The position numbers were made by a program, and so were the translations under genes. Positions 1-64,000 of a stretch of 64,000 bases of DNA are shown piece by piece. The DNA is taken from assembly GCA_035936155.1 (NCBI GenBank), contig DASYWJ010000034.1, forward strand, positions 66,586-130,585, written 5' to 3'. This stretch comes from Tepidisphaeraceae bacterium (GTDB taxonomy: Bacteria; Planctomycetota; Phycisphaerae; Tepidisphaerales; Tepidisphaeraceae). A model generated the notes under the pieces. The model had not been told where the DNA came from. It saw only the letters and a list, made by a program, of their open reading frames with translations, and made no database searches. Within the stretch, counting starts at the first letter, position 1; each line of letters starts with the position of its first letter.

Positions 1-449
1 ACGAGGCAAGGCTGGCGATGTTGACCACCTTGCCCCCCACCTTCAGCGGCTCGTAGAACGATTGGCAGGCGCGGAGCATTCCGGTGAGGTTGATGTCGAT
101 CACCGCGTTCCAGTCGGCCTCGGTGATGTCCTTGGCCTGGTTGCGGAAGGTGACGCCGGCGGCGTTGATGAGGATCTCGACGTGACCGAACTCTTTCAGC
201 ACCGCATCGCGCAGCGCATCGATGCTGGGACGGTTGGTGACGTCAACGGAGGCGCGGAAGGCGCGGCGCTCGAGGGATTCGATGCGCTCGCACACGGGCT
301 CGGCGGCTTCGATATGGCGGCTGGCGGGGACGACATCCGCACCGCTCTGGGCAAGGCCAATGGCGATGGCCTTGCCCAGCCCCGAGGTCCCGCCGATGAC
401 GACGGCGACGCGGTCGGTGAGGTCGGTGATGTTGCGCGCGGTGGGCATG
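1..449 (-). CDS. Short-chain dehydrogenase/reductase (SDR) family oxidoreductase; 5' portion only, the 3' end lies beyond the window start
   Basis: Reverse-strand translation from the ATG at 449 reads MPTARNITDLTDRVAVVIGGTSGLGKAIAIGLAQSGADVV...NAAGVTFRN... It shows the classic TGxxxGxG Rossmann motif and the NAAG motif. It is absent from the ORF track because it runs off the edge. It sits 6 nt downstream of the GH2 stop, so the two are probably in an operon. Confidence 0.75.
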
Positions 450-455
450 GGGGGT

Positions 456-3452
456 TCAATTCGCCTTCGTCGGTTGAACCGGCAGCGGCGGCAGCGCGGG
501 GTTCGCGTCGATCGGCTGCGTCCCCTTCAGCAGTACCTCATGCGGGGGAACGGGTTGAAGGTTCTTCGTCGATTCCGGATCGGCCGCGGCGCGGTAGAGG
601 TTGTCGCGCACAAGACGGGCAGCGGGATCGATTTCGGCGCTGGCGGCGAGGTCCAGGTCGCAGATCCACAACCGCCCGCGGCCGAGCGGAATCTCGCTCA
701 TCACGACGCGATACTGGTCCGGCACCTTCTCAGCGGGAATGTACGAGTGAGCCGGGATGTATCGGATCAGTTCCCGCGCCCTGGCCCCGGGTTTGAGGCG
801 ATGGCTGGTGCCTGCGACGTAAGCGCGCCAGTCGTTCTTGCGCGCCCACCACTTGATGTCCATCGGCTGAAGATTCTCCGCCAGCTTCGTGCCCCGTGCG
901 GGGTACCAGTCGGCGAACTCGGCGAAGTCCGGCTTCTCTGGGGTGCCGCGGATGTCGAGGAGGTCGTCGGGGAAGAGCTTCAGGATTTCTTTGGAGGGGG
1001 AGAAGACGATCGCGGTCGCGCCGGATTCGATCTGCTGGCGCAGGTCACCGCCCTCCTTCAGTCCGTCGAGCGACTCATCTGCGTTTACAACGATGACGCC
1101 GTCCGAAGGCCGCTGCTCATCGGTGGGCCCTGGGAAGATCTCGATTGGATCGGTCGTGCCCGAGACGTGCTGCCCGTCGCGCGTCTTGAGCATCAGGATT
1201 AGCTCCGTGCGCCGGCGAGCCTCCCTGCCCGCGGGCAGTTTAAGCGTGACCGGAAACTTCTTCGTGGCGTAGTACGGAAGCTGCGCGACGTTGGCCAACT
1301 CCTGCGAGACGCTGCTCTCCCGGCCGATCGTGGCGATGAGACGCAGGTCCTTGAGGTCGCGGCCTTGCTCGTCGTCGTTGGTGATGTAGACGCTCGTCTC
1401 GATCGTGTCGCCAGCGAAGAACCGGCGCTGATGCGTCTCCAGCGCCAGGCCCACGGGCGCGAAGGCGTCCTTCACCGCCTCAAGCACCGGATAGGGCGTC
1501 GCCTCCGGAAGATAGCTGTGGCGGAACCAGCACTCGGCGGAAAAGAGCGAGAAGCCGGCCGTCTTGTCGCCGCGCTCGAAGCGAAGCTGCTCGGCCCAGC
1601 GCTTGGTCACCTCCGCGTGCTCGGCGAGGAAGATGGCGGGGTCATTGCCGGGGTAGGCGTACACGCCGACCCACGCCTGTGGGGTGACGAGATCGCGCGT
1701 GTAACGCAGGACGGGCAGGCCGGTGTCCAGATCCGGATAGCCCGATGACATTTCCTGACCGATCAGCGGGCGGTCCGGGTTGGCGCGATAACTCGACGTG
1801 TCCACGACAAACGGCGAATCGGCATACCACCCGCTGTACTTGTGCATGTCGTCGACGTCGCCGTCGTACATCCCTGCCGGCTTCAGCGTGGTCTCGTAGA
1901 ATTTTTCCTCTCGGACATAGTCGGAGGAGACCACGATCGGGTGGTTCGGCGCGAGCTGTTTCGTCTGTTTCGCGACGTCGGAGAGGATCTGCCACTTCTT
2001 GAGGTTCTCCTTGTCGCGCAGGAGCATCTCGTTGCCGACGGTGAAGATGAAAACGCTGGGGTGGTTGCGGCAGCGCTTGACCACGTCGGCGTTCTCCATC
2101 AGCCAATGCTGCACGATCTCCGACGGCGGCATGACCTCATGGCCGATCTGGTCGCTCCGCCCGGCAAACGCCCAGGGGCGGATGCCCTCGATGCTGACCG
2201 CCAGGCCGATCTCGTCGGCGGCGTCCAGCCAGGCCTCATTCCACGGCGTGCAATGCGTGCGCGTGGAGTCGATATTGGCATCGTGCAGCATCTGGATGAG
2301 CTTGCGCGGCAGCTGCGGGTCCCATGGGTTCTTACCGTACGGGAGCTGGTTGGCGCCGCGCATCCAGTACCGCTTGCCGTTGAGGTAGAGCTGGTTGCCC
2401 TTCACCTCGAAGGTGCGGAAGCCGACGTTGTGGATCCAGCGGTCGGAGTACGATCCATCCGGTTGTTCATCGAGGGTCACCTCCAATCGGTACAGATTCG
2501 GCTCGGCCGGCGTCCAGAGCTTGGGCTTGAGGGCCTCGAAGTGGACGTTGACGAGGTCTGTCGCGCTTGCGGCGCTGGCGATGCCTCCCACCTGCTCGGC
2601 GAGCTTCTCGTTCGTCTTCAGATCCGTCAGCGTGACTTTATACGTCCCCGCCGGCTGGCGGAGTGTGATCTGGATATCAGCGCCGCTCACCGTCGGCTGG
2701 AACCATACGTCATCGATCCGGTTGGGCCCGCGCACCACCAGCTTCACTGGCTGCCAGATGCCGTACAGGTCGTACGCGCGGTTGTCCTGGTTCGGCGTGA
2801 GGGGGCCGAACATGCCCTTGCTCATCGAAATCACTTTGGCCGCGGAAAGGTTCACCGTCACCGCTTCGCCGAGGTTCCCACTCGTCGGCGGGATCTTTTC
2901 CATGCTCACCCACATCGCCAGCGTGTTCCTGCCGGGCTTGAGGTGCGGCGTGAGGTCGTAGCTGAACCGGCTGAACATGCCGGCGTGCTGGCCCAGCTCG
3001 TGGCCGTTGATGAACGTGCGGCTGCGCATGGCGACACCGTCGAACTCGATCCACAGGTGCCGGCCCTTCGGCAACTGCGGGACCTCGATGTCCAGGCGAT
3101 ACCAGCCGTCGTCGCTCTTCTCGGTGTCGAAGCCAAGCTTGTCGAGCCGCTCCTGCTCCCATTTCTTGAAATCTTCGGAGTCGTCGAGCCACCATTGAAT
3201 GCGGCTGAGCATCTGCGGGACAGGGGCGGGGTGGTAGCCGGAGGGTTCGGTCGACGACTCGGGCTTCTCTCCGTCGTCCAGCGCGTAGGTCGGCTTGAAG
3301 AGCCACTGACCGGTGAGGTCGATGGTCGTGCCGGGGGTGAGCTTATCTTCGGCAAGCTTCACGCCCGCCAGCGTCGCTTGCGCGGACGCCGCGGCCGTAC
3401 ATAGCGCCGTCAGCAGGAACATGGCCAGCAGTATGCTCTGACTTTTCAACAT
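456..3452 (-). CDS. Secreted glycoside hydrolase family 2 (beta-galactosidase/beta-glucuronidase-like)
   Basis: The tracked ORF is 456..3581. The likely true start is the ATG at 3452 (MLKSQSILLAMFLLTALCTAAASAQA, a signal peptide), preceded by a GGAGG Shine-Dalgarno. The protein has a GH2 N-terminal sugar-binding domain (LWIEFDGVAMRSRTFINGHELG...) and a TIM barrel with VGNEM (acid/base) and HCTPWNE segments. Confidence 0.8.
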   Translation of the reverse strand: MLKSQSILLAMFLLTALCTAAASAQATLAGVKLAEDKLTPGTTIDLTGQWLFKPTYALDDGEKPESSTEPSGYHPAPVPQMLSRIQWWLDDSEDFKKWEQERLDKLGFDTEKSDDGWYRLDIEVPQLPKGRHLWIEFDGVAMRSRTFINGHELGQHAGMFSRFSYDLTPHLKPGRNTLAMWVSMEKIPPTSGNLGEAVTVNLSAAKVISMSKGMFGPLTPNQDNRAYDLYGIWQPVKLVVRGPNRIDDVWFQPTVSGADIQITLRQPAGTYKVTLTDLKTNEKLAEQVGGIASAASATDLVNVHFEALKPKLWTPAEPNLYRLEVTLDEQPDGSYSDRWIHNVGFRTFEVKGNQLYLNGKRYWMRGANQLPYGKNPWDPQLPRKLIQMLHDANIDSTRTHCTPWNEAWLDAADEIGLAVSIEGIRPWAFAGRSDQIGHEVMPPSEIVQHWLMENADVVKRCRNHPSVFIFTVGNEMLLRDKENLKKWQILSDVAKQTKQLAPNHPIVVSSDYVREEKFYETTLKPAGMYDGDVDDMHKYSGWYADSPFVVDTSSYRANPDRPLIGQEMSSGYPDLDTGLPVLRYTRDLVTPQAWVGVYAYPGNDPAIFLAEHAEVTKRWAEQLRFERGDKTAGFSLFSAECWFRHSYLPEATPYPVLEAVKDAFAPVGLALETHQRRFFAGDTIETSVYITNDDEQGRDLKDLRLIATIGRESSVSQELANVAQLPYYATKKFPVTLKLPAGREARRRTELILMLKTRDGQHVSGTTDPIEIFPGPTDEQRPSDGVIVVNADESLDGLKEGGDLRQQIESGATAIVFSPSKEILKLFPDDLLDIRGTPEKPDFAEFADWYPARGTKLAENLQPMDIKWWARKNDWRAYVAGTSHRLKPGARARELIRYIPAHSYIPAEKVPDQYRVVMSEIPLGRGRLWICDLDLAASAEIDPAARLVRDNLYRAAADPESTKNLQPVPPHEVLLKGTQPIDANPALPPLPVQPTKAN

Positions 3453-3460
3453 AGCCTCCG

Positions 3461-3568
3461 TCATTGTCATCCTGAGGTACATGGGTACTTGCGCAGCGGG
3501 TGATCCAAGGATCTCCACCATTCCAGTGCGCAGAACTTTTTCGGAGTACCTCAGTCTCAGGATGACAC
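3461..3568. repeat. REP/MITE-like palindromic element, copy 1. Terminal inverted arms are TGTCATCCTGAGGTAC and GGAGTACCTCAG(TCTCAG)GATGACA.
   Basis: The arms are near-perfect reverse complements flanking about 65 nt of unique sequence. The same arms recur at 14481-14557. The element lies between the gudD stop and the GH2 start. Confidence 0.7.
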
Positions 3569-3593
3569 CTTGCACTCTCACGCGCGGACGAGC

Positions 3594-4835
3594 TCAAAAC
3601 TTCATCTCCGGCACCCGCGCATCATTGGGGTCGGCCCAGCGGTTGTTCGGAATCGTCGGTGCCCAGCCGGGGCGGAGCGGGTCCTGGTCATAAGGATAGC
3701 CGTCGAGCTTCTTGTAAAGCTCCGCGTACTTTCCGAGCTTCTCGCGGTCGAGCTTCACGCCCAGCCCGGGACCGTTGGGCACTTTCATGCTGCCGTTCTC
3801 GTACACCATCTTGCCGCCCTCGATGATGTCGTCGACCAGCTGGTGATAATGCGCATCGGCGGCGAAGCTGAGGTTCGGGATGCACGCGCCCAGGTGAAGC
3901 ATCGTCGCGAGCTGAATCCCCAATTCGCCCGATGAATGCACCGCCACGCCCATCTGAAAAGTCTCGCACACGCCGGCCGCTTTGATGCACTGGCGGATGC
4001 CGCCCCAGAACGTCGTGTCGAGCAGGATGACATCGACGGCGGTGTCGAGCACGTTGGCCGAGAGCTGCTCGAAGCCGACGACGACGGTGTTGGTGGCGAC
4101 GGGGATGCGCACCATCTGCCGCACCCGCCGCATGCCGTTGATGCCGAAGACGGGGTCTTCGAAGTAGTCGTTATGCAGACCCTCGATGCCCTGTCCGAAG
4201 CGGATGGCCTGCTCGACGGACCACACGCCGTTTGGATCAACGCGGAAGCTGTCGCCGGGCAACGCCTTCGCCAGCGCGCGATAGCATTCCAGCTCGTACT
4301 CGGGATTGAACACGCCGGCCTTGAACTTATGGGCGCTGAACCCGTGCTTCTGCTTCAGCTCCTTCGCGTGGGCGACGAGCTGCTCGGGTGTGCGCACTTC
4401 TCCAGAGCGGTCGCCATTGGGGTATCGGAAGAACAGGTAGGACGCGAAGGGCACGCGGTCCTGGAGCTTCCCGCCGAGGATGTCGTAGACGGGGACGTTC
4501 CAGCGCTTGCCGAGGATGTCGAGGCAGGCGAACTCCAGCGCCGCCAGCACCTGCGTGCGGTTGTTGTAGAGCGAGGCCGTGGGGTTGGCGATGCGGAAGC
4601 GCATCTCCTCCATGTGAGCGGGGTTGTGGCCGAGGAGGTACTTTTTCATCGCACGGAAGGTAGCCTCCGCGCTCTCTCCCCCGCCGCCCATTTCGCCGAG
4701 GCCCGTAATGCCCTCGTCGGTATCCACTTCGACGACGGTGCGGACGAAACGTCCCCAGTGGCAGCCGTTCGCATGTCGCAGCGGCGCTTCGAGCGGGACG
4801 GTGACCGTGGTGGCCTTGATGTCGGTGATCTTCAT
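3594..4835 (-). CDS. gudD: D-glucarate dehydratase (enolase superfamily)
   Basis: Strong similarity to remembered E. coli GudD across the whole length ([21 protein letters not shown] and the C-terminal PGW...NNRW segment). The tracked ORF extends to 4889. I prefer the ATG at 4835 ([13 protein letters not shown]), which aligns with the E. coli N-terminus and leaves the upstream palindrome intergenic. Confidence 0.85.
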
Positions 4836-4854
4836 GCGTTTCGGAGCGGATGAA

Positions 4855-4955
4855 TTAGCCGCAGATGAACGCAGATTAACGCAGATCAATGCAAAGGCAA
4901 AAACACAGTTCTTCTCATTCCTGATCCGCGTTCATCTGCGTTCATCTGCGGCTAA
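4855..4955. promoter_or_regulatory. Large perfect palindrome made of iterated 10-bp motifs (CGCAGATNAA) in the gudD 5' region; putative operator or structured leader
   Basis: TTAGCCGCAGATGAACGCAGAT (4855-4876) is the exact reverse complement of ATCTGCGTTCATCTGCGGCTAA (4934-4955). Inner partial arms are AACGCAGATCA and TGATCCGCGTT. The loop is AT-rich, which is unusual for this genome. The right arm overlaps the TAG stop of the upstream GH10-like gene. Confidence 0.55.
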
Positions 4956-6724
4956 CTGCTCTTGGCGACGCCCCAGTCCTTCTGGATTCTGAGCAGCCGA
5001 TGGAAGCTTTCCTTCGGCGACATGTCCTTGTTCAGCAGCCCGCCGTGCGGCCAGAAGTGGCCGCCGACGTCGGCCAAGTCCCACCACTGCGCGACCTCGA
5101 TCTGTGGATGGCTGTAGCAAAGTGTAAACATTGCCTCGAGCCAGTCTGCCTGCAGCGTCTCGTTCCAGGCCTCGCCGTGCCAGGGCGGCGTTGCCGACTT
5201 GGGCCGCATGCTTTCGGGGTCCTGGCCCGGCTTGGCGCTGGTGGACATCTCGGTGATGTGGATCGGCTTGCCGATCACAAAATGGCGCTGGAGCATGCGG
5301 TCGATCTCGAACACGTCGTAACTTGGGTAGTACAGTTGCAGCCCAAGCGTCTCGAACTCCACGCCGTTGGCAAGGCAGTCCTGCGCAAACGTGAGCGGCG
5401 ACCAGCGACGCGAGCCGTCGCGGTTGCGGCGCACGGCATACTCGGCCCACTGGCAGCAGTGGTTGATCATGCGCTTGATCCGCGGGTGACCCTCGCGTGC
5501 CGCGCGGGTGACGGCTCGGGCCAGATCGAGAATCCGCTCGTGGTCCATGTGCCAGAGGTTGGCCTTGTCGTGCGCCTCGTTGAGGACCTCGACGTGGGGG
5601 ACGCGATCGCCGTACTTCTGGAGGAAATGAGCGCACGTCTGGCGGTTGATGTGCTCGTACAACTGCTTGACGCGCGGGTACGGCCAAGCGGGGTTGTACT
5701 CCCGGCGCGGCTCCGACTGCTCGCCGGTGGGAAGCGTCGTGGCGGGGAGTTCCACCGGCCGGATCCACTCCGGCATCGCGCCGCGGGCCATGTAACAGTA
5801 GCCAAAGCTCTTGGGCGTGATGCCCCGGGCGAGGCACCAGTCGATCGAGCCGTCCATCCGCGCGTAATCGACGTACGGCGGCTCGGGCGTTTTCCAAGTG
5901 TACCACGCGCCGGTGGCAAAATTGAACGCCTGCTCGACCGCCTCGTCGTAGGCGGGAAACTGCCCATACTTCGACACCATCACGCCAAAGCCGAAGTCCT
6001 TGCGCGGCTCGGGGAAGCGGGAGATGCGGTGCTTCGCCGCATTGAGCGCAAACGACTCGCCGGCGTGCATGGCGAGCGACAACGCCTCATACGCCGCCGC
6101 GGTGCTGCTCCCGGAAGACCTGCGACCTTGTTGGAGCCGCACCGCCGCGGCGTGAAGGCGTCGACTTGCAATTACATCGGCGCGCATGCCGGCGGTCGCC
6201 GCCGCACGGATCGCTTCGCGCACGCGGTGCAGGCGCGTCTTGGCGGCCTCGACGACGAAGTCGATCTCGCCAGGCTTGTGGTAACCCAGTCCCTCGTTGT
6301 CTGCGTAGACGTACACCTCGCCAAAGTCCGGGATCTTCAGCCGGCACACGACCTGGATCGGCTCATTGGCGATGGCGACCCGCACCCGCCCATCGGCGCG
6401 GATGATCGCCTGCGGGAGCGGGTCGTTGTTGAGGTCGCGTGCGTGGAGGAGCCGGGCGCGGTCCGGCGCGAGCGACGAGCCGTCGACTTCGGTGAGCATC
6501 ACGCGGAGGTACCCGCGATCCCCGCCGACGGTGGGCGCGTTCGCCTCTTCAGCACCGAGGCCGTGGGAGGGATCGAGATCGGTCTCGCCGGTGGGCTGCG
6601 TGGTCGGGAGGGTGGCGGTTGGCCTCTTGTCCTGCCGGCACCCCGCCAGCGCCGCTGCGGCGGCAGCGGTGCCGATCAAAAACGTACGACGCGCTAGTGG
6701 CTCGTTCATTGGTGCTCCGAACAT
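4952..6724 (-). CDS. Glycoside hydrolase family 10-like (xylanase-type TIM barrel) with Tat signal and lipoprotein Cys
   Basis: RRTFLIGTAAAAAALAGC is a twin-arginine signal plus lipobox. GH10-like motifs are present: FNFATGAWYTWKT, VEVLNEAHD (acid/base) and IHITEMSTS (nucleophile). An alternative start is the ATG at 6709. Confidence 0.65.
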   Translation of the reverse strand: MFGAPMNEPLARRTFLIGTAAAAAALAGCRQDKRPTATLPTTQPTGETDLDPSHGLGAEEANAPTVGGDRGYLRVMLTEVDGSSLAPDRARLLHARDLNNDPLPQAIIRADGRVRVAIANEPIQVVCRLKIPDFGEVYVYADNEGLGYHKPGEIDFVVEAAKTRLHRVREAIRAAATAGMRADVIASRRLHAAAVRLQQGRRSSGSSTAAAYEALSLAMHAGESFALNAAKHRISRFPEPRKDFGFGVMVSKYGQFPAYDEAVEQAFNFATGAWYTWKTPEPPYVDYARMDGSIDWCLARGITPKSFGYCYMARGAMPEWIRPVELPATTLPTGEQSEPRREYNPAWPYPRVKQLYEHINRQTCAHFLQKYGDRVPHVEVLNEAHDKANLWHMDHERILDLARAVTRAAREGHPRIKRMINHCCQWAEYAVRRNRDGSRRWSPLTFAQDCLANGVEFETLGLQLYYPSYDVFEIDRMLQRHFVIGKPIHITEMSTSAKPGQDPESMRPKSATPPWHGEAWNETLQADWLEAMFTLCYSHPQIEVAQWWDLADVGGHFWPHGGLLNKDMSPKESFHRLLRIQKDWGVAKSS

Positions 6725-6912
6725 TTACTCCCCCTCACCGGTATTCCGGAGAGAGGGTTGGGGAGAGAGGCAAGCGGCGCGGCAGACGAAGCATCGGTTG
6801 CGTCGAGAAAACGCCGATCTTCGACGCGAACGATCATCGTTTGTCCGAACGCACCCCGCCCCTCTCCCCTGCCCTCTCCCCGGAGTACCGGTGAGAGGGA
6901 GGACGCCAATCG

Positions 6913-9789
6913 CTAATCCAAATCTGTCTTCACCCCGCCCGTGCCCGTTGTTTCCGCAACCAGGCCGATCTTTGCGGCGCCGGAGTCTTTTGCAGTCTTC
7001 CAGTAGCGCAGCGTCAGGTCCATCGCCGCCTGCGTCACGTCTTCCTGTGTCTTGCCGGTGACGATCAGCTGCTCGCCCTGCTCATTGCTGCCGGGGGCGA
7101 GGCGGATGGTGGGCTTGTCGGCCTTGCCTTTGGAAACGTAGATGATGCCGCCGCGTTTTTTCACGTCGTCGGGCAAGTCGTTGGCCTGAAAGATGTCGAC
7201 TACGCGCCCGGTCGCCGATTCCAGCGTCTGATAGATGACCCACGCCGCCTCGAGCTCCATCACCGATGCCTCGACCGGATAAACCACCGCGATTGGTCGG
7301 TTGAAGTCGAAGTCGAGCGCATTGCTCTCGTAGGCTACTTCCGTGCTCGTCTGCGCGTCCATCTTCGGCGCCCCCGCGTAGCGCGCCTCCGCCCATCCGT
7401 AGCGCGACCCGTCGCCGCATTCAATCCGCAGGAACACGTGATAAAACCCCGGCTTGGCATCGTCCGGCAGCGAGATTGCCATCGGGTAGGTCTTTGATTC
7501 ACCCGGCTCTAATTCGAGCAGGAGCGTGACTCGCGGCGAATGAGCCATTGACGCCACGATGCCGGCAGCCGCCTCCGGCCGGGCGCTGCACTTGAGCGGA
7601 TTGTCGCTGTTGTTCGTGATCGTGAACTCGGCGACGCCGCCGCCGTCTTTGAGCTCGACGACCGGGCGGTTGATCCCGATCAGCCGCGTCGCGCCGGCGG
7701 GGTTTGAATAGGCCTGGATCAACTCCATCATCACCATCGCCTCCGGCTTGGGCCGGCGGCTGAGGTTGAGCAGCTCGTAGTGGCGGATGCCCTTGAGCGT
7801 CGTCGGGCTCATGGCCAGCCCGTCCTGGAACTGGAACTGATAGACGTCGGCGATGGCCCGCGTCTTGAGGATGTTCTCGAAGATCGGCCGGTAAATCTCC
7901 GCCCGCGCCTCGGGTGTCATGCGCGTGAGAAATCTCCAGTTCCACTCGGTGATCACCGGCGGCTTGTTCACCGTCGTCGCATAATCGGCGACGGCCAGCC
8001 CGAAATTCCTTCCGCTGTTGATATTGTCGAGCGAGTCCATGTACGCGTGCGCGCCGACGCGGTCGAACGGGACGCCCAGCGCATTGAGCCGGTCAAACGC
8101 ACCGGTGTTCGTGTGTGCCGTGAGGTGCACGGGCATGTCCGGCGCGACTTCTTTGATCGCCTTATACACGTCCTTCCAGTACTGCACGTCCGCGTCGAAG
8201 ATCTGGAAGATGAGGATTTCGTTGTCGATCTCGACGCCGTCGATCAGGTCGCGGTAGCGCTTGACGAACTTGGCCGTCTCCTCGGGCGAGGTTTTGATGT
8301 CGAGCAGCGCCTTGAGGCCGAGGTTTTTCAACTCCCCGAAGTAGAAGTCGAGGTAGTCATTGCGCTGCTGCTCGGTGAGATACGCTTTGCCGTCTGCATC
8401 GTTGTCCCAGAGCAGCTCGACGTGGTGCAGCCGGATCAGCTCGAATCCCATCGCCTTGGCGATTCGCAGGTCGCGCTTGATGTCGTCGGCGAAGCGCTTG
8501 TACTGCTTGACCGTCTCGGGCGCGAGCGGCCAATAGTAATCCTTGCTCATGCCCGGCTGCTTCAGGGTGACGAAGTTCTCCCCCAGCGTGGAGTACGGGA
8601 AGTAGTTCGTGCCGAAGCGCGTGAACGGAACCCCGAAGGACACCTTCGCGCCGTCTGAGGTCTTTTCCTGCGCGTTGTAGCCGGTGTAGGCGATGAAGTG
8701 CTGATCGGCGCGCTCTTCGCTGATGGGCACGCCGCTGAAGATCATGCGCGATCCGATCAGCAGCCCCTCCCCCGGCGGCGGGAGCACGTTGTGGTCCAAC
8801 CGGGAGAGGTGCTGGCGCAGGTTGGGGCGTGCGATTTCGCTGATCGAGTAAATCGTGTCGCCCTTTGCCTGAGCTTCCTGTGCGACCTGGGCGGTATTGG
8901 CGCCGATCCAGCGCGGGCCGACTTTGTCGGTCTTCTCGCGATGGACTGTGAACGATGGAGTGAAATCCTTCAGCCACAGGGCGGAAGATCCGGGGCTTGC
9001 GCCTGCGGCTGTGAAGGAGGTGTTGATCCAGTCGACCCCACGCTGGAAATACAGGTGCCGGCCCTGCCCGTGACGGAAGGGGCTGTATGCTTGGCCGGTA
9101 AAATCGGAGGTGCGGTTGTCATAGCAGAGCGTGCGCGCGTGAATGCTGGGCTGCTGCCAGCGGCAGATGACGGCGGCGTAGACATCCTCCGTCGGCGCCG
9201 ACTCATTCGTATAGCGCGCGCTCACGTCGAGAAATCCCGCCCGATACGCGCGCAGCTCGACGTCGAGCTTCAACCCCGATCCCGACGCCGAAGCCGACCA
9301 CGTCTCGAACACCGGTCCCTCGCCAGTCTTTCGGAACGACAGCGGCAGCGGAGAGAACCCGGCGGCGAAGTCGCCCTTCGTGTCCAGCGCCTTCATCTGC
9401 GTCTGCGGTCCGTTTGGGTCTATCGGCCGAACGATCACGCCCCATGCGAGTTCGCCGCGGTCCTTCCCGTCGAACGCGATGCGAACCGCATTTGCGTCCG
9501 GCTTCAGCTCCACCCGGCTGCGCATCCGCACGTTGGGCGGGATCTCCAGCGGCGCCTGCACCTTCGCGCCGGCCGGCGCCGACATCACAATCACCGCGTC
9601 ATCCCCCACCTGCTGCGCTGCCGTGGCGCTGTCGGTGAGTTTCACCCCGCGCACCTGCACCGGCATGTGGATGTCAAACGGCTGGTTGTTGACGATGTCG
9701 ATCTGCTGCGCCCATGCGGGAACGACGACGAGGGCAGTGATCCACGCGACGCACAGACCAACGGCAGCGAGCGGTTTTCGTTGGAGCAT
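6913..9789 (-). CDS. Large secreted glycoside hydrolase (GH5-like TIM barrel; family call tentative)
   Basis: The tracked ORF begins with TTG at 9819. The ATG at 9789 gives MLQRKPLAAVGLCVAWITALVVVPAWAQQ, a signal peptide. The central region has a TIM-barrel GH pattern with EIDNEI (acid) and PPVITEWNW (nucleophile). Confidence 0.55.
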   Translation of the reverse strand: MLQRKPLAAVGLCVAWITALVVVPAWAQQIDIVNNQPFDIHMPVQVRGVKLTDSATAAQQVGDDAVIVMSAPAGAKVQAPLEIPPNVRMRSRVELKPDANAVRIAFDGKDRGELAWGVIVRPIDPNGPQTQMKALDTKGDFAAGFSPLPLSFRKTGEGPVFETWSASASGSGLKLDVELRAYRAGFLDVSARYTNESAPTEDVYAAVICRWQQPSIHARTLCYDNRTSDFTGQAYSPFRHGQGRHLYFQRGVDWINTSFTAAGASPGSSALWLKDFTPSFTVHREKTDKVGPRWIGANTAQVAQEAQAKGDTIYSISEIARPNLRQHLSRLDHNVLPPPGEGLLIGSRMIFSGVPISEERADQHFIAYTGYNAQEKTSDGAKVSFGVPFTRFGTNYFPYSTLGENFVTLKQPGMSKDYYWPLAPETVKQYKRFADDIKRDLRIAKAMGFELIRLHHVELLWDNDADGKAYLTEQQRNDYLDFYFGELKNLGLKALLDIKTSPEETAKFVKRYRDLIDGVEIDNEILIFQIFDADVQYWKDVYKAIKEVAPDMPVHLTAHTNTGAFDRLNALGVPFDRVGAHAYMDSLDNINSGRNFGLAVADYATTVNKPPVITEWNWRFLTRMTPEARAEIYRPIFENILKTRAIADVYQFQFQDGLAMSPTTLKGIRHYELLNLSRRPKPEAMVMMELIQAYSNPAGATRLIGINRPVVELKDGGGVAEFTITNNSDNPLKCSARPEAAAGIVASMAHSPRVTLLLELEPGESKTYPMAISLPDDAKPGFYHVFLRIECGDGSRYGWAEARYAGAPKMDAQTSTEVAYESNALDFDFNRPIAVVYPVEASVMELEAAWVIYQTLESATGRVVDIFQANDLPDDVKKRGGIIYVSKGKADKPTIRLAPGSNEQGEQLIVTGKTQEDVTQAAMDLTLRYWKTAKDSGAAKIGLVAETTGTGGVKTDLD

Positions 9790-9901
9790 TCCGGAGGGAA
9801 TCCTCTCGGGCTGGAACAAAGCGATCGGTGCCGGCGAGTGTCCGGCACCGATCGGGAACAGTCAATGCGATCGACTGGCGGGGCGTTTGCCTGCGCCGGC
9901 G

Positions 9902-10768
9902 CTAGTCGAGCGGATAGGGGCCCCATCCCGATTCCGGCGCCCAGACGCCGCCCGTGCGCTCAGTCGAGCCGCCGAAGCGATCCATCGAGGCCCAGATCGT
10001 ACGGAAGTTCCGGTTGGACGCTTCAGGGGCGAAATTGGTCGTCAGGGCCGAGAGCCAAGGCATGAACACCGAGCGCGGCACCCAGACGGCCGACCCGTTC
10101 GCGTAGAGCACCTGCGCCCCCTGATTGTGCTTCAGCTTCAGCCGATCCGGCAATCCGTTGATCTCAGGGCCGTTGATGATGTCGGCAAAGATGGCCTTGT
10201 TCTTCATCTTGCTGAGCTTCGGAAGCTGTGGGAACGTGTGCGGCCTTCCCGGGCCCCCTTCCGGGGGATGGCCCCAATCCAGCTCAGGGCGGCAGCCGTA
10301 GCCGGATCGAACGGTGCCGGGGGCTGTTGCACCGGGCGCGTTGTCGAAATACGCGCGGAACGGCTCGACCTGCGTCTCGTATTTGTGCAGCAGACCGGTG
10401 TACGACGGGCAGAAGAAGATCCTTGGCTCGATCTTGCCGCGCGCGTCCTCGAACAGCTTTCCGAAGGTGGTGAACCGGCTACCACGGATGATGGAGTAGT
10501 TGAACTGACTCTGCTCCACCGTGTCGTCCTGGATTCCGTTGCTGATGAATCCCAGCGGTGCCGCGTCTCGGTGCTTGTGCGCGTACATGATCATCGTCAG
10601 GTGGATCTGGCGAAGGTTGCTGAGGCACGCTGTGCGATTGGCCGCCTCTCGCGCCTTCTGAAGTGCGGGGAGCAGCATGGCGATCAGCACCGCGATAATG
10701 CCAATCACCACGAGCAGCTCGACGAGCGTGAAAGCAAATCTGCGGGTTTGACGGGTCGCGTTACGCAT
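9902..10768 (-). CDS. DUF1559 protein with prepilin-type N-terminal cleavage/methylation domain (Planctomycete pseudopilin-like)
   Basis: The ATG at 10768 with an AGGAGG Shine-Dalgarno gives [55 protein letters not shown], the hallmark DUF1559 N-terminus. The tracked ORF 9902..10957 starts with TTG and has a junk N-extension. Confidence 0.85.
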
Positions 10769-11065
10769 GGACGCCTCCTGCGGTGAGTGTTGATTCGGTG
10801 CGCCCGTAGGTGCACCGCGGCAAAGTCGCGCGACGGCTGAACGGCTCTGGGGTACGGCATTCATGAATTGACAGTCGTTCCCGCCCAGGGCGGCATATGC
10901 CGATTGTATACAACAACCGGGGGTGAGCAAGGGAGTTTCTTGCAGAATCATCAACAATGACTTCGGAATTCTTGCAGATCATTCGCCACGAGTTCAACCG
11001 CCAAGCCGCGAGGTCCCGTTGCGTCTTGGCGAACCTCCGAGTGTAAAGCCGCGCCGGGGCCATTA

Positions 11066-12964
11066 TCACCCCTCGGCCTTGCGCCATGCGGCAAGGGTTG
11101 CGTCGAGGTTGGCGGGGGCTTCCATCATGTAAGCCGCGCCTTCCCGCCGGGCGATCCGCTCGAAACGGTCGATCATGCCGGCGTAGTCCGGGCCCGCGAA
11201 CGCCGACCCGCGCGAGAGCTGGACGTACAGGATTGGTAGCTCGGCCCGCTCGACCCGGTGAAGCAGCGCCTCATTCGAACCAGCCAGCTCCCGTCCGCGC
11301 GCGAAGATGGCGGCGGCGCGGTCGCAGAAGTCTTTCGTCAGAAAGGCGATGTCCATCGGGTAGCGGATTCCGCCCGGCGGCGATTGCAACGCCGCGGCGT
11401 GCGACTCCGCCTGTTCGCGCAGCAGCGCATCGTACTCCATCAGCGCCGGCGCGGCGGCGCCGTAATGGCCGAGGATGAAGTCTCGTTTCAGCGCATTCTC
11501 ATCCAGCGACGGGTCCCACATGAGCTTCGCGATCACCCAGGACTTCAGCTCATCCCGCTCCGCAGGCCCCTGATATCCGCCCTGAGTCATGACGCCTTCG
11601 GCTTTGTTGTCGATCCAGAAGCGGATGTTGCTCGCGATCACCCCGACGTTGGGCATCGGTGCGAGATAGTGGCTGAAGTTGACGTTGTAGTCCCATATGT
11701 ACAGTCGGTCGTGCACCTTTGACCACGACTTGGTCAACGCGGCGACGGGCAGTTGCTCGGCCGGCGTAAACGGCTTCGCCCACGCGCCCACCGTGTCGTT
11801 GCACAAGCGGATGGCGACGTTCTTTCGCGGGCGGATCGTTGTGGGTACGTAGATCGTCTCGAGGTAGGCGAGGGTGTCCACCACGACCTTCGGGTGCGCC
11901 CTCTCCACCGCTTCGGCAACCTGGTTCACGAGGTAAAGCTGGTTGGCCATGTCCGTCCCGCCCTCGGCGGTGCGCAGCTCGGTGCACCTGGGACAATGGC
12001 AGATCTGGTCGCCGGCATTGTCGTTCTTGGAGACGGAGACGATCTCGGCATCGGGATGGTTCTTGAGCGCCGCCAGCACGTTGGCGGTGACGATGCGCGC
12101 GACCTGTGGGTGCGTCGGGCACAGCTGCGCAGCGTAGCGATTGCCGCTGGCGTCCTGCGCGAAGTACTCGGGGTGTTCCTTGAAGTGCGGGTCGACAGGC
12201 AGCAGCGCGGCGTGCGTGTGGACGAACAACCCGCCATAGTCCATTCGGCCGCCGTGGTTTTCAGGCACATGCGCGTCCGGCGCATTGGTGCGGTTGCGCA
12301 GGGACCAGTCCGGGTCGAACGACACCTTGTAGAACGGGTCGCGGAGTTTCAGCTTTGGCGCGTAGGTCCGCGTGACGGGAGCAATGCTGAGCGTCTCTGA
12401 CCGAGGTAGCCGGAAACTGTCCTTCGCGTACCAGCGGCAGCCGAGGTCCTCCTCGAGCAGCGCGTAGACGGCATTAACGACGCCGCGCCCGGGACCGCCG
12501 CTGAGGATCAGTGTCTCACCGTTGACGGCGATGGTGTACTGTTCATCGGGCGCATCGGGATTGGTTGTGAGACGGATCGATTTCGCAACCGGCGACGCCG
12601 CGAGCGGCAGCTCGGCGCCGGTCATCTCCCTGATCCACTGTCGCAGATCGTCGGCAGCTTTTTTCTCCGGGCCCGTCGGCTTCTCGGGAAGTTCGATGCT
12701 GTAGAGCGGCTCTCCGTCGCGCACGAGCGTGAGCGAGGATGCCTCAACCCCCTTGGGCTTGAGCGTGTTGTGCCACTGCTCCGCAATGAGGAGGTGCGGG
12801 GTCACCAGCAGAGCCAGGAGCACGCCAACGCTCACCGTGACACGGGCGTCTCGCCCGCGCCGGTTGCATGGAGCGTCGGGAATCAATCGCTTTTCACCCT
12901 TCCGCTCAGTCAGCACGGGCGGGACGCCCGTGTCACGGTGAGAGTGGTCTGTCGTCTGCATCAT
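11066..12964 (-). CDS. Putative glycoside-hydrolase-like protein (DUF4838-like; family call tentative)
   Basis: The start ATG at 12964 overlaps the upstream stop as ATGA, preceded by GGAGGA. It gives MMQTTDHS... followed by a hydrophobic signal/anchor. A CHCPRC motif and overall length recall DUF4838 proteins. The family assignment is from memory only. Confidence 0.5.
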   Translation of the reverse strand: MMQTTDHSHRDTGVPPVLTERKGEKRLIPDAPCNRRGRDARVTVSVGVLLALLVTPHLLIAEQWHNTLKPKGVEASSLTLVRDGEPLYSIELPEKPTGPEKKAADDLRQWIREMTGAELPLAASPVAKSIRLTTNPDAPDEQYTIAVNGETLILSGGPGRGVVNAVYALLEEDLGCRWYAKDSFRLPRSETLSIAPVTRTYAPKLKLRDPFYKVSFDPDWSLRNRTNAPDAHVPENHGGRMDYGGLFVHTHAALLPVDPHFKEHPEYFAQDASGNRYAAQLCPTHPQVARIVTANVLAALKNHPDAEIVSVSKNDNAGDQICHCPRCTELRTAEGGTDMANQLYLVNQVAEAVERAHPKVVVDTLAYLETIYVPTTIRPRKNVAIRLCNDTVGAWAKPFTPAEQLPVAALTKSWSKVHDRLYIWDYNVNFSHYLAPMPNVGVIASNIRFWIDNKAEGVMTQGGYQGPAERDELKSWVIAKLMWDPSLDENALKRDFILGHYGAAAPALMEYDALLREQAESHAAALQSPPGGIRYPMDIAFLTKDFCDRAAAIFARGRELAGSNEALLHRVERAELPILYVQLSRGSAFAGPDYAGMIDRFERIARREGAAYMMEAPANLDATLAAWRKAEG

Positions 12965-14490
12965 TCGTCCTCCTCGGAGATTTTCCTCCCGGTCTGCCGC
13001 TCGTAATGGCCGCGGCGGGTGTCGATGATCCACTCCGCCAGCGCTGTCGGCGGTGCGTGCTGAATGAAAAGGCTCCACCGCGGGGTGTCGAAGATCGACT
13101 GGTAGTAGAGAAACAGCTCGTGGTGCAGGTGCATGTCGCGGACGATGCGAAACATCTTGTCCTCATCGACGTCGCCCGCGTCGAGCAGACGTCGGCAGGC
13201 GTCGAAATCATGGCGGAACTTCGCGAGGTACTCGTTCTCCAGCCGCTCGGCCTCAGCGATCCCCTGCTCCATCACCGCGAACTGCTCCGGCGTCATCTTC
13301 AACCGCTCGCGCGTGCTCTTCAGCGCCTGCTGCACGTGCGCGTCGATCTTGTCCGGCGGGACGGGCTGCCAGATCGGCTCGCCCTTCTCCTTCGCCGCCT
13401 CTTCCATGCGGCCGAAGATCGACCGACCAAAGAGGATGCCGAGCTGTTTCGCCGTCAGCACGTCGGCGAGCGGACCGGACGTGTACCAGCTCGTCTCGCG
13501 AATGTACTCCCATACCAGCAGCAGCTCGCGCACGCGCCGCAGGTGCTCGCGCAGCGCCGCGTCATTATCGCCGCCCTTCTTCACCAGCGCATCCATCTCC
13601 CGCAGCACCTTCACGAGTGGAACCTGGTATCGCTCCTTGATGAGCTTCTCGCGCACCGTCGTGTCGTAGAACTGGAACAGCCGCGCCTGCTCAGCGGTCA
13701 TTGCACCGTCTTTCGTGAACCGCGCGAGCCGACCGTTCTTCTCGAGCCACGGCTGCAGCGACTCCTCAGGAGGCAGCGCGTATACGCTCGGCGGCGGCGG
13801 GATGATCGGCGCGTGTCGCCGCGGCTTGCTCGGCGTCCCCTCGATCACCAGTTCCGGGCCTTTGCCGTCCCAGTGCTCCGATGAATGGAAGTAAACATGA
13901 TGTCCCCACTCCTTGGCCGGGTCCTGGACGATGACGAGAAGCCCGCCGTTGAACTGCGGCTCCGCCAGCCACCGTCGCACGAGATCGGGCGGGAGCGCAA
14001 ACTCCAGCCACTGCGCCCGATCCACCGGTGCCGTCGCATTGACGAGCGGCCGCTCACCGCCAATCAGCTCGGGGGCAGGACTGGTGCTGCGCGTGATTGC
14101 ATCGGGTTGTGGTGGTTCGCAGATTCCGGTCCCCTCTTGCCAGTTCGCCGACTGCCGCGTTACCTCGTACAGCGCAACGGGAATTTCCGCGCGCTGGATA
14201 AAGTCCTTCGGCTTGTAGAACCGCAGCTTGGCCGACGTCACGTGCTCAATCTGCGTGGCCCGAAGATCGAACCGTACGACAGAGACCGCATAATGCTCCG
14301 CATAGATCCCGCCCATCCGTCCTGCTTCCAGCAGCGGCCCGCCGCCGAAGTTCCAGTTCGCGAACTCGCCGTCGAGCAGCGCAGCATCATCCACGAATGC
14401 GGGGCCGGAGACGGTGAATGTTTCGCTGCGTACAACCGCGCCGAACATGCCCATGCACATCAGGACAATGATAAGCCGCGTCATTGTCAT
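12961..14490 (-). CDS. Secreted hypothetical protein
   Basis: MTMTRLIIVLMCMGMFGAVV is a signal peptide. Codon usage is GC3-rich. The stop overlaps the start of the downstream gene, suggesting translational coupling. The first four codons (MTMT) lie inside the palindromic repeat. Confidence 0.65.
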   Translation of the reverse strand: MTMTRLIIVLMCMGMFGAVVRSETFTVSGPAFVDDAALLDGEFANWNFGGGPLLEAGRMGGIYAEHYAVSVVRFDLRATQIEHVTSAKLRFYKPKDFIQRAEIPVALYEVTRQSANWQEGTGICEPPQPDAITRSTSPAPELIGGERPLVNATAPVDRAQWLEFALPPDLVRRWLAEPQFNGGLLVIVQDPAKEWGHHVYFHSSEHWDGKGPELVIEGTPSKPRRHAPIIPPPPSVYALPPEESLQPWLEKNGRLARFTKDGAMTAEQARLFQFYDTTVREKLIKERYQVPLVKVLREMDALVKKGGDNDAALREHLRRVRELLLVWEYIRETSWYTSGPLADVLTAKQLGILFGRSIFGRMEEAAKEKGEPIWQPVPPDKIDAHVQQALKSTRERLKMTPEQFAVMEQGIAEAERLENEYLAKFRHDFDACRRLLDAGDVDEDKMFRIVRDMHLHHELFLYYQSIFDTPRWSLFIQHAPPTALAEWIIDTRRGHYERQTGRKISEEDE

Positions 14491-14557
14491 CCTGAGGTAC
14501 TCCGACGAATCTCCCGCGTCGATCGCTTGAGACCCTTCGGAGTACCTCAGGATGACA
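14481..14557. repeat. REP/MITE-like palindromic element, copy 2. Arms TGTCATCCTGAGGTACTCC and GGAGTACCTCAGGATGACA form a perfect 19-bp inverted repeat.
   Basis: The arms are the same as at 3461-3568 but the interior is different (about 40 nt). The element overlaps the start codon of 12961..14490 and sits just downstream of the 14578..15900 stop. Confidence 0.7.
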
Positions 14558-14577
14558 GCGACCGAATCGATGCAGCA

Positions 14578-15900
14578 TTACCACCGATACAGTTCCCCAT
14601 CCCCCGCCGCGAGCTTCAGTTGTACCTTCCCGTCGGTCAGCGCGACCTCGCGCCACTCGCCCGTCTGCTTGTCGAGCAGTTGGAGCTTCTTCCCACCCGT
14701 TTCCAGCGTCACGGGAGCGGTCGTCTCATTGCGGTAGTCACGGTTCGCGAACATGGCGTAGCGCCTCTCGCCGGGGCCGTCGAACAGCCCGACCGTGATG
14801 TGCGGGCCGTCGAAGCGCACCGCGTCCTTCCCCGTGTTGATCGTGTCGCCATCCTGGCCCATCTGGATCACCGCCGTGCTCTTCGCCTTCAGCAGGTGTT
14901 TGCCGATCGCCTGCACATCGCGATTGATCCGCTTCACCTCCTCGTACTGGTGCGTACGCGTGCCGTCGAGGTTGATGATGGCCGTGCCCCAATCCTTGCC
15001 CGGCTGCCAGTAGGTGAAATACATGAACCCCTTCCCTCCGTACGCCAGCGTCTGCATTGCCTCGAAGCGCTTTTCGGCCTCGGTGGGCAAGCGGTAGTCG
15101 AAGTGGTTGATCAGCAGCGCGATCTGCCAGAACGGGACATTCGCCTTCAGCGCCTCGCGGCGCACCACCGCCAGGTTCGCGAAGAATCCCGGCCGATCGT
15201 ACTGGTTCATGAAGTGGTAATGGTCGTAGGAAAGGATCGCCGGCTTCACCTCCGCGAGCCAGCGCTGGATGTACTCATCATACGTCGCCGTCCCCAGCCC
15301 GTGCGGCGGGCAGTAGTTCGGGTAAAGATTGACGTAAGCCGGGTGAGTCGGGTCCTTCTCCGCGAGGTACGCGAACGTCTGCGCCAGCGCGGGGAACGCG
15401 CCGGCACCGGGCTCGTCACCGATGAAGTAGCCGGCGAACGCGGGATGATTCCCGTAGTCAGCAACGATCGCGTCGATGCGCTCTTTGCCTTCGCCATTGT
15501 CATCAAATCCCGTCGGCATGCGGTTGTCGTACAGGAATGCCTTGATGCCAACGGCCCGGCAGTAGTCCAGCGTGCGCAGGTTGTCCTCCCGTGTCGGCGT
15601 CCCCTGCTCCAGCCCCGGCATCGCGTGCGTGAATCCGGCGTCGGCGACCTCCTGATAGCGCTCCAGCGAAATGAACTTCACCGGCACGCCGCACCAGAAG
15701 CTGATGGGGAAGACATCCGGCTCCCACTTCGCGGTCGGCTGCGTCGCGGGAGTCGCGGGAGTCGCGGGAGTCGCGGGAGTCGCGGGAGTCGCGGGAGTCG
15801 CGGGAGTCGCGGGCTGCGCGGGCGTCCCGCCGGACAGCACTGACGTGACCATACTGAGCAGCAGTGTGCACAGGAGGAGCGATCTTCCATTCAAGCCCAT
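14578..15900 (-). CDS. Secreted putative glycosidase with a (PAT)n linker; family uncertain
   Basis: Signal peptide, then PAQPATPATPATPATPATPATPATQP, then a TIM-barrel-like body (FWCGVP..., YQEVADAGFTH..., FIGDEPG). Confidence 0.55.
   Translation of the reverse strand: MGLNGRSLLLCTLLLSMVTSVLSGGTPAQPATPATPATPATPATPATPATPATQPTAKWEPDVFPISFWCGVPVKFISLERYQEVADAGFTHAMPGLEQGTPTREDNLRTLDYCRAVGIKAFLYDNRMPTGFDDNGEGKERIDAIVADYGNHPAFAGYFIGDEPGAGAFPALAQTFAYLAEKDPTHPAYVNLYPNYCPPHGLGTATYDEYIQRWLAEVKPAILSYDHYHFMNQYDRPGFFANLAVVRREALKANVPFWQIALLINHFDYRLPTEAEKRFEAMQTLAYGGKGFMYFTYWQPGKDWGTAIINLDGTRTHQYEEVKRINRDVQAIGKHLLKAKSTAVIQMGQDGDTINTGKDAVRFDGPHITVGLFDGPGERRYAMFANRDYRNETTAPVTLETGGKKLQLLDKQTGEWREVALTDGKVQLKLAAGDGELYRW
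15743..15814. repeat. Tandem 9-bp coding repeat (GTCGCGGGA x about 8) encoding the PAT linker
   Basis: Read directly from the sequence: cgtcgcgggagtcgcgggagtcgcggga... Confidence 0.9.
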
Positions 15901-15960
15901 GTCCCTATAAACCGCCGCCGCGCCCGAATGTTGATGTGCAATGCCCCCTGTGGGGTATCA

Positions 15961-16797
15961 TCATGCCAGCGGCAAGAAGCCCTCGCGCGCTTCTGGAGTC
16001 GCGGCGGCGTCGAGGATGCGGCGGATGGTCAAGCTCTCTGCCCGGTCGATGTTCGGCTTACCGGCCTCAAAGAAATCGAGAGTGGCGGCGGCCGTGTCGA
16101 CGAACAGCTTACTCGTCTCGACCTCGATCAGCTTCGTGCCCTTCTCGTCCGTCACGGCGGCGGCGAATGGCGTGCCCTCGGCCGCGTAGACGTTTATTGT
16201 CGCGGTGCGGTCGCCGTCGAAGTCGATCAGGAGCTGTGAATACTTCCCGTCGCCGCGGCGCAGCAGCGATACGGCGCCCGGCCCCATCACGCTGACGACC
16301 ATCTCAACGGGGTGGATCGCGTATTCGCCGAATGAGCTGCCGCCACCCCAGGCGGTCATGTGCCGCACCTCGCGTCCCTTCGCGTGCGCCTGCACGTTCG
16401 TGTAGCGCAGCGCCGACGTCGTCTGCACGGGCACGTTGTGCTTGTCGGCCAGCTGAAAAAGCGTCTGCGCCGTCGCCAGGTCCGGCGCGAATGTCTTGTC
16501 GACGTACGTCGGCTTGCCGAACTGGAAGACGCGCTGGCAGAGCTCCAGGTGCTTGTCCGGGTTGGACGGCGCGAGGACCATGTAGCAGTCGACGGCGCCG
16601 TTGAGCTCCGTGGGGTCGTCGAAGTACGGCACATCGTTCTTCCGCGCCCAGGCGCGCCCTTCGTCCTCATCGAGCGGATGGCAGCCGGCGACGATCGCGC
16701 CGCGGTGCTTCAACTGGTTGCGGTAGCTCTTGAGAAAGATGTTGGCGTGGAAGTTGTCGAGCTTGTAGTCGACGAAGCCGATGCGCTTGCCAATCAA
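15961..16797 (-). CDS. Gfo/Idh/MocA family oxidoreductase (short form)
   Basis: N-terminal Rossmann-like region with [11 protein letters not shown] (equivalent to the EKPLA motif), followed by a C-terminal alpha/beta domain. Confidence 0.6.
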
Positions 16798-17650
16798 TGG
16801 AGACCTCGCCGTCAGAACGCGGACGCGCGACGATACACCGCGAGTGTTGTTGACGCCACCTCCGCTGGGCGTGGACTACGCTCAGGCGAAGCGGATCGTG
16901 CAGCTCTGCGACGACGCGGGCATCGCGCTGGCGGTGAACCAGAACATGCGCTTTGACCAGTCAATCCGTGCGTGCAAGGACCTCATCAGTCGCAACATCG
17001 TGGGCGAGCCGGTGCTCGCGACGATGGACATGCGCGCGATCCCGCACTGGATGCCATGGCAGCAGCGGTTGGGCTGGGTGACGCTGCGCACTATGAGCAT
17101 CCACCACCTGGACGCCTTCCGCTGCCTGTTCGGGGATCCCACGCGCGTGTTCTGCTCGACGCGCCCGGACCCGCGGACGAGCGAGAAGTTCGCCCACGAG
17201 GATGGGATTGCGCTGTACATCCTGGAGTACGACGCAACGGACCTGCGCTGCGCGAGCTGGGATGATGTGTGGGCCGGCCCGAGCGCCGAGGGCGCGGCCG
17301 CAGACGTTCGGCATCCGCTGGCGCGTCGGAGGGACCGAAGGCATGGCCCGCGGGACGATCGGCTGGCCGAGCTACCCGAAGCCCCGAGCACGATCGATTA
17401 CATCACAAAGCCGTTTGGGGCGATGGGAGCAGCCGCGGTGGGATGAGGTGTTGTCCCCGACGCCTTCGCCGGACCGATGGCGGAGCTGCTGATCGCGCTG
17501 GAAGAGCACCGCGAGCCAACTCCGCATTCGCGCAAGCCAACCAGGGCACGAAGTTCGGCATGGAGCAGACGAAGCGCATCGGCTTCGACACGGTCGACAT
17601 CTTCACCGACCCGCTCGACATCAATCACCGCGGGACGCGAAGATCTGCCA
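16781..17650 (+). pseudogene. N-terminally truncated, multiply frameshifted Gfo/Idh/MocA oxidoreductase remnant
   Basis: Frame 1 (16781..17446) begins inside the EKPL region ([38 protein letters not shown]) and lacks the Rossmann N-domain. C-terminal-like segments continue in two other frames: 17202..17492 ([19 protein letters not shown]) and 17477..17806 (MAELLIALEEHREPT). Confidence 0.5.
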
Positions 17651-17669
17651 GCTGCATCCTTGAGCCTGA

Positions 17670-20567
17670 TCACAGGCTGGTCAGTTCCTCGCCCGTGGTG
17701 TTGTCAAGAATGCTGTCCCTGGAGACCTCGTGGAAGAACCAGTCGCGGCCGCCGCCGCCGCGCATGCGATCGGTTGCGCCGTCGTTGCCAACCGTGGCCG
17801 CTGTGAGCACGTTGACGCCATTGAGGCCTCCGCCGTTGCGGAGATTGGCGATGCGGGTCGCGTTGGGATTGGCCGAGCCCCATTCGGCGGAGAGGGAGGC
17901 GAGCGCGTCGTTGTCAGCGTCATGCTGAGTGGTGCCGCCGATGAGGATGTCCTCGCCGTCTCCGCCCTTCAGTTCGTCGCCGCCCAGGCCGCCGATGAGG
18001 ATGTCGTTGCCGGAGCCGCCGGTGAGCGTGTCGAGAGCGGTTCCCCCGAGCAACACATCATTACCGGCGCCGCCGCCGAGCTGGTCCAGGCCGTTCTCAC
18101 CGCGGAGAATGTCATCGGCGCCTCCGCCGCGCAGCGTGTTGTTGCCGTTGCCGCCGTTGAGGATCAGCGGGATCATCACGTCGTCGGTTGCGATGATGCT
18201 GTCGTGGCCGTTCCTGCCGTTGATCGTGATGGAGGTTGTTTCCTCAATGCCGTAGTGGAGCACCAGGCCGTTGAACTCCAGGCCAACCATCTCGACCCCT
18301 TCTTCGTTGACAACCTTGTAGAGCCTCACGACATCGTCGCCATTGGTGAGGTCAACGACGGCGCGGCCCTGGTTGTCAAGGAGGGTCGACTTGAGGTAGA
18401 AGGTGGCGCCTGCCGAGCGCCGGCTGTCGTTGAAGCCGCTCTGCACCTGCTCGTAGGTCACGTTGCCTTCGACATCAATGACGACGTCAATGGGGCCTTC
18501 GGGGTCCTCGCCCCCGGTGGCAGCGCCGTAGCGGGCGGCGAAGGTCGTGCGCTGCTCGAAGGGGTCATTGCTTAAGCCGGCCACGAGAATCTTCTCGTTG
18601 TGCAGCGCTACGCCCAGCGCTGTATCCTGATACTGCCCCGACGCGTCGCCGGGCGCCATGTCGGTCTCCACGTGCGCGCCGCCGTTGAATGATGGATCCA
18701 GCGCCACGCCATTGAAGCGCGCCAGGACAACGTTGTCCGCGCTGGCGCCGGCGACCACCACCGTTCCGCTGCCCGGGTCATACGCCACGGCGTTGTAGCT
18801 CAGCCGGCCGTCGTCGAACTGTGGCAGGTTGTAGGTCTGGGCGTCGATGAGCAGGCCGTCGGCGGAAAACTCGGCGATGGCGCCGCGTGAGCCGAAGAAC
18901 GGGTCAGGCTCCAGCCGGAGGAATACCGGTTGGGAGGACTGGCCGACGGTGACGATTGTGCCGTCGGGTTTGACGGCGACGTCGTTCAGCACGTCGAACG
19001 TCTGCGAACCAAAGTCGAGCACGGCCAAGCCGTTGCCGCCGAAGGCAAAGTCACGGCCGCCGAAGGAGTCGAATCGGGCGATCACGAAATCGTCGCCCAA
19101 GGTGCCGGCCGCGATGATGTTCGCCGGGCCCTCGATCGCCGGCTGCAGCCCAATCGCGGAGCCGCGCGAGCCGCTCGCGAAAACCGTGCTGATGCCCGTC
19201 CCATCGTTGAAGTTCGGATCGAGCGTGCCCGTCGGCGTCAGCCGCATCACGAACATCGCCTGGTTTTCTGAGAAAAGTGCATGCGTGCCCACAATGGCGA
19301 TGATGCCGTCGCCATCGACGAGCACATCGCGCCCCTCGTCATCCTGGGTGTCGCTGAAGATGTCGAACGTGCGGAACCCGAATGCATCGTCCACCGCGCC
19401 GGTGCTATCAAGCCGGGCGACGGCGACATCCAGGTCGTTGCGCTGCGGGGACCTGGACTGCCCCACGATGATGACCCCGTCGCCGCCGTCGATAGCAACG
19501 CCGAACGCCTCATCGTCGCCGGCGGAGCCGATCTCGGCCACGCCGTCACCGGCGAAGGTATTGTCCCACGTGCCGTCGGAATTGTAGCGCGTGGCAACGA
19601 AGTCCTGACTTTCGGTGTCGGGAACGAACTTCGAGCCGACGAGGACCACGCGGCCCTGGGAATCGACGGCGGCCGCGGAGATTGCGGACCAGTCCGTGAC
19701 GGGCCCGGAGGTGAAGCCGCCTTCGTCGCCGTAGGTTGGATCAAGCTGCCCCGGGTCGACGCCAGCCTCCTGGAGCACGGCGTTCAAGGCCGCCGTTTGT
19801 GCCGCGGCGCGGGCGGGCGTGATGTCGATGCCGTCGACCGATGCCAGGTCGAAATCGCCCGCCCCGCCGTCGACGGTATCGACGTCGCTGTGCTTTGCGT
19901 ACAGTGCGTCGTTGCCGCCGCCGCCGAATAGCTTGTCGGAGCCCGTGTTGCCGATCAGTTCATCGCTGCCGTCGTTGCCGGTGATGGAATCATTTCCGCC
20001 CCCGCCGGCCAGGAAGTCCTGCACCGTTCCGCCGCTGCCGATCAGTGTGTCATTGCCGGCGGTGCCGAGCACTTCCTCGGCGTCGCAGTCGTCCCCCTCG
20101 GCGCCGTTGTTGCCGCCATCGGCGACGTTGTCGTTGAGGCTGACGCGGACGGCGGAGGTGCGCGCGGAGTAGCTGATGGTGTCGAGCCCCCCGTCGCCCG
20201 AGAAGTCATCGGCGCCGGCGCCACCCACCATCGTGTCGTTGCCGTTGCCGCCCGAGATGGTGGAGGGGATGCCGCTTCCGATATTGCCGGAGATGAAAAT
20301 GTAATCGTTCCCACCGCCGGCGTTGACGAAGATCTTGTTGAACTGTCCCGCGCTATTGCCGGAGACGAACGTCGTGCTGACTCCGGTGACGCTCACGCGT
20401 CCGTTGGAAAGCCGGTTGACGACGATTTCCTCTGAGCTGGACGAACCGTCGATCCGCAGAACATTTCCCGAGAGGATCGACGCGGTGGTGAGGAACCGGC
20501 GGACTTCGAGCGGCTGGAGTTCGAAGATGCCGGCGATATTGGCGCGCATGCGCTTAGTGGATTTCAT
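17670..20567 (-). CDS. Large RTX-like calcium-binding repeat protein (haemolysin-type GGxGxD repeats plus beta-propeller/delta-60-like repeats)
   Basis: Dozens of GGAGADDF, GGNGND and GGSGNDIL nonapeptide-type repeats at both ends; central DxDGxxD-rich repeats; no N-terminal signal peptide. Confidence 0.75.
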   Translation of the reverse strand: MKSTKRMRANIAGIFELQPLEVRRFLTTASILSGNVLRIDGSSSSEEIVVNRLSNGRVSVTGVSTTFVSGNSAGQFNKIFVNAGGGNDYIFISGNIGSGIPSTISGGNGNDTMVGGAGADDFSGDGGLDTISYSARTSAVRVSLNDNVADGGNNGAEGDDCDAEEVLGTAGNDTLIGSGGTVQDFLAGGGGNDSITGNDGSDELIGNTGSDKLFGGGGNDALYAKHSDVDTVDGGAGDFDLASVDGIDITPARAAAQTAALNAVLQEAGVDPGQLDPTYGDEGGFTSGPVTDWSAISAAAVDSQGRVVLVGSKFVPDTESQDFVATRYNSDGTWDNTFAGDGVAEIGSAGDDEAFGVAIDGGDGVIIVGQSRSPQRNDLDVAVARLDSTGAVDDAFGFRTFDIFSDTQDDEGRDVLVDGDGIIAIVGTHALFSENQAMFVMRLTPTGTLDPNFNDGTGISTVFASGSRGSAIGLQPAIEGPANIIAAGTLGDDFVIARFDSFGGRDFAFGGNGLAVLDFGSQTFDVLNDVAVKPDGTIVTVGQSSQPVFLRLEPDPFFGSRGAIAEFSADGLLIDAQTYNLPQFDDGRLSYNAVAYDPGSGTVVVAGASADNVVLARFNGVALDPSFNGGAHVETDMAPGDASGQYQDTALGVALHNEKILVAGLSNDPFEQRTTFAARYGAATGGEDPEGPIDVVIDVEGNVTYEQVQSGFNDSRRSAGATFYLKSTLLDNQGRAVVDLTNGDDVVRLYKVVNEEGVEMVGLEFNGLVLHYGIEETTSITINGRNGHDSIIATDDVMIPLILNGGNGNNTLRGGGADDILRGENGLDQLGGGAGNDVLLGGTALDTLTGGSGNDILIGGLGGDELKGGDGEDILIGGTTQHDADNDALASLSAEWGSANPNATRIANLRNGGGLNGVNVLTAATVGNDGATDRMRGGGGRDWFFHEVSRDSILDNTTGEELTSL

Positions 20568-20772
20568 GTTGTGCCCTTCCTCCGATGACGAGATGACTGT
20601 GGCGGGGTTGCCCTTCGGGGCAAGACGTTACAAAAACCGATCTGCAGACGCAAGGAATAACAAGAGAATTTGCGCCCAACCAGATGCGAAGCCACGCCTC
20701 ACAATAGCGCAGAATTCCCTACAGTGATATGGCTCACCGTCGAGGCAGTCCGGCGAGGTCGCGGGATCAGCC

Positions 20773-22152
20773 TCAGCGTGTCCTGCGCACCTTCTGATCG
20801 GCCGCGGGCTGGACACCGGCGGACTTTAGCTTGACCGGCTGGGCGGCCTTGACCGTCACGGCCGGCGCCGCCTGCACCTTGGTCGCAGATTTGACAGAAG
20901 CGGGGACCGCTTGTGACGTGGAGTCGGCGAAAATCCGGGCGGTGCCGAGCAGCATTCCTTCGCCGCCGCCGTTGGGCGTGATCGCTTCCGACGTGAAGCT
21001 CACCGTCTCCACTACGCGCTGCCCGCCTTGAAAGACGTCTACGGTCGCGGGCGTCGTCGCGCCTGAGATGTGCTGGGAACCAAAGAAGTAGCCCCCCTCG
21101 GGAAAGGTACCAGGCCAATATACGATTTCGATGCCGCCGTTGGGGCCTCCGCGATGGTCGAAACCAGTGCGCCCGCCATTGGGGATCACATTCAGCCCCC
21201 CTATCGGGTACACCGTGTTGCGGTCGGCGTCCTGCGCGTTGGGTGCGTGCGGGCTGAGGACCGCGAGGTTCAGGTCGGCGTTGTTGTCCCAGCGGAGCAC
21301 GAAGTTGAGTGAACCGGGGAGCACTGGAATGAGTTCGGCGTCGGTCGTGGGGTGCGTGCCGCCGCGGATGACCTTGATGCCCTTCTCGTAATCGTAGCCG
21401 ATCGTCGCGCCGCGCGAGAGGAGATTGGCGATCAATCCTGCTTCCGCGTCGGTCCGCGCCAAGGCCGCGCCGGGGTCGACGAACGCCTCGGCCAGTGATG
21501 CCTCAGCGGCGCTGTCGGCGTTTTCGTTGACCTTCAGCTTGCCCGCGCCCGGTCCGCCGAAGCGGATGCGCTTGCGCGCGTCACGGAATTCCGCCCGGCC
21601 CGTCAGGCTCACGGCCTGCGCGACGAACGGCCGCTGGTCGTACAGGCTCACCTTCGTTCCGCGAACGGCCAGTGTGCTGCTGGGGCTCGAGATCGTCGAC
21701 TCGTGCTCGCGCCCCGCCGCCTCGATGTCGTAGCGCGTCCGGCCGTAGCGCATGCCCAGGTTGGTCTTGAATTTCCCGTTGTCATTGACCGCCTGGAGCA
21801 CCTTGACCGTGCCGAGGCGGTCCAGCGTGATGGTCTGATCCGGTGGGATGGTGAATTGCACGGCGCTGCGCGGGCCGGTGCGGAATTCGGCGTTCTGGTC
21901 GAGCACCATCCCGACAGCGGCCTTCTGCCACGGCTGGCCCTCAGCCGTGCGGACCTGCACAACGCCCTCGACGCCCGTCACGGTCGCCTGGAGCGCTTCG
22001 GCGCTCTCTGCCGGTTGCGTGGCCGGCTGTGAGGGTGTCGCCGCCGGCTGCGTGGGCTGCAATGCCTGGGCAACAGAACCAGCGGCTGCGATAACAGCTA
22101 AGAATATGCCAATGCGGCGTAGCATCTGTCTGCCTCCGACGGTCTTTTTCAC
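20773..22152 (-). CDS. Secreted FecR-domain-like protein
   Basis: Signal peptide (MLRRIGIFLAVIAAAGSVAQA). FecR-like segment VEGVVQVRTAEGQPWQKAAVGMVLDQNAEFRTGPRSAVQFTIPPDQTITL. Lies 10 nt downstream of the lipoprotein gene. Confidence 0.55.
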   Translation of the reverse strand: MKKTVGGRQMLRRIGIFLAVIAAAGSVAQALQPTQPAATPSQPATQPAESAEALQATVTGVEGVVQVRTAEGQPWQKAAVGMVLDQNAEFRTGPRSAVQFTIPPDQTITLDRLGTVKVLQAVNDNGKFKTNLGMRYGRTRYDIEAAGREHESTISSPSSTLAVRGTKVSLYDQRPFVAQAVSLTGRAEFRDARKRIRFGGPGAGKLKVNENADSAAEASLAEAFVDPGAALARTDAEAGLIANLLSRGATIGYDYEKGIKVIRGGTHPTTDAELIPVLPGSLNFVLRWDNNADLNLAVLSPHAPNAQDADRNTVYPIGGLNVIPNGGRTGFDHRGGPNGGIEIVYWPGTFPEGGYFFGSQHISGATTPATVDVFQGGQRVVETVSFTSEAITPNGGGEGMLLGTARIFADSTSQAVPASVKSATKVQAAPAVTVKAAQPVKLKSAGVQPAADQKVRRTR

Positions 22153-22161
22153 GCAGGTCCG

Positions 22162-22761
22162 TCACTGCGGGGAGGGGCCGGTGAGTGCGTCCACCTGGCC
22201 CGGCAGAACCGCCGCCGGGACGTTGGCCGGGTTGCCGCGCTGATAATCTTCGATGCGGCCGATGATCCCGACGAATTCGAACCCGCTGAACGTCTGGTTG
22301 GGGCTACTGGGGGGATACACCCCTGCAAACATCAATTCCCGCACCGCGTACCGCGGCGAGACGCCGAAGATGCGGCTCGTCACGCCTCCGCTCAACCCCG
22401 TCAGCCGCATGATTGCGACCGCCAGCGTGCCTCGACTGACGGCGACATCCCCCGGATCATCGAAGCCCCTGGGCAGCATGTTGCGCGCGCGCAGCTTCTC
22501 GACGCGCGCCTGGTATCCGGCGGCGTCGTCCTCTCCGTCCATGTAGAGCAGCAGCCCATGGAATGAATCGTCGTTGCTCGTGAGGGATTTCTCGGTGAGC
22601 CGGTGCCAGAATTCCATCTGCGCATCGACCTCGCTGCCGCCGAACTGCGCTGTGAGCGAGTCGGGGACGGGGGTGGGGGAGGACTGACAACCTGCTCCGA
22701 GCAACAGGACGATGAGCGCTGCAATCAAGAGTGACGCGGGGAGTCCAGCGTCAAAACGCAT
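22162..22761 (-). CDS. Lipoprotein, hypothetical
   Basis: LLIAALIVLLLGAGCQSS is a signal peptide plus lipobox. The start overlaps the upstream OMP stop by 11 nt. Confidence 0.6.
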   Translation of the reverse strand: MRFDAGLPASLLIAALIVLLLGAGCQSSPTPVPDSLTAQFGGSEVDAQMEFWHRLTEKSLTSNDDSFHGLLLYMDGEDDAAGYQARVEKLRARNMLPRGFDDPGDVAVSRGTLAVAIMRLTGLSGGVTSRIFGVSPRYAVRELMFAGVYPPSSPNQTFSGFEFVGIIGRIEDYQRGNPANVPAAVLPGQVDALTGPSPQ

Positions 22762-24244
22762 AGGTCACCCCCGTATGAATGAAGTGACGGGGCTCATCAG
22801 ATTCAAACACGTCGTCATTCGGGAAGAAAAGCCCGTAGCGAATAGAGAGCGTGACGTCGCTGGTGATCTGCCAGTTGAGAAACACGTCCGGCTCCCAGCC
22901 CAGATAGCGCTCGCCCTCGGAGCCGGGGATCAGCGGCTCGTCGATGACCGCATCCGAATCCGTGCGGTAGAAGACGAACCAGTCGGCGCCGATCTGGATG
23001 CGCGATAAGACCCCGCCGCCGTCGGCGAAGGGAAAGGTGCTGGCCCCGACCCGGAAGCTGGTGAGGTTCGATACCTGCGGCGCGAAAGCGAGCCCGGTGT
23101 TGAGCAGTCCGAAGCCGTTGAACGCGTTGTCATCCGTGCCGGGGGTGTTGCCGCCGAATGTGTCAGATGTGCTGAGCACGCGATCGTCGTCGCCAGACGC
23201 GACGATGACCTCGCCCGTGAAGCGCGACCGGCGGACGTCGGCAAGCAGGTAATCGACGCGAAGGTTCGCGGCCCAGGCGTCGATGTCCTCCTTCGTCTGC
23301 GGAATCGGCTCGATGAAGAGGCTGTCGCCGGAAAAGCTGTTCGACAGGCCGCTGCCGCCCTCATGCACAAGCTCCACGCCATAGAGCCAGCGGTCCCCGA
23401 AGGACCCGGCCGAGCCGACGCCGAGGTAATGGCTGTCGTATTCGAATTCGGTCGAAACCGGCCCCTGCACGAGCGGGTCATCATCGTTGTAGTCGCGCTG
23501 CACGAGCCCGTAGACGTACGGCCGGTGCCGCCCGATCGCCTTGGAAAGCATCGCTCCGTAAAACCCGCGCCGCGTGTTGTGATCAAAGTTTGGCCGCGAG
23601 GCGTCGAAGTCGACCGTCCGCGTGGGCGTGACGCCCGCGATCAGCGACAGACCGATGTCCGTGCGCCACGACAGGTCTACCATCACGCCGTCGATGTCCT
23701 GGCTGAGCACGAGCCCGTTCGCCCAGTAGACGAGGTCGCGGCCGCCCTTGAAGACGACGTTGTAGTCGAGCTGCTCGCCCGCATATGCGGCGCGCGAGCG
23801 GGCGAGGTCGAAGCGGTAGTATCCGGCGTCGAGGTCCGGATCGATGCGCTCGTCGCCGCGGCCGTCGAAGCTGTCGCCGTCGTTGAAGTCGCGCCACCCG
23901 ACGCGCCCGCGCAGGAAGAACTCGTGCGCGCCGTCGATGTTCAACCGGAAATACGGGAACAGCTCGTACTGCCGCAGGACGTGGTTTTCATCGACGTTGT
24001 CGTCGAGCGAGAGGTATCCGAATGTCACGTAAGCCCCGTAGTCGATATACGTCCGCTGCCCCAGCGGCACGTCGGGGTTGATCTCGAGGATGGTGTCGCG
24101 GCGGATCTGCTCGAGTTGGCGCTGAAAGCGCTCCAGGTCCTGCTGCTGCGCATGGGAAATCGACGAGGCAGCGGCGCAGGCACAGAGGGCGAGCACGGCG
24201 AGGGCCAGTCGCCGGCGGCAGCAGCAGCGGTGCGTGGTAGCCAT
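22751..24244 (-). CDS. Outer-membrane beta-barrel protein (hypothetical)
   Basis: The ATG at 24244 gives MATTHRCCCRRRLALAVLALCACAAASSISHAQQ, a signal peptide. The protein is rich in alternating aromatic/Gly beta-strand patterns and ends in ...GVTYAF, the OMP C-terminal aromatic signature. Confidence 0.6.
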   Translation of the reverse strand: MATTHRCCCRRRLALAVLALCACAAASSISHAQQQDLERFQRQLEQIRRDTILEINPDVPLGQRTYIDYGAYVTFGYLSLDDNVDENHVLRQYELFPYFRLNIDGAHEFFLRGRVGWRDFNDGDSFDGRGDERIDPDLDAGYYRFDLARSRAAYAGEQLDYNVVFKGGRDLVYWANGLVLSQDIDGVMVDLSWRTDIGLSLIAGVTPTRTVDFDASRPNFDHNTRRGFYGAMLSKAIGRHRPYVYGLVQRDYNDDDPLVQGPVSTEFEYDSHYLGVGSAGSFGDRWLYGVELVHEGGSGLSNSFSGDSLFIEPIPQTKEDIDAWAANLRVDYLLADVRRSRFTGEVIVASGDDDRVLSTSDTFGGNTPGTDDNAFNGFGLLNTGLAFAPQVSNLTSFRVGASTFPFADGGGVLSRIQIGADWFVFYRTDSDAVIDEPLIPGSEGERYLGWEPDVFLNWQITSDVTLSIRYGLFFPNDDVFESDEPRHFIHTGVTYAF

Positions 24245-24338
24245 TCTTTGGCCGGGCATGCTGCGCGAGCGGACCGGGCTGTGCAAGTTTTTTCGCCAGA
24301 AGGAACAGCAGCACCTGCAAGGGCGCAACGGGAACGGG

Positions 24339-24818
24339 TCAGCCGTTCACGGGCGCGGCGCAGGAGTCGAGGACGCGGTCGATGGTGGCCCACAACCGTT
24401 CGACGGCGACGGGCTTGGTCAGGTGATGGAGAAAGCCGGCCTCGAGGCTCTTGCGGGCGTCCTCCGGCATGCCGTAACCGCTCAGCGCGATGGCAGGGAG
24501 CTTCGCCGGGCGAGAAGACAACTGGCGCACGAGATCGAGCCCGCTGCCGTCGGGCAGTCCAAGGTCGGAAATCAGCAGATCGAACCGCTCCGTCGCCACC
24601 GCGTGTGTCGCTTCGGCGAGCGTTGTGGCAACCGTGACGCTGTACCCGCGGCGGGCGAGCAGTCGGCGCATCATGGCGGCGGTATCGACATGATCCTCTA
24701 CCAGCAGGATGCGACAGGGCTGGAGCGGGGCCGAGGCCGGGGGACCGGCGGGAGCAACGACAGGCTGAATGGCGACGGCCGACGCGGAAGCGGCCGGTCC
24801 TTCGGCTTCAGAACACAC
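24339..24818 (-). CDS. Single-domain CheY-like response regulator
   Basis: Receiver domain ILLVEDHVDTAAMMRRLLARRGY...DLLISDLGLPDGSGLDLVRQL...LSGYG...LTKPV. I prefer the GTG at 24818 with a GGGAGG Shine-Dalgarno 9 nt upstream. The tracked ORF extends to 25193 through a low-complexity region and into the divergent gene. Confidence 0.65.
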   Translation of the reverse strand: MCSEAEGPAASASAVAIQPVVAPAGPPASAPLQPCRILLVEDHVDTAAMMRRLLARRGYSVTVATTLAEATHAVATERFDLLISDLGLPDGSGLDLVRQLSSRPAKLPAIALSGYGMPEDARKSLEAGFLHHLTKPVAVERLWATIDRVLDSCAAPVNG

Positions 24819-25032
24819 TGATGTGACCTCCCCGACGTGACCCGCCCCGGCGCCTCGACGCCGGCCGAGCCAACTAACCCGTTCCACGTACGCCGAAGCG
24901 CAACCGCCGGTTCGTGAAAATCGAAAGGTTTGGTGAAATCTGTTTGGCAGTGCATCGTCAGCGCCGGCATCGTGTGATTCGCGGCCCTCGCCGACCGTGC
25001 GGGGACGCGGAAAACCGTGTAAAACCTTCCCA

Positions 25033-27561
25033 ATGATTCGGGTCATCGGTCTGGTGTTGCTCGCGAGCAGCGGCGTGCTGGTCGCTATTGGATCCTCGCC
25101 AGAAACAACCGCCGCCACCACTTCGCCCGCATCACAGCCCGCGCCGACGCCGGTCCCCTTTCTGACGCCACAAGAGCAAGCCACGACATTCAACCTCCCG
25201 CCCGGCTTCCGCGCCGAAGTTGTCGCGAGCGAGCCGATGGTCGAGCACCCCGTGCACGTTGCCTTCGATCCCGATGGCCGGATGTGGGTCGCCGAGATGC
25301 GCGCCTACATGCCGGACACCGAAGGCTGGGGCGAGACCAGGCCGATTGGCCGCGTTTCGGTGCTCCAGGACGTCGACGGGGACGGGCGGATGGACCAATC
25401 GACCGTCTTTGCTGACGACCTCGTGCTCCCGCGCGCTGTGGGATTCGCGGGCGACGGCGTGCTGATCGCGTCGCCGCCGCACCTGTTCTTCTGCCGCGAC
25501 ACCGACGGCGACGGCAAAGCCGACGCGCGCCAGATGCTCCTCGATGATGCCGGCACCGTCGGCAACCCGGAGAATTCCTTCAACGGACTGCTCTACGGGT
25601 TGGACAACTGGATCTACAACGCGAACTACGAGCGGCGCATCCGCTACTCGGGCGAGGGAAAGTTTACATACTCGCCGGTCCCCGACCTCGGCCAGTTCGG
25701 CATCGGCCGTGATGATTACGGGCGGTTGTTTTTCAACACCAACAGCGACCACCTGCGCGGGTCGCTCGTTCCGCCGCACTACATGACGCGGAACCCGCAC
25801 AGCACCGGGACGCTGGCGAACACGCGGATTGCAACGGATCAGGCGGTGTTTCCCGTACACGCGGCGACGATCAACCGCGGCTACCGCCCCGAGTTCATCC
25901 ACCCTGACGGCCGCCTGAAGGCGTTCACCGCCGCATGCTCGCCGTGGATTTACCGTGGCGATTTGTTCCCCGACGAGTTTTACGGCAACGCGTTCGTCGC
26001 CGAGGCCACGTCCAACCTCGTCCGCCGCGCGGTGATCACGGAGAAGGACGCAGGGCTGTCGGCGAGGAACGCTTACGCCGATCGCGAGTTCATCGCGTCG
26101 GACTACGAGCGCTTCCGCCCCGTTAACTTCGCGACCGGGCCGGAGGGTGCGCTGTACGTCATCGACATGCACCACGGGCTGATCCAGCACAAGATCTCCA
26201 TCACCGAGTACGCGCGCGAGAACTACAAGGCGAAGAACCTGCACAAGCACCTGCGCACGGGACGCATCTTCCGCATCGTGCCGGACGACAAGCCGGTTCC
26301 GGTCGTGCGGCCGAACCTGAGCGAGGCAACGAGCGAGCAGCTCGTCGCGCACCTCAAACATCCCAACGGCTGGTGGCGCGACACCGCGCAGCGCTTGCTC
26401 GTCGAGCGGCAGGACCGCAGCGTCGTTCCGGCGCTACAGGAAATGGCTGCGAAAGCCGATTTGCCCGTTCATCGGCTGCACGCGCTGTGGACACTTGAGG
26501 GGATTCAGCTGCGCCCAGAGAACGTGCGAACCGCGCTCGCTGACGCCGACGAGAAGGTCCGCGCCAATGCGATCCGCCTCGCCGAGCTTTTCCTTGACCC
26601 GGTCCTCGACCAGCCGCTGCTCAGCGATGTGCTGAAGCTGAAGCATGACACGAGTGCCGACGTTCGGTTGCAGTTCGTGCTGACGATGTCCGGTATGGAG
26701 CAGGATTCCGCCGTCGCCGAGGTCCTTCGTGATCATGGCGGAAACTACATGCTCCGGGAGGCGGCGATCAGTGGGCTGGCGAAGCGCGAGATCGACTTTC
26801 TCGAGCGGCTGCTGACCGACAGCGCCGGGCAGACGCAGTCGGAGGCGCGGCACGACGTCTTCACCGACGTCGCTCGTGCCGTGACGCGCCGCTACAGCGC
26901 AGATGAGATGCTGCGTCTCGTGGAGCTCATCGGTTCACAACCGCTGGAGCGGCAGTGGCAGCAGCTTGCGATGCTCGAAGCCCTGCCGGCGGTGAGGAAG
27001 GACGACCTTGGCTCGGAAAAGCCGATCGACGTGCCCGCAAAGCCGGCGGCCATCGACGCGCTCGCGGCGTCGCAGCACAAGCAACTGGCGAGCGGCGCGA
27101 AGAAAATCGCCGCCCTGTTCCACTGGCCGGGCAAGCCGGTCCCCCCGCGGCCGAAGCCCGCGCCGCTCACTCTGCGGCAGCAGGAGCTGTTCGAGCTCGG
27201 CCGCGAGCAGTACGCGCTCGTCTGCGCGCAGTGCCACCAGCCGGACGGAATGGGCGCCGAGGGCAAGGCGCCGCGCCTGCGCAACAGCCCCTGGGTGCTT
27301 GGACCCGACAAGCGACTCATCCGCATCGTGCTTCACGGCATGCGCGGCCCGGTGAAAGTCGGCGACACGATCTGGAACCTGGACATGCCCTCGTGGGCCG
27401 CCATGACCGATGAGCAGATCGCCGGCGTGCTGACGTACATCAGGCGCGAATGGGGCCACGAGGCCCCCGCCGTCAGCGAGGCCGACGTGCATTCAATCCG
27501 CGACTGGAACCAGGCCCGCAAAGATGGTTGGACCGAAGCGGAACTGTTGCAGATCCGTTGA
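25033..27561 (+). CDS. PVC-type putative membrane-bound dehydrogenase with HEAT repeats and a C-terminal CxxCH cytochrome c domain
   Basis: Signal peptide MIRVIGLVLLASSGVLVAIG. An N-terminal dehydrogenase-like beta-propeller segment (FNLPPGFRAEVVASEPMVEHPVHVAFDPDGRMWVAEM) is typical of the Pirellula/Verrucomicrobium family. HEAT-like repeats follow, then CAQCH. Confidence 0.75.
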   Translation: MIRVIGLVLLASSGVLVAIGSSPETTAATTSPASQPAPTPVPFLTPQEQATTFNLPPGFRAEVVASEPMVEHPVHVAFDPDGRMWVAEMRAYMPDTEGWGETRPIGRVSVLQDVDGDGRMDQSTVFADDLVLPRAVGFAGDGVLIASPPHLFFCRDTDGDGKADARQMLLDDAGTVGNPENSFNGLLYGLDNWIYNANYERRIRYSGEGKFTYSPVPDLGQFGIGRDDYGRLFFNTNSDHLRGSLVPPHYMTRNPHSTGTLANTRIATDQAVFPVHAATINRGYRPEFIHPDGRLKAFTAACSPWIYRGDLFPDEFYGNAFVAEATSNLVRRAVITEKDAGLSARNAYADREFIASDYERFRPVNFATGPEGALYVIDMHHGLIQHKISITEYARENYKAKNLHKHLRTGRIFRIVPDDKPVPVVRPNLSEATSEQLVAHLKHPNGWWRDTAQRLLVERQDRSVVPALQEMAAKADLPVHRLHALWTLEGIQLRPENVRTALADADEKVRANAIRLAELFLDPVLDQPLLSDVLKLKHDTSADVRLQFVLTMSGMEQDSAVAEVLRDHGGNYMLREAAISGLAKREIDFLERLLTDSAGQTQSEARHDVFTDVARAVTRRYSADEMLRLVELIGSQPLERQWQQLAMLEALPAVRKDDLGSEKPIDVPAKPAAIDALAASQHKQLASGAKKIAALFHWPGKPVPPRPKPAPLTLRQQELFELGREQYALVCAQCHQPDGMGAEGKAPRLRNSPWVLGPDKRLIRIVLHGMRGPVKVGDTIWNLDMPSWAAMTDEQIAGVLTYIRREWGHEAPAVSEADVHSIRDWNQARKDGWTEAELLQIR

Positions 27562-28080
27562 CTCGCATTGCATTTCAATCGCGCGAAACGGACTGATTTT
27601 CCTTGACAGAAAGTGAACGCATGGCAGACTATACTCCGTTGGCTGAACCGCCGAAGCTGCGCCTGTTTGATTCATCCATCCTTCATACCCGAACGGCCTC
27701 GGCGGACCGGCAACGCGGAGTGAGAGAATCAGGTTGCGAGCGCCCCAGCAGGAGCGAACGCTCGCATTGGTCGGAGATGTTGTTTCGGGTTCCGCTAAGA
27801 CAACTGGTTGACCGACGCTGCTGAGCGCCTTGCGGTCGCGCACGCTACCTCCCAGAGGTCAGGCGCGTGATGTCGACGGGAGGATCTCCCGGCGCGAGCG
27901 GTCTCATAACCTTTTGAGCGTCTGTCAGGCGGATGGATCAAGGTTGAACTGTGCCGCAGCATTGGTTAAATCAGTGAGTTACGCGTCTCGCGCCGTCCCA
28001 CCTTTCGGCGCGATCGCCCACGACATCCGCCATCGCGCACTTGCCTTCCGACACGCGCGCGACGGCCGCGAGGAGACACC

Positions 28081-30333
28081 ATGGCAGCGAATTTCGCCTG
28101 GGGCATCGACGTCGGCAACCGCGCGTTAAAAGCCATTAAGCTCGTCCGCGACGGCGACGGCGTCCGCATTGAGGACTTCGAGGTCATCGAGCACGAGACC
28201 GTCCTCTCCCAGGCCGGCGACAACCGTGAAGCGATGATCCAGGCCGCCCTGTCCAACCTGGTGGCCCGCCACGCGTTCAAGGGCGGGGTGTGCGGCGTCG
28301 GCGTGAGCGGGCAGTCGAGCTTCGCGCGATTCATCAAGCTCCCGCCGGTCGAGCCAAAGAAGATCCCCGAGATCGTCCGGTTTGAGGCCATCCAGCAGAT
28401 CCCCTTCCCACTCGATGACGTCGAGTGGAGCTACCAGCTGTTCCAGAGCGAGACGAGCCCCGACGTCGAGGTCGGCATCTTCGCGATGCGCAAAGAGCTC
28501 GTGAACCAGCACATCAGCTACTTCATCGACCAGGAGCTGAATGTTCAGGTCGTGCAGATGAACCCCCTGGCCGTCTACAACGCGATGGCGTACGACGGGA
28601 AGATCAAGGGGACGACGATGATCGTCGATCTAGGGGCCGAGAACACCGACCTGATCATTGCCGACGAGGACACGATCTGGATGCGCTCGATCCCGATCGG
28701 CGGGAATAACTTCACCGAAGCGCTGGTCAAGAGCTTCAAGCTGAATTTCCAGAAGGCAGAGGAGCTGAAGCGCAACGCGGCCAGCAGCAAGTACGCGCGG
28801 CAGATCTTTCAGGCGATGCGGCCGATCTTTGCGGACCTGGTGGCAGAGGTACAGCGGTCCATCGGGTTCTACGCATCGGTGCACCGCGACTCGCGGATCA
28901 AGAAGATCATCGCGCTGGGCGGGACGTTCAAGCTCCCGGGGCTGCAGAAGTACCTCCAGCAGAACCTGCAGCTTGACGTCGAGCGCCTGGACCGGCTGGC
29001 AGCGGCCCCGCCGACCGACGGGAAGCTTGCGGCGGCGTTCAACGAAAACGCGCTGGCGATGGTGGGCGCCTACGGGCTGGCGCTGCAGGCGATGGGCGAG
29101 GGCAAGATCAGCAGCTCCCTGCTCCCAGCGCGCATCCGCCGCGAGAAGGCCTGGCAGGAGAAGACCAAGTGGTTCGCCGCCGCCGCGGCGCTGTTCGTCC
29201 TGGGGACGGCCATCCCGTACGGGAGCTGGTTCATCCACAAGATGCAGTACGACAACGAAAGCGCCGCCCGCGCGACCATTGCCAGCGTTCAGGCCACCGC
29301 CGCTGCGCTCGATACGGAGTGGCAGCAGATTCAGGACTCAGGCACTAATGACCGTCAGCGGATCATGAACATCCGCTCCCTGAGCGAGTATCGGGACCTC
29401 TGGCCGCAGCTGCTGGCCGACATCAACTCCGTGATTCCCAAAGGGGACCCCGCCACCCTGAAGCAGGTCCCGCGGAAAGAGCGGGAAGTGGTAAACGTGG
29501 AGAACATCATCACCCGGTATGAGCCGAACATCGGGGTGGCCGTTGCCGACCCGGACTTCAAGCGCTTCGCCGGTGTCGCCGGCTCCGGCGCCATGACGGG
29601 TAGCTTTGCCGCCCCCACCCCCGCGGCCGGGATGGGCATGGACCCGGGGATGATGGAAGACCCGGCGATGATGATGGAAGACCCGGCGATGATGGGGATG
29701 GGGATGGACATGGGGATGTCTCCCCAGCCCGTCGCGCCCGTCCCCGGCGCCGCCCCCGTCGCCGGCGGTGCAAGCACCGGGCACGGGTTCATCATCACGC
29801 TCACGGGCACGACGCCGCACGGGGATCCGGCCTCGCTGCTCACCGACACCGTCATCAAAGATCTGGGTGAGCTGTCGCTGGCCAAGCTGCCGAAGGGCAA
29901 GAAGTATTACATCGCCAAGGCGGAGATTGTCACGACAGCACCGCTGCGGGCCAACCAGGCGCGGATCACCGAGCTGCAGCGGGTGTTTCAGGCCGCCGAG
30001 GAGGCCAGAGGACTCGCTGCTCAACAGCAGCAGCAGCAGCAGCCATACCAGCGGGGACTGTACGATCCGGCGATGCAGCCGGAAATTGACATGGACCCCG
30101 CGATGAACGGGATCGGGGGCGTGGGACAGCCCGCGCTGGGCCCCAATGGCCAGCCTCTGGAAGACCCGCGGCCATTCCGGGATCGGCAGTTCCCCAGCGA
30201 GGACGTGCGGGACGACTCGGAGTTCTCGATCGTCTTCGCGGTCGTGCTCGACCCGAATGAGGCGCCGCCGGCGGATCCCAATGCCGCGCCGCTCGACCCG
30301 GCCGCAGACCCAACGGCTGCCGCAGTGCCGTAA
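28081..30333 (+). CDS. pilM: PilM-like actin-fold ATPase fused to a transmembrane segment and long periplasmic region (PilM-PilN / GspL-like fusion)
   Basis: N-terminal 350 aa align with PilM (GIDVGNRALKAIKL, VRFEAIQQIPFPLDDVEWSYQL, IVDLGAENTDLII). One TM helix (WFAAAAALFVLGTAIPYGSWFI) is followed by a 365-aa tail with a Met-rich DPAMM repeat and polyQ. A strong GAGGAG Shine-Dalgarno is present. Confidence 0.8.
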   Translation: MAANFAWGIDVGNRALKAIKLVRDGDGVRIEDFEVIEHETVLSQAGDNREAMIQAALSNLVARHAFKGGVCGVGVSGQSSFARFIKLPPVEPKKIPEIVRFEAIQQIPFPLDDVEWSYQLFQSETSPDVEVGIFAMRKELVNQHISYFIDQELNVQVVQMNPLAVYNAMAYDGKIKGTTMIVDLGAENTDLIIADEDTIWMRSIPIGGNNFTEALVKSFKLNFQKAEELKRNAASSKYARQIFQAMRPIFADLVAEVQRSIGFYASVHRDSRIKKIIALGGTFKLPGLQKYLQQNLQLDVERLDRLAAAPPTDGKLAAAFNENALAMVGAYGLALQAMGEGKISSSLLPARIRREKAWQEKTKWFAAAAALFVLGTAIPYGSWFIHKMQYDNESAARATIASVQATAAALDTEWQQIQDSGTNDRQRIMNIRSLSEYRDLWPQLLADINSVIPKGDPATLKQVPRKEREVVNVENIITRYEPNIGVAVADPDFKRFAGVAGSGAMTGSFAAPTPAAGMGMDPGMMEDPAMMMEDPAMMGMGMDMGMSPQPVAPVPGAAPVAGGASTGHGFIITLTGTTPHGDPASLLTDTVIKDLGELSLAKLPKGKKYYIAKAEIVTTAPLRANQARITELQRVFQAAEEARGLAAQQQQQQQPYQRGLYDPAMQPEIDMDPAMNGIGGVGQPALGPNGQPLEDPRPFRDRQFPSEDVRDDSEFSIVFAVVLDPNEAPPADPNAAPLDPAADPTAAAVP

Positions 30334-30416
30334 CGACCGTCGCGGCCACCGCGCAGGTCGGTGGGAGAGTGCAGCCCCACGCATCGCGTCCGTGGCTGTC
30401 AGCGAATAGAGGTATC

Positions 30417-31763
30417 ATGGACCTGATCAAGAAGAACATCGTCAGCGTGATTTGCGGCATCGTGGCGATCATCGCCATCGTCGCCTCATTCTTCCCGCTG
30501 GGCAGTTATGTCGAGGATCTGCAGGCGTCGCTTGACAAAAGCAAGGCCGCTTACACCGCCGTCGACACCCTGCGCACCAAGGAGCGCAACCTCCCCATCC
30601 TGAAGCTGGAAGAGACCACTCCCCAGCCGCTGGGCATGTTCCCCAGCAAGGACGTGATCGAGAAGGCTGCCAAGGTCGTGAAGGAAGTTGAGATGCAGAG
30701 TGTGCGGATGCGCAACGCCGCCGTCGCGATGAACAAGCGCGACGTCCTAGTCAAGGGGGTGCTGCCCAACCCCGCCCCGCCTTACGACATCCGCTTCCGC
30801 GAGCGCTACGTCCCGCTCGTCAAGCCCCCCATGGTTGGGACGCAGGTGACGGGCGAGCCGCCCCGGCTGCTGAAAGAGTTCGGGGGCGGCGTGCTCCCGC
30901 AGCCGGCGATGATCGACGCCGAAAAGCTCCGCCGCAGCAACGAGATCATGAACACCAAGGTCATGAAAGACCAGCGCGGGCAGGTGATCAACCAGCCGGA
31001 GATCACCCAGCTGCTCGCGGAGGCCGCGACCCAAGTGCCGCAGCAGATGCGCCAAGCGGTTGCGGAAAAGAGCCTGTTTTACGTCGAGGTGACGGCGCAG
31101 AACGGGGGCCCGACGCTCGACATGGCGCCGCTCATCGACACCGGCGGCCGACCCCCGCCAGCGGCCATCTGGTGGGCGCAGGTCATGCTCTGGATCCAGA
31201 CCGACGTGCTGGCGGCGATCAAGGAAGTGAATACGACCAAGCTGGAAAGTGGTCAGCCGCCCAAGAACCTGATCGAGGCGCCGGTGAAGCGGTTGGCGCG
31301 GATTCAGATCCCGCACGAGAACATGTTCGTGACGGCCGCGGGTCAGGCGCCGCCGGCGGGCGACCCCGCCGCCGCCGCCGACGCCGCTCTGCCCAAGGTC
31401 GTGCAGGCATCCCCGACCGGACGCGTCTCCAACGGAATGTACGACGTCGTGCACTTCCAGATTCACGCCGACATCGAAGTGGAGAAGATCCCCCTGGTGA
31501 TCCGCACGATCGCGCACAACCGGCTGATGAGCGTGTACCACGTCGAGGCCAAGGCCGTCGACGCGACGGCGGCGCAGCTGAACGGGTACTACTACGGAGA
31601 CAAGCCGGTGGCGCAGGTGACGATGTACTGCGAGGCATTGCTGCTGCGGCACTGGACCGTGCCGCTGATGCCCCAGCCGATCAAGCTGCAGCTGCAGATT
31701 CCCGATCCGGCGGCGCCCGGCGCGGCGCCGGCGGAACCGGCGCCCACGGCGCTGGCCCAGTGA
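30417..31763 (+). CDS. Bitopic membrane protein (PilO/GspM-like position), hypothetical
   Basis: The ATG at 30417 with a GAGGT Shine-Dalgarno gives MDLIKKNIVSVICGIVAIIAIVASFF, an N-terminal TM helix, then a 430-aa periplasmic region. Gene order suggests a pilus/T2SS assembly-platform component. Confidence 0.55.
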   Translation: MDLIKKNIVSVICGIVAIIAIVASFFPLGSYVEDLQASLDKSKAAYTAVDTLRTKERNLPILKLEETTPQPLGMFPSKDVIEKAAKVVKEVEMQSVRMRNAAVAMNKRDVLVKGVLPNPAPPYDIRFRERYVPLVKPPMVGTQVTGEPPRLLKEFGGGVLPQPAMIDAEKLRRSNEIMNTKVMKDQRGQVINQPEITQLLAEAATQVPQQMRQAVAEKSLFYVEVTAQNGGPTLDMAPLIDTGGRPPPAAIWWAQVMLWIQTDVLAAIKEVNTTKLESGQPPKNLIEAPVKRLARIQIPHENMFVTAAGQAPPAGDPAAAADAALPKVVQASPTGRVSNGMYDVVHFQIHADIEVEKIPLVIRTIAHNRLMSVYHVEAKAVDATAAQLNGYYYGDKPVAQVTMYCEALLLRHWTVPLMPQPIKLQLQIPDPAAPGAAPAEPAPTALAQ

Positions 31764-31880
31764 CCGGCCGCCGCCGGTAATGCGGAGCGGAAAACGGTCG
31801 CGCTGTTGAGCGGCCGCAACCAAAGCGGAGAGAGCGACGACCGCAAGACGAGCAGGACCTTCAACCAACGGGTTCGCACC

Positions 31881-33836
31881 ATGCAGAAAGTACTGGATCT
31901 CCTCGAGAAACACGTGCAGTGGGTGGCGCTCGGACTGGGCGCCGTGTGGCTGCTGCTCATGACGTGGTCCTATGTCATCACCCCGCCGGCCGAGGTGGAG
32001 ATCGGCAACAGGACGCTGACGGCGGGCAATGTCGATGAGTACACCGTCGAGAACGCCGTGCGCCCGCTGGAAGAGGCGATGAAGCCCAAAGAAGCGCCGC
32101 CGATGGTCGTCGACAACTTCGCCGAACGCTGGCTGGCGCGTATGAGCTGGGAAAACGTCGAGCCGATCCGGACGGCGGGACTGATCAGCAGCCATGGAGC
32201 GATTCCCGATAAGCTGCTCGAGCGTTCGCCGACGCCCGGCATGAGGATCGCGGAGGGGGGCGGGCAACCGCAAGGCGCCCAGGGGGCGCAACCCGTCGAG
32301 AAGGTAGCGACCCTCCCAACGCCGGCCCCCACGCCTGTGGCTTCCGACTGGCGCTTCGGGCGCTCGACGATCCTCAAGCCCCCGCCAATCGTGCCCGTTG
32401 GCCAGCCGCAGCCGCCGACCCCGCCTGTCCCCGAGGAAGTGGACAAGGACTGGATCACGCAATCGTTCAAGGTGAGCCTGCCCGCGATCGCTGAGCTGTT
32501 CAAGAAGCACCAGGTGCCACCCGCGCCGATCGGCATGACGGCGTTCCTCAAGGTCGAGATGGTCCGGCAGGAACTGCTCCCCGATGGCCAATGGGGCCAG
32601 GAGACAACGCTCCAGCCGCTCCCGCCGTTCGATCCCAACGCCATCCGCCCCCCGTGGCCCGCCAACGGAAACATCCACCAGGAAAACGCCTATCTCAACT
32701 GGGCGGTGCAGAATACCGGAGACATCATCCAGCCGGCTTTCTATCAGACGGTGGAGGGCAAGGGTGACATCTGGGAGCGCCCGGGCGAGCCCGCGCCACT
32801 CCCCGGTGGCGGCGCGTTTAACCCGGCGCAGTTCGCCGAAGGGCCGATTCCCCCGAACATTACGCCGGAGCAGCGGAAACAGATCATGGACTACCGGCGC
32901 CAGCAGGCGCTGCTGCGTCGTCAACAGCAGCAGCAGAACCGTCAGCCGCGCACGCCACGCGGGGGCCGCGGCGCGCCGGAAGACCCCGGCATGATGATGG
33001 AGGGGGACTTCGCGCCTATCGATTCGGATCGTCCCAAGTTCCTCCAGGTCCGCCCATACCCCCCGCGCCGTGGCTATCCGCCGGACATGTACGACCCGGC
33101 CATGATGGAAGATCCGGCCATGATGATGGAAGACGAGTTCATGATGGAGGGGATGCAGCCGCAGCAGCAGCAGATCATGGGCGTTGGCGTGCCGGATGTG
33201 GACTACCCCGCGGGGCTGTTCGACCCGGCGACGTGGCACCTCCCCGCGCCCACAGCGCCCGGCGCGCCGCCGCCCGTGAATCCTCGCCCGTCCGAGGTTT
33301 CGATCTGGGCACACGACGACACGGTCCAGCCGGGCAAGACGTATCGCTATAAGGCGCGATACATGATCAAAAACCCGCTGTACCAGCAGCCCGCCGTGGC
33401 GAAGGACGCCGCCGACGCCAAGGTCTTCGCGATTGAGAGCGAGTTCAGCCAGTGGGGCCCGGCCATCGAGGTTCCGCCGCTCACGAACTTCTTCATCGCC
33501 AATGTTCACCAGGGGCGAATCCGCTTCGATGTGTATCGCTGGGACAAGGGCCAGCAGCACCACACGACGGTGACGGTCGGGCCGGGTGACGTGATCGCCG
33601 CCGACGCCGGCGGCGTGGATTTCCGGACGGGTCACACCGTTGTCGACGTCCGCACGGATCTGAAGAGCCGTGATCCGGTGGTCTTCCTGGCCAACGCCGG
33701 GGGCCGGGCTGTGGTCCGCACGGCACGGGGCGACCGGGAGCACCCGGTCAACAAGAAGCTCAAGGAAGTGGTCGACGCCGCCAAAGCCGCGGCAGCTCAA
33801 CAAGCCGCCGCGGCCGGGGGGCTCCCCGTCCGTTAG
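31881..33836 (+). CDS. Bitopic membrane protein with Met-rich/polyQ disordered module and C-terminal beta-rich (PilP-like?) domain
   Basis: The tracked ORF starts with TTG at 31806. The ATG at 31881 gives MQKVLDLLEKHVQWVALGLGAVWLLLMTWSYVI (TM helix). The protein contains YDPAMMEDPAMMMEDEFMMEGMQPQQQQIMG. Confidence 0.55.
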   Translation: MQKVLDLLEKHVQWVALGLGAVWLLLMTWSYVITPPAEVEIGNRTLTAGNVDEYTVENAVRPLEEAMKPKEAPPMVVDNFAERWLARMSWENVEPIRTAGLISSHGAIPDKLLERSPTPGMRIAEGGGQPQGAQGAQPVEKVATLPTPAPTPVASDWRFGRSTILKPPPIVPVGQPQPPTPPVPEEVDKDWITQSFKVSLPAIAELFKKHQVPPAPIGMTAFLKVEMVRQELLPDGQWGQETTLQPLPPFDPNAIRPPWPANGNIHQENAYLNWAVQNTGDIIQPAFYQTVEGKGDIWERPGEPAPLPGGGAFNPAQFAEGPIPPNITPEQRKQIMDYRRQQALLRRQQQQQNRQPRTPRGGRGAPEDPGMMMEGDFAPIDSDRPKFLQVRPYPPRRGYPPDMYDPAMMEDPAMMMEDEFMMEGMQPQQQQIMGVGVPDVDYPAGLFDPATWHLPAPTAPGAPPPVNPRPSEVSIWAHDDTVQPGKTYRYKARYMIKNPLYQQPAVAKDAADAKVFAIESEFSQWGPAIEVPPLTNFFIANVHQGRIRFDVYRWDKGQQHHTTVTVGPGDVIAADAGGVDFRTGHTVVDVRTDLKSRDPVVFLANAGGRAVVRTARGDREHPVNKKLKEVVDAAKAAAAQQAAAAGGLPVR

Positions 33837-33911
33837 AAAGCGACCCGCTGCGCGGGAAGATTCAAACAGCAAGTTCCAAATCCCAAAGAAGCGGCAAGCG
33901 GAAAACGGGAA

Positions 33912-33950
33912 AAGCTCCAAACACCCGAGTTTGGAGCTTTCTCTTTTTAT
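33912..33950 (+). terminator. Rho-independent terminator downstream of the 28.1-33.8 kb operon
   Basis: AAGCTCCAAAC-acccga-GTTTGGAGCTT hairpin followed by TCTCTTTTTAT. Confidence 0.75.
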
Positions 33951-34020
33951 CTGGAGCATATTTGGAACTTGGATCCTGGTTCTTGGAACTTCCTGTGCAA
34001 AGGGCTAGCATTCGCCGGCC

Positions 34021-34803
34021 ATGAATCCCGCGAACACCCAGAGCACGCAGATCGATTCGGCCCAGAACGTGGTGATCCGGATCCGGCGGCAGGACGGACC
34101 GGGTCAGCCCCAGCGCTGGGAAGAATTTGCCGTCCCCCACCGCCCGAACCTCAACGTCATCGCCTGCCTCCAGTACATCGCCGCTCATCCGGTCACGAGA
34201 GACGGCACGCCCACGACCACGCCGGTCTGGGACAGCGGCTGCCTCGAAGAAGTGTGCGGCGCGTGCACGATGCTGATCAACGGCAAGACGCGGCAGAGCT
34301 GCTCGGCGTTGGTCGACAAGCTCGAGCAGCCGATCACGCTCGAGCCGATGAGCAAGTTCCCCCTGGTTCGCGACCTGTTCGTCGACCGCCAGCGGCTGTT
34401 CGATGACCTGAAGCGCGTGAAGGCGTGGGTCCCGATCGACGGCACGTACGACCTCGGCTCCGGCCCGCCTATTTCGCAGGAGTTGCAGGAGGAGCGATAC
34501 CCGCTCAGCCGCTGCATCAGCTGCGGCTGCTGCCTCGAGGCCTGCCCGCAGTACACCCCGACGAACCACTTCGTCGGCGCCGCCGTCATCAGCCAGGCGC
34601 AGCTGTTCAACACCCACCCGATCGGCAAGGCCTTGAAGTCGGAGCGCCTTGACACCCTGATGGAGCCCGGTGGCGTCGCCGACTGCGGCAAGGCGGGCAA
34701 CTGCGTCGAGGTCTGCCCAAAGGACATCCCCCTGCTCGAATCGATTGCGGCCGTCCAGCGCCAGGCCACGGTGTATTCGGTCAAGCGGTTTTTCACGAAG
34801 TGA
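34021..34803 (+). CDS. sdhB: Succinate dehydrogenase/fumarate reductase iron-sulfur subunit
   Basis: 2Fe-2S motif CLEEVCGACTMLING, 4Fe-4S motif CISCGCCLEACP and 3Fe-4S motif CGKAGNCVEVCP. Confidence 0.85.
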   Translation: MNPANTQSTQIDSAQNVVIRIRRQDGPGQPQRWEEFAVPHRPNLNVIACLQYIAAHPVTRDGTPTTTPVWDSGCLEEVCGACTMLINGKTRQSCSALVDKLEQPITLEPMSKFPLVRDLFVDRQRLFDDLKRVKAWVPIDGTYDLGSGPPISQELQEERYPLSRCISCGCCLEACPQYTPTNHFVGAAVISQAQLFNTHPIGKALKSERLDTLMEPGGVADCGKAGNCVEVCPKDIPLLESIAAVQRQATVYSVKRFFTK

Positions 34804-34929
34804 TGTGCAGCGGCGAGAGCGGGATGAAGATTAAGATTAGGAGCAAGATTAGGAGGACAAGGAGGCGCAGGACGCGATCATAATCCTGATCGTAATCTTT
34901 AATTCCTATCCTTGCTTCCTCGTTACCAT

Positions 34930-36150
34930 CCCATGCACCAACCCGATCCCAAGAAAATCGTCCTCGCCTACTCCGGCGGGCTGGATACATCGGTCATCCT
35001 TCCATGGTTGAAGGAGCGCTACCCCGGCGTGAAGCTCGTGGCTTTCGCCGCCGAGCTGGGGCAGGGCGACGAGCTGAAAGGCATCCAGGACAAGGCGTAC
35101 AAGAGCGGCGCGGACGAGGTCGTCGTGATGGACCTGCGCGAGGAGTTCGCGCGCGACTACTGCTTCCCGATGCTCCGCGCCCACGCGATCTACGAGCAGG
35201 ATTATCTGCTGGGCACCAGTATCGCGCGGCCGCTCATCGCCGCCAAGCAGGTAGAAGTTGCGCACCAGACCGGCGCGGATGCGGTGGGCCATGGCGCCAC
35301 GGGCAAGGGCAACGATCAGGTTCGCTTCGAGCTGACGTACATGGCGCTCGACCCGAACCTGAAGATCATTGCACCGTGGAAGGATATTCAATTTCAGCTG
35401 CGCGACCGCGAAAGCGCCGTCGATTACGCGCAGAAGCACGGCATCGCCATCCCCGTGTCGAAGAAGAAGATCTACAGCCAGGATCGCAACCTCTGGCACA
35501 TCAGCCACGAGGGGGCGGAGATCGAGCACCCCCACGCGGAGCCGAATTGGGAGGCGTGCTTGACGATGGTCGTCCCGCCGGAGAAGGCTCCGAACGACGC
35601 GGAGATCGTTTCAGTTGACTTCGAGCGCGGCAACCCGATTGCAGTAAACGGAAAAAAGCTCGCCCCGCACGAAGTCATTGCGGAGCTGAACCAGATCGGC
35701 GGTCGCCACGGCGTGGGCATCACCGTGCTGGCGGAGAACCGCCTCGTGGGGATGAAATCGCGCGGGGTGTACGAGACGCCCGGCGGGACAATACTCTACG
35801 AGGCCCACAAGGCGCTCGAGCAGATCTGCATCGAGCGCGACACGCACCACTTCAAGCAGCAGATCGGCCTGCGCTACGCGGAGCTGGTCTACAACGGCCA
35901 GTGGTTCCACCCGCTGCGCGAGGCGCTGCAGACGTTCATCGACCATACGAACGCGACGGTCACCGGCAACGCGAGGGTCCGGCTGTTCAAGGGCCGCGCG
36001 ATGCAGATCGGCGCGAAGAGCCCGCACACGCTGTACGACCCGCAGCTGGCCAGCTTCAGCATGGAAGGCTACGACGTGACGGCCGCGCGCGGATTCATCG
36101 ACCTGTTCGGGTTGCCGATGAAGGTCGCCAGCCAGGCAAAGAAGTGGTGA
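34930..36150 (+). CDS. argG: Argininosuccinate synthase
   Basis: LAYSGGLDTS PP-loop, GATGKGNDQVRFE, and near-full-length similarity to ArgG. The start is the ATG at 34930 (MHQPDPKKIVLAYSGG). Confidence 0.95.
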   Translation, partial: PMHQPDPKKIVLAYSGGLDTSVILPWLKERYPGVKLVAFAAELGQGDELKGIQDKAYKSGADEVVVMDLREEFARDYCFPMLRAHAIYEQDYLLGTSIARPLIAAKQVEVAHQTGADAVGHGATGKGNDQVRFELTYMALDPNLKIIAPWKDIQFQLRDRESAVDYAQKHGIAIPVSKKKIYSQDRNLWHISHEGAEIEHPHAEPNWEACLTMVVPPEKAPNDAEIVSVDFERGNPIAVNGKKLAPHEVIAELNQIGGRHGVGITVLAENRLVGMKSRGVYETPGGTILYEAHKALEQICIERDTHHFKQQIGLRYAELVYNGQWFHPLREALQTFIDHTNATVTGNARVRLFKGRAMQIGAKSPHTLYDPQLASFSMEGYDVTAARGFIDLFGLPMKVASQAKKW

Positions 36151-36548
36151 ACGACGGCGACGAGGGCGGATCGGAGGCGACGATCCACGCGCTGTTCGCG
36201 TCCGACCTCGCGCAGGACGTGCGCAGCGAGTTCAATGCGCGCCGCGACGAGGGGCTGAGCGCCGCCGACGCAACCGGCGCAGTCGTCGCCCACTTCCGCC
36301 ACCTGCTGGAGCGCGCGGAGGAAGGTCCGGTCGTCATCATCGCCATCGCGGTGCTGCAACTGCTCGAACGCGCCCCGACGGCGACCTTTCTCGACGCCGC
36401 GCTCGAGCTCCTGCGCGATGGACACGGATTCGCCACACGTGCAGGAGAGGACCTCTCGTTTCGCCGTAATCGCGAGCGCTTGCGTGAACAACTGATCGAG
36501 ATGCTGGAATCCGCGACGATCCTTCCCGAAGAGCCGGGAATGTCGTGA
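36147..36548 (+). CDS. Hypothetical protein, translationally coupled to argG (GTGA overlap)
   Basis: Strong GC3 bias and an amphipathic-helix-like composition. It has no ATG start; the first in-frame start is the GTG at 36147 overlapping the argG stop. A terminator hairpin follows. Confidence 0.45.
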   Translation: MNDGDEGGSEATIHALFASDLAQDVRSEFNARRDEGLSAADATGAVVAHFRHLLERAEEGPVVIIAIAVLQLLERAPTATFLDAALELLRDGHGFATRAGEDLSFRRNRERLREQLIEMLESATILPEEPGMS

Positions 36549-36556
36549 TATTCACC

Positions 36557-36603
36557 AACACATAGCCCCGGGCATACCCGGGGCTATGTGTTGGAGTCAT
36601 TGT
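36557..36603 (+). terminator. Rho-independent terminator (16-bp perfect stem, CATA loop, T-rich tail)
   Basis: AACACATAGCCCCGGG-cata-CCCGGGGCTATGTGTT followed by ggagtcattgttttc. Confidence 0.7.
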
Positions 36604-36717
36604 TTTCACGCGATATAGACGCGGATTCCCTTTATACTCGTCGCCGCCGGGGCCTTCCGTACAATTCACCGCGTACGATGGCCTTCACCTCACGCATGCA
36701 GCGTGGACGAGGTAGTG

Positions 36718-37563
36718 ATGACCGCCGCTTGGCTGCTCAGCTGGTGGAACCTGATCTTCATCGTGCCCTTCGGGCTCGCGATGGTGTATCTGGGTCTGTA
36801 CACCATGACCGGCCTGGGCGGCGACAACGACGCCGATGCCGATGCCGATGCGGATGCGGAGGCGCATGGCGATCTCGGCCATGATACCGATGCCGATGGG
36901 GATCATGGCGTGCACTCCGCGGAGATGCACCACGGTCATGCCGCAGCGCATGGCCATGAGCACGAGCAGGGACATGCCTCTGCCGCACAGCGCGAGCCGT
37001 CGATGCACGAGACGCTGCTGAACCTGGTGGGCGTCGGCCGGGCGCCGCTCGGAATTGTCCTGATGATTCTCCTGATGAGCTGGGGGTTCATCGGGTTCAG
37101 CATCAACCAGATCGTTCGTCCGATCGTGCCGGCGGACTGGATGGTGGCGCTGGCGTCGCTGCCACTGGCGGCATTTGGCAGCGTGGCCGTCACGGGGGGC
37201 ATCGCGCGGCTCGTCGCCCGGCTGCTCCCGACCACCACGACAACCGCTCATCGCCGCCGCGAGCTGTGCGGCTGCGTTGGTGAAGCGATGTACGAGATCA
37301 CCAGCAACTTCGGGATGGTCGCCGTCCGCGATCGCGACGGCAATCACTACCAGCTGCCCTGCCGCGTTTCCGCCGACCGCGGGCCCATCGCCAAGGGGGA
37401 GCCGGTGTTGCTCGTCCGCTACGACCCGGCGACGAAGATGTATGATGTCATCGCCGACGAACTCGGGCGCGCGGCGCGGGCCCTGAACCAGCCCGCGCCG
37501 GACGCGGCGGCGGTGGAGCGAACCATGGATTCAGCTCAGGAAAGGGACCGGGTGTCACAATGA
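36718..37563 (+). CDS. NfeD-like membrane protein (C-terminal OB-fold) with an Asp/His-rich insertion
   Basis: N-terminal TM helix, then DNDADADADADAEAHGDLGHDTDADGDHGVHSAEMHHGHAAAHGHEHEQGH, more TM helices and an OB-fold-like C-terminus (GMVAVRDRDGNHYQLPCR...GEPVLLVRYD). The stop overlaps the flotillin start as ATGA. An alternative GTG start is at 36703. Confidence 0.7.
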   Translation: MTAAWLLSWWNLIFIVPFGLAMVYLGLYTMTGLGGDNDADADADADAEAHGDLGHDTDADGDHGVHSAEMHHGHAAAHGHEHEQGHASAAQREPSMHETLLNLVGVGRAPLGIVLMILLMSWGFIGFSINQIVRPIVPADWMVALASLPLAAFGSVAVTGGIARLVARLLPTTTTTAHRRRELCGCVGEAMYEITSNFGMVAVRDRDGNHYQLPCRVSADRGPIAKGEPVLLVRYDPATKMYDVIADELGRAARALNQPAPDAAAVERTMDSAQERDRVSQ

Positions 37564-39494
37564 TCTTCGTGCTGTTCCTCATCGGTCTTGCGTTGGCCGT
37601 CGGACCGTACTTCCTTCCGCTCCTCGGGGTGGAGTTGGGGTTCGTGTCGCAGGTGCTGATCTCCGGCGCGGGGCTCGTCGTGCTCGCGCTGGTGGCGCTG
37701 ATCGCCGCCGTCAACCGGCTGTGGCGCAAGGCGTCGGCCAACATGGCGTTCGTACTCACCGGCGGAAAACAGGCGCGGGTGATCGTGGACGGCGGCGCGT
37801 TCGTCATCCCCGTAGTGCACCACGTGACGCCGGTTTCGCTGGAGACGATGCGCCTCAACGTCGAGCGCCGCGGCACCCACGCGCTGATCACCAAGGACAA
37901 CCTGCGCGTCGACCTCTCGGCCGAGTTCTACATCAAGGTGCAGGCCAACCAGGAGGACATCCTCCAGGCCGCTCGCTCGCTGGGCGGGCGCAGCGTCGAG
38001 CCGGGCGCAGTCAGCGAGCTGGTTCAGGAGAAGCTGGTGAGCGCCCTGCGCACCGTCGCGGCGACAAAGGACCTCGTCGAGCTGCACGCCAAGCGCGATG
38101 AGTTCGCCAGCGCCGTGCAGCAGATCGTCACCCACGACCTGGCCAGCAACGGCTTGACGCTGGAATCGGTCACGATCTCCGCCCTCGACCAGACCGATCC
38201 CACGCAGCTCCAGGAGCGCAACGTCTTCGACGCCCAGGGGCTGCGGAAAATCGCCGAGATCACCATGAAGGCGAAGGTGGAGCGCAACGAGATCGAGCAG
38301 GAGAGCTCGCGGATGGTCGTGCAGAAGAACGTCTCCACCCGCAAGCACGTGCTGGACCTGGAGCGCGAGCAGGCGGAGTTCGAGGCCGAGCAGCGCTCGA
38401 AAGTGGCCAATGTGCGAGCTCAGCGCGAGCGCGAGATCGCGGAGTTCAAGCTGGCGCAGGACGAGGCCATCAGCCGGCGCGACATCGAGAAGATGAAGCA
38501 GATCGAGACCGCCGAGGTCGAGCGGACGCTGGCGGTGGAGCAGGCGCAGGTGTCGAAGCAGGTGGCGCTGATCGCGACCATGAAGGAGCAGGAAACGGCG
38601 GAGATCCTCAAGAAGCAGGCGGTGGAAGTGGCCGAGCGGGCGAAGGAAGTGGCCATCGCGCAGAAGGAGCGCGAGCGCGCGGCAGCCCAGGCGCAGGCCC
38701 TGTCGGCCGAGGCGGAGCGCGAAAAGGCCAAGCAGCAGGTTACGACGGTCACGGTCACGAGCGAGGCCGATCGCGAGGCCGCGAAGAAGCTGATCGCTGC
38801 CCAGCAGCAGGTCAAGGAAAAGCAGATTCGCGACCAGACGGAGGCCGACGTGCTCGCGTACATGGCGGTGAAGCAGGCAGAAGCCGAACGCCAGGCTGCC
38901 GAGATGCAGTACGAAGCCCGGCTGCGCCTGGCCGAGGCCGACGCGGCGTCGCAATCGAAGAAGGCCGAGGGCGAACGCGCGATCAAGATGGTCGACGTGA
39001 ACGTCGAGCGCGAGCGCGTCAACGTCGAGCAGGCCCGCGTGGAAGTCGAGCGCGTCAGCCTGAGCAACAAGAGCGAGTTCGAGGAGGCCGCGCTGAAGTT
39101 CGAGCTGGACAAGCTCCGCATCGAGGCCGACAAGCAGGTACGCATCGCCGCCGCACAGGCGCTGGGCAACATGCTCTCCAAGGCCAACATGCAGATTTTC
39201 GGCGATCCAACGACGATGAGCCGCATGAGCGAGCAGTTCATGCGCGCCGCCAGCCTGGGCACCGCCGCGGATGGTTTGATGCGTTCGCTCCCGCCGGACG
39301 CGCAAAACATGCTCGAGCGCGTCGCATCGAGCGTGGGGGTGGCGCTGAAGCCCTCCGACGTGCCGCACGATGGCGCCAACGGCAACGGCGCCTCCGATCC
39401 ACCCGCAGCCTCGCCCGAGCGCAGCGACGACATCGAGCCGACGCCTGAAAGCAAGTCGGTGAAGCGCGTCTCGCGCGAGGACCGCTCAAACTGA
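37560..39494 (+). CDS. Flotillin / SPFH (band-7) family protein with long EA-rich coiled-coil
   Basis: N-terminal TM region, an SPFH domain (ITKDNLRVDLSAEFYIKV...) and about 300 aa of E/A/K/Q coiled-coil typical of flotillins (FloT/YqiK-like). Confidence 0.85.
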   Translation: MIFVLFLIGLALAVGPYFLPLLGVELGFVSQVLISGAGLVVLALVALIAAVNRLWRKASANMAFVLTGGKQARVIVDGGAFVIPVVHHVTPVSLETMRLNVERRGTHALITKDNLRVDLSAEFYIKVQANQEDILQAARSLGGRSVEPGAVSELVQEKLVSALRTVAATKDLVELHAKRDEFASAVQQIVTHDLASNGLTLESVTISALDQTDPTQLQERNVFDAQGLRKIAEITMKAKVERNEIEQESSRMVVQKNVSTRKHVLDLEREQAEFEAEQRSKVANVRAQREREIAEFKLAQDEAISRRDIEKMKQIETAEVERTLAVEQAQVSKQVALIATMKEQETAEILKKQAVEVAERAKEVAIAQKERERAAAQAQALSAEAEREKAKQQVTTVTVTSEADREAAKKLIAAQQQVKEKQIRDQTEADVLAYMAVKQAEAERQAAEMQYEARLRLAEADAASQSKKAEGERAIKMVDVNVERERVNVEQARVEVERVSLSNKSEFEEAALKFELDKLRIEADKQVRIAAAQALGNMLSKANMQIFGDPTTMSRMSEQFMRAASLGTAADGLMRSLPPDAQNMLERVASSVGVALKPSDVPHDGANGNGASDPPAASPERSDDIEPTPESKSVKRVSREDRSN

Positions 39495-39548
39495 CCGACC
39501 CTCTTGTCCCCTCCCCCTGTGCCCAGGGGGAGGGGGAAAGGCTAAGAC

Positions 39549-39974
39549 GTGTCCATCCGCGACGATCTGAACTACGGACTCGCCGCCTTTGGCATCCAGA
39601 TCCCGGAGCGCCTCGATCTCGATGCGAGGCTGACAAGGCTCACCGAGAAGCCGGCACAAAACACCGTCGCCCTCGTAACCGGCGCTGCGGTGCTTTTCTA
39701 CATCGCCGAGCGCGACCACAACCCGAAAGTCCGTGACCTCTACGATGCGCTCGTCTACTGCACGACCAACATCTCGGTCGGCTATTGCGACATCTTCGCG
39801 CAGACGCCTGTTGGAAAGCTGATCGGCAGCATGCTGATGACCATCGGCCCGTCGATGGCCGCGAAGACCCTCGATGGGCCAAAGCAACCCGAGGCCGACG
39901 AAACGCAGCGGCAAATCCTCGCCACCCTGCAGGAGATCGCCGCAAAGCTCGACGCGCCTGCCGTGGGCGAATAG
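39549..39974 (+). CDS. Minimal two-TM potassium-channel-like pore protein (KcsA-like fold) with atypical SVGYCD filter
   Basis: AERDHNPKVRDLYDALVYCTTNISVGYCDIFAQTPVGKLIGSMLMTIG aligns position-by-position with the KcsA segment AERGAPGAQLITYPRALWWSVETATTVGYGDLYPVTLWGRCVAVVVMVAG. The sequence reads as TM1 - pore helix - filter - TM2. Confidence 0.6.
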   Translation: MSIRDDLNYGLAAFGIQIPERLDLDARLTRLTEKPAQNTVALVTGAAVLFYIAERDHNPKVRDLYDALVYCTTNISVGYCDIFAQTPVGKLIGSMLMTIGPSMAAKTLDGPKQPEADETQRQILATLQEIAAKLDAPAVGE

Positions 39975-40002
39975 TCGCTCGCCGAGCGTCAATCAACGTG
40001 AT

Positions 40003-40953
40003 ATGACCGACGACACGCGCCCCGATCGCACGCCGCTGGTTCCCCCCGGGGGCATCGACCATCATTCTGCCGACATGACCGCGACGTTCGCCGCCGACGT
40101 CACACTCAAACAAGCGCAGGCGGCGCTGGGCCAGCGCGAGCACTGGCTTCCGATCGACGGCGACGAAGACCTGCCGCTCGGTCAGCTGATCGAGCAAAAC
40201 TCGACGGGGCCGCTGCGGCTGGGTTACGGCGCGTGGCGCGACCTGCTGCTGGGGGTGCAGTTTCAGGACGGCCACGGCAAGCTCATTACCGCCGGCGGTG
40301 CGACGGTAAAGAACGTCGCCGGCTACGACCTGACGAAATTCATGGTCGGTCAGCGCGGCGTTTTCGGACAAATCGTGACGCTGACGACGCGGACATACCG
40401 CCGCCCTGCCGTGGCCCTGCTCGCCCGCTTCCCCGCGCGGCAATCGATCATCAACGCCCTGCTCCCGACCGACCATCGCCCGCAGTGGGCGCTGCTCACC
40501 AGGGAGGCGCTGAACTGCGGATACCTCGGTGACGAGCAGTTCGGCGCGTTTCAGGAATCGGGACTGCGGCAGGCCGGCGCGCTGCACGTCGCCCGCCGCA
40601 CGCTTCGCGATGACATCGAGCACCGCGCCGGGCTGTGGTGCTGCTACAACGATCTGGCCCTTCGGACATCGGTTCCCCCGGCGCGCATTGCGGAGTTCGT
40701 ATCGCTCGCGAAGCTCAGCGCCTGGGTCGCCGACGCCGCGTTCGGAATCGTGATCTCCTCGCCCACGTCGGAAACCAGCATCGAAGCGGTGAATCGCGCG
40801 GCGATAAGAGTCGGCGGGACGCTGACGATCACGTACCCACGTCAATCCCGCTTCGAGGTGTCGACAACCGACACCGAACGGGGAATGATTGAACGTCTGA
40901 AGGACGCGTTCGACCCGGAGAACCGTCTGACCCCTTTGCCCTGGCGGAGTTGA
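40003..40953 (+). CDS. glcE: FAD-binding oxidoreductase, glycolate oxidase subunit GlcE-like
   Basis: ATVKNVAGYDLTKFMVGQRGVFGQIVTLTTRTYRRP matches the E. coli GlcE segment. The C-terminal LKDAFDPENRLTP matches LKQQLDPCGVFNP. Confidence 0.75.
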   Translation: MTDDTRPDRTPLVPPGGIDHHSADMTATFAADVTLKQAQAALGQREHWLPIDGDEDLPLGQLIEQNSTGPLRLGYGAWRDLLLGVQFQDGHGKLITAGGATVKNVAGYDLTKFMVGQRGVFGQIVTLTTRTYRRPAVALLARFPARQSIINALLPTDHRPQWALLTREALNCGYLGDEQFGAFQESGLRQAGALHVARRTLRDDIEHRAGLWCCYNDLALRTSVPPARIAEFVSLAKLSAWVADAAFGIVISSPTSETSIEAVNRAAIRVGGTLTITYPRQSRFEVSTTDTERGMIERLKDAFDPENRLTPLPWRS

Positions 40954-42383
40954 AATTTTTCGTGAGTAGCAGCGCCCCATCGCTCTCCGGATTAGAACCC
41001 GCGCTCGCGCTCGATCCGCGCACCTACCAGCGCGCGCTCTCGTGCGTGCACTGCGGCCTCTGTCTCCCCGCCTGCCCCACGTACACGGAAACCGGCCACG
41101 AAGCCGACAGCCCGCGCGGCCGCATCCAACTGATGCGCGGGCTTGCCGACGGGCGCATCGAAGCCACGCCGACCGTTAAACACCACCTGGACCTGTGCCT
41201 CGACTGCCGTGCCTGTGAGACCGCCTGCCCCAGCGGCGTCGTGTATCACGAATTGATCGAGGAGACGCGGGCGCGATTTGCTGAGGAGGAGCGGCTCACG
41301 CTGCAGGGGCGGTTGATGCGGTGGATCTTCTTCAACGTTTTCGTCCATCCGACGCGGCTGAAGCTCGCGCTCTTGCCGGCACGCGTGATGCAGAAGATCG
41401 GCGTGTATGGTTTCCTGCGAAAGGTCGGCCTGTTCAAGCTCCTGCCGTCGCAGCTCCGCAAGATGGAGCAGATGCTCCCCGGCGAAGGCAAGCTCTGGCC
41501 GAGGGCCTTGCCGGAGCGCACGCATAGCGCGGGACCCGCTTGCGGCGCCGCGCACCAACGCGTGTCGATCCGCGACGCCGCAAGCGCCCCCCATGCCACT
41601 GAGATCAAGACCGTCGGCTTCTTCGCCGGCTGCATCGGCAGCGTGATGTTCGAGAAAGTGAACCGCCAGGCGGTCGAGCTGCTCGTGGCGTCCGACGTCG
41701 ACGTGCTCGCCCCGCATGATCAGACCTGCTGCGGCGCAATCCACCACCACAACGGCGCCCACCGCCCCGCCGAGGAGATGGCCCGGCGCAACATCGACAC
41801 CTTCCTCCCCGAAGGAAGGCCGGGAGTGGACGCCATCGCCACGAATATCGCCGGCTGCGGCGCGATGCTGCGCGAGTATGACTTGCTCCTACGCGATGAT
41901 CCCGCCTACGCCGAGCGCGCGAAGGAATTCACGCGCCGTGTCCGCGACATCAGCGAAGTCCTCGTCGACGTGAAGCTGCCGGAGATGAAGCACGCTATTA
42001 ACGCGACCGTCACGTACCACGACGCCTGTCATCTCGCGCACGCACAGAAGGTCGTGACGCAACCGCGCGCGCTGCTCGCCAGGGTGCCGGGATTAAAACT
42101 CGTCCCGCTTCCCGAGAGCGACATGTGCTGCGGCGCCGCAGGCACGTACAACCTCCAGCACCCGCAGATGGCGAGCCAGCTCGCCGAGCGCAAGCTGAAC
42201 AACATCGCCACCACCGGCGCGAGCGTCTGCGTCACCGGCAACGTCGGCTGCGCAATGCAGATCCAGAGCGAAGGGCACGCCCGCGGGCGACACCTTAAGG
42301 TCCTCCATCCCGTCGAACTCCTTCACGCCGCGGCATTCGGCTCTTCGGATTGCGGCAGGAACACCTTTCTGGGCTCATCCTGA
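40950..42383 (+). CDS. glcF: Glycolate oxidase iron-sulfur subunit GlcF-like (2x4Fe-4S plus two CCG domains)
   Basis: CVHCGLCLPACPTY, DSPRGRI, CLDCRACETACPSGV, HDACHLAHAQK and MCCGAAGTYNL. The TTG or GTG start overlaps the glcE stop. Confidence 0.85.
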   Translation: MKFFVSSSAPSLSGLEPALALDPRTYQRALSCVHCGLCLPACPTYTETGHEADSPRGRIQLMRGLADGRIEATPTVKHHLDLCLDCRACETACPSGVVYHELIEETRARFAEEERLTLQGRLMRWIFFNVFVHPTRLKLALLPARVMQKIGVYGFLRKVGLFKLLPSQLRKMEQMLPGEGKLWPRALPERTHSAGPACGAAHQRVSIRDAASAPHATEIKTVGFFAGCIGSVMFEKVNRQAVELLVASDVDVLAPHDQTCCGAIHHHNGAHRPAEEMARRNIDTFLPEGRPGVDAIATNIAGCGAMLREYDLLLRDDPAYAERAKEFTRRVRDISEVLVDVKLPEMKHAINATVTYHDACHLAHAQKVVTQPRALLARVPGLKLVPLPESDMCCGAAGTYNLQHPQMASQLAERKLNNIATTGASVCVTGNVGCAMQIQSEGHARGRHLKVLHPVELLHAAAFGSSDCGRNTFLGSS

Positions 42384-42396
42384 ATCTCAGGGATGA
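42375..42396 (+). terminator. Short hairpin overlapping the glcF stop (TCATCCTGA-atc-TCAGGGATGA); possible bidirectional terminator between convergent genes
   Basis: Read from the sequence. The arms resemble the CATCCTGAGG core of the REP-like element. Confidence 0.4.
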
Positions 42397-42406
42397 CTTC
42401 CAGGCG

Positions 42407-44715
42407 CTACTTTGCTCGACGGAATCTAACCGACCCGCTCGAGAGGTCCGATGATTCCACCTTCAACCGCTCGCCGACTGCGATCCAGCCATCGACGGCG
42501 GCTCGTTCCACCGCAAACGGGAACCGCACCTCCACGCTCGTATTCGCAACCAGCACCCACTCGCCCCGGTCTTCCATGAGCGAAGCGGCGACGTCCAGGT
42601 GAACGGTGTCGCCCACCTGCACGTCGTATATGACAAACTCCTCGCCTACCGCCGGCTTTATGCCTGCCACCTTCAGGTCCTTGAAGTCCGTCTGCGCGGC
42701 GATCGTGCCGGTCTGGTCGCCGGCGACAATGCGCTTGCCATCGAGGAAGCGGGTCGATCGCCCGTACTCAAACCCGAACACAAGCGGCGCGGTCGATGTG
42801 AAGGTGTTGTCTTCCTTCATTGCCTCCGCGCGGCCGCGGCCGAGGGTCAGGGCCGCGTCCCGAACCGTCACGTCGCCGTTCGTGCCGATGTTCGCAATGC
42901 GGTACAGCGAGCCGTGCGAATAGGCGGGGTTACTGATACGGACGGCGGAGCCGATGGCGGACAGGGGCAGCGTCGGCGTCACTTGAAAAGCTCCGGCGTC
43001 ATCGTCGATGGCACCAATCCTGCTCGTGTGCTGGTTGGACGCGAATTCGAGCACAAAGCCGTCCACCGCCAGTTTCGTCCCGCCATGGAGCATGAGAGCG
43101 GCGACATCGCCGCTGCGGCGGCGGACCACGGCAACGCCGGCATCGAGACCGGGGAGGTTCGTCGGATCGATGGGCGCGCCGCGGGCGTCAAGGATCAGGT
43201 CCTCGCGGTTGTCCGCGCGCGCCTTGATGGCGGCAATCCGCTTGCCCTGCCACACCGGTTCGGCCGTCACCGCGGGAGCATCGGCCGCGAACGGCTCGAG
43301 CACCGCCGCGTAGCGCGAGCGGATCGGCTCCTTCGATTGCGGCTCACCGTGTCGCGCAATGATGAAATTCATCCGCTCCGTTCCCGTCAGGGTGGGTCCA
43401 AGCGCCGCGATCACCTGCTGCGGGAGTTGGGGGAGCATTGTCAGTCGCAGCCCGAACCGATCACCCCTCTCATGCCACCGCCAAGTCGCCGACCACGGGT
43501 CGCCCCCGGTGGCACTTTTCACATCGTGGAGAAAGGCGTAGCCGTTACCCGGCGGCGGATACCACCCACGCTCGTCGGTCACTTCATCTTGTACGCCCGG
43601 CATTGCTGCGATCATGCCGTTGACGGTCAGCCGCTCGCCCCAGGAGTGACCTTTCTTGTTGAACGACGCGCCGCGCCACTTCGGGTCGAGGGCGGCGAGC
43701 GTCCAGACGCCGTCCTGCGGCTGCGGCTCGACGCCATCCATAGTGAACGTGCCGTGCTCGCCGGGCGGGTTCGCGTGCATCGAGTAGTCGTGGAGGCGGC
43801 CGCCGTCGATGTCGAACAGGTCGACGAAGTACGACTGCGTCGGCCAGAGGTCGATTTGCACGATCATGCGCCGCAAATCGCGGACGCCGTCGGCCGGGGG
43901 GTGCATGCCGTTCATCGACGCTTCGGCCAGTGCGACGCCGGGGAACTCGTGAAACCGCTCGACCGTTCCGCCGGGGCCGATGCGAAACAGGCGATCGGGA
44001 TTCGTCTCGTCCTGATTGATCACGACGGTGTTGTGCGCGATCCCGCGGCCTGCCCAGCCGAGGTGAACGTGGTTGCCGAAGATGCCGTAGCCGATGTCGC
44101 CAGAGAGCGCCCGGCGGTTGGCGAAAAGCAGGAGGCCGAGCAGATCGTCATGCCCGTGCGGCATGGTCGGCCCAACGCGCATCACCGCGCCACGGCGGTG
44201 CTCGTCTTCACCGTCGGTCGACAACGAACGCGTTCCACGTCCCGCGGAGCCAGAACCGCCGCCCGTTGACCACGACGCCGTCGCCCGTGTCGTGGTAAGG
44301 CGCCTCGGGGTCGTTGAGGTCGAACTTCGTCTGGCAGTGTGGGCAGACCAGCACGAGCGGCCGATCGAGGTCCGCCACCGCGTTGCCGAAGCGGCCCCAC
44401 GACTTGCCGCAATCGGTATTCGGGCACCCCGCCGAGCCGTACGAAAACGTCGCCCCGGGTTTCGGCAGGACGTTGCGGATCCATTCATCCGATCGCGCAA
44501 GCCATTCGTCCGCGATGTTCAGGGCGCGCTCGCGATACGCCTTCGCCCACGGTTCCGTCGACGCCCGCTCCCGCGCGCGGAGGGATGTCGGCCTGCTCGA
44601 CGAACAGCCCGATCAGCGGCGTCGGCGCCGGCGGCGCATCGGCGGCGCGTGTCACGGCGGACGACAGCAACAACACGATCAGGAGGGAAACGATGAGCAG
44701 GCAACGGCACGACAT
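42407..44715 (-). pseudogene. Heparinase II/III-like (polysaccharide lyase-like) gene split across three reading frames
   Basis: The signal peptide ORF (MSCRCLLIVSLLIVLLLSSAVTRAADA, 44715..44485) is in frame X. A natural-looking segment (WAKAYRERALNIADEW...CPNTDCGKSWGRF...VVVNGRRFWLRGTWNAFVVDRR*) is in frame Y. The body from about 44240 (GEDEHRRGAVMRVGPTMPHGHDDLLGLLLFANRRALSGDIGYG...HNTVVINQDE) is in frame Z, carrying the HxHxD / NTVV heparinase-II/III C-domain signatures. Confidence 0.5.
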
Positions 44716-44718
44716 CGA

Positions 44719-46059
44719 TCAGATGACCTCGACCTTCAGCGCCTGGTTGACGTCCGCGGTGAACCGGCGGCAGGCTTCGGCTACGGGAATCCTGCCGAGC
44801 CATGCGTCATCGAAATGATCTGCGGCCTGGCCGAACTCGGCGAACTGGGCAGGATATGGCGCGATGCGGCCATACCCGATTGCATCGAGGAAGTAGTGGT
44901 CATGTTTGGGGGTCGCGGGATTGGTCGGATTGAGCACCTCGGCCTCGGCGCTTTTGCGGTGGACGGGCAGCGCATTTCCGCCGGCGAGATTGATCGCGGC
45001 GCCCGCGGGGCCGGCGATGTACTTCAGGAACTGCCAGCACTCCTCCGGATGCTTCGTCGACTTCAAGATGCAGTTGCCGCCCCAGATGAATGTCGTCGCC
45101 AGTTCTTTGCCGCGCGGCATGGGCGCGCAGTCCCAGCGAAATGGCAGCCCCTTGCGGTTCACGCTGGCCATGAACTTCTTGTAGACGTAGCGGCTCTCAG
45201 CGATCAGCCCGAGGCGGCGCGTTGCGAACAGGTCCTGTCCATTCTGGCCGAGGTTCTCGCCGGGGATCGGGGAGACGTGGTGCTTCAGGGACAGGTCAGC
45301 GAAGAACTGCATTCCTCCAATCGACGCCGGCGTATCCATCAGGCAGCGGGACATGTTCGGCGTAAAGATGTCGCCGCCGTTCATCCAGACCCACGCAGGC
45401 CATCGATTGTACGCGGGGCGGAACTGCTCGCCTCCCGTGCCGGTGAAGTTCATCAGCGCGAAGTAATCGATGTCGCCGTCCTGGTCCGTGTCGCGTGTGA
45501 GCCGATGGCAGGTCTCGAGGAACTCGTCCCACGTCCAGCCCTCGCGCGGGTAGGGGATTTTGTAGTCGTCGAAGCGGTCCTGGTTGTAGAGCATCACGAT
45601 CGGCGAGAGGTCGCTGGGCAGGCCCAGGAGCGCGCGATTGTAGCGCATGCCGTTGACGACGGGCGCGTAGAGCTCGCTGAGAAACTCGCCGCCGTCGGCG
45701 CGGAGGAATGGATCGAGCGAAAGGCACACATCCTTTGTCGCATAGAGCGGGAAATTCGCCTGCGTAACGTGAAAAACGTCTGGCGGGATTCCCCCCGCGA
45801 TCATCGTCAGGAGTTTGGTCTCGTACCCCGCGTCACCGAGGCTCGTGATCTGGCGGATGCGGATGTTCGGGTGGGTTGCTTCGAAGCCGGCGATCAGCTT
45901 CTTGTAGAGGGCGAGGAATTCGGGGGTCGCGTAGTTGAGGAAGGTGAGGGTGATTTTGCCGGGTTCGTCGGCGGGCGTGGCGTCGCAGCCGATGGCGGCG
46001 GCGGAGATCGTCGCGGCGGCGCCTTGGAGGAAGGTTCGACGGGTGAGAGCAGCGCGCAT
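44719..46059 (-). CDS. ABC-transporter extracellular solute-binding protein (family 1, sugar-type) with Tat/lipoprotein signal
   Basis: MRAALTRRTFLQGAAATISAAAIGC, then an SBP-like fold. No permease or ATPase genes are adjacent. Confidence 0.7.
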   Translation of the reverse strand: MRAALTRRTFLQGAAATISAAAIGCDATPADEPGKITLTFLNYATPEFLALYKKLIAGFEATHPNIRIRQITSLGDAGYETKLLTMIAGGIPPDVFHVTQANFPLYATKDVCLSLDPFLRADGGEFLSELYAPVVNGMRYNRALLGLPSDLSPIVMLYNQDRFDDYKIPYPREGWTWDEFLETCHRLTRDTDQDGDIDYFALMNFTGTGGEQFRPAYNRWPAWVWMNGGDIFTPNMSRCLMDTPASIGGMQFFADLSLKHHVSPIPGENLGQNGQDLFATRRLGLIAESRYVYKKFMASVNRKGLPFRWDCAPMPRGKELATTFIWGGNCILKSTKHPEECWQFLKYIAGPAGAAINLAGGNALPVHRKSAEAEVLNPTNPATPKHDHYFLDAIGYGRIAPYPAQFAEFGQAADHFDDAWLGRIPVAEACRRFTADVNQALKVEVI

Positions 46060-46169
46060 CGTCGTTTGAACCTGGCACGATGAGGCGATGCGGGGGTGAC
46101 TGGTTGGGGACACAACCACTCCGACTCCGTCACGCCCTGATGTTGTCACCCCAGCACCACGAAGCTTCG

Positions 46170-46583
46170 CTACCGCCCGCTGCCGGCCTTCTCGCGGACC
46201 GGCTGGGTGAGGAAGAAGCGGCCGATGCAGGCTTCGAACTCCTCGCCCTCGTCGGTACGCATTGTGTAGCTGCCTTCCATCGTCCCCCAGGGCGTCTTCA
46301 GCGGACAGAAACTTTGGTATTTGAACGCCTCGCCCGGCTCCAGGCGCGGAGTCTGGCCGACGACCCCGTCGCCATCGACTTCTTCACGTCGGCCGAGGCC
46401 GTCGATGATCAGCCAGCGGCGGCGGAGCAGCTGCACAGGGACGTCGCCGTAGTTGGCGATCACGATGTTGTAGCCGAAGAAGAACTTTCGGTCCTCCGGA
46501 TCGGACTGGTCCGGAAGGAAAAACGCAGTGGCCCCGACGCGAACGCCGCGGGTCGTGGTGTCGGACATCTCGGGGGTGGCCAT
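46170..46583 (-). CDS. apaG: ApaG (DUF525) protein
   Basis: PVQLLRRRWLIIDGLGRREEVDGDGVVGQTPRLEPGEAFKYQSFCPLKTPWGTMEGSYTM aligns closely with E. coli ApaG ([60 protein letters not shown]). Confidence 0.85.
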   Translation of the reverse strand: MATPEMSDTTTRGVRVGATAFFLPDQSDPEDRKFFFGYNIVIANYGDVPVQLLRRRWLIIDGLGRREEVDGDGVVGQTPRLEPGEAFKYQSFCPLKTPWGTMEGSYTMRTDEGEEFEACIGRFFLTQPVREKAGSGR

Positions 46584-46724
46584 GATGCCTATATCATACG
46601 TCGTGCACGCGAGTGAAGCGACGATTGGCAGTAGCGTCCGCACGGAAAAGCCGCGGGCAGCGCGGTTGAGGACGGTGCTGGTACGTGTGCATCTCGCGCG
46701 GGTGCGACTGCGGCGGGCGGAGCT

Positions 46725-47963
46725 TTAACTCGCTACGACCCGGCTCATGGTAAAGATGGGCAGGAGCAGCGCCAGCGCCACGCCGCCGATGATCAGACCC
46801 ATGATGATAATCATCGCCGGTTCGATGTATCGGGTCAGCTCGGCGATCTGCTCCTTCAGTTCCTGCTCGGCATAGCCGGAGACCTGCTCCATGACCATCC
46901 CCAGCTTGCCACCCTTCTCGCCGCTGTGGAGCATCTGCGAGATGCCGCGGGGAACGAGCGGGCTTGCAAACAGCGGCTCGGACAACTGTTTGCCCGCCTG
47001 GATCTGCTCGGACACCTTCCCCCAGAGCTCACGATAGTACGTGTTGCCGCACAAGTCCTGCGCGGTCTGGACAGCGTCCACGAGATTGACACCCGCCCCC
47101 GCCATCGTGCCGACCATGCGCAGCGTCCTGGCCAGGTGCAGCTTGCGGTACATCTTGCCGAGCAACGGGACGTTGATCTGGATCCAGTGGCCGACGCGCG
47201 CACCGCCCTCGGTCGTAAAATACAGGTACGCCAGCACCCCCGCCGTTGAGAGCCCCGCGATCAGGGCCATCCAATGGCCGACGAGAAAGCCGCTCATGCC
47301 CATCAGAACCTTTGTGGGCATGGGGAGAGCGGCGCCCTTGCCCTCATAGATGCTCGTGAACTTCGGGAGGACGAATGCGAGAAGGAATATGGTCGTGGTG
47401 GTCGCAAACGCGAGCATGATGCCGGGGTATGTCAGCGCGCCCTTCACCTTGCGGAGGATCTCGGCTTCATCCTTGAGGTAGGTGTTCGCGCGGATGAGCA
47501 GCTTCGACATCATTCCGCTCTTCTCGCTCGCCTTGATCAGCGCAACGTAAAGCCGCGGGAAGCTCCGCGGGTGCCGAGCCAGCGAGGCGCTGAAGTCGGC
47601 GCCGCCCTGCACCTGACGGGCGACGTCTTCGACCAGCCTCTTGACGTTCGGACGCTGTGTCTGGCTGGCGATGCAGTCCAGCGCTTCGCTGAGCGTGACG
47701 CCCGTCTCGACCATGATGGCCAGTTGTGTGGAGAACTGGATGACGTCATCGCGCGAGATCTTGATGTTGGGCGCCGCCACCCCGGTGTTCCCGCCCCCCG
47801 TCCCGCCGGACGCGGCGTCGGGGTCGTTCGTCAGATTCACCGCCGTCGGGTACCTGCCCTCCGCGCGCAGCGCCTGGGATGCCTCGGCCACGGAGGCGGC
47901 GGCGATTGTCCCATTCACAAGGGCGCCGGAACTGTCGCGGGCTGAGTAGGCGTATGTGGGCAT
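46725..47963 (-). CDS. pilC: Type IV pilus assembly platform protein PilC / GspF family
   Basis: Two GspF repeats with three TM helices. The start is the ATG at 47963 (MPTYAYSARD). Confidence 0.85.
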   Translation of the reverse strand: MPTYAYSARDSSGALVNGTIAAASVAEASQALRAEGRYPTAVNLTNDPDAASGGTGGGNTGVAAPNIKISRDDVIQFSTQLAIMVETGVTLSEALDCIASQTQRPNVKRLVEDVARQVQGGADFSASLARHPRSFPRLYVALIKASEKSGMMSKLLIRANTYLKDEAEILRKVKGALTYPGIMLAFATTTTIFLLAFVLPKFTSIYEGKGAALPMPTKVLMGMSGFLVGHWMALIAGLSTAGVLAYLYFTTEGGARVGHWIQINVPLLGKMYRKLHLARTLRMVGTMAGAGVNLVDAVQTAQDLCGNTYYRELWGKVSEQIQAGKQLSEPLFASPLVPRGISQMLHSGEKGGKLGMVMEQVSGYAEQELKEQIAELTRYIEPAMIIIMGLIIGGVALALLLPIFTMSRVVAS

Positions 47964-48029
47964 TATCGTAGGTCCGAGCATGGGCCTCTCGCCCATGTTG
48001 TTCTTCAGTGCACGGGCGAGACGCCAATG

Positions 48030-49739
48030 CTACGTAGTCGCTCGATAAACCTCTTCCAGTGTCGTAATCCCCGCCTTTACCTTTTCCATCCCGTCGACCC
48101 GCAGGGTCTTCATGCCCGAGTCCCTGGCCATCTGTCGAATCTCGATGAGGTTAGCGCCCTGGCTAATGCGGTCGACCATCGGGTCATCAGGGACGAACAG
48201 CTCGTAGATGCCGATCCGGCCGACATAGCCGAGATTGCGGCAGCGCGAGCAACCCTTGGGGCGGTAGAGGGTTTCGACTTCGCCAGCCAAACGCTCCATC
48301 TGTCGCTTCTCGTTGGGAGATGGCTCGTAGGGTTCGCGGCAATTCTGGCAGAGCTTGCGGACGAGCCGCTGCGCCAGCACGCCGGCTACCGTCGCGCCGA
48401 CGAGATACGGCTCGATGCCGAGGTTGAACAGCCGGGTGATCGCGCCGGGGGCGTCGTTCGTGTGCAGCGTGCTGAGGACGAGGTGCCCTGTCAGCGCTGC
48501 CTGCGTGGCAAGCTTGGCGGTTTCGGCGTCGCGGATCTCGCCGACCATCATGATGTCGGGATCCTGACGCAAAAGCGCCCGCAGCGCGTTGGGAAAACCG
48601 AACCCCGCCCTCTCGTTCACCTGGAACTGGTTCACGCCGTTGAGCGCGTACTCCACGGGGTCCTCGACCGTGCAGATGTTCGTGTCATCGGCGTTGAGCT
48701 CCTGAAGGACGGCATAAAGGGTGGTGCTCTTGCCGCTCCCGGTCGGGCCCGTGACGAGCACGATCCCGTTGGGCAGGCTGATCAGCTTGCGCCACTGCTT
48801 GAGCGTATCGTAGCCGAAGCCGAGCTTCTCGAGGTTGACCGACGCCTTGTCGTTGTCGATCACGCGGACGACGACCTTTTCGCCGTGCTTGCCCGGCATC
48901 GTGCCGACGCGCAGGTCGATCGGGCGCTTGTCCATCATCACGTGAATGCCGCCGTCCTGCGGGAGGCGCCGCTCGGAGATGTCGAGGCCCGCCATGATTT
49001 TGATGCGGCTCGTGACCGCCGCGGCCATCTGGTGCGGCGGGCGGAGCTTTTCCGTCAGCCTTCCGTCGATGCGATACCGCACGCGCAGGTATCCGTCGCC
49101 GGGCTCGACGTGGATGTCGCTGGCGCCTTCCTTGACGGCATTGAAGATCACGTAGTTGACGAGCTTGATGACGGGCGAGTCTCCCGCAGCCATCTCCAGA
49201 TTCGCGATGTCCTGCACCTTGGCAGTCGTCTCGATCAGCGCGAAGTCTTCGGGCTGGACCTCCTCGATGATGTCGTCGATGACGAACACCTTATCGCTCG
49301 GAAGGTACGCCTGAAGCGTCGCCTTGATGTCGCGCGTTGTCGCGGCCACCACCTGCACCTGGTACCCGCTGAGGCGCTCGATCTCCTCGAGCAGGAACAC
49401 ATTCGCCGGCTCGGGCACGGCAACGGTGAGCACGCCCTCGATGAGGAACAGCGGGAGGACCTGGTGCTTCTCGAGGAATTCCTTCGGAAGGACCGAGATG
49501 ACTTTGGGGTCCGCGATCTTCGGGCTCACCCGCGCGTAGGGCACGCCGTACGCCTGCGCCAGCGCCTCGGTGATCTGGTCTTCCGAGCAGATACGGAGCT
49601 CCACGAGGACTTCCCCGAGCAGCTTCTGGTGATTGCTGCGCTTCTGCTCCTCCAGCGCGCGATCAAGCTGCTCGGGCTTGACCAGCCCCTTCGCAAGCAG
49701 GAGCTGGCCGAGAGGTTTTCGTTGCAGTGTGGCGATCAT
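48030..49739 (-). CDS. pilB: Type IV pilus extension ATPase PilB / GspE family
   Basis: N-terminal GSPII_E N domain, Walker A GPTGSGKSTT, Asp box, Walker B and a tetracysteine C-terminus (CQNCREPY...CSRC). The start is the ATG at 49739 (MIATLQRKPLGQLLLAKGLV). The tracked ORF has an 81-aa junk extension. Confidence 0.9.
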   Translation of the reverse strand: MIATLQRKPLGQLLLAKGLVKPEQLDRALEEQKRSNHQKLLGEVLVELRICSEDQITEALAQAYGVPYARVSPKIADPKVISVLPKEFLEKHQVLPLFLIEGVLTVAVPEPANVFLLEEIERLSGYQVQVVAATTRDIKATLQAYLPSDKVFVIDDIIEEVQPEDFALIETTAKVQDIANLEMAAGDSPVIKLVNYVIFNAVKEGASDIHVEPGDGYLRVRYRIDGRLTEKLRPPHQMAAAVTSRIKIMAGLDISERRLPQDGGIHVMMDKRPIDLRVGTMPGKHGEKVVVRVIDNDKASVNLEKLGFGYDTLKQWRKLISLPNGIVLVTGPTGSGKSTTLYAVLQELNADDTNICTVEDPVEYALNGVNQFQVNERAGFGFPNALRALLRQDPDIMMVGEIRDAETAKLATQAALTGHLVLSTLHTNDAPGAITRLFNLGIEPYLVGATVAGVLAQRLVRKLCQNCREPYEPSPNEKRQMERLAGEVETLYRPKGCSRCRNLGYVGRIGIYELFVPDDPMVDRISQGANLIEIRQMARDSGMKTLRVDGMEKVKAGITTLEEVYRATT

Positions 49740-49744
49740 GAGCA

Positions 49745-49817
49745 GTTGCTGGTTGTAGTTGTCAATTGCTAGTGAAATGCGGGTTGCTGCTCTGCACTGG
49801 CAACGGCAACCAGCAAC
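49745..49817. promoter_or_regulatory. Nested inverted/direct GGTTGC/GCAACC repeats upstream of pilB; putative operator
   Basis: GTTGCTGGTTG (49745-55) is the reverse complement of CAACCAGCAAC (49807-17). Additional GGGTTGCTG and GGCAACGGCAACC copies lie between them. Confidence 0.4.
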
Positions 49818-49831
49818 TAACAACTCTTTCC

Positions 49832-50170
49832 TCACCTCATTGTTTTCAGCGCCGCCGCCAGGTCGGGTTGACACTCGAACCGGTGTTCCAGCCGCGTGAT
49901 CTCGAGGATCTTGCGGACGTTCTCGTCGAGATTCACCAGCTTCACCTGACCGAACAGCTCTTCGGCCTTGCGCTTGATCCACAGCAGGGTCTCGAGCCCC
50001 TCGCTGTCAACAAATCCGGCTTTTTCGAAGTCGATGACGAAGTTGACGATCTGCTTTGCGTCGATGTGCTGCTCGACGGCCTGGCGCGCCTGGGCGCTGT
50101 TCTCGGCAACAAGGTCGCCGGCCGGAGCGATCACGCAGACCTGGTTGTACTCTTCGTACTTGATCGCCAT
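49832..50170 (-). CDS. STAS-domain anti-sigma-factor antagonist (SpoIIAA-like)
   Basis: MAIKYEEYNQVCVIAPAGDLVAEN... The conserved phosphorylatable segment FVDSEGLETL is present. Confidence 0.8.
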   Translation of the reverse strand: MAIKYEEYNQVCVIAPAGDLVAENSAQARQAVEQHIDAKQIVNFVIDFEKAGFVDSEGLETLLWIKRKAEELFGQVKLVNLDENVRKILEITRLEHRFECQPDLAAALKTMR

Positions 50171-50179
50171 GGTCAACAC

Positions 50180-50266
50180 TGTGACGGGGTGAGCGGGTGA
50201 CGGGGTGACGGAGTAAAGGCACCTTGATTCCTACTCCGTCACCCCGTCACTCCCTACTCCGTCACC
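50180..50266. terminator. Inverted array of GTGACGGGG / CCCCGTCAC heptamer-like repeats forming a long hairpin between the HD-GYP and STAS genes
   Basis: gtgacggggtgagcgggtgacggggtgacggagta...tactccgtcaccccgtcactccctactccgtcacc. Confidence 0.45.
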
Positions 50267-50270
50267 TCCT

Positions 50271-52010
50271 CTACGCCACCCGCAGCGTCGGGGTCATTTC
50301 GGCCAGCCGCTTGGTCTGTTCCTGGTGATTGCGGATCAGCTCGCGAAGCTTGTCGCAGCTGATCTGCAGGAAGGCCTCGCTCATCCGCGGGTCAAAATGA
50401 GTACCCGAGCAGCGGCGCATCTCCGCCAGCGCCACCTCCAGCGGCAGCGCCTTGCGATACGTGCGGCTGGAAGTCATCGCATCGAAGCTGTCGGCAAGGC
50501 AGATGATGCGGCCCATGAGTGGGATGTCCTCACCGGCGAGCCCGCCTGGATAGCCCTTGCCGTCATACCGTTCGTGGTGGTGCAGCACGCCGGGGATGAT
50601 GTCCCGGATCTGCTTGATGTCCTGGAGGATGCGTGCCCCGATCTCCGGGTGCTTCTTGATCTGCTCGAACTCCTCGGGCGTAAGCCGGCCCGTCTTCTGC
50701 AGCACCACTTCGGGAACCCCGATCTTGCCGACGTCGTGCAGCAGCCCTGCCATGTACACGCGCTCGACTTCGTACTCGCTGAGCCTGGCCTGTTGGGCCA
50801 GGTGCCGGCTGAGCAGCGCGACGCGCTCGGAATGACCGCAGGTGTACGCGTCCTTTGCGTCAACGGCGCTCGTAAGGCTGTGCAACAGCCCCATCATCAG
50901 CCCGTGCACGTCCTCGAACAGATTGGCATTTTCCAGGTAGATCGCCGACTCGTTGGCGATGGAACTGAGCAGCTTACTGTCGACGGAGTCGAACTCCCCG
51001 CCCGTTGTCTTGTCGATGCCGAACAGCACGCCGAGCACCTGGTCCTGCCGCATGAGCGGGACCGCGATCAACTGCTTGGCGTACTCGGCGAGCCAGAGGA
51101 AATATTTATCGCGATGCAGGTCGTTGATGAGCAGCGGGCTCTTTTTCTCGCTGAGTAGGCGCGTCAGCTCGCTGGCCAACCGGTGCACCTTGCCCGGCGG
51201 GAGACTGAGGCTCCCATAGAGCACGGGCTCGGTCTGATGAACGCCGCCGGCGAGCGAGACGCCCATACCGCGGACGTTCATCACGCCCATGACATCAACA
51301 CATGTGCCTTTGAAGAAGTCGCCGGCGCGGCGATTGATCTTCATACCGCCACTGATCTGGTAGATGAGGCTCAGCTCTTCGTAGGTATTGGCCAATTGCC
51401 CGGAGAGGGAATCCAGCTCCTGCTCGAGGCTCGCCAGGCGCATCTGGTCGCGGATCATCCCGTGCAGCAGCCGCGCTTGGCGGAGAATCGTCTCGTCGTT
51501 GTAGGTTGAAAGCGTCTCGGCCTGCTGGTTCAGCCAGATCCCATCAATGCCCAGCCGCGAGCACACGCGCACAACGTCCTCGCCCAGGCGGAATGCGGTG
51601 CTCTTGCCCGCGAGCAGCAGCACGCCGGCGATGGCGCGCTTTTCGACGTACGGAAACGCCGTGAGCGTGACGCCCGGCAGCACGTTCCACAGCTCGACCG
51701 TCGAGCCGGCGCCAAGTGCGGCGACTTTGTGGCGGAGCCCCTGGTCGACGGCGTCGGCGTATTGGATCATGGGGAGGACGAACCGCTGGAAGAAGAGCCC
51801 TCCGCTGGCATCGTGGTACGCAACGGAGCCGTCGGGGCGCAGCATCAGGAGGAACAGCCCGCCCGGCCGGAACCGAGCCGCGAGGCTGTCCAGCACCGCG
51901 TTCGGCAGCGCTGGGGCGACGCGGACCGTGGCGCCGGGCATGCCATCTTTCGCGATGGCGCCGGGGCCCGCAGCGGCGGCGGCGACTGGCTTCTCCGTCA
52001 ACTTCAACAT
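50271..52010 (-). CDS. HD-GYP domain phosphodiesterase (c-di-GMP) with N-terminal GAF-like sensor region
   Basis: LLHDVGKIGVPE and HHHERYDGKGYPGGL are HD-GYP signatures. The start is the ATG at 52010 (MLKLTEKP). Confidence 0.8.
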   Translation of the reverse strand: MLKLTEKPVAAAAAGPGAIAKDGMPGATVRVAPALPNAVLDSLAARFRPGGLFLLMLRPDGSVAYHDASGGLFFQRFVLPMIQYADAVDQGLRHKVAALGAGSTVELWNVLPGVTLTAFPYVEKRAIAGVLLLAGKSTAFRLGEDVVRVCSRLGIDGIWLNQQAETLSTYNDETILRQARLLHGMIRDQMRLASLEQELDSLSGQLANTYEELSLIYQISGGMKINRRAGDFFKGTCVDVMGVMNVRGMGVSLAGGVHQTEPVLYGSLSLPPGKVHRLASELTRLLSEKKSPLLINDLHRDKYFLWLAEYAKQLIAVPLMRQDQVLGVLFGIDKTTGGEFDSVDSKLLSSIANESAIYLENANLFEDVHGLMMGLLHSLTSAVDAKDAYTCGHSERVALLSRHLAQQARLSEYEVERVYMAGLLHDVGKIGVPEVVLQKTGRLTPEEFEQIKKHPEIGARILQDIKQIRDIIPGVLHHHERYDGKGYPGGLAGEDIPLMGRIICLADSFDAMTSSRTYRKALPLEVALAEMRRCSGTHFDPRMSEAFLQISCDKLRELIRNHQEQTKRLAEMTPTLRVA

Positions 52011-52049
52011 CTGACTTTCCTCGCGATGCCCCAGCACGACCAAGCCCGC

Positions 52050-52430
52050 TCAGGCAGCGGCGCCCGATAAAACTTCCTCGACCGTGGCCAGCAGGTGCCG
52101 CGGACTGAATGGCTTGCTCAGCATCCGCAGAATGCCGCTTTGTTCCGTATCCGCAGGCTCCAACTCATACCCACGCGCCGTCAGCATGATTGCCGGAATG
52201 TTTGCCGTCACCGAATCCTGCTTCAGCCGACGGCACAGCTCGATGCCCGACATCTGCGGCATGTGATAGTCGGTAATGAGCAGGTCCGGCTTCTCCTGCT
52301 GTGCGATCTCCAGCGCTTCCTGCCCGTCGCGCGCTGTCAGGACGCGGTAGCCGGCGTTCTTCAGCTTCAACGACACGACGTGCAGGATGTGACTTTCGTC
52401 GTCGGCGACCAGGATGGTTCGTTCGTTCAT
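52050..52430 (-). CDS. Single-domain CheY-like response regulator
   Basis: ILVADDESHILHVVSLKLKNAGYRVLTARDGQEALEI...DLLITDYHMPQMSGIEL...MLTARG...LSKPF. Confidence 0.9.
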   Translation of the reverse strand: MNERTILVADDESHILHVVSLKLKNAGYRVLTARDGQEALEIAQQEKPDLLITDYHMPQMSGIELCRRLKQDSVTANIPAIMLTARGYELEPADTEQSGILRMLSKPFSPRHLLATVEEVLSGAAA

Positions 52431-52524
52431 TTTGCTCTCCACGCCCCACTCGCTTGTTCTTTGTGGGTCAAGGTTGGCGGTTCCATCAGATCACAACCTC
52501 AAACCTCAGCCCCTCCGACAACAC

Positions 52525-53970
52525 TCACTCGCACAAGTCCATTTCAAAGCCGAACGAACTGCCCTTCCCGGCCTGGCTTTCCACGAAAATCCTTCCCTTG
52601 TGGACGGTCTCGACAATGTGCTTCACCAGCGACAACCCCAGCCCGGTGCCCTTGGCCATCCGGTTGTTCGCCTCTGCCCTGTAGAACTTATCGAACACAA
52701 ATGGCAGGTCCTTGGGTGGAATCCCGACGCCTGTATCAGAAATGCGGGTGGTGATCTTTTTCTTTGCCTCGTCAACGTGTGTTAGGACGGCAATCTCACC
52801 GCCCTCGGGCGTGTACTTCACCGCGTTGCTCAGCAGGTTCAGCACCGCCTGGTACAGCATGTCGCGGTCGGCAAGGGTCTGATAAAAAATGGGCGGGAGC
52901 TGGTCCTTTACCGTGATCTGCTTTGCCTTGGCCTGCGGCGCGATCACTTCGAGCGCCTCTTTCAGAATTACGGCCAGGCTCTGCGGCTGCTTGTTGATCT
53001 TCACCAGCCCCGACTCGATGCGGCTGATGTTCAGGATGTTATCGATCAGGCGCGACAGCCGGTTGGCCTCGTTCTGGATGACGTCGTAAAACTCGCGCAT
53101 GGTCTTCTCGTCGTCGGCCTCGCCGTCGATGAGCATCTCGACGTAAGCCTTGATGCTGGCCAGCGGGGTGCGGAGCTCGTGCGAGACGTTGGAGACGAAG
53201 TCATTCTTCATCTCCGCCACCTCCTTCTCCTTGGTCATGTCGTGAAGCACGGCGACGACGCCCGCCGGCATCTCCCGCTGGTCGGTGACGCACGAAAGCG
53301 TGATCTTGAACGTGCGGTCGCCGAGCCCTGTCCTGACCATGTGCTCGACAATGCGGCGCCCGCCCCGCGTGTCGCTTTGCCGCATTTCGCGGATCATCTC
53401 GATCACCTTTTCATCCGAGAGGACGCGCTCGAGCGGCATGCGGCCGACGCTTTCCAGTTCGAAGCCGAACGTGCGGGCGGCAGACTCGTTGGCCAGCACG
53501 AGGTCATCGAACGGATCGGTCACAAGCACGGCATCGGAAATGCTGTAGATGATGGCCTCGGCGTGCTGCCGTTGGGCGGTGGCGACCTTGAGCTGGATCT
53601 CCGTTTCCTTGACCTTCAGCGCCGCGTCCGAGATCGACTGCTCGGTGCACTCCAGCAGCTCGTTGAGCGTGCGCGCCAGGGCCAGCATCTCCGCGTGCGA
53701 TTCCTCGACGCGGGTAAGCTTGCGCGTCTCGTTCATGCGCTGGAGCTCGCGGACAAGCCGCCGCCGCGCGGTCCGCAGCGACGCGACCATCAGCAAGCCG
53801 CTGGCCGCGCCCAGGATGTAAAAAGTGGGCTCCAGAACCTGGTGCAGCTGGGGATCGCGCTCGTACCGCAGCGCGTTCGCCAGGTCATATCCCGAGCACA
53901 CCGCGCCAACGGCGCAGAACAGCACCGTCAGGAGGAAGAGGATCTGTCCCCGGTGCACCCGCATTTCCAT
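52525..53970 (-). CDS. Membrane sensor histidine kinase (2 TM, PAS, HisKA, HATPase_c)
   Basis: H-box NDFVSNVSHELRTPLASI, N-box, and G-boxes GTGLGLSLVKHIVE. A PAS-like segment sits upstream. The start is ATG 53970 or 53964. Confidence 0.85.
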   Translation of the reverse strand: MEMRVHRGQILFLLTVLFCAVGAVCSGYDLANALRYERDPQLHQVLEPTFYILGAASGLLMVASLRTARRRLVRELQRMNETRKLTRVEESHAEMLALARTLNELLECTEQSISDAALKVKETEIQLKVATAQRQHAEAIIYSISDAVLVTDPFDDLVLANESAARTFGFELESVGRMPLERVLSDEKVIEMIREMRQSDTRGGRRIVEHMVRTGLGDRTFKITLSCVTDQREMPAGVVAVLHDMTKEKEVAEMKNDFVSNVSHELRTPLASIKAYVEMLIDGEADDEKTMREFYDVIQNEANRLSRLIDNILNISRIESGLVKINKQPQSLAVILKEALEVIAPQAKAKQITVKDQLPPIFYQTLADRDMLYQAVLNLLSNAVKYTPEGGEIAVLTHVDEAKKKITTRISDTGVGIPPKDLPFVFDKFYRAEANNRMAKGTGLGLSLVKHIVETVHKGRIFVESQAGKGSSFGFEMDLCE

Positions 53971-53989
53971 TCGACTTCCGCCAGGGCAC

Positions 53990-54025
53990 ATCTTGTGACG
54001 CGTGAGAGGTGACGCGTCACAAGAT
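53990..54025. promoter_or_regulatory. Perfect 14-bp inverted repeat ATCTTGTGACGCGT-N8-ACGCGTCACAAGAT just upstream of the kinase start and downstream of the TPR gene stop
   Basis: Read from the sequence. It could be the terminator of the pilF-like operon, an operator for the kinase operon, or both. Confidence 0.5.
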
Positions 54026-54077
54026 GAAGCACCGAACCTGTTGTCACGTCTCAGGCGTCACGCGCCATCGAGCTCGC

Positions 54078-55253
54078 CTACTCATTCAGGTTCACCGAGG
54101 CCATGAACCTGGCCGCCATTTCGTCATTCGGCTTCAGCCGCAGGGCCTTGCTGTAGTACTGGATCGCCTGGTCCGGCTTGCCGAGGCGTTCCAGGACGTA
54201 TCCGACCATGCACAGGCTGACCGTATCGCCCTCGTCCAGCGCGCTGGCCTTTCGGAACGCCGGCAGCGCGTCGGCGAGCCGGTTCTGGCGAAGCCGCATG
54301 TAGCCGAGCATCAGGTGCGCTTCGCTGTTGTCGGGCGCAATGGCCAGTGCCTTGTGGAGCGAGACTTCGGCACGCTTAGTATCATTGAGCTGGATGGCCG
54401 CTTTGGCATGGCTGAGCCACACGCCGGCCGACGCCGGATCGCGCTGCGTTGCCGTCTCCAGCGTCGCCCGCGCCTCGCGGTATTGTCCCAGCTGCAGCTG
54501 GCACTCGCCCAGTGCCGCCAGCAGGTCGGCGCGGTCGGCGTAATCGCCCTTCTTCATCAACCGGTTGAGCGCATCAGCGGACTCGCGGTATTGGCCGGCG
54601 TAGAACATCGCCAGCGCGAGGTGCTCGCGGATCACCAGGTCGTCCGTGGCGAGGATGCTTGCCTGGCGGAGCATGTCGACGCCTTCCTTGTAGCGGCGCT
54701 GCTGGACGAGCAGCTGCCCGAGGGCATCGCGGATCGTGGCGCTATGCTCGAAATAGGTGACTTTGGATTGGAGCAGCGACAGCGCCTGCTCCGGCTGATC
54801 CATCAGGACGAGCATCTCCGCCCGCGCCATGATGTATGCCAGCTCCGCCGGCGCCTTTTCGCTCGCAGACTTGTAAAAATCGGAGGCCGTCTCCGGTTTC
54901 TGCCACCGCTGGTAGATCACGCCAGCGAGGTAGTCGGCTTCGGCGTTCTTCGGCGCCACGGCGCGGGCCATCCTCAGCTCCGCCTCGGCCTGTTCCAGGC
55001 GCCCCTGCTCGATCGCAAGTTTAGCCGAGAGAATGCGCAGCCCCGGGTTTTGTGGGTCCATCCCCAGCGCTTCCTCGGTGGTTTGGCGGCTCTTGTCGAA
55101 GTTGCCGGTGGCGTATTGATCGCGGGCGAGGCTGAAGAGAACATTCGCGCGGGCCTGGTTCCATTCCTTCTTCGCCTGTTCCTTCTGCTTGTTCTTCATC
55201 GGGCTGCACCCGACGACGAGCAGGACAGCAGCGAGGAAAGCAGCGCATTGCAT
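54078..55253 (-). CDS. TPR-repeat lipoprotein (PilF/PilW-like pilus biogenesis factor)
   Basis: MQCAAFLAAVLLVVGCS is a lipoprotein signal. About 9 TPR units follow. It sits next to the secretin gene. Confidence 0.65.
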   Translation of the reverse strand: MQCAAFLAAVLLVVGCSPMKNKQKEQAKKEWNQARANVLFSLARDQYATGNFDKSRQTTEEALGMDPQNPGLRILSAKLAIEQGRLEQAEAELRMARAVAPKNAEADYLAGVIYQRWQKPETASDFYKSASEKAPAELAYIMARAEMLVLMDQPEQALSLLQSKVTYFEHSATIRDALGQLLVQQRRYKEGVDMLRQASILATDDLVIREHLALAMFYAGQYRESADALNRLMKKGDYADRADLLAALGECQLQLGQYREARATLETATQRDPASAGVWLSHAKAAIQLNDTKRAEVSLHKALAIAPDNSEAHLMLGYMRLRQNRLADALPAFRKASALDEGDTVSLCMVGYVLERLGKPDQAIQYYSKALRLKPNDEMAARFMASVNLNE

Positions 55254-55429
55254 AGCACGTCCCATTGATCATCTCCGGTGAAAGCGGTGGTCCACCCACT
55301 TCTTCGGCGAGAAGCTGGGGGGAGTTGATCAGTTGTGCCGGATCGCCGCGGAGCGTGTTATCGGAAATGGAAACGGCCGCGCGTGACACAGATCACGCGC
55401 GGCCGTTCATTGATATTGAAGCTTGCGTC

Positions 55430-57550
55430 TTACTTGGACTCAAGCTCGATAAAGGCCTGGCCCTCGACCTCTTCAATCGGCAGCTCGGTCACAGCACTGT
55501 CCGACTCGGCCGCGGGCTGGGTCGCCGGGGCCGCAGCGAACTCGCCTTCGACCTCTTCGGCATAGCCCTGCATCAGCTCTTCGGTTACCTCTGCGACGGT
55601 GGGCTGGGTCGTCGGCGCCTCAGCCACAAGAGGCTGGGTCGTCGGCGCCGCAGCCGCGATGGGCTGAGTCGCCGGCGCCGCCGAGATCGTCACGTCGCGC
55701 GGTCGCGTCGTCGGCCTCGTTGTGGTCGTGACCGGGACAACGTCCTCAAGCATCATGCGGCGGACGAAGCTCCGAACTGAGCTGCCATCGGAGGTCGTGA
55801 CTTCCCGACCCGTCAGCTCCTGCTTCATCTCGATCGCCTCGATCATCTTCGGATTGAGGTTCGTAGCGCAGTTCAGGTGCCACAGAGCCGTCTTGCGGTT
55901 GGGGCGGTCCTTGGTCATTTCGCGTTTGGCCGACTCAAAGGCCGACTCAGCGAGGCGCTCGCGGCCGAACCACATCATGCCACGCCGGGTGCCGACGCGG
56001 AGCTGTTCGATGCGCTTCAGCTCCTCTTCCGACAGCGCGTGCATCGTGACTTCGTCCTTCACGATGTGCGGGGTCAGCAGGACGATCACCTCTTCGCGAA
56101 CCGTGCGGTCCCGCGTCGAACGGAAGGCCGCCCCGATGAGCGGAATGTTCCCGAGGAACGGAACCTGGCTGCGGTTGGCCGTGCTGCTCTCGCGGAACAG
56201 ACCGCCGATCACCAGCGTGTGCCCGTCCTTCAGCATCACGTTGCTCGTGATCTCGGTCGTGCTCTTGCTGGGCAGGCCGTTGGCCTTCACTTCACCGGCC
56301 GAATCCTCCGGGTGGATTTCCATTCGAATGTACCCGTCGGCGGCGATGTAGGGGCGGAAGATCAGCCGGGTACCGGTCTTGAGCGTCTCGACAGTTTCCG
56401 AGGTGGTGGTTTCCGTCGTGATCGTCGTCTTGTAGCCGTCTTCGTTACCCACGAAGACCTCGCCCTTTTGCTTGTTGAGCGTGAGGATCTTGGGGTTGGC
56501 GAGGATCGTCGTGTCCGTCGTCTGCTCCAGGGCCTTGAGGAACACTCCGATGTTGTTGCTCACGAACCCGAGGCGTAAGCCGCCATTGGGGACGTTGTTG
56601 GTGAAGCCGGTGTCGCCGCCGCCATACCCGTTATCGAGCACATTGCCCGCATCCGGGTTGTTGATGATGCCGCCGCCGACCGCGTCGCCGGGGCTGCTGC
56701 CAACGGCATTGACGCCGTTGAAGTCGACGCCGCCCAGCACGGAGAAATCGATGCCGAAGGCGTTGTCCTCATTGAGCACGGCGCGGCAGATCACGGCTTC
56801 CAGGAGGATCTGCTGCGGGCGCTTGTCGATCTCGTCCAGGATCATCTTGACGCGATCGAGGTTCTCCGGATAGTCGGTGACGACAAGCATGTCGTCGGTC
56901 GCGTGGTCGTTGCCGCCCAGGCCCGAAATGCCGCTCTCGATGCCCGACAGAGCCGGCGTCGTCACGACGCTCTGGCCTGCGGCGCTCATGACCGGCTTGA
57001 TCATGTTCTGCGCATTCAGTGCCGGCGTGTAGTACACGCGGAAGACGCGCGTCTGCATGCGCAGCTCAGCCTTCTCAATCTCGGCCAGTTCCTTGGTGGT
57101 GTAGACGTAGATGAAGTTGCCCTTCTCGCGATAGGCGTAGCCGTTGGCGTGAAGGATGGCGTCGAGGGCCTCGCGGACGGTGACGTCGTAGAGGTTGGCG
57201 GTGACGGAGCCGCGAACGTCCTTACTGGGGAGAATGTTCTTCTGCGTCTGCAGCGAGAGCATGCGCAGGACTTCAACGAGATTCGCGTCGTTGACATGAA
57301 TCTCGACGACGCCGGCGTCACTGACGCTGACTTCGCTGCTGCTGACGCTCTGTCCCTCGCCGGCGGCGGGTGCGGCAGGCTGAGTCGCCGGGGCGGCAAA
57401 CGGGTCCGATTCCTCAAGCACCTTCACGTCGGTGGTGCTGTCGGGGGCCGGCATTGCCCGTTCCCCCGCGAGCGCCACGCTCGCCTGATTGGAATAAACG
57501 GACGATGCAGCCAAAAAAAGAAGCCCTGCGGTCTTGGTCCACGTGCGCAT
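55430..57550 (-). CDS. pilQ: Type IV pilus secretin PilQ (GspD/secretin family) with repeat-rich C-terminal extension
   Basis: Signal peptide and N-domains. Secretin core (VVTDYPENLDRVKMILDEID...GGLFRESSTANRSQVPFLGNIPLIGAAFRS...VLLTPHIV). C-terminal APATQP / APTTQP repeats are encoded by a 33-bp tandem repeat at about 55600-55700. Confidence 0.9.
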   Translation of the reverse strand: MRTWTKTAGLLFLAASSVYSNQASVALAGERAMPAPDSTTDVKVLEESDPFAAPATQPAAPAAGEGQSVSSSEVSVSDAGVVEIHVNDANLVEVLRMLSLQTQKNILPSKDVRGSVTANLYDVTVREALDAILHANGYAYREKGNFIYVYTTKELAEIEKAELRMQTRVFRVYYTPALNAQNMIKPVMSAAGQSVVTTPALSGIESGISGLGGNDHATDDMLVVTDYPENLDRVKMILDEIDKRPQQILLEAVICRAVLNEDNAFGIDFSVLGGVDFNGVNAVGSSPGDAVGGGIINNPDAGNVLDNGYGGGDTGFTNNVPNGGLRLGFVSNNIGVFLKALEQTTDTTILANPKILTLNKQKGEVFVGNEDGYKTTITTETTTSETVETLKTGTRLIFRPYIAADGYIRMEIHPEDSAGEVKANGLPSKSTTEITSNVMLKDGHTLVIGGLFRESSTANRSQVPFLGNIPLIGAAFRSTRDRTVREEVIVLLTPHIVKDEVTMHALSEEELKRIEQLRVGTRRGMMWFGRERLAESAFESAKREMTKDRPNRKTALWHLNCATNLNPKMIEAIEMKQELTGREVTTSDGSSVRSFVRRMMLEDVVPVTTTTRPTTRPRDVTISAAPATQPIAAAAPTTQPLVAEAPTTQPTVAEVTEELMQGYAEEVEGEFAAAPATQPAAESDSAVTELPIEEVEGQAFIELESK

Positions 57551-57649
57551 TGTTTTCTCCTCGTGCTGACCGGCCGCACATACCGTCTCGGCAGGTCTCG
57601 CGGGAGGGAACGCTCGTGGCGCCCTCCACAGTGTTTTCGGGCATCGTCG

Positions 57650-58285
57650 CTACTTCATCGGTATCTCGAGCTTGATGCCCTCGCGCTCGATGATGATCCG
57701 CCGTGCCTCGATCTTGGAGACACGGAACCCGGCGACGACACTTCCTTCGCCCACCATCTCTCCGTCGATGACCACCTTTGGCGAGGCGCCCATGACGATC
57801 GTCTGCAACTGCATTCTGCCGGCATCGCGCACCGCGTTGTCGATGCGAATCTGCCGCTGCTTATTCTGATCGGCTCGAGAGGAGAGCGACTTTGCCAACT
57901 CCTCCCAGAATCCTTCCTCAACCCGGCTTACCGGGGCCACCGGACGACCCCCGGCGTGGGCGTAGTGGTCGAGCGGGATGGTAAAGAGGTTTCTGACAAT
58001 CGGGCTGACCGGGGCCGCGCGCCACTCGGCCAGCGCCGCGGCGCTGGTTGCGCTGATCACCGTCCCGCGTCCCGCCGTGCCGACCCGCGCGAGTACTTCG
58101 TTATCGGACGCCGCCGCCGTTGCGGCGCCGGCGCCCTGCGGCCCCCCGCCGTCCTTCATCGCCATGCGCAACCACATCGTGCCCAGCACGGCCACAAGCA
58201 CCACCAGGACGACCGCCTTCTTCGGGTCCGCCTTGGCTGCTTCCAGCAGCTTCGCCATCGCGTTGCTCGTGTGGGGGGCGGGCAT
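57650..58285 (-). CDS. pilP: PilP-like pilus assembly protein
   Basis: The ATG at 58285 overlaps the pilO stop as TGATG, preceded by GGAGAGG. An N-terminal hydrophobic segment is followed by a C-terminal beta domain (VVIDGEMVGEGSVVAGFRVSKIEARRIIIEREG). Confidence 0.6.
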   Translation of the reverse strand: MPAPHTSNAMAKLLEAAKADPKKAVVLVVLVAVLGTMWLRMAMKDGGGPQGAGAATAAASDNEVLARVGTAGRGTVISATSAAALAEWRAAPVSPIVRNLFTIPLDHYAHAGGRPVAPVSRVEEGFWEELAKSLSSRADQNKQRQIRIDNAVRDAGRMQLQTIVMGASPKVVIDGEMVGEGSVVAGFRVSKIEARRIIIEREGIKLEIPMK

Positions 58286-58839
58286 CACCTCTCCGTGTAG
58301 TAGATGTTCATCGAGAGGCTCACGTCGACGACGCCGGAGCCCGGCCTTTTGGTCCGCATGCTCAGGTCGCGGACGCGCGTCAACCGCTGCATCTGCTCCA
58401 TCTGCCGCAGGAACGAAAAGACGCTGAGGAAGTCGCCCTCGAACTTCACATGGATCGGGAACTCGACAAACAGGTCGTTCGGCTTGGCCCCGGTCGGGAT
58501 GATGTGGCAATCGCGCAGCCCCGCCTGGTCGCGCAGCAGCGTGATGTCGTTGAGGAACTGTCCCCACTCGACCTGCCGCGGCAGCTGCTTGTCGAACCGC
58601 GCCAGCCGTCGGTGCAGCTCGTCGACTTCGAGCTGGAGCGTATTGCGGATTGATGTCTCACGGCGGTTAGATTCGATTTCGCGCGTTTTGAGATCAATCT
58701 GCGCCCGCAGCTCATGCTGTCGAGCCGTGCCGGGGCGGTACACGAACAGGTAAAACGCCGCGCACAGCACGATGAAGAATGACCCCAAGACCCACTGGGC
58801 CCGCGCACACCAACCAGCTTGGCTCTGTAACGTCCGCAT
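58285..58839 (-). CDS. pilO: Type IV pilus assembly protein PilO
   Basis: N-terminal TM helix, coiled-coil, and a C-terminal segment ending ...VDVSLSMNIYY. Confidence 0.7.
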   Translation of the reverse strand: MRTLQSQAGWCARAQWVLGSFFIVLCAAFYLFVYRPGTARQHELRAQIDLKTREIESNRRETSIRNTLQLEVDELHRRLARFDKQLPRQVEWGQFLNDITLLRDQAGLRDCHIIPTGAKPNDLFVEFPIHVKFEGDFLSVFSFLRQMEQMQRLTRVRDLSMRTKRPGSGVVDVSLSMNIYYTER

Positions 58840-58850
58840 GTCCGTGCCTG

Positions 58851-59501
58851 TTAAGCCCCCGCCAGGTCGTTGAGGTTCATCGAGAAGTACACTTCAAACT
58901 CGCGCATCACCCGGCCGTCATCCACGCGGGGCTTGGACCCGGTCATGCGGACGTCTTCGAAGAACGGCTTGCCGGTGAGCCGCGTGAGAAAGTCAGCGAC
59001 CTCGACGTCGGTCGGGGCGATGCCTGTCACCCGCACGATCAGCCGGCGGTCGACCGAGGGTTCCTTGTCCTGGGCCGCGCGAGCGCCGGCGAGCGTGATG
59101 GGGTGCGTCTCCTCCGTGAGCAGCGACAGCTCAAGCAGCGCGGTGCTCCTGGGCATCACCTCATCAAGCGTCGCGAGCAGCCGCGCGGCCTCGGTATGCG
59201 TTCCCACCTTCGACAGCACCTTCGACTGCTCGACCAGCTTCTTCCGCAGCGTCATCAGCTCTTCGACGACCTTCAGCTCGCTCCGCGATGCGCTCAGCTC
59301 CGCCTCGCGGGTGCGCAGCGTCGCCTCCTCGCGGCGAATGTTTCGACCGGACTGCATCATCCAGAGCCCCAGTGCGAGCATGACGATGACCGTCATCCAC
59401 GCCTGCAGCATGACATAGCGGCGGCGGCGGCGGACCTGCGGGTACCAGCGAGGCAGGAATTCAACTTCACGCACGGGCCACCTCCTGCGGCGGAGGCGCA
59501 A
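58851..59501 (-). CDS. pilN: Type IV pilus assembly protein PilN
   Basis: A PilN-like N-terminus (FLPRWYPQVRRRRRY) precedes a TM helix, then coiled-coil and a periplasmic domain. Confidence 0.7.
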   Translation of the reverse strand: MRLRRRRWPVREVEFLPRWYPQVRRRRRYVMLQAWMTVIVMLALGLWMMQSGRNIRREEATLRTREAELSASRSELKVVEELMTLRKKLVEQSKVLSKVGTHTEAARLLATLDEVMPRSTALLELSLLTEETHPITLAGARAAQDKEPSVDRRLIVRVTGIAPTDVEVADFLTRLTGKPFFEDVRMTGSKPRVDDGRVMREFEVYFSMNLNDLAGA

Positions 59502-60783
59502 CGGGCGGGCGGCGCGTTGCGGCGGTGGCGGCGCGCTCGGCGGCGATTGCGGTTGCCCCTGCGGGTGAGCCGGCGGACGTGGCGCTCACGGCGGCGTTCA
59601 GGTCGACCACTTCGCCTTTGGGCGCCAGCGGGATCAGGTCCTCGCGCAGCGCAAACGGATCACGCGGCTTCCCATCGCGCGCGCCGAACGTGCCCATCGC
59701 CTGACGCAATCCCAGGCCCAGCGCCAGCGACCACTCGGACATCGTCCCGCGGCGCTCCGAGGCTTTCATGCGGCTCGTGTCGACGCTGAACAGGGGACGG
59801 CTCGCCTCCACGGGGATCGGCAGCGCGGTGTTCAGCACGCTGTGCAGCTGGGGGTCGCACGCCTCGCCTCCCACCAGTCGCACCTTCTCCGGCCGCTGGC
59901 CCCGGAACGTGACGGAGAAGTAGCGGAGGCACAATGAGATTTCGCGGCCGAGGTCTTCCATCGCACTTCGGCCGGCGTCGAAGACGGCTTGACGGACCGG
60001 ATCGCTCTTGGCGGCCTCGATCGGATCGAGCGGCCCCGCTTCGGCGAGCCGGCGCCGCAGCGCCCGTGCCTCGTCAAATGTGATCCCGAGCTTCGCGCTC
60101 ACCGCTTCGTGCATGTGACGCGATCCGATCTCGATGGGTTTGAGAAAGCTGATCTCGCGCCCGCGCCCGATGATCACCTGGCTCCGCCGCGCGCCCACGT
60201 CCACCAGGACGTGCACATCGGCCTCATCCTCGCGCCGGCGGATAAACCGCTCGATTGTGCGGTACAGGGCGAACGGCTCCACATCGAGCGATGCGATTAC
60301 GGCTCCGCTGCAATGCAGCTGCTCGACAAAATCATTGACGTCCGCATTACGAGCGGCGAGCACGATCAGCTCCTGGCGCACGTCCGCCCCCTGGCGGACC
60401 TCGCCGGCCATGCAGTGCTCGACGTGCGCCTGGTCGGTGTCGAAGGGAAAAATGTTGCGCGCCTCGAACTCGATGGCGGCGGCAAGCTCGTGCGGCGGAA
60501 TCATCGGCAGCCGCAGGTTCTTCACGTGGACGATCTCCCGGGGGAGCGACGTGATCACCTGGCGGCCGATGAACCCGCCCTGCCGAAGCATCTTGCGGAT
60601 CATGTCGACGGCCAGCGGCATCCGAAGCTGCGGCTGCGCCCGCACGTCCTCGGGGAGCTGCTGCCGCGCCGCCGCGATCACCGAGAGCGACTGCCCCACC
60701 GTTTCGAGCTGCAGCATCTTGATGCTGTCAAACCCGATATCGAGGCCGATCGGCTGAATTTGGGACCGTGTGAGTCGAATCAT
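59467..60783 (-). CDS. pilM: Type IV pilus assembly protein PilM (actin-like ATPase), second paralog in the window
   Basis: The ATG at 60783 gives MIRLTRSQIQPIGLDIGFDSIKMLQLE. EFEARNIFPFDTDQAHVEHCMAGEV matches the PilM signature. The C-terminal extension overlaps the pilN start. Confidence 0.85.
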   Translation of the reverse strand: MIRLTRSQIQPIGLDIGFDSIKMLQLETVGQSLSVIAAARQQLPEDVRAQPQLRMPLAVDMIRKMLRQGGFIGRQVITSLPREIVHVKNLRLPMIPPHELAAAIEFEARNIFPFDTDQAHVEHCMAGEVRQGADVRQELIVLAARNADVNDFVEQLHCSGAVIASLDVEPFALYRTIERFIRRREDEADVHVLVDVGARRSQVIIGRGREISFLKPIEIGSRHMHEAVSAKLGITFDEARALRRRLAEAGPLDPIEAAKSDPVRQAVFDAGRSAMEDLGREISLCLRYFSVTFRGQRPEKVRLVGGEACDPQLHSVLNTALPIPVEASRPLFSVDTSRMKASERRGTMSEWSLALGLGLRQAMGTFGARDGKPRDPFALREDLIPLAPKGEVVDLNAAVSATSAGSPAGATAIAAERAATAATRRPPVAPPPQEVARA

Positions 60784-60858
60784 GACGCGCGACGCCCTTT
60801 GCCCGCCCCGCAAAGGCGAGTGCCTCCCGGCCCGCAACCAACTGCGGGTGTGCACCGG

Positions 60859-61455
60859 CTATTCGGTGACGGTGATCTCTCCCGTGTACCGTTCGATCGT
60901 GACCGTGATCGTGCGCACGCCGCACTGCAGCACGATCGTCCCGTCGAGCATCTCGTTGGTGTTGTTATGGTCGTAGCGATAGACGAGCGGCGTCCCAAGC
61001 TCGTCGAACGTCAGGGTCTGCGCCGGGCTGTAGGTGATGTCGACGCCGTTAAACACAGCCGACTGGATCCGCACGTCCGACATCCGTGAGCCGCCCGCCG
61101 GGCCCAGCTTCGTGATGAACGGGTCCTTCGTGATGGGATTCTGGATTACGCTGTCGAGACCTGCGGGCCCGGCTCGATCCATGAGGCGGTAATTCTCGGC
61201 ATCGGCATCGAACTTGACGTAGATTTGCTTCTGCTGCGAAATGGCGAGGTTCTGCGCGTAAATCAGGTCGGAAATGAGAACACGGGCGGCGGCGCGGACT
61301 TTGAGGTCATCGCGCGAGCCGATCTGCGGGGCAATGATCGCGCTGGCGATCCCAAGGATCACCACCACCATCAGGATCTCGATCAGCGTGAACCCGCGCG
61401 ACTGACGTGAGGCGCGAGCCACTGCGAGCTTGCGATGCGTGTGAAGCGTAAACAT
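60859..61455 (-). CDS. Prepilin-type N-terminal cleavage/methylation domain protein (pseudopilin / minor pilin)
   Basis: RGFTLIEILMVVVILGIASAIIAPQ. The start is ambiguous: ATG 61455 gives a 21-aa leader, and a later alternative start is possible. Confidence 0.75.
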   Translation of the reverse strand: MFTLHTHRKLAVARASRQSRGFTLIEILMVVVILGIASAIIAPQIGSRDDLKVRAAARVLISDLIYAQNLAISQQKQIYVKFDADAENYRLMDRAGPAGLDSVIQNPITKDPFITKLGPAGGSRMSDVRIQSAVFNGVDITYSPAQTLTFDELGTPLVYRYDHNNTNEMLDGTIVLQCGVRTITVTIERYTGEITVTE

Positions 61456-61537
61456 GCTCACCTTCTGTTCACGAGCAACGCGCACCCGCGACGCCGCGCT
61501 TTCCCGCCCGTCGCCGGGACGTCCGGCGACGCGGCCG

Positions 61538-61801
61538 CTATTTGCCCTTGGCGGGGGCTTCCTTAGCTTCATCGGGCGTTGTAACACGCACCTGAAGCTC
61601 GCCCCTGAGCAACTGGATTATCTGATCCAGCTTCGCATTGGTCTCCCGCTGCGCCTCGACCATCTGCAGCCGCTGCGTGCCGGGGTCGATCGCCTGTGCA
61701 TTGGCGGATGGGAGCTGGTTGCCGGCGTTACCGGACCAGAGGCTCGCCAGCGTCAATCCCTGCAACACCACCACAGCCACGAGTAGTTTCGACGAATTCA
61801 T
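61538..61801 (-). CDS. Small secreted hypothetical protein
   Basis: MNSSKLLVAVVVLQGLTLASLWSG is a signal peptide, followed by an 60-aa charged helix. Confidence 0.45.
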   Translation of the reverse strand: MNSSKLLVAVVVLQGLTLASLWSGNAGNQLPSANAQAIDPGTQRLQMVEAQRETNAKLDQIIQLLRGELQVRVTTPDEAKEAPAKGK

Positions 61802-61834
61802 GTCACACATTCCTTTCGAATCACCTGGAAAAGG

Positions 61835-63097
61835 TTATTGGGCTTGCCACTGGAGCGTCTTGACGCTGATGGCCGTTCGGCCGACATCGCTGAAATCGGG
61901 GATGCTGGCCAGGGCGCGGTTGTGCCACACGCGGACGTAGGAGTCCAGCAGCGAGGGGAACAGGGGCGATGTGCCGCCAACGAGCATCGCCCCTTCCACC
62001 TCGAGTGTGGGCAGGAGGCCCGACGCATCAAGGCGGCCGGCGGTGTACATGAGCCCCTCGACCCGCGCCTTGGGCGCCAGCGTGAGTACGCCGCCGAACT
62101 TCACATTGCCCCCGACCACCAGCGCCGGAAAACCGGGCGCGGCGCGAATGCGCACATTGTCGCCGACGATCTGGAGGTTCCCGTAGACGATCAGCGTGCC
62201 GCGGAACTCGACGTCGGAATTAATCGTGAGATCGCCCGGGGCGTAGTAGACGCCGGCGGGGTTCGTGGGCGTAGCTTCAAAGAGCTGTGCCGAGCCGCCC
62301 AGGCCGAGCAGCCCCCCTCGGCCCAGTTGGGTCTGTGTGAGGGCAGTCGCTTCGTTGAACGTCCCGGCGGGCAGCTCGTACGTCCGGTAGCTGCGGATCT
62401 CGTCGAACTTCGGGATGACCCTCGGCAAGGCCGGCGGCGCCTGCCAGCCAAGCGTAGGCAACACGCTTGTGAGGGTTGCTTTGCGCCGAATGCCCCTACC
62501 GACAACCGCACCGCCCGATCGGATGCTCAACCCGCCGTTGCTGTACGCGTCGCCCTCGATGCGCATGTACTGCCCATAGTTGACGTCATAGGAGGTGAGC
62601 ACGGCGTGGTCGAAGCGGTATTCCGCGTTCACGCGGGACCTCGCCAGTACGCAGCGCTCCAGCGCCCCGCCCGGCGCGCGGCCGACGGATTCGATCTGAT
62701 ACTCCCAGCGGTTTGCCTCACTCACACGAGTCACGGCCACCTTCACCTGCCCAATGGATGGCGAGCCCAGGTCGATGAACTGTCCTCCCGTGCCCGTCCA
62801 GAAGCGGCGGTCGCGGTCGTACTGTTCCGTGTTCGGGTAGGTCGCTGGATAGCCCGGTGCCTTGTCGGGGTTCTGTAGGTAGTACAGCGCGATATGCACG
62901 CCGCTCTCGGCGATGCCCTGTGCGCTGACCGCGGCGGCGGCGTTGCTGCTGGCCTGCTTGGTGATTGCCGCGCTGGAGAGCATCGCGTAGCCCAGCACCG
63001 CGGCCATGATCACCACACCAAGCACGAGCAGCATGGCCACGCCGCGGCGGCGGCAGCGCCGCCCGGACAGTGGGTGAGGCATAGTGGCATGGTTCAT
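61835..63097 (-). CDS. Bitopic membrane protein, putative minor pilin/GspK-like pilus tip component
   Basis: RRRGVAMLLVLGVVIMAAVLGYAMLSSAAI is a pseudopilin-like hydrophobic N-terminus without the canonical GF/E motif. A large beta-rich periplasmic domain follows. It sits between two pseudopilin genes. Confidence 0.5.
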   Translation of the reverse strand: MNHATMPHPLSGRRCRRRGVAMLLVLGVVIMAAVLGYAMLSSAAITKQASSNAAAAVSAQGIAESGVHIALYYLQNPDKAPGYPATYPNTEQYDRDRRFWTGTGGQFIDLGSPSIGQVKVAVTRVSEANRWEYQIESVGRAPGGALERCVLARSRVNAEYRFDHAVLTSYDVNYGQYMRIEGDAYSNGGLSIRSGGAVVGRGIRRKATLTSVLPTLGWQAPPALPRVIPKFDEIRSYRTYELPAGTFNEATALTQTQLGRGGLLGLGGSAQLFEATPTNPAGVYYAPGDLTINSDVEFRGTLIVYGNLQIVGDNVRIRAAPGFPALVVGGNVKFGGVLTLAPKARVEGLMYTAGRLDASGLLPTLEVEGAMLVGGTSPLFPSLLDSYVRVWHNRALASIPDFSDVGRTAISVKTLQWQAQ

Positions 63098-63153
63098 ACG
63101 GAGCTCCGGAACACACCATACAATTCAAACACCGGCCGAGGCGTCGCGGCTGG

Positions 63154-63888
63154 CTAGTTGTCCCGCGCCCGAGGGGAGGCGGTCCCATATTCAACGGTTT
63201 GGCCATTGGCTCCGTTGAACTTCAGCCGGAACTCGAACATGGGGCGCTGCAGCGCGGTCGTGGGGTTGATGAGGTTGAACTGCGCCCCAAGCACGTTGCG
63301 CGTGATCGCGTATTTCTTCACGTGCTTCAGCGCCTTGTAGTCGTTGATCGCATTCGCGTCGCTGAGCATCGTCTTCGGGAAAGGACCGTTGTTGACGGTG
63401 CGCGTCACGGCGTCAGGAAACTCGACCTCCCAGACGACCAGGCACTTCGTCGGCTCCTCGTACTCCAGCAGTTGCGTCTCCTCGAGCTGCATCCGGCCGT
63501 CCCCGTCGGGATCGTCGCGCCACAAAAGGATGGCGGCGCCGGGGGCGGTTTTGGGGTCGCTGACGCTGCCAGGCCGCCATTCCCCCGTGGCCTTCGCCTT
63601 TTGCATCTTGTCCTGGACGCGGAGCATGGTCCGGGCAATCGTGAGGCTGGACGTGTGGGTGGCCTCGCCGAGCTGCCACCCGCGCGTGACGGCCGACGCC
63701 AGCGCCGCCGCCGCCCCGCCGATGATGGCCAGCAGCAGCAGCCCGATGATCAGCTCCGCCAGCGTGAACCCCACCGGCGCGCAGCGGCGGCGGCGAGGTG
63801 AGGGCGGATGTTGTTGGGAAAGGTTCTTCACGTCGCGTGCGCTCCTGCGGGGGCTGCTCAACTTAGAGCTCCTAACAAAACCTGTCAT
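63154..63888 (-). CDS. Prepilin-type N-terminal domain protein (pseudopilin)
   Basis: VGFTLAELIIGLLLLAIIGGAAA. The true start is probably downstream of the tracked M at 63888, which overlaps the transposase fragment. Confidence 0.7.
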   Translation of the reverse strand: MTGFVRSSKLSSPRRSARDVKNLSQQHPPSPRRRRCAPVGFTLAELIIGLLLLAIIGGAAAALASAVTRGWQLGEATHTSSLTIARTMLRVQDKMQKAKATGEWRPGSVSDPKTAPGAAILLWRDDPDGDGRMQLEETQLLEYEEPTKCLVVWEVEFPDAVTRTVNNGPFPKTMLSDANAINDYKALKHVKKYAITRNVLGAQFNLINPTTALQRPMFEFRLKFNGANGQTVEYGTASPRARDN

Positions 63889-64000
63889 GCAAGCAGTTCA
63901 GACAGATCAATGCACAGGCCAAGGCGACGAACGCCTCGTGGATGTCGTCACGCCGGTCGTAGCGGAGCTTGAGGTGCCGATTCTGGTGCACCCAGCTCTC
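63872..64000 (-). mobile_element. C-terminal fragment of an IS5-family (DDE_Tnp_1-type) transposase; the gene continues beyond the window end
   Basis: Reverse-strand translation ...ESWVHQNRHLKLRYDRRDDIHEAFVALACALICLNCLHDRFC* matches the conserved C-terminal R-x-RYD...EAF...LAcaLIcL tail of IS5/IS4-type transposases. This call is from memory. Confidence 0.45.

What the first reader, a model, noticed from the sequence alone, without database searches (positions are those of the whole stretch)
39549..39974. Selectivity filter reads SVGYCD (Gly to Cys in the GYG signature)
- The canonical K+ filter T-V-G-Y-G-D is replaced by S-V-G-Y-C-D, with the flanking pore-helix and TM2 Gly hinge conserved.
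- Replacing the second glycine is expected to abolish strict K+ selectivity (compare NaK with TVGDG).
- A Cys in the filter could make conduction redox- or metal-sensitive.
Basis: seen in the sequence. Interest (0 to 1): 0.55.

Follow-up and report, generated by a model that had tools for sequence, protein, structure and literature searches.

The report
Flotillin-linked mini channel, non-glycine filter
A small potassium-channel-like gene really does read SVGYCD instead of TVGYGD.

Summary
ORF 39549..39974 (+, 141 aa) is a 2TM pore-only protein that passes Pfam Ion_trans_2 and has a Kv/KcsA-like predicted fold. Its filter reads S76-V-G-Y-C80-D81.

The Cys is not an error or a strain quirk. About 64 of the 120 closest homologues keep GYC. 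In the wider family (Tepidisphaerales, Myxococcota, Caldilineaceae) the site is S, A, C or G, and more rarely D, H or T, while S-V-G-Y stays nearly invariant.

Position 80 changed at least 50 times on a 263-sequence tree. GYC arose in both phyla. Position 80 co-varies with pore-helix residue 74: Asn74 almost only pairs with Ser/Cys80.

This argues against a dedicated redox or metal sensor. It supports a family-wide remodelling of the outer filter. Selectivity is untested.

The gene is also the third member of a conserved module, YqiJ/NfeD-like, flotillin, then channel. The module is present in 72 of 82 loci, in three gene orders and two phyla. I found no description of this link in the literature searched.

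Best reading: a tetrameric cation pore with a relaxed second-glycine rule that works with a flotillin/NfeD assembly. It is a new variant of a known kind, of moderate to high interest.

The parts
36703..37563 (+). YqiJ/NfeD-like membrane protein gene, first gene of the module
   Evidence: Pfam YqiJ_N at E=6.6e-6. Its stop overlaps the flotillin start as ATGA at 37560-37563. Homologues lie next to the channel in most loci.
37560..39494 (+). Flotillin-type SPFH (Band_7) protein gene, 644 aa
   Evidence: Pfam Band_7 at E=7e-21. Weak NCBIfam FloT hit. A homologue lies within 7 kb or less of the channel gene in most of the 82 loci.
39502..39541 (+). GC-rich hairpin in the flotillin-channel intergenic spacer. 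Its 3' arm contains the GGAGG upstream of the channel start.
   Evidence: Fold energy -34.5 kcal/mol, z=-2.15. Hairpins of different sequence sit at the same place in L001, L002 and L003.
39549..39974 (+). Pore-only 2TM K-channel-like protein gene (141 aa)
39564..39593 (+). N-terminal motif D6-L-N-Y-G-L-A-A-F-G15, invariant in the 37-sequence alignment
   Evidence: Invariant columns; invariant or at least 90% conserved in 120 sequences. Predicted helix 3-14.
39651..39707 (+). Outer helix TM1 (about P35-A53), followed by invariant E54
   Evidence: AF2 helix 35-54. E54 shows 0 changes in 263 sequences.
39738..39770 (+). Pore helix (64-74), one residue shorter than in KvAP, ending in N74 (codon AAC 39768-39770)
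   Evidence: AF2 helix 64-74. One-residue gap against KvAP in the profile alignment.
39774..39791 (+). Selectivity-filter codons S76 V77 G78 Y79 C80 D81
   Evidence: Sequence read directly. Parsimony changes per site: S76 8, V77 3, G78 1, Y79 10, X80 50, D81 24.
39786..39788 (+). Cys80 codon TGC, at the position of the second signature glycine
   Evidence: Family states are S, C, A and G, more rarely D, T and H.
39807..39875 (+). Inner helix TM2 (87-109) with invariant G100-P101 (39846-39851) at the hinge. It ends about 8 residues after the hinge.
   Evidence: AF2 helix 87-109. G100 shows 1 change and P101 shows 0 changes.
39888..39950 (+). C-terminal amphipathic helix (114-134), a possible assembly or partner-binding helix
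   Evidence: AF2 helix 114-134, with pLDDT 89 for residues 121-130. Q120, L124 and I130 are conserved.

Best explanation
The gene encodes the pore-forming subunit of a small cation channel. It is presumably tetrameric and has the 2TM P-loop architecture of the K-channel superfamily. It belongs to a distinct, uncharacterised family found in Tepidisphaerales (Planctomycetota), Myxococcota and a few Chloroflexota.

**Filter.** The family's filter is S-V-G-Y-x-D. The inner part (Ser, Val, Gly, Tyr) would supply the carbonyl and hydroxyl ligands of sites S4 to S1, and it is kept under strong constraint. The residue after Tyr is the canonical second Gly. Here it only needs to be small (S, A, C or G), and it co-evolves with pore-helix residue 74. 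It pairs with Asn74.

**Inner gate.** The inner helix is short and carries an invariant Gly-Pro at the hinge. I infer there is no bundle-crossing gate, so gating would happen at the filter or through partners.

**Partners.** The gene is co-transcribed or co-located with a YqiJ/NfeD-like gene and a flotillin gene. I infer that it works as a client or effector of a flotillin/NfeD membrane assembly.

**Shown.** Sequence, fold class, family-wide variation, covariation, purifying selection and synteny.
**Inferred.** Tetramer formation, ion conduction, selectivity (K+-preferring or non-selective monovalent, roughly even odds) and physical interaction with flotillin/NfeD.
For: - **Variation at position 80.**
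  - 120 close homologues: GYC about 64, GYS about 26, GYA and GYG about 15 each.
  - 82 fetched loci, mostly GTDB species genomes: SVGYSD 41, SVGYGD 17, SVGYAD 13, SVGYCD 9, including Myxococcota.
  - 150 cluster representatives: A, S and G most common, then H, D, C and T.
  - Position 80 shows 50 parsimony changes, against 1-10 for S76, V77, G78 and Y79.
  - Both S-to-C and C-to-S transitions are recurrent.
- **Coupling.** Asn74 occurs almost only with Ser/Cys80. Reversions of Asn74 coincide with Ala80. The pair 74-80 is the top MI-APC partner of position 80 and ranks 6th of 5050 pairs.
- **Selection.** dN/dS is 0.13-0.49.
- **Module.** The order YqiJ_N, then Band_7, then channel is seen in the window, with an ATGA overlap. 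No terminator-like site lies inside the module. Flotillin and/or yqiJ lie within 7 kb or less in 72 of 82 loci, in three gene orders. Divergent members also show the link (L083, L084).
Against: - In canonical channels, replacing the second Gly abolishes function or selectivity. hERG G628S is a dominant-negative loss-of-function mutant (PMC12454933). G628A/S/D are LQT2 variants (PMC7212895). A general statement to this effect is in PMC3283738. Conduction by GYC, GYS or GYA pores is therefore not assured.
- No oligomer model, electrophysiology or interaction data exist.
- The AF2 model is a monomer with only moderate confidence at the filter (pLDDT about 75 for residues 71-80).
- The NJ tree rests on about 100 residues, so the counts of independent events are approximate.
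- Five loci with full flanks lack flotillin and yqiJ.
Confidence: 0.6

Rival explanations
1. The protein is a non-conducting derivative of a K channel. It has been repurposed as a structural or regulatory membrane partner of the flotillin/NfeD assembly, and the relaxed filter reflects loss of the conduction requirement.
For: - Second-Gly substitutions to Ser or Ala are loss-of-function in hERG.
- More distant family members have further degraded motifs, such as SVGHS, SVGST, SGGSGG and STQACS.
- There is a precedent: flotillin-associated rhodopsins are divergent members of an ion-pump family with a reduced or absent retinal pocket (PMC10308929).
Against: - S76, V77, G78, Y79, T73, D81, G89, K90 and G100 are nearly invariant across phyla. 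That is hard to explain without selection on the pore itself.
- Orthologues with a fully canonical SVGYGD occupy the same operon position.
- Position 80 is restricted to small residues and is coupled to residue 74. It is constrained, not drifting.
Confidence: 0.22
2. One reading: Cys80 is a functional redox or soft-metal sensor that makes conduction sensitive to oxidation or to Cd/Zn/Cu.
For: - Cys in a K-channel filter is very rare. The UNC-58 authors found none in other K-channel classes (PMC11513965).
- GYC is kept across a sizeable Tepidisphaeraceae clade.
- GYC arose again in Myxococcota.
Against: - Ser, Ala and Gly replace Cys in orthologues with the same gene context.
- S-to-C and C-to-S changes are about equally frequent.
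- No partner Cys is consistently present. C71 is V or I in Myxococcota, and C74 is absent when C80 is present.
- Covariation with Asn74 suggests the side chain faces the pore helix rather than the ion path (inference).
Confidence: 0.1
3. The protein is an obligate heteromeric subunit. It needs a canonical GYG subunit encoded elsewhere in the genome, as reported for trypanosome TbK1/TbK2.
For: - TbK1 lacks a conserved filter and needs TbK2 to give currents (PMC6974456).
- GYX genes in trypanosomatids lie next to canonical paralogues (PMC3283738).
Against: - No second pore gene lies in the 64-kb window.
- The family profile gave one match per fetched locus. The flanks were scanned only for flotillin and yqiJ homologues, not for unrelated pore genes.
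- The two loci from a single MAG (L039, L041) both carry GYSD.
Confidence: 0.06
4. The Cys is a sequencing or assembly error, or a strain-specific mutation of a normal GYG channel.
For: None found.
Against: - An identical protein is in an independent record.
- About 64 distinct homologues carry GYC.
- The TGC codon is present in 10 fetched loci.
Confidence: 0.01

Closest known systems
KvAP, KcsA and KvLm pore modules (prokaryotic 2TM/P K+ channel pores, Pfam Ion_trans_2)
   Same: - Best sequence and fold matches.
- Shares AERG at the end of TM1, the SVGY filter core, Asp after the filter, T86/G89/K90 and the Gly hinge 20 residues after the filter. The KcsA comparison was made by hand from a recalled KcsA sequence.
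   Different: - The second signature Gly is replaced by C, S or A.
- The pore helix is one residue shorter.
- The inner helix ends about 8 residues after an invariant Gly-Pro hinge, so no bundle crossing is expected.
- There is no voltage sensor and no sensor domain such as RCK.
- The gene is tied to flotillin/NfeD genes.
Trypanosomatid 'GYX' K-channel homologues (GYSD/E) and TbK1
   Same: These are natural proteins with a K-channel pore in which the second Gly is Ser (PMC3283738). TbK1 has a non-canonical filter (PMC6974456).
   Different: - They are eukaryotic 6TM or Kir-like proteins, paralogous to canonical neighbours and, for TbK1, dependent on a partner subunit.
- Here a whole bacterial family of pore-only proteins varies at this site with no adjacent canonical paralogue.
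C. elegans K2P channel UNC-58 (TCGYG)
   Same: It is a naturally occurring Cys inside a K-channel filter. The Cys was shown to confer Na+ permeability (PMC11513965).
   Different: - In UNC-58 the Cys is at the second filter position (TxGYG), whose backbone carbonyl contributes to site S2.
- Here the Cys is at the fifth position, which lies at the outer mouth in canonical channels.
hERG G628S and other LQT2 second-glycine mutants
   Same: The same filter position is substituted by Ser, Ala or Asp.
   Different: In hERG these are pathogenic loss-of-function or dominant-negative changes. In this family they are the wild-type states under purifying selection.
NaK (TVGDG) and HCN (CIGYG) non-selective relatives
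   Different: Both keep the second Gly. NaK loses the Tyr and HCN changes the first residue. The signatures do not match.
SPFH-associated membrane proteins: flotillin-associated rhodopsins, and animal stomatin-family/ion-channel pairs (MEC-2 with MEC-4, stomatin with ASIC, podocin with TRPC6; recalled from general knowledge)
   Same: - A membrane transport-family protein is genetically or functionally tied to an SPFH scaffold.
- FArhodopsins likewise have altered key residues (PMC10308929).
   Different: - The partner protein families differ.
- I found no report of a bacterial flotillin/NfeD plus K-channel-like module in the searched literature.

Membership tests
Pfam Ion_trans_2 / tetrameric P-loop cation-channel superfamily | Significant match to the family HMM | tested here: met
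   28.1 bits against a gathering score of 22.5, residues 41-102. Most homologues are also precomputed PF07885.
Pfam Ion_trans_2 / tetrameric P-loop cation-channel superfamily | Fold of outer helix, pore helix, filter loop and inner helix | tested here: met
Pfam Ion_trans_2 / tetrameric P-loop cation-channel superfamily | Assembly as a tetramer around a central pore, and ion conduction | not testable with these tools
   Only a monomer prediction was possible. No functional data exist.
Canonical K+-selective channels (KcsA/Kv type) | Signature T/S-x-G-Y/F-G with both glycines | tested here: not met
   The filter is S-V-G-Y-C. The fifth position is C, S or A in most family members.
Canonical K+-selective channels (KcsA/Kv type) | Acidic residue after the filter, and a glycine hinge in the inner helix | tested here: met
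   D81 is D in 229 of 263 sequences. G100 shows 1 change in 263 sequences.
Canonical K+-selective channels (KcsA/Kv type) | Inner-helix bundle crossing (long TM2) as the activation gate | tested here: inconclusive
   TM2 ends at about residue 109, roughly 8 residues after the invariant G100-P101. This suggests there is no bundle crossing, but no oligomer model exists.
NaK-type non-selective channels | Filter T-V-G-D-G-N/D | tested here: not met
   Tyr79 is retained and the second Gly is lost. The fold similarity is only generic.
Flotillin/NfeD (SPFH2-type yqiJ-yqiK) operon module | Adjacent NfeD/YqiJ-like and flotillin genes | tested here: met
   Window genes 36703..37563 (YqiJ_N) and 37560..39494 (Band_7). 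The start and stop overlap.
Flotillin/NfeD (SPFH2-type yqiJ-yqiK) operon module | Conserved linkage of the channel gene to that pair across taxa | tested here: met
   72 of 82 loci show the link, and 5 of the 10 exceptions are truncated at a contig end. Three different gene orders occur. Divergent members L083 and L084 also show the link.
Flotillin/NfeD (SPFH2-type yqiJ-yqiK) operon module | Physical or functional interaction with the flotillin assembly | not testable with these tools
   Inferred from synteny only.
Thiol-based redox or metal-sensing pore | Sensor Cys conserved among orthologues | tested here: not met
   Position 80 is S, C, A or G among orthologues in the same operon. It shows 50 changes on the tree.
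Known anti-phage defence systems (PADLOC) | Match of module proteins to defence-system models | tested here: not met
   No hits for the channel, flotillin or YqiJ-like proteins.

The most novel reading that the evidence does not exclude
This would be the first prokaryotic SPFH-scaffold/ion-channel functional unit. A minimal cation channel would reside in, or be gated by, a flotillin/NfeD cage. Its filter would conduct without the supposedly indispensable second glycine, because a co-evolved pore-helix residue (Asn or Cys at 74) re-wires the network behind the filter. The S/A/C/G state at position 80 would tune selectivity or filter gating.
Probability: 0.3. Interest if true: 0.8.

Novelty: new variant of a known kind. 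Interest (0 to 1): 0.58.

Why it matters
**Two long-held points are touched.**
1. The second glycine of TxGYG is treated as essentially invariant and mutation-intolerant. A natural family conserved across phyla makes that rule directly testable. Ser, Ala and Cys are its wild-type states, natural GYG orthologues serve as built-in controls, and a covarying pore-helix position is already identified.
2. The function of bacterial flotillin/NfeD operons remains unclear. A conserved channel-like partner gene gives a concrete client to test. It echoes the stomatin-family regulation of ion channels in animals.

A cultured carrier exists for experiments: Labilithrix luteola DSM 27648, which carries GYS (locus L031).

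Tried and rejected
- **Motif literature search.** Searching for SVGYSD, SVGYCD and SVGYAD gave only irrelevant hits.
- **Flotillin plus K-channel literature.** Searches for flotillin, NfeD and potassium channel, for Ion_trans_2/Band_7/SPFH, and checks of two SPFH surveys found no prior description of the module. The SHOCT paper only notes a shared C-terminal domain in unrelated proteins.
- **Backbone conformation of KcsA G79.** The literature search gave nothing usable. I therefore make no claim about the backbone angles required at this site.
- **Other libraries.** NCBIfam gave no specific family for the channel. PADLOC gave no defence-system match. The afdb50 fold library was unavailable.
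- **Second pore gene.** None was found in the window by tblastn.
- **Disulfide or CxxC idea.** Rejected as a general feature. The Cys pattern (C71, C74, C80) is not consistent across clades.
- **Sequencing-error hypothesis.** Rejected.
- **Not obtained.**
  - I did not obtain a background census of second-Gly variants across all of PF07885.

Full report
**1. The observation**

The window has an ORF at 39549..39974 on the + strand. It starts with GTG and encodes 141 aa. Nucleotides 39774-39791 read tcg gtc ggc tat tgc gac, which is S76-V77-G78-Y79-C80-D81.

The protein passes the Pfam Ion_trans_2 gathering threshold with 28.1 bits against 22.5, over residues 41-102. No more specific NCBIfam family matches it. 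A profile of the family matches the KvAP pore at E about 1e-7 and KcsA at 4e-3, with one residue fewer in the pore helix.

I aligned the stretch from the filter to the inner helix against KcsA by hand, using a KcsA sequence recalled from memory. It aligns without gaps: D81/D80, T86/T85, G89/G88, K90/R89, M97/M96 and G100/G99.

**2. Not an error and not strain-specific**

A 100%-identical protein is deposited as 'ion channel [Tepidisphaeraceae bacterium]' (P0001). So the window comes from a Tepidisphaeraceae (Planctomycetota) MAG.

Filter states in three samples:

| Sample | Filter states |
|---|---|
| 120 best homologues (55-100% identity) | GYC about 64, GYS about 26, GYA about 15, GYG about 15 |
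| 82 fetched loci, mostly GTDB species genomes | SVGYSD 41, SVGYGD 17, SVGYAD 13, SVGYCD 9 |
| 150 representatives of 50%-identity clusters | A, S and G most common; H, D, C and T rarer |

- The GTDB scan yielded 80 of the loci. They come from Tepidisphaerales/Phycisphaerae, many Myxococcota (including the cultured Labilithrix luteola DSM 27648) and two Caldilineaceae.
- GYC also occurs in six Myxococcota loci.
- The exhaustive search found 200 clusters at E≤1e-10. In those representatives the residue after position 80 is sometimes N, E, Q or K.
- The Cys codon is always TGC. That is one base away from Ser AGC/TCC and from Gly GGC, which are also used at this site.
- dN/dS between Tepidisphaerales orthologues is 0.13-0.49.

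**3. How the site behaves**

I built a neighbour-joining tree of 263 non-redundant members, leaving out positions 74 and 80. The minimum numbers of changes per site are:

| Position | Changes |
|---|---|
| S76 | 8 |
| V77 | 3 |
| G78 | 1 |
| Y79 | 10 |
| X80 | 50 |
| D81 | 24 |

- E54, G89 and P101 never change. N58 and G100 change once.
- Transitions at position 80 run in both directions: S to C 5, C to S 5, S to A 8, G to A 6.
- The inner filter is therefore tightly constrained. The 'second glycine' position is as labile as an ordinary surface site, but it is restricted to small residues.
- The site is not free of constraint. Asn at position 74 occurs almost only with Ser or Cys at 80, and Cys74 pairs with Gly, Ala or Ser.
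- Asn74 appears several times on the tree, each time with S or C at 80. Two losses of Asn74 inside the large Asn clade coincide with Ala80.
- In an MI-APC analysis, 74 is by far the strongest partner of 80 (0.249, next best 0.11). The pair ranks 6th of 5050.
- Other top pairs (71-96, 70-93, 72-94, 69-84, 60-81) look to me like pore-helix/inner-helix and turret/filter contacts. I did not check them against coordinates.
- I infer that the residue-80 side chain belongs to the network behind the filter. That is the region where KcsA E71/D80 and the equivalent Kv residues control filter stability (general knowledge).

**4. Context: a conserved three-gene module**

- Upstream of the channel gene lie a YqiJ_N (NfeD-type) membrane protein gene (36703..37563) and a 644-aa Band_7/flotillin gene (37560..39494).
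- These two genes overlap by ATGA.
- The channel gene follows after 54 bp. No terminator-like site lies inside the module, while a strong one (36555-36594) precedes it.
- An iterative profile search over all ORFs of 82 loci found flotillin and/or YqiJ-like genes within 7 kb or less in 72 loci. Five of the ten exceptions are cut by a contig end.
- Every Tepidisphaerales/Phycisphaerae locus with upstream sequence shows flotillin directly upstream of the channel. In most of them the order is yqiJ, flotillin, channel.
- Myxococcota show three orders:
  - the same order as above;
  - channel, yqiJ, flotillin, followed in L039 by a DUF3686/DUF7902/AAA ATPase gene of more than 1400 aa;
  - a divergent arrangement, with flotillin and yqiJ on one strand and the channel on the other, as in L. 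luteola.
- Linkage that survives rearrangement across phyla is strong evidence of a shared function.
- Even divergent members with SVGYDQ (L084) or SVGYAK (L083) filters keep the neighbours.
- GYG, GYA, GYS and GYC members all occur in the same operon position.
- PADLOC finds nothing.
- I found no publication describing this linkage. The nearest analogue is the flotillin-associated rhodopsins (PMC10308929).

**5. How it most likely works**

Shown:
- a K-channel-type pore subunit under purifying selection;
- a conserved SVGY core;
- a small, co-evolving residue at the fifth filter position;
- a short inner helix with an invariant Gly-Pro hinge;
- conserved N- and C-terminal helices;
- obligatory-looking linkage to flotillin/NfeD genes.

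Inferred:
- Four subunits form a cation pore whose sites S4 to S1 are built as in K channels.
- The residue after Tyr only shapes the outer mouth and the network behind the filter. It can therefore be G, A, S or C, provided residue 74 matches.
- The truncated, kinked inner helix leaves no bundle-crossing gate. Control would lie at the filter or with partners.
- The channel sits in, or is regulated by, the flotillin/NfeD assembly.
- Selectivity cannot be predicted. Mutant data from canonical channels suggest loss of function or selectivity (PMC3283738; hERG G628S, PMC12454933; G628A/S/D, PMC7212895). A natural filter Cys at another position makes UNC-58 Na+-permeable (PMC11513965). Against that, the strict conservation of SVGY argues for a working ion path.

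**6. Rivals**

- **Non-conducting scaffold partner (about 0.2).** Supported by the mutant data, by rare degraded motifs in distant members and by the FArhodopsin precedent. Opposed by the near-invariant pore residues and by the constrained, coupled nature of position 80.
- **Redox or metal sensor (about 0.1).** Opposed by free exchange with S, A and G in the same context, and by the lack of a consistent partner Cys.
- **Obligate heteromer with a canonical subunit (about 0.06).** There is a TbK1/TbK2 precedent. However, no second pore gene lies in the window, and the family profile gave one match per fetched locus.
- **Error or strain mutation.** Refuted.

**7. Comparison and novelty**

By sequence and fold the protein is a member of the Ion_trans_2 / P-loop channel superfamily. 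It fails the defining signature of canonical K+-selective channels at one position, and it does not match the NaK or HCN signatures.

The closest natural parallels for the substitution are the trypanosomatid GYSD/E proteins. The closest parallel for a filter Cys is UNC-58. The family-wide G/A/S/C variability, the 74-80 coupling and the flotillin/NfeD linkage appear undescribed in the literature I could search.

I rate it a new variant of a known kind. The underlying observation leads to something broader and more interesting.

Noticed in passing
window 39502-39541 (+); L001, L002 and L003 in the same intergenic position: A 13-bp GC stem with flanking pairs (-34.5 kcal/mol, z=-2.15) lies between the flotillin stop and the channel start. 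It encloses the GGAGG upstream of the GTG. Hairpins of different sequence occupy the same spacer in three orthologous loci. It may set a lower translation level for the channel than for flotillin.
   Followed up: partly
window 39564-39593 (residues 6-15): The N-terminal motif D-L-N-Y-G-L-A-A-F-G, plus P19, is invariant in a 37-sequence alignment of Tepidisphaerales-type members. It is more conserved than parts of the pore. Myxococcota members have a hydrophobic N-terminal helix instead. It is a candidate partner-binding or interfacial helix.
   Followed up: partly
L039 10145-14383 (+): In L039, which has the order channel, yqiJ, flotillin, the next gene encodes a protein of more than 1400 aa with DUF3686, DUF7902 and AAA ATPase domains. 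Similarly long ORFs follow flotillin in L029 and L054 but were not scanned. This may be a fourth module component. The window has no equivalent next to the module.
   Followed up: partly
L031 7400-8908 (+), Labilithrix luteola DSM 27648: A sigma-54 activator with an FHA domain lies directly downstream of the channel gene in this cultured myxobacterium. It is a possible regulator of the locus.
   Followed up: no
alignment positions 71-74 (window 39759-39770): Members with GYG or GYA carry C71-S-T-C74, a CxxC-like pair on the pore helix. The window protein has C71 and N74 with C80 instead. The Cys pattern is not consistent across phyla, since residue 71 is V or I in Myxococcota.
   Followed up: partly
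alignment position 80, family-wide: Asn is never seen at position 80 in 263 sequences. From general knowledge, Asn is the non-Gly residue that best tolerates left-handed backbone angles. This hints that the backbone here may differ from canonical filters. No structure was available to check.
   Followed up: no
window 36555-36594 (+): A perfect 18-bp hairpin followed by a T-rich tail lies between the argininosuccinate synthase region and the yqiJ-like gene. It is a likely terminator that marks the upstream boundary of the module.
   Followed up: no
window 40014-40953 and 40950-42383 (+); L001, L004, L011, L016, L017, L019, L030: GlcE-like (FAD_binding_4) and GlcF-like (CCG / 4Fe-4S) genes follow the channel gene in the window. 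GlcE-like hits recur downstream in several Tepidisphaerales loci. This is probably local synteny rather than part of the module, because it is absent in Myxococcota.
   Followed up: partly
L001 3970-5937 and L002 3254-5891: The flotillin gene in these two metagenome contigs is split into several short called genes. tblastn and jackhmmer still match it end to end, which suggests frameshift errors in those assemblies rather than pseudogenes.
   Followed up: partly
L021, L056, L058, L073, L081: Five Myxococcota loci with complete flanks have the channel homologue but no detectable flotillin or yqiJ within 7 kb. In L021 a 637-aa ORF with no Pfam match overlaps the channel's end.
   Followed up: no

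Follow-up and report, generated by a model that had tools for sequence, protein, structure and literature searches.

A four-gene sensor kinase, receiver, HD-GYP and STAS cassette upstream of pilB as a probable dedicated controller of the pilus motor in Planctomycetota

The mshL-(M)-N-E-G gene order resembles the order of the secretin, TPR protein, ATPase and platform protein genes at the locus described here. In the RpfC/RpfG system of Xanthomonas an HD-GYP phosphodiesterase under two-component control influences type IV pilus function, as we propose here as well. In the FimX-PilZ-PilB systems of Xanthomonas and Pseudomonas c-di-GMP is coupled to the assembly ATPase PilB (PMC8389850, PMC5595344), and binding of c-di-GMP by the ATPase itself is likewise known wiring, as described for MshE of Vibrio and PilF of Thermus (PMC5013675, PMC7096442, PMC11731258); in MshE, bound c-di-GMP promotes pilus extension (PMC7096442). 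The single-domain STAS protein HmpV of Nostoc punctiforme is the output of the HmpU-HmpV-HmpW partner switch, which is needed for pilus motility, and its target is no known sigma factor (PMC6495340). In Pseudomonas aeruginosa the HptB-HsbR-HsbA-HsbD pathway ties a phosphorelay to a c-di-GMP enzyme, motility and biofilm through the phosphorylatable STAS protein HsbA, which binds a diguanylate cyclase (PMC5085249).

In the window, that is the whole stretch of 64 000 nt that was analyzed, the minus strand carries in order genes for a PAS histidine kinase, a free-standing receiver, an HD-GYP phosphodiesterase of the GAF type and a STAS protein, followed by pilB and pilC (Table 1). Pfam and NCBIfam searches confirmed the original prediction of six real, co-directional genes with these domains, and the gaps from the kinase through pilC are indeed short (94, 39, 100, 92 and ~66 nt). 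The span 49832-53970 assigned to the cassette has the same ends, STAS stop and kinase start, as in an independent gene call of the same genome (locus L087). Beyond the reported position upstream of pilB-pilC, the cassette is embedded between pilMNOP-pilQ-TPR and pilB in a single pilus supercluster ordered as minor pilins, pilMNOP, pilQ, TPR lipoprotein, cassette, pilB and pilC. The TPR lipoprotein gene lies 107 nt from the kinase; its product scores 90.9 bits against the NCBIfam PilW model, which is under the model cut-off, and has a lipobox-like N-terminal LLVVGC as read from the sequence. The gene is kept upstream of the kinase in most relatives and is missing from one metagenome sublineage.

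Table 1. Features of the pilus supercluster and its regulatory cassette (window coordinates)
Feature	Coordinates	Strand	Evidence or remark
pilM-pilQ block	55430..60783	-	Pfam PilM_2, PilN, PilO, Secretin, STN; gene calls from L087
pilM	59467-60783	-	
pilN	58851-59474	-	
pilO	58285-58839	-	
pilP-like	57650-58285	-	
secretin pilQ	55430-57550	-	
15-bp GC-rich hairpin, 23 nt past pilQ stop	55372..55407	-	-40.1 kcal/mol, z = -4.9
TPR lipoprotein (PilF/PilW/Tgl-like), adjoins kinase upstream	54078..55265	-	Many TPR Pfam matches
Membrane-anchored PAS-HisKA-HATPase_c histidine kinase, 481 aa	52525..53970	-	Pfam
Stand-alone receiver (CheY-like), 126 aa	52050..52430	-	Pfam Response_reg 93.8 bits
HD-GYP phosphodiesterase (predicted), 579 aa	50271..52010	-	HD_5 143 bits; weak GAF matches
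HD-GYP/STAS spacer, palindromic GTGACGG(A/G)GT repeat hairpin	50171..50270	-	RNA fold -58.7 kcal/mol, z = -7.6
Single-domain STAS, anti-sigma-factor-antagonist type, 112 aa	49832..50170	-	Pfam STAS PF01740 59.8 bits
STAS/pilB spacer, moderately stable hairpin	49740..49831	-	RNA fold -35.3 kcal/mol, z = -3.6
PilB-type assembly ATPase, 569 aa, N-terminal MshEN	48030..49739	-	Pfam T2SSE 456 bits, MshEN 72 bits
Candidate c-di-GMP-binding tandem motif, PilB residues 9-63	49551..49715	-	NF053729
PilC/GspF-type platform protein	46725..47963	-	Pfam T2SSF 174 bits, two repeats
Terminator-like stem and T-tract just past pilC stop	46651..46665	-	Consensus scan only

We analyzed the conservation of this gene order in a PilB-anchored survey of loci from 80 species genomes, counting the 74 loci that extend 4.6 kb or more upstream. 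All four cassette genes were observed in order upstream of PilB in 71 of them, and in 34 of the 36 contigs with enough upstream DNA from a second PilB-anchored sample of 80 further metagenome contigs, so that the cassette is present in ~95% of the sampled loci from related Planctomycetota. PilB is followed by PilC in 76 of 82 loci, and 7 of the 80 species-genome loci, together with L085 and L086, have a PilT gene between the two. Two PilB loci have no cassette upstream (L023 and L091). The most constant pair is STAS-pilB: in 72 of 73 metagenome contigs STAS immediately precedes PilB, and the pair is kept where the kinase (L067, L083, L167) or the HD-GYP gene (L117) is lost. In relatives the genes are packed tightly, with median gaps of 6 nt (receiver to HD-GYP), 8 nt (HD-GYP to STAS) and 35 nt (STAS to PilB), and they overlap in 28 of 75 loci for the receiver/HD-GYP pair and in 31 of 78 for HD-GYP/STAS. 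The conserved block ends at pilC, downstream of which the gene order is scrambled among loci. This arrangement is far beyond chance, and the deep conservation together with the overlapping genes supports the predicted functional tie of the cassette to the pilus ATPase. The sampled loci may all belong to one clade, in which case a single ancestral insertion could suffice and the adjacency would simply be inherited, with no functional connection to the pilus machine. However, the order outlives a divergence down to ~56-59% identity for PilB, ~33-38% for HD-GYP and ~28% for STAS while the region past pilC scrambles, the genes overlap in many species, and all catalytic residues are under conservation, so that this already disfavoured explanation is very improbable. 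The suggestion of a PVC-specific solution goes further than the sample, which stops short of the taxonomic limit of the cassette and in which MAG labels such as Isosphaeraceae are provisional: it demonstrates the cassette for Phycisphaerae-type Planctomycetota rather than for the PVC group overall.

The histidine kinase scores 99 bits for HATPase_c, 76 bits for HisKA and 29 bits for PAS in Pfam. Its longest ORF reaches 53991, and the start that gives 481 aa matches the gene call at L087. Two hydrophobic N-terminal transmembrane segments with a loop of ~20 aa between them can be read from its sequence, and its H-box SHELRTPL is conserved across 75 orthologues. The receiver residues D14, D15, D58, T88 and K110 are each kept in 74 to 76 of the 76 sequences, with D58 and K110 never missing; the protein has no output domain and no DNA-binding domain. 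Its NCBIfam match is to the REC part, profile positions 1-115, of NF053512, a family of fused REC-HD-GYP proteins, and because the HD-GYP protein matches the other half of this family, a fusion ('Rosetta stone') argument links the two. The HD-GYP protein is composed of a disordered N-terminus, a GAF/Roadblock-like alpha-beta domain, a long helix, a GAF domain and the HD-GYP domain, with metal ligands and GYP residues intact. It had been described as a c-di-GMP phosphodiesterase; the domain assignment stands, but the substrate may be a different one, because the best match of the domain by sequence among solved structures is V-cGAP3 (5Z7C), a 3'3'-cGAMP-specific enzyme (E = 3.6e-47, versus 3.5e-37 for the c-di-GMP enzyme PmGH).

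The start of PilB was placed by orthologues of 567-568 aa. With 604 bits for PilB and 605 bits for GspE, both under the NCBIfam cut-offs, the ATPase class is not separable by these scores. Its MshEN-type domain is homologous to those of MshE, Thermus PilF and Geobacter PilB and reaches 60.1 bits against NF053729 ('c-di-GMP_motif, MshE-related'; cut-off 38). Motif I, PLGQLLLAKGLVKPEQLDRALEEQ, is intact and fits the relaxed consensus of PMC5013675. In motif II we observed Leu for Arg and Arg for Gly; throughout the clade the last Gln is replaced by Ala or Gly, and the turn Gly is often missing. A Leu also opens motif II in PilF GSPII-B, a 6 nM binder (PMC11731258), and GSPII-A of Thermus PilF, a domain with a degenerate motif II, shows no c-di-GMP binding. 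Since the second half-motif deviates, PilB remains a candidate c-di-GMP binder. The original prediction regarded HD-GYP and STAS next to pilB as non-textbook wiring and had not noted the MshEN-type domain on PilB; with this domain, which follows known wiring, the c-di-GMP link needs no new receiver. The same architecture could also run on another messenger, with the HD-GYP protein hydrolysing 3'3'-cGAMP or another cyclic dinucleotide and PilB motif II tuned to that ligand or binding none. This would fit the V-cGAP3 match, the clade-wide deviation of motif II and the binding of cGAMP by MshEN, which is weaker (PMC5013675). We nevertheless consider it improbable, as overall similarity does not reveal the specificity of HD-GYP enzymes, the PilB motif scores above the cut-off of the c-di-GMP model and the pilus cluster has no linked cGAMP synthase.

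With 61.6 bits, the STAS protein exceeds the cut-off (53.45) of TIGR00377, the anti-sigma-factor-antagonist model. Aligned with TM1442 and SpoIIAA, its D55-S56 falls on their phospho-serine, D55 being present in 80 of 80 orthologues and S56 in 79 of 80; one homologue (P0310) has the JGI label of the HsbA orthologue group. As predicted, no RsbW/RsbU-like gene occurs in the window: no sizeable ORF has a SpoIIE match or a HATPase_c_2 match above the Pfam cut-off, and the cross-match of the histidine kinase to HATPase_c_2 is sub-threshold (21.1 versus 27.4 bits). A kinase or phosphatase partner for STAS was linked in none of ~160 loci and is not part of the conserved neighbourhood, so that the proposed partner-switching step is only suggested, by the near-invariant serine. 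Both the model match and this serine would also suit classical partner switching, in which STAS antagonises a distant RsbW-type anti-sigma kinase, a sigma factor controls pilins or other genes, and kinase, receiver and HD-GYP protein feed the sigma decision instead of acting on PilB. Sigma factor, RsbW and PP2C genes were neither found in the window nor conserved near the cluster across the ~160 loci, however, and STAS stays beside pilB where other cassette genes are lost. Together with a receiver that has no DNA-binding domain, and with a Hmp STAS protein that is itself an output with a suspected non-sigma target (PMC6495340), this makes a sigma factor output quite unlikely.

Two of the 39-107 nt spacers in the window hold strong hairpins, and internal promoters are possible. 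The HD-GYP/STAS spacer, which in most relatives is at most 20 nt long or replaced by an overlap, contains the GTGACGG(A/G)GT motif, which is overrepresented in the window (7 matches versus 1.3 expected) and is also found in L005, the nearest relative. A consensus scan placed terminator-like sites after pilQ and after pilC and none in the cassette spacers, including the one between STAS and pilB. The hairpin past the pilQ stop is possibly a transcript boundary ahead of the TPR-cassette-pilBC block; the PilQ/TPR spacers of relatives are hairpin-rich too, and that of L058 contains a stem with T9 behind it.

Taken together, the position upstream of pilB both here and in ~95% of the related loci sampled makes it very likely that the four-gene module is a dedicated, as yet undescribed pilus-motor controller made of known parts. 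That it acts post-translationally on a type IVa-like pilus motor and is fixed in the Phycisphaerae-type Planctomycetota pilus cluster has, in our view, somewhat better than an even chance. From the sequences we infer the following route, and with it the substrate, the direction of the effect, the co-transcription of the genes and each of the protein-protein steps. The membrane-anchored kinase would sense a cytoplasmic or membrane cue via its PAS domain and phosphorylate the receiver, which would modulate the adjoining GAF-GAF-HD-GYP phosphodiesterase, the two proteins corresponding to an RpfG-type REC-HD-GYP regulator split in two. The phosphodiesterase would reduce local c-di-GMP, and the N-terminal MshEN of PilB would read this level and set the assembly-ATPase activity, the c-di-GMP-bound form favouring pilus extension by analogy with Vibrio MshE. 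STAS, with its phosphorylatable serine, may serve as a second switch or adaptor that most likely works by direct binding of PilB and/or the phosphodiesterase rather than through a sigma factor; the genes for its kinase and phosphatase would lie elsewhere in the genome.

Signals could also flow in reverse, with the motor state (e.g. surface contact) as input and the cassette as output arm acting on the cellular c-di-GMP pool and thereby on adhesion or exopolysaccharide, by analogy with the signalling role proposed for PilB in Myxococcus. The synteny evidence gives no direction and serves this reading equally well, the cassette has a degrading enzyme only and no dedicated effector, and there is precedent for PilB signalling towards exopolysaccharide (PMC5544727). 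Yet PilB holds the only recognisable cyclic-di-GMP receptor domain of the block, and the PAS sensor and membrane anchor of the kinase suggest an independent input; we regard reverse flow as unlikely. Control of the motor by the cassette is favoured by the kept gene order, the tight packing, the intact residues, the MshEN on PilB and the persistence of STAS-PilB, and is weakened by the PilB motif II deviations, the cGAMP-type HD-GYP match, a pilus cluster with no linked diguanylate cyclase or STAS partners, the hairpin-bearing spacers, the PilB/GspE ambiguity and the cassette-free loci.

Compared with the known systems, the locus combines familiar elements. Unlike in RpfC/RpfG, REC and HD-GYP are separate here, and a tandem GAF-like sensor region takes the place of REC on the HD-GYP protein; the genes lie inside the pilus cluster, STAS is added and DSF synthesis genes are absent. 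A PP2C phosphatase and a serine kinase are encoded with the Hmp STAS gene, whereas the STAS gene here has no linked partners and adjoins pilB and the HD-GYP gene. HsbA has its kinase/phosphatase HsbR (REC-PP2C-kinase) adjacent and targets flagellum and biofilm, not a pilus ATPase, whereas a phosphodiesterase and a bare receiver are adjacent to STAS here. In contrast to FimX-PilZ-PilB, coupling would run via the MshEN of PilB itself, and the scanned window ORFs contain no PilZ, EAL or GGDEF domain proteins. In Vibrio cholerae MshE/MSHA, Thermus PilF and the PilB proteins of Chloracidobacterium and Geobacter, the N-terminal MshEN/GSPII domain of the ATPase is the c-di-GMP receptor, and PilB here shares this domain, although its candidate motif II has no terminal Gln. 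In gene order the locus differs from the MshE systems in that here the kinase, receiver, HD-GYP and STAS genes are inserted between the TPR and ATPase genes.

The pilus genes and the regulatory cassette of four genes (kinase, receiver, HD-GYP and STAS) are encoded on the minus strand of the window, which has a GC content of ~63% and comes from a Tepidisphaeraceae genome placed in the Phycisphaerae of the Planctomycetota, within the PVC group. All domains of the cassette proteins scored well above threshold in Pfam and NCBIfam, and these matches and the gene order bear out the description and coordinates of the cassette in the original prediction. A Tepidisphaeraceae MAG encodes a protein with 100% identity to the HD-GYP protein of the window. 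Its placement directly upstream of pilB-pilC was correct as well, but left out that a full pilus cluster surrounds the cassette (see table). An unrelated ApaG (DUF525) gene lies directly 3' of pilC and its terminator-like site, and was found adjoining the cluster in no related locus. Very long antisense open reading frames (ORFs), for example one opposite pilB, were rejected as high-GC artefacts on the basis of codon-position GC.

Features of the window discussed in the text
Feature	Coordinates	Strand	Domains or remarks
Two prepilin-like genes and a PilX/GspK-like gene	63888-60859	-	G|FTL(A/I)E motifs in the prepilin-like genes
pilM, pilN, pilO, pilP-like gene, secretin gene pilQ	60783-55430	-	Pfam PilM_2, PilN, PilO, Secretin
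Perfect GC-rich hairpin	55372-55407		15 bp, 23 nt past the pilQ stop, then T-containing tail
TPR lipoprotein	55265-54078	-	
Kinase	53970-52525	-	PAS-HisKA-HATPase_c
Receiver-only protein	52430-52050	-	
HD-GYP protein	52010-50271	-	
HD-GYP domain	50271-50900	-	
HD-GYP/STAS spacer	50171-50270		GTGACGG(A/G)GT-repeat palindrome
STAS protein	50170-49832	-	
PilB	49739-48030	-	MshEN, T2SSE
PilC	47963-46725	-	
ApaG	46170-46643	-	DUF525
Antisense ORF opposite pilB (rejected)	48027-49772	+	581 aa
Second PilM_2/FtsA-like protein and two large ORFs	27970-33836	+	PilM_2/FtsA-like protein of 787 aa
First large ORF	30261-31763	+	no Pfam match
Second large ORF	31764-33836	+	no Pfam match
FecR-like protein and preceding genes	20773-24346	-	
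DUF1559/prepilin N-methylation-motif protein	9902-10978	-	

We surveyed related loci (L-numbers) with PilB as anchor, so that the cassette was not presupposed, and compared 80 species-level genomes among the matches listed, with PilB identities from 91% down to 59%. Using tblastn with the window proteins we observed the colinear order PilQ-TPR-HK-REC-HD-GYP-STAS-PilB-PilC in nearly all of these loci, and the complete cassette in 71 of the 74 listed loci with at least 4.6 kb of upstream sequence. The exceptions were one locus without any cassette gene (L023, with tRNA-synthetase and sugar-metabolism genes ahead of pilB) and two without the kinase, one of which also lacks the receiver. An independent survey, anchored on the most divergent PilB, covered 80 metagenome contigs among the matches listed; here the cassette was complete in 34 of 36 loci, HD-GYP and STAS were both present in 54 of 56, and STAS stood immediately upstream of PilB in 72 of 73. 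The six-gene order from the kinase to pilC, to which the original prediction had drawn attention, is conserved in nearly all of the relatives sampled. The lowest identities found there were ~28% for STAS, 33-38% for HD-GYP and 43-48% for the kinase; the clade-wide median gaps were 32, 6, 8, 35 and 38 nt along the gene order, and genes overlapped at the REC/HD-GYP junction in 28 of 75 loci and at the HD-GYP/STAS junction in 31 of 78. When the ORFs of related loci were clustered, no conserved gene was found 3' of pilC, every family occurring in at most five loci. The deep divergence, the kept order, the short gaps and the overlaps together are strong evidence, at the level of sequence, for selection on the linkage and for co-transcription in most species. 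The rival reading, that the gene order is a functionless inherited synteny, is disfavoured in view of how deep the conservation goes.

Several variant loci were observed. pilB-pilC occurs without the cassette in L023 and L091, the kinase is lost in L067 and L167, kinase and receiver are lost in L083 with a 633-nt non-coding gap left, and L117 has lost the HD-GYP gene and kept receiver and STAS. Across the variant loci the most persistent pair of the cassette region is STAS-pilB. In one metagenome sublineage (L126, L138, L139, L144, L146, L148, L151, L159 and others) the TPR match is absent, the PilQ and kinase matches are ~1.8 kb apart, and the kinase seems to lie directly 3' of pilQ. Four wider searches (PilB in genomes, the HD-GYP protein of an 'Isosphaeraceae'-labelled MAG, a divergent-STAS profile and divergent PilB in metagenomes) still gave almost wholly cassette-bearing loci or family members among the at least 80 or at least 120 matches listed. 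These surveys establish the cassette in Phycisphaerae-type lineages, from MAGs with the titles Tepidisphaerales, Phycisphaerales and Sedimentisphaerales, but not across the entire PVC group. It was also seen in MAGs titled Isosphaeraceae or Planctomycetaceae (L065, L047, L079 and others); these labels may be unreliable, because the HD-GYP protein of L065 ('Isosphaeraceae') has Phycisphaerales MAGs as its nearest named relatives among the matches listed.

On the coding strand no terminator-like site was found in the cassette spacers, while a hairpin follows pilQ and a terminator-like stem with a T-tract lies 3' of pilC; together this suggests a single putative transcription unit from the TPR gene through pilC. 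The hairpin after pilQ may separate the transcripts of pilMNOPQ and TPR-cassette-pilBC, as a conserved boundary or an attenuator. The PilQ/TPR spacers of relatives are hairpin-rich too, one of them (L058) with a canonical stem and T9. Two spacers of the window genome, HD-GYP/STAS and STAS/pilB, are of unusual length (100 and 92 nt). RNA folding gave -58.7 kcal/mol (z = -7.6) for the palindrome in the former and -35.3 kcal/mol for a palindromic repeat hairpin in the latter, and the GTGACGG(A/G)GT-repeat palindrome of the former occupies both spacers in the nearest relative, L005. Different palindromes, made of heptad repeats, occur at the STAS/pilB junction of L037, L034 and L003. All of these resemble REP-like elements, specific to each lineage, that have entered the spacers of an operon whose genes otherwise lie close together. 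The spacer hairpins could attenuate or process the transcript, and independent promoters inside the cassette-pilBC block of the window are possible; a scan for sigma-70 sites, uninformative for this phylum, gave 0 versus 1.5 expected.

Pfam and alignments revealed the features of a two-component system, namely the HisKA H-box and HATPase_c domain of the kinase and the acidic pocket, Thr and Lys of the receiver. The H-box SHELRTPL is conserved among orthologues, and the receiver residues D14, D15, D58, T88 and K110 were each found in 74-76 of 76 sequences; from their adjacency, kinase and receiver would be a cognate pair. The HD-GYP protein matches Pfam HD_5 with 143 bits (cut-off 27) and carries the metal ligands of the HD superfamily (H...HD...H...HH...D) and the GYP motif, with at least 90-95% conservation across 78 orthologues. 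Its domain and PmGH (4MCW) align residue by residue, including at HDVGK, HHHERYDGKGYP and DSFDA. However, the top sequence match among solved structures is the 3'3'-cGAMP-specific V-cGAP3 (5Z7C), and the c-di-GMP enzyme PmGH comes second. A c-di-GMP substrate should not be assumed, 3'3'-cGAMP being a candidate as well; a rival model has cGAMP as the messenger.

Family scores for the machinery itself are tied: PilB reached 604 with the NCBIfam PilB model (cut-off 676) and 605 with GspE (cut-off 630), below both cut-offs, and the secretin gave a tie between PilQ and GspD. We favour a type IVa-like pilus over type II secretion, because PilM_2, PilN and PilO, the TPR lipoprotein, the MshEN ATPase and a PilT-sized ATPase in relatives all point to it. 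Pfam detected PilM_2, PilN, PilO, Secretin and the TPR lipoprotein in the window, and a PilT-sized second T2SSE ATPase (333-353 aa), counted in nine relatives, is encoded between PilB and PilC in some lineages (L050, L052, L054, L063, L069, L072, L077, L085, L086, L101, L140, L167). No PilT was found in the window, neither in the pilus cluster nor in the rest of the 64 kb. The window also encodes another PilM_2/FtsA-like protein of much larger size; with the two large ORFs that come after it, it may belong to a second, divergent PilM-based apparatus, and a DUF1559/prepilin N-methylation-motif protein is encoded far from the pilus cluster.

The regulatory parts first listed for this region were the right genes, but the list missed the N-terminal MshEN/GSPII domain of PilB, which is homologous to Thermus PilF, Geobacter PilB and Vibrio MshE and passes NCBIfam NF053729 ('c-di-GMP_motif, MshE-related') with 60.1 bits (cut-off 38). 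It contains two candidate c-di-GMP-binding half-motifs in tandem. Motif I, PLGQLLLAKGLVKPEQLDRALEEQ, follows the 24-residue consensus RLGxx(L/V/I)(L/V/I)xxG(L/V/I)(L/V/I)xxxxLxxxLxxQ except at position 1, which is Pro, Gln or Arg in the clade; a relaxed MshEN motif permits Pro there (PMC5013675), and G11, G18 and Q32 were found in 80-81 of 82 sequences. Motif II, LLGEVLVELRICSEDQITEALAQA, retains LG and the Leu/Ile core and starts with an invariant Leu, but its turn Gly (R/G/N/H) is lost in many members and its terminal Gln is Ala or Gly throughout the clade. The spacer between the motifs is 7 residues rather than 5, as in Geobacter PilB. In Thermus, GSPII-B of PilF, whose motif II also starts with Leu, binds c-di-GMP at 6 nM without the arginines, whereas GSPII-A with its degenerate motif II does not bind it (PMC11731258). 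Since motif I fits and motif II deviates, and since GSPII-B binds and GSPII-A does not, c-di-GMP binding by the N-terminal domain of PilB is probable, not established.

The STAS protein matches TIGR00377 (NCBIfam, 61.6 bits, cut-off 53.45) and has, as is characteristic of anti-sigma-factor antagonists, a single STAS domain whose DS(x)G(L/I) loop carries the phosphorylatable Ser. In the alignment its DSEGL falls on DSAGL in TM1442 and on DSSG in SpoIIAA, with the serine on the phosphorylated serine of both proteins, and D55 and S56 are present in 80 and 79 of 80 orthologues, respectively. These traits would fit a classical sigma-factor partner switch. However, the claim that the window holds no RsbW/RsbU-type partner held up: among ~45 sizeable ORFs Pfam found no SpoIIE and no HATPase_c_2 at or above cut-off. 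The window ORFs revealed no RsbW/SpoIIAB-type kinase and PP2C phosphatase encoded with STAS, the clusters of related loci were flanked by no conserved extra gene, and no locus surveyed had an anti-sigma kinase linked to the cluster. The cassette kinase showed a sub-threshold HATPase_c_2 cross-match (21.1 versus 27.4 bits), and its normal HisKA H-box rules out a disguised STAS kinase. Elsewhere in the window, a FecR-like protein, preceded by a 200-aa ORF without Pfam match and an alginate-export-like outer-membrane protein, may form a surface-signalling unit. STAS still adjoins pilB in loci without the kinase (L067, L083, L167) or without HD-GYP (L117). Because STAS stays by pilB and no anti-sigma kinase is linked, we favour, by analogy, a direct action of STAS on PilB and/or the phosphodiesterase over the sigma-factor switch. 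Nostoc HmpV is a precedent in kind for direct STAS action (PMC6495340), and the Pseudomonas STAS protein HsbA binds the cyclase HsbD (PMC5085249).

The best-supported model is a motor-proximal signalling module in which a chain of kinase, receiver, HD-GYP enzyme and PilB would receive a further input from STAS. The kinase would phosphorylate the receiver, and the receiver would in turn modulate the GAF-HD-GYP enzyme, the two forming an RpfG-like regulator in split form, a reading suggested because each of these proteins matches a different half of the fused NCBIfam family NF053512. The enzyme would lower the c-di-GMP read by the MshEN domain of PilB, and c-di-GMP would favour pilus extension by analogy with MshE, where it does so (PMC7096442). 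STAS would act as a second, phospho-dependent input. Every interaction in this model is inferred, as are the substrate and whether regulation is positive or negative; a rival with reverse signal flow would make PilB the input. A more speculative proposal, which we consider rather improbable, is that STAS is a phospho-switchable adaptor that binds PilB directly and recruits or releases the HD-GYP protein, giving a local cyclic-dinucleotide complex on the pilus motor. If true, it would explain why STAS-pilB persists even without the kinase or HD-GYP gene, and it would be a new class of partner-switching output, in which a type IV filament ATPase is controlled without an anti-sigma factor.

Bacteria use type IV pili for attachment, motility and DNA uptake, and to our knowledge it is only for Thermus, cyanobacteria and a small number of model proteobacteria that the switching of the assembly motor is understood. 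The cassette-bearing clade consists of Planctomycetota from soil and sediment that are abundant and for the most part uncultured; it has a fixed four-part module beside the motor gene, and provides a compact, testable system with two-component input, phosphodiesterase, STAS switch and MshEN-type ATPase from neighbouring genes. The cassette could reveal the role of orphan STAS proteins without an anti-sigma factor and the organisation of local c-di-GMP signalling at the pilus motor; even if it proves ordinary, it offers a dependable rule for annotating pilus clusters in Phycisphaerae. In the literature searched we found no account of the cassette and no case of a STAS gene with a fixed place beside pilB, nor did any paper there join STAS and HD-GYP with type IV pili in such a way, or Phycisphaerae with pilB and pilQ. 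Every component and every pairwise link has precedent. The known FimX/PilZ-PilB coupling works through a PilZ adaptor together with a GGDEF-EAL receptor of degenerate type, whereas Pfam detected no PilZ, GGDEF or EAL domain, and thus neither of these proteins, among the window ORFs scanned. RpfG-type REC-HD-GYP regulators are one fused polypeptide, whereas receiver and HD-GYP are here two genes, 39 nt apart in the window and overlapping in 28 of 75 relatives; judged from sequence, the pair would work like a split RpfG-type regulator, yet it is not a member of that class.
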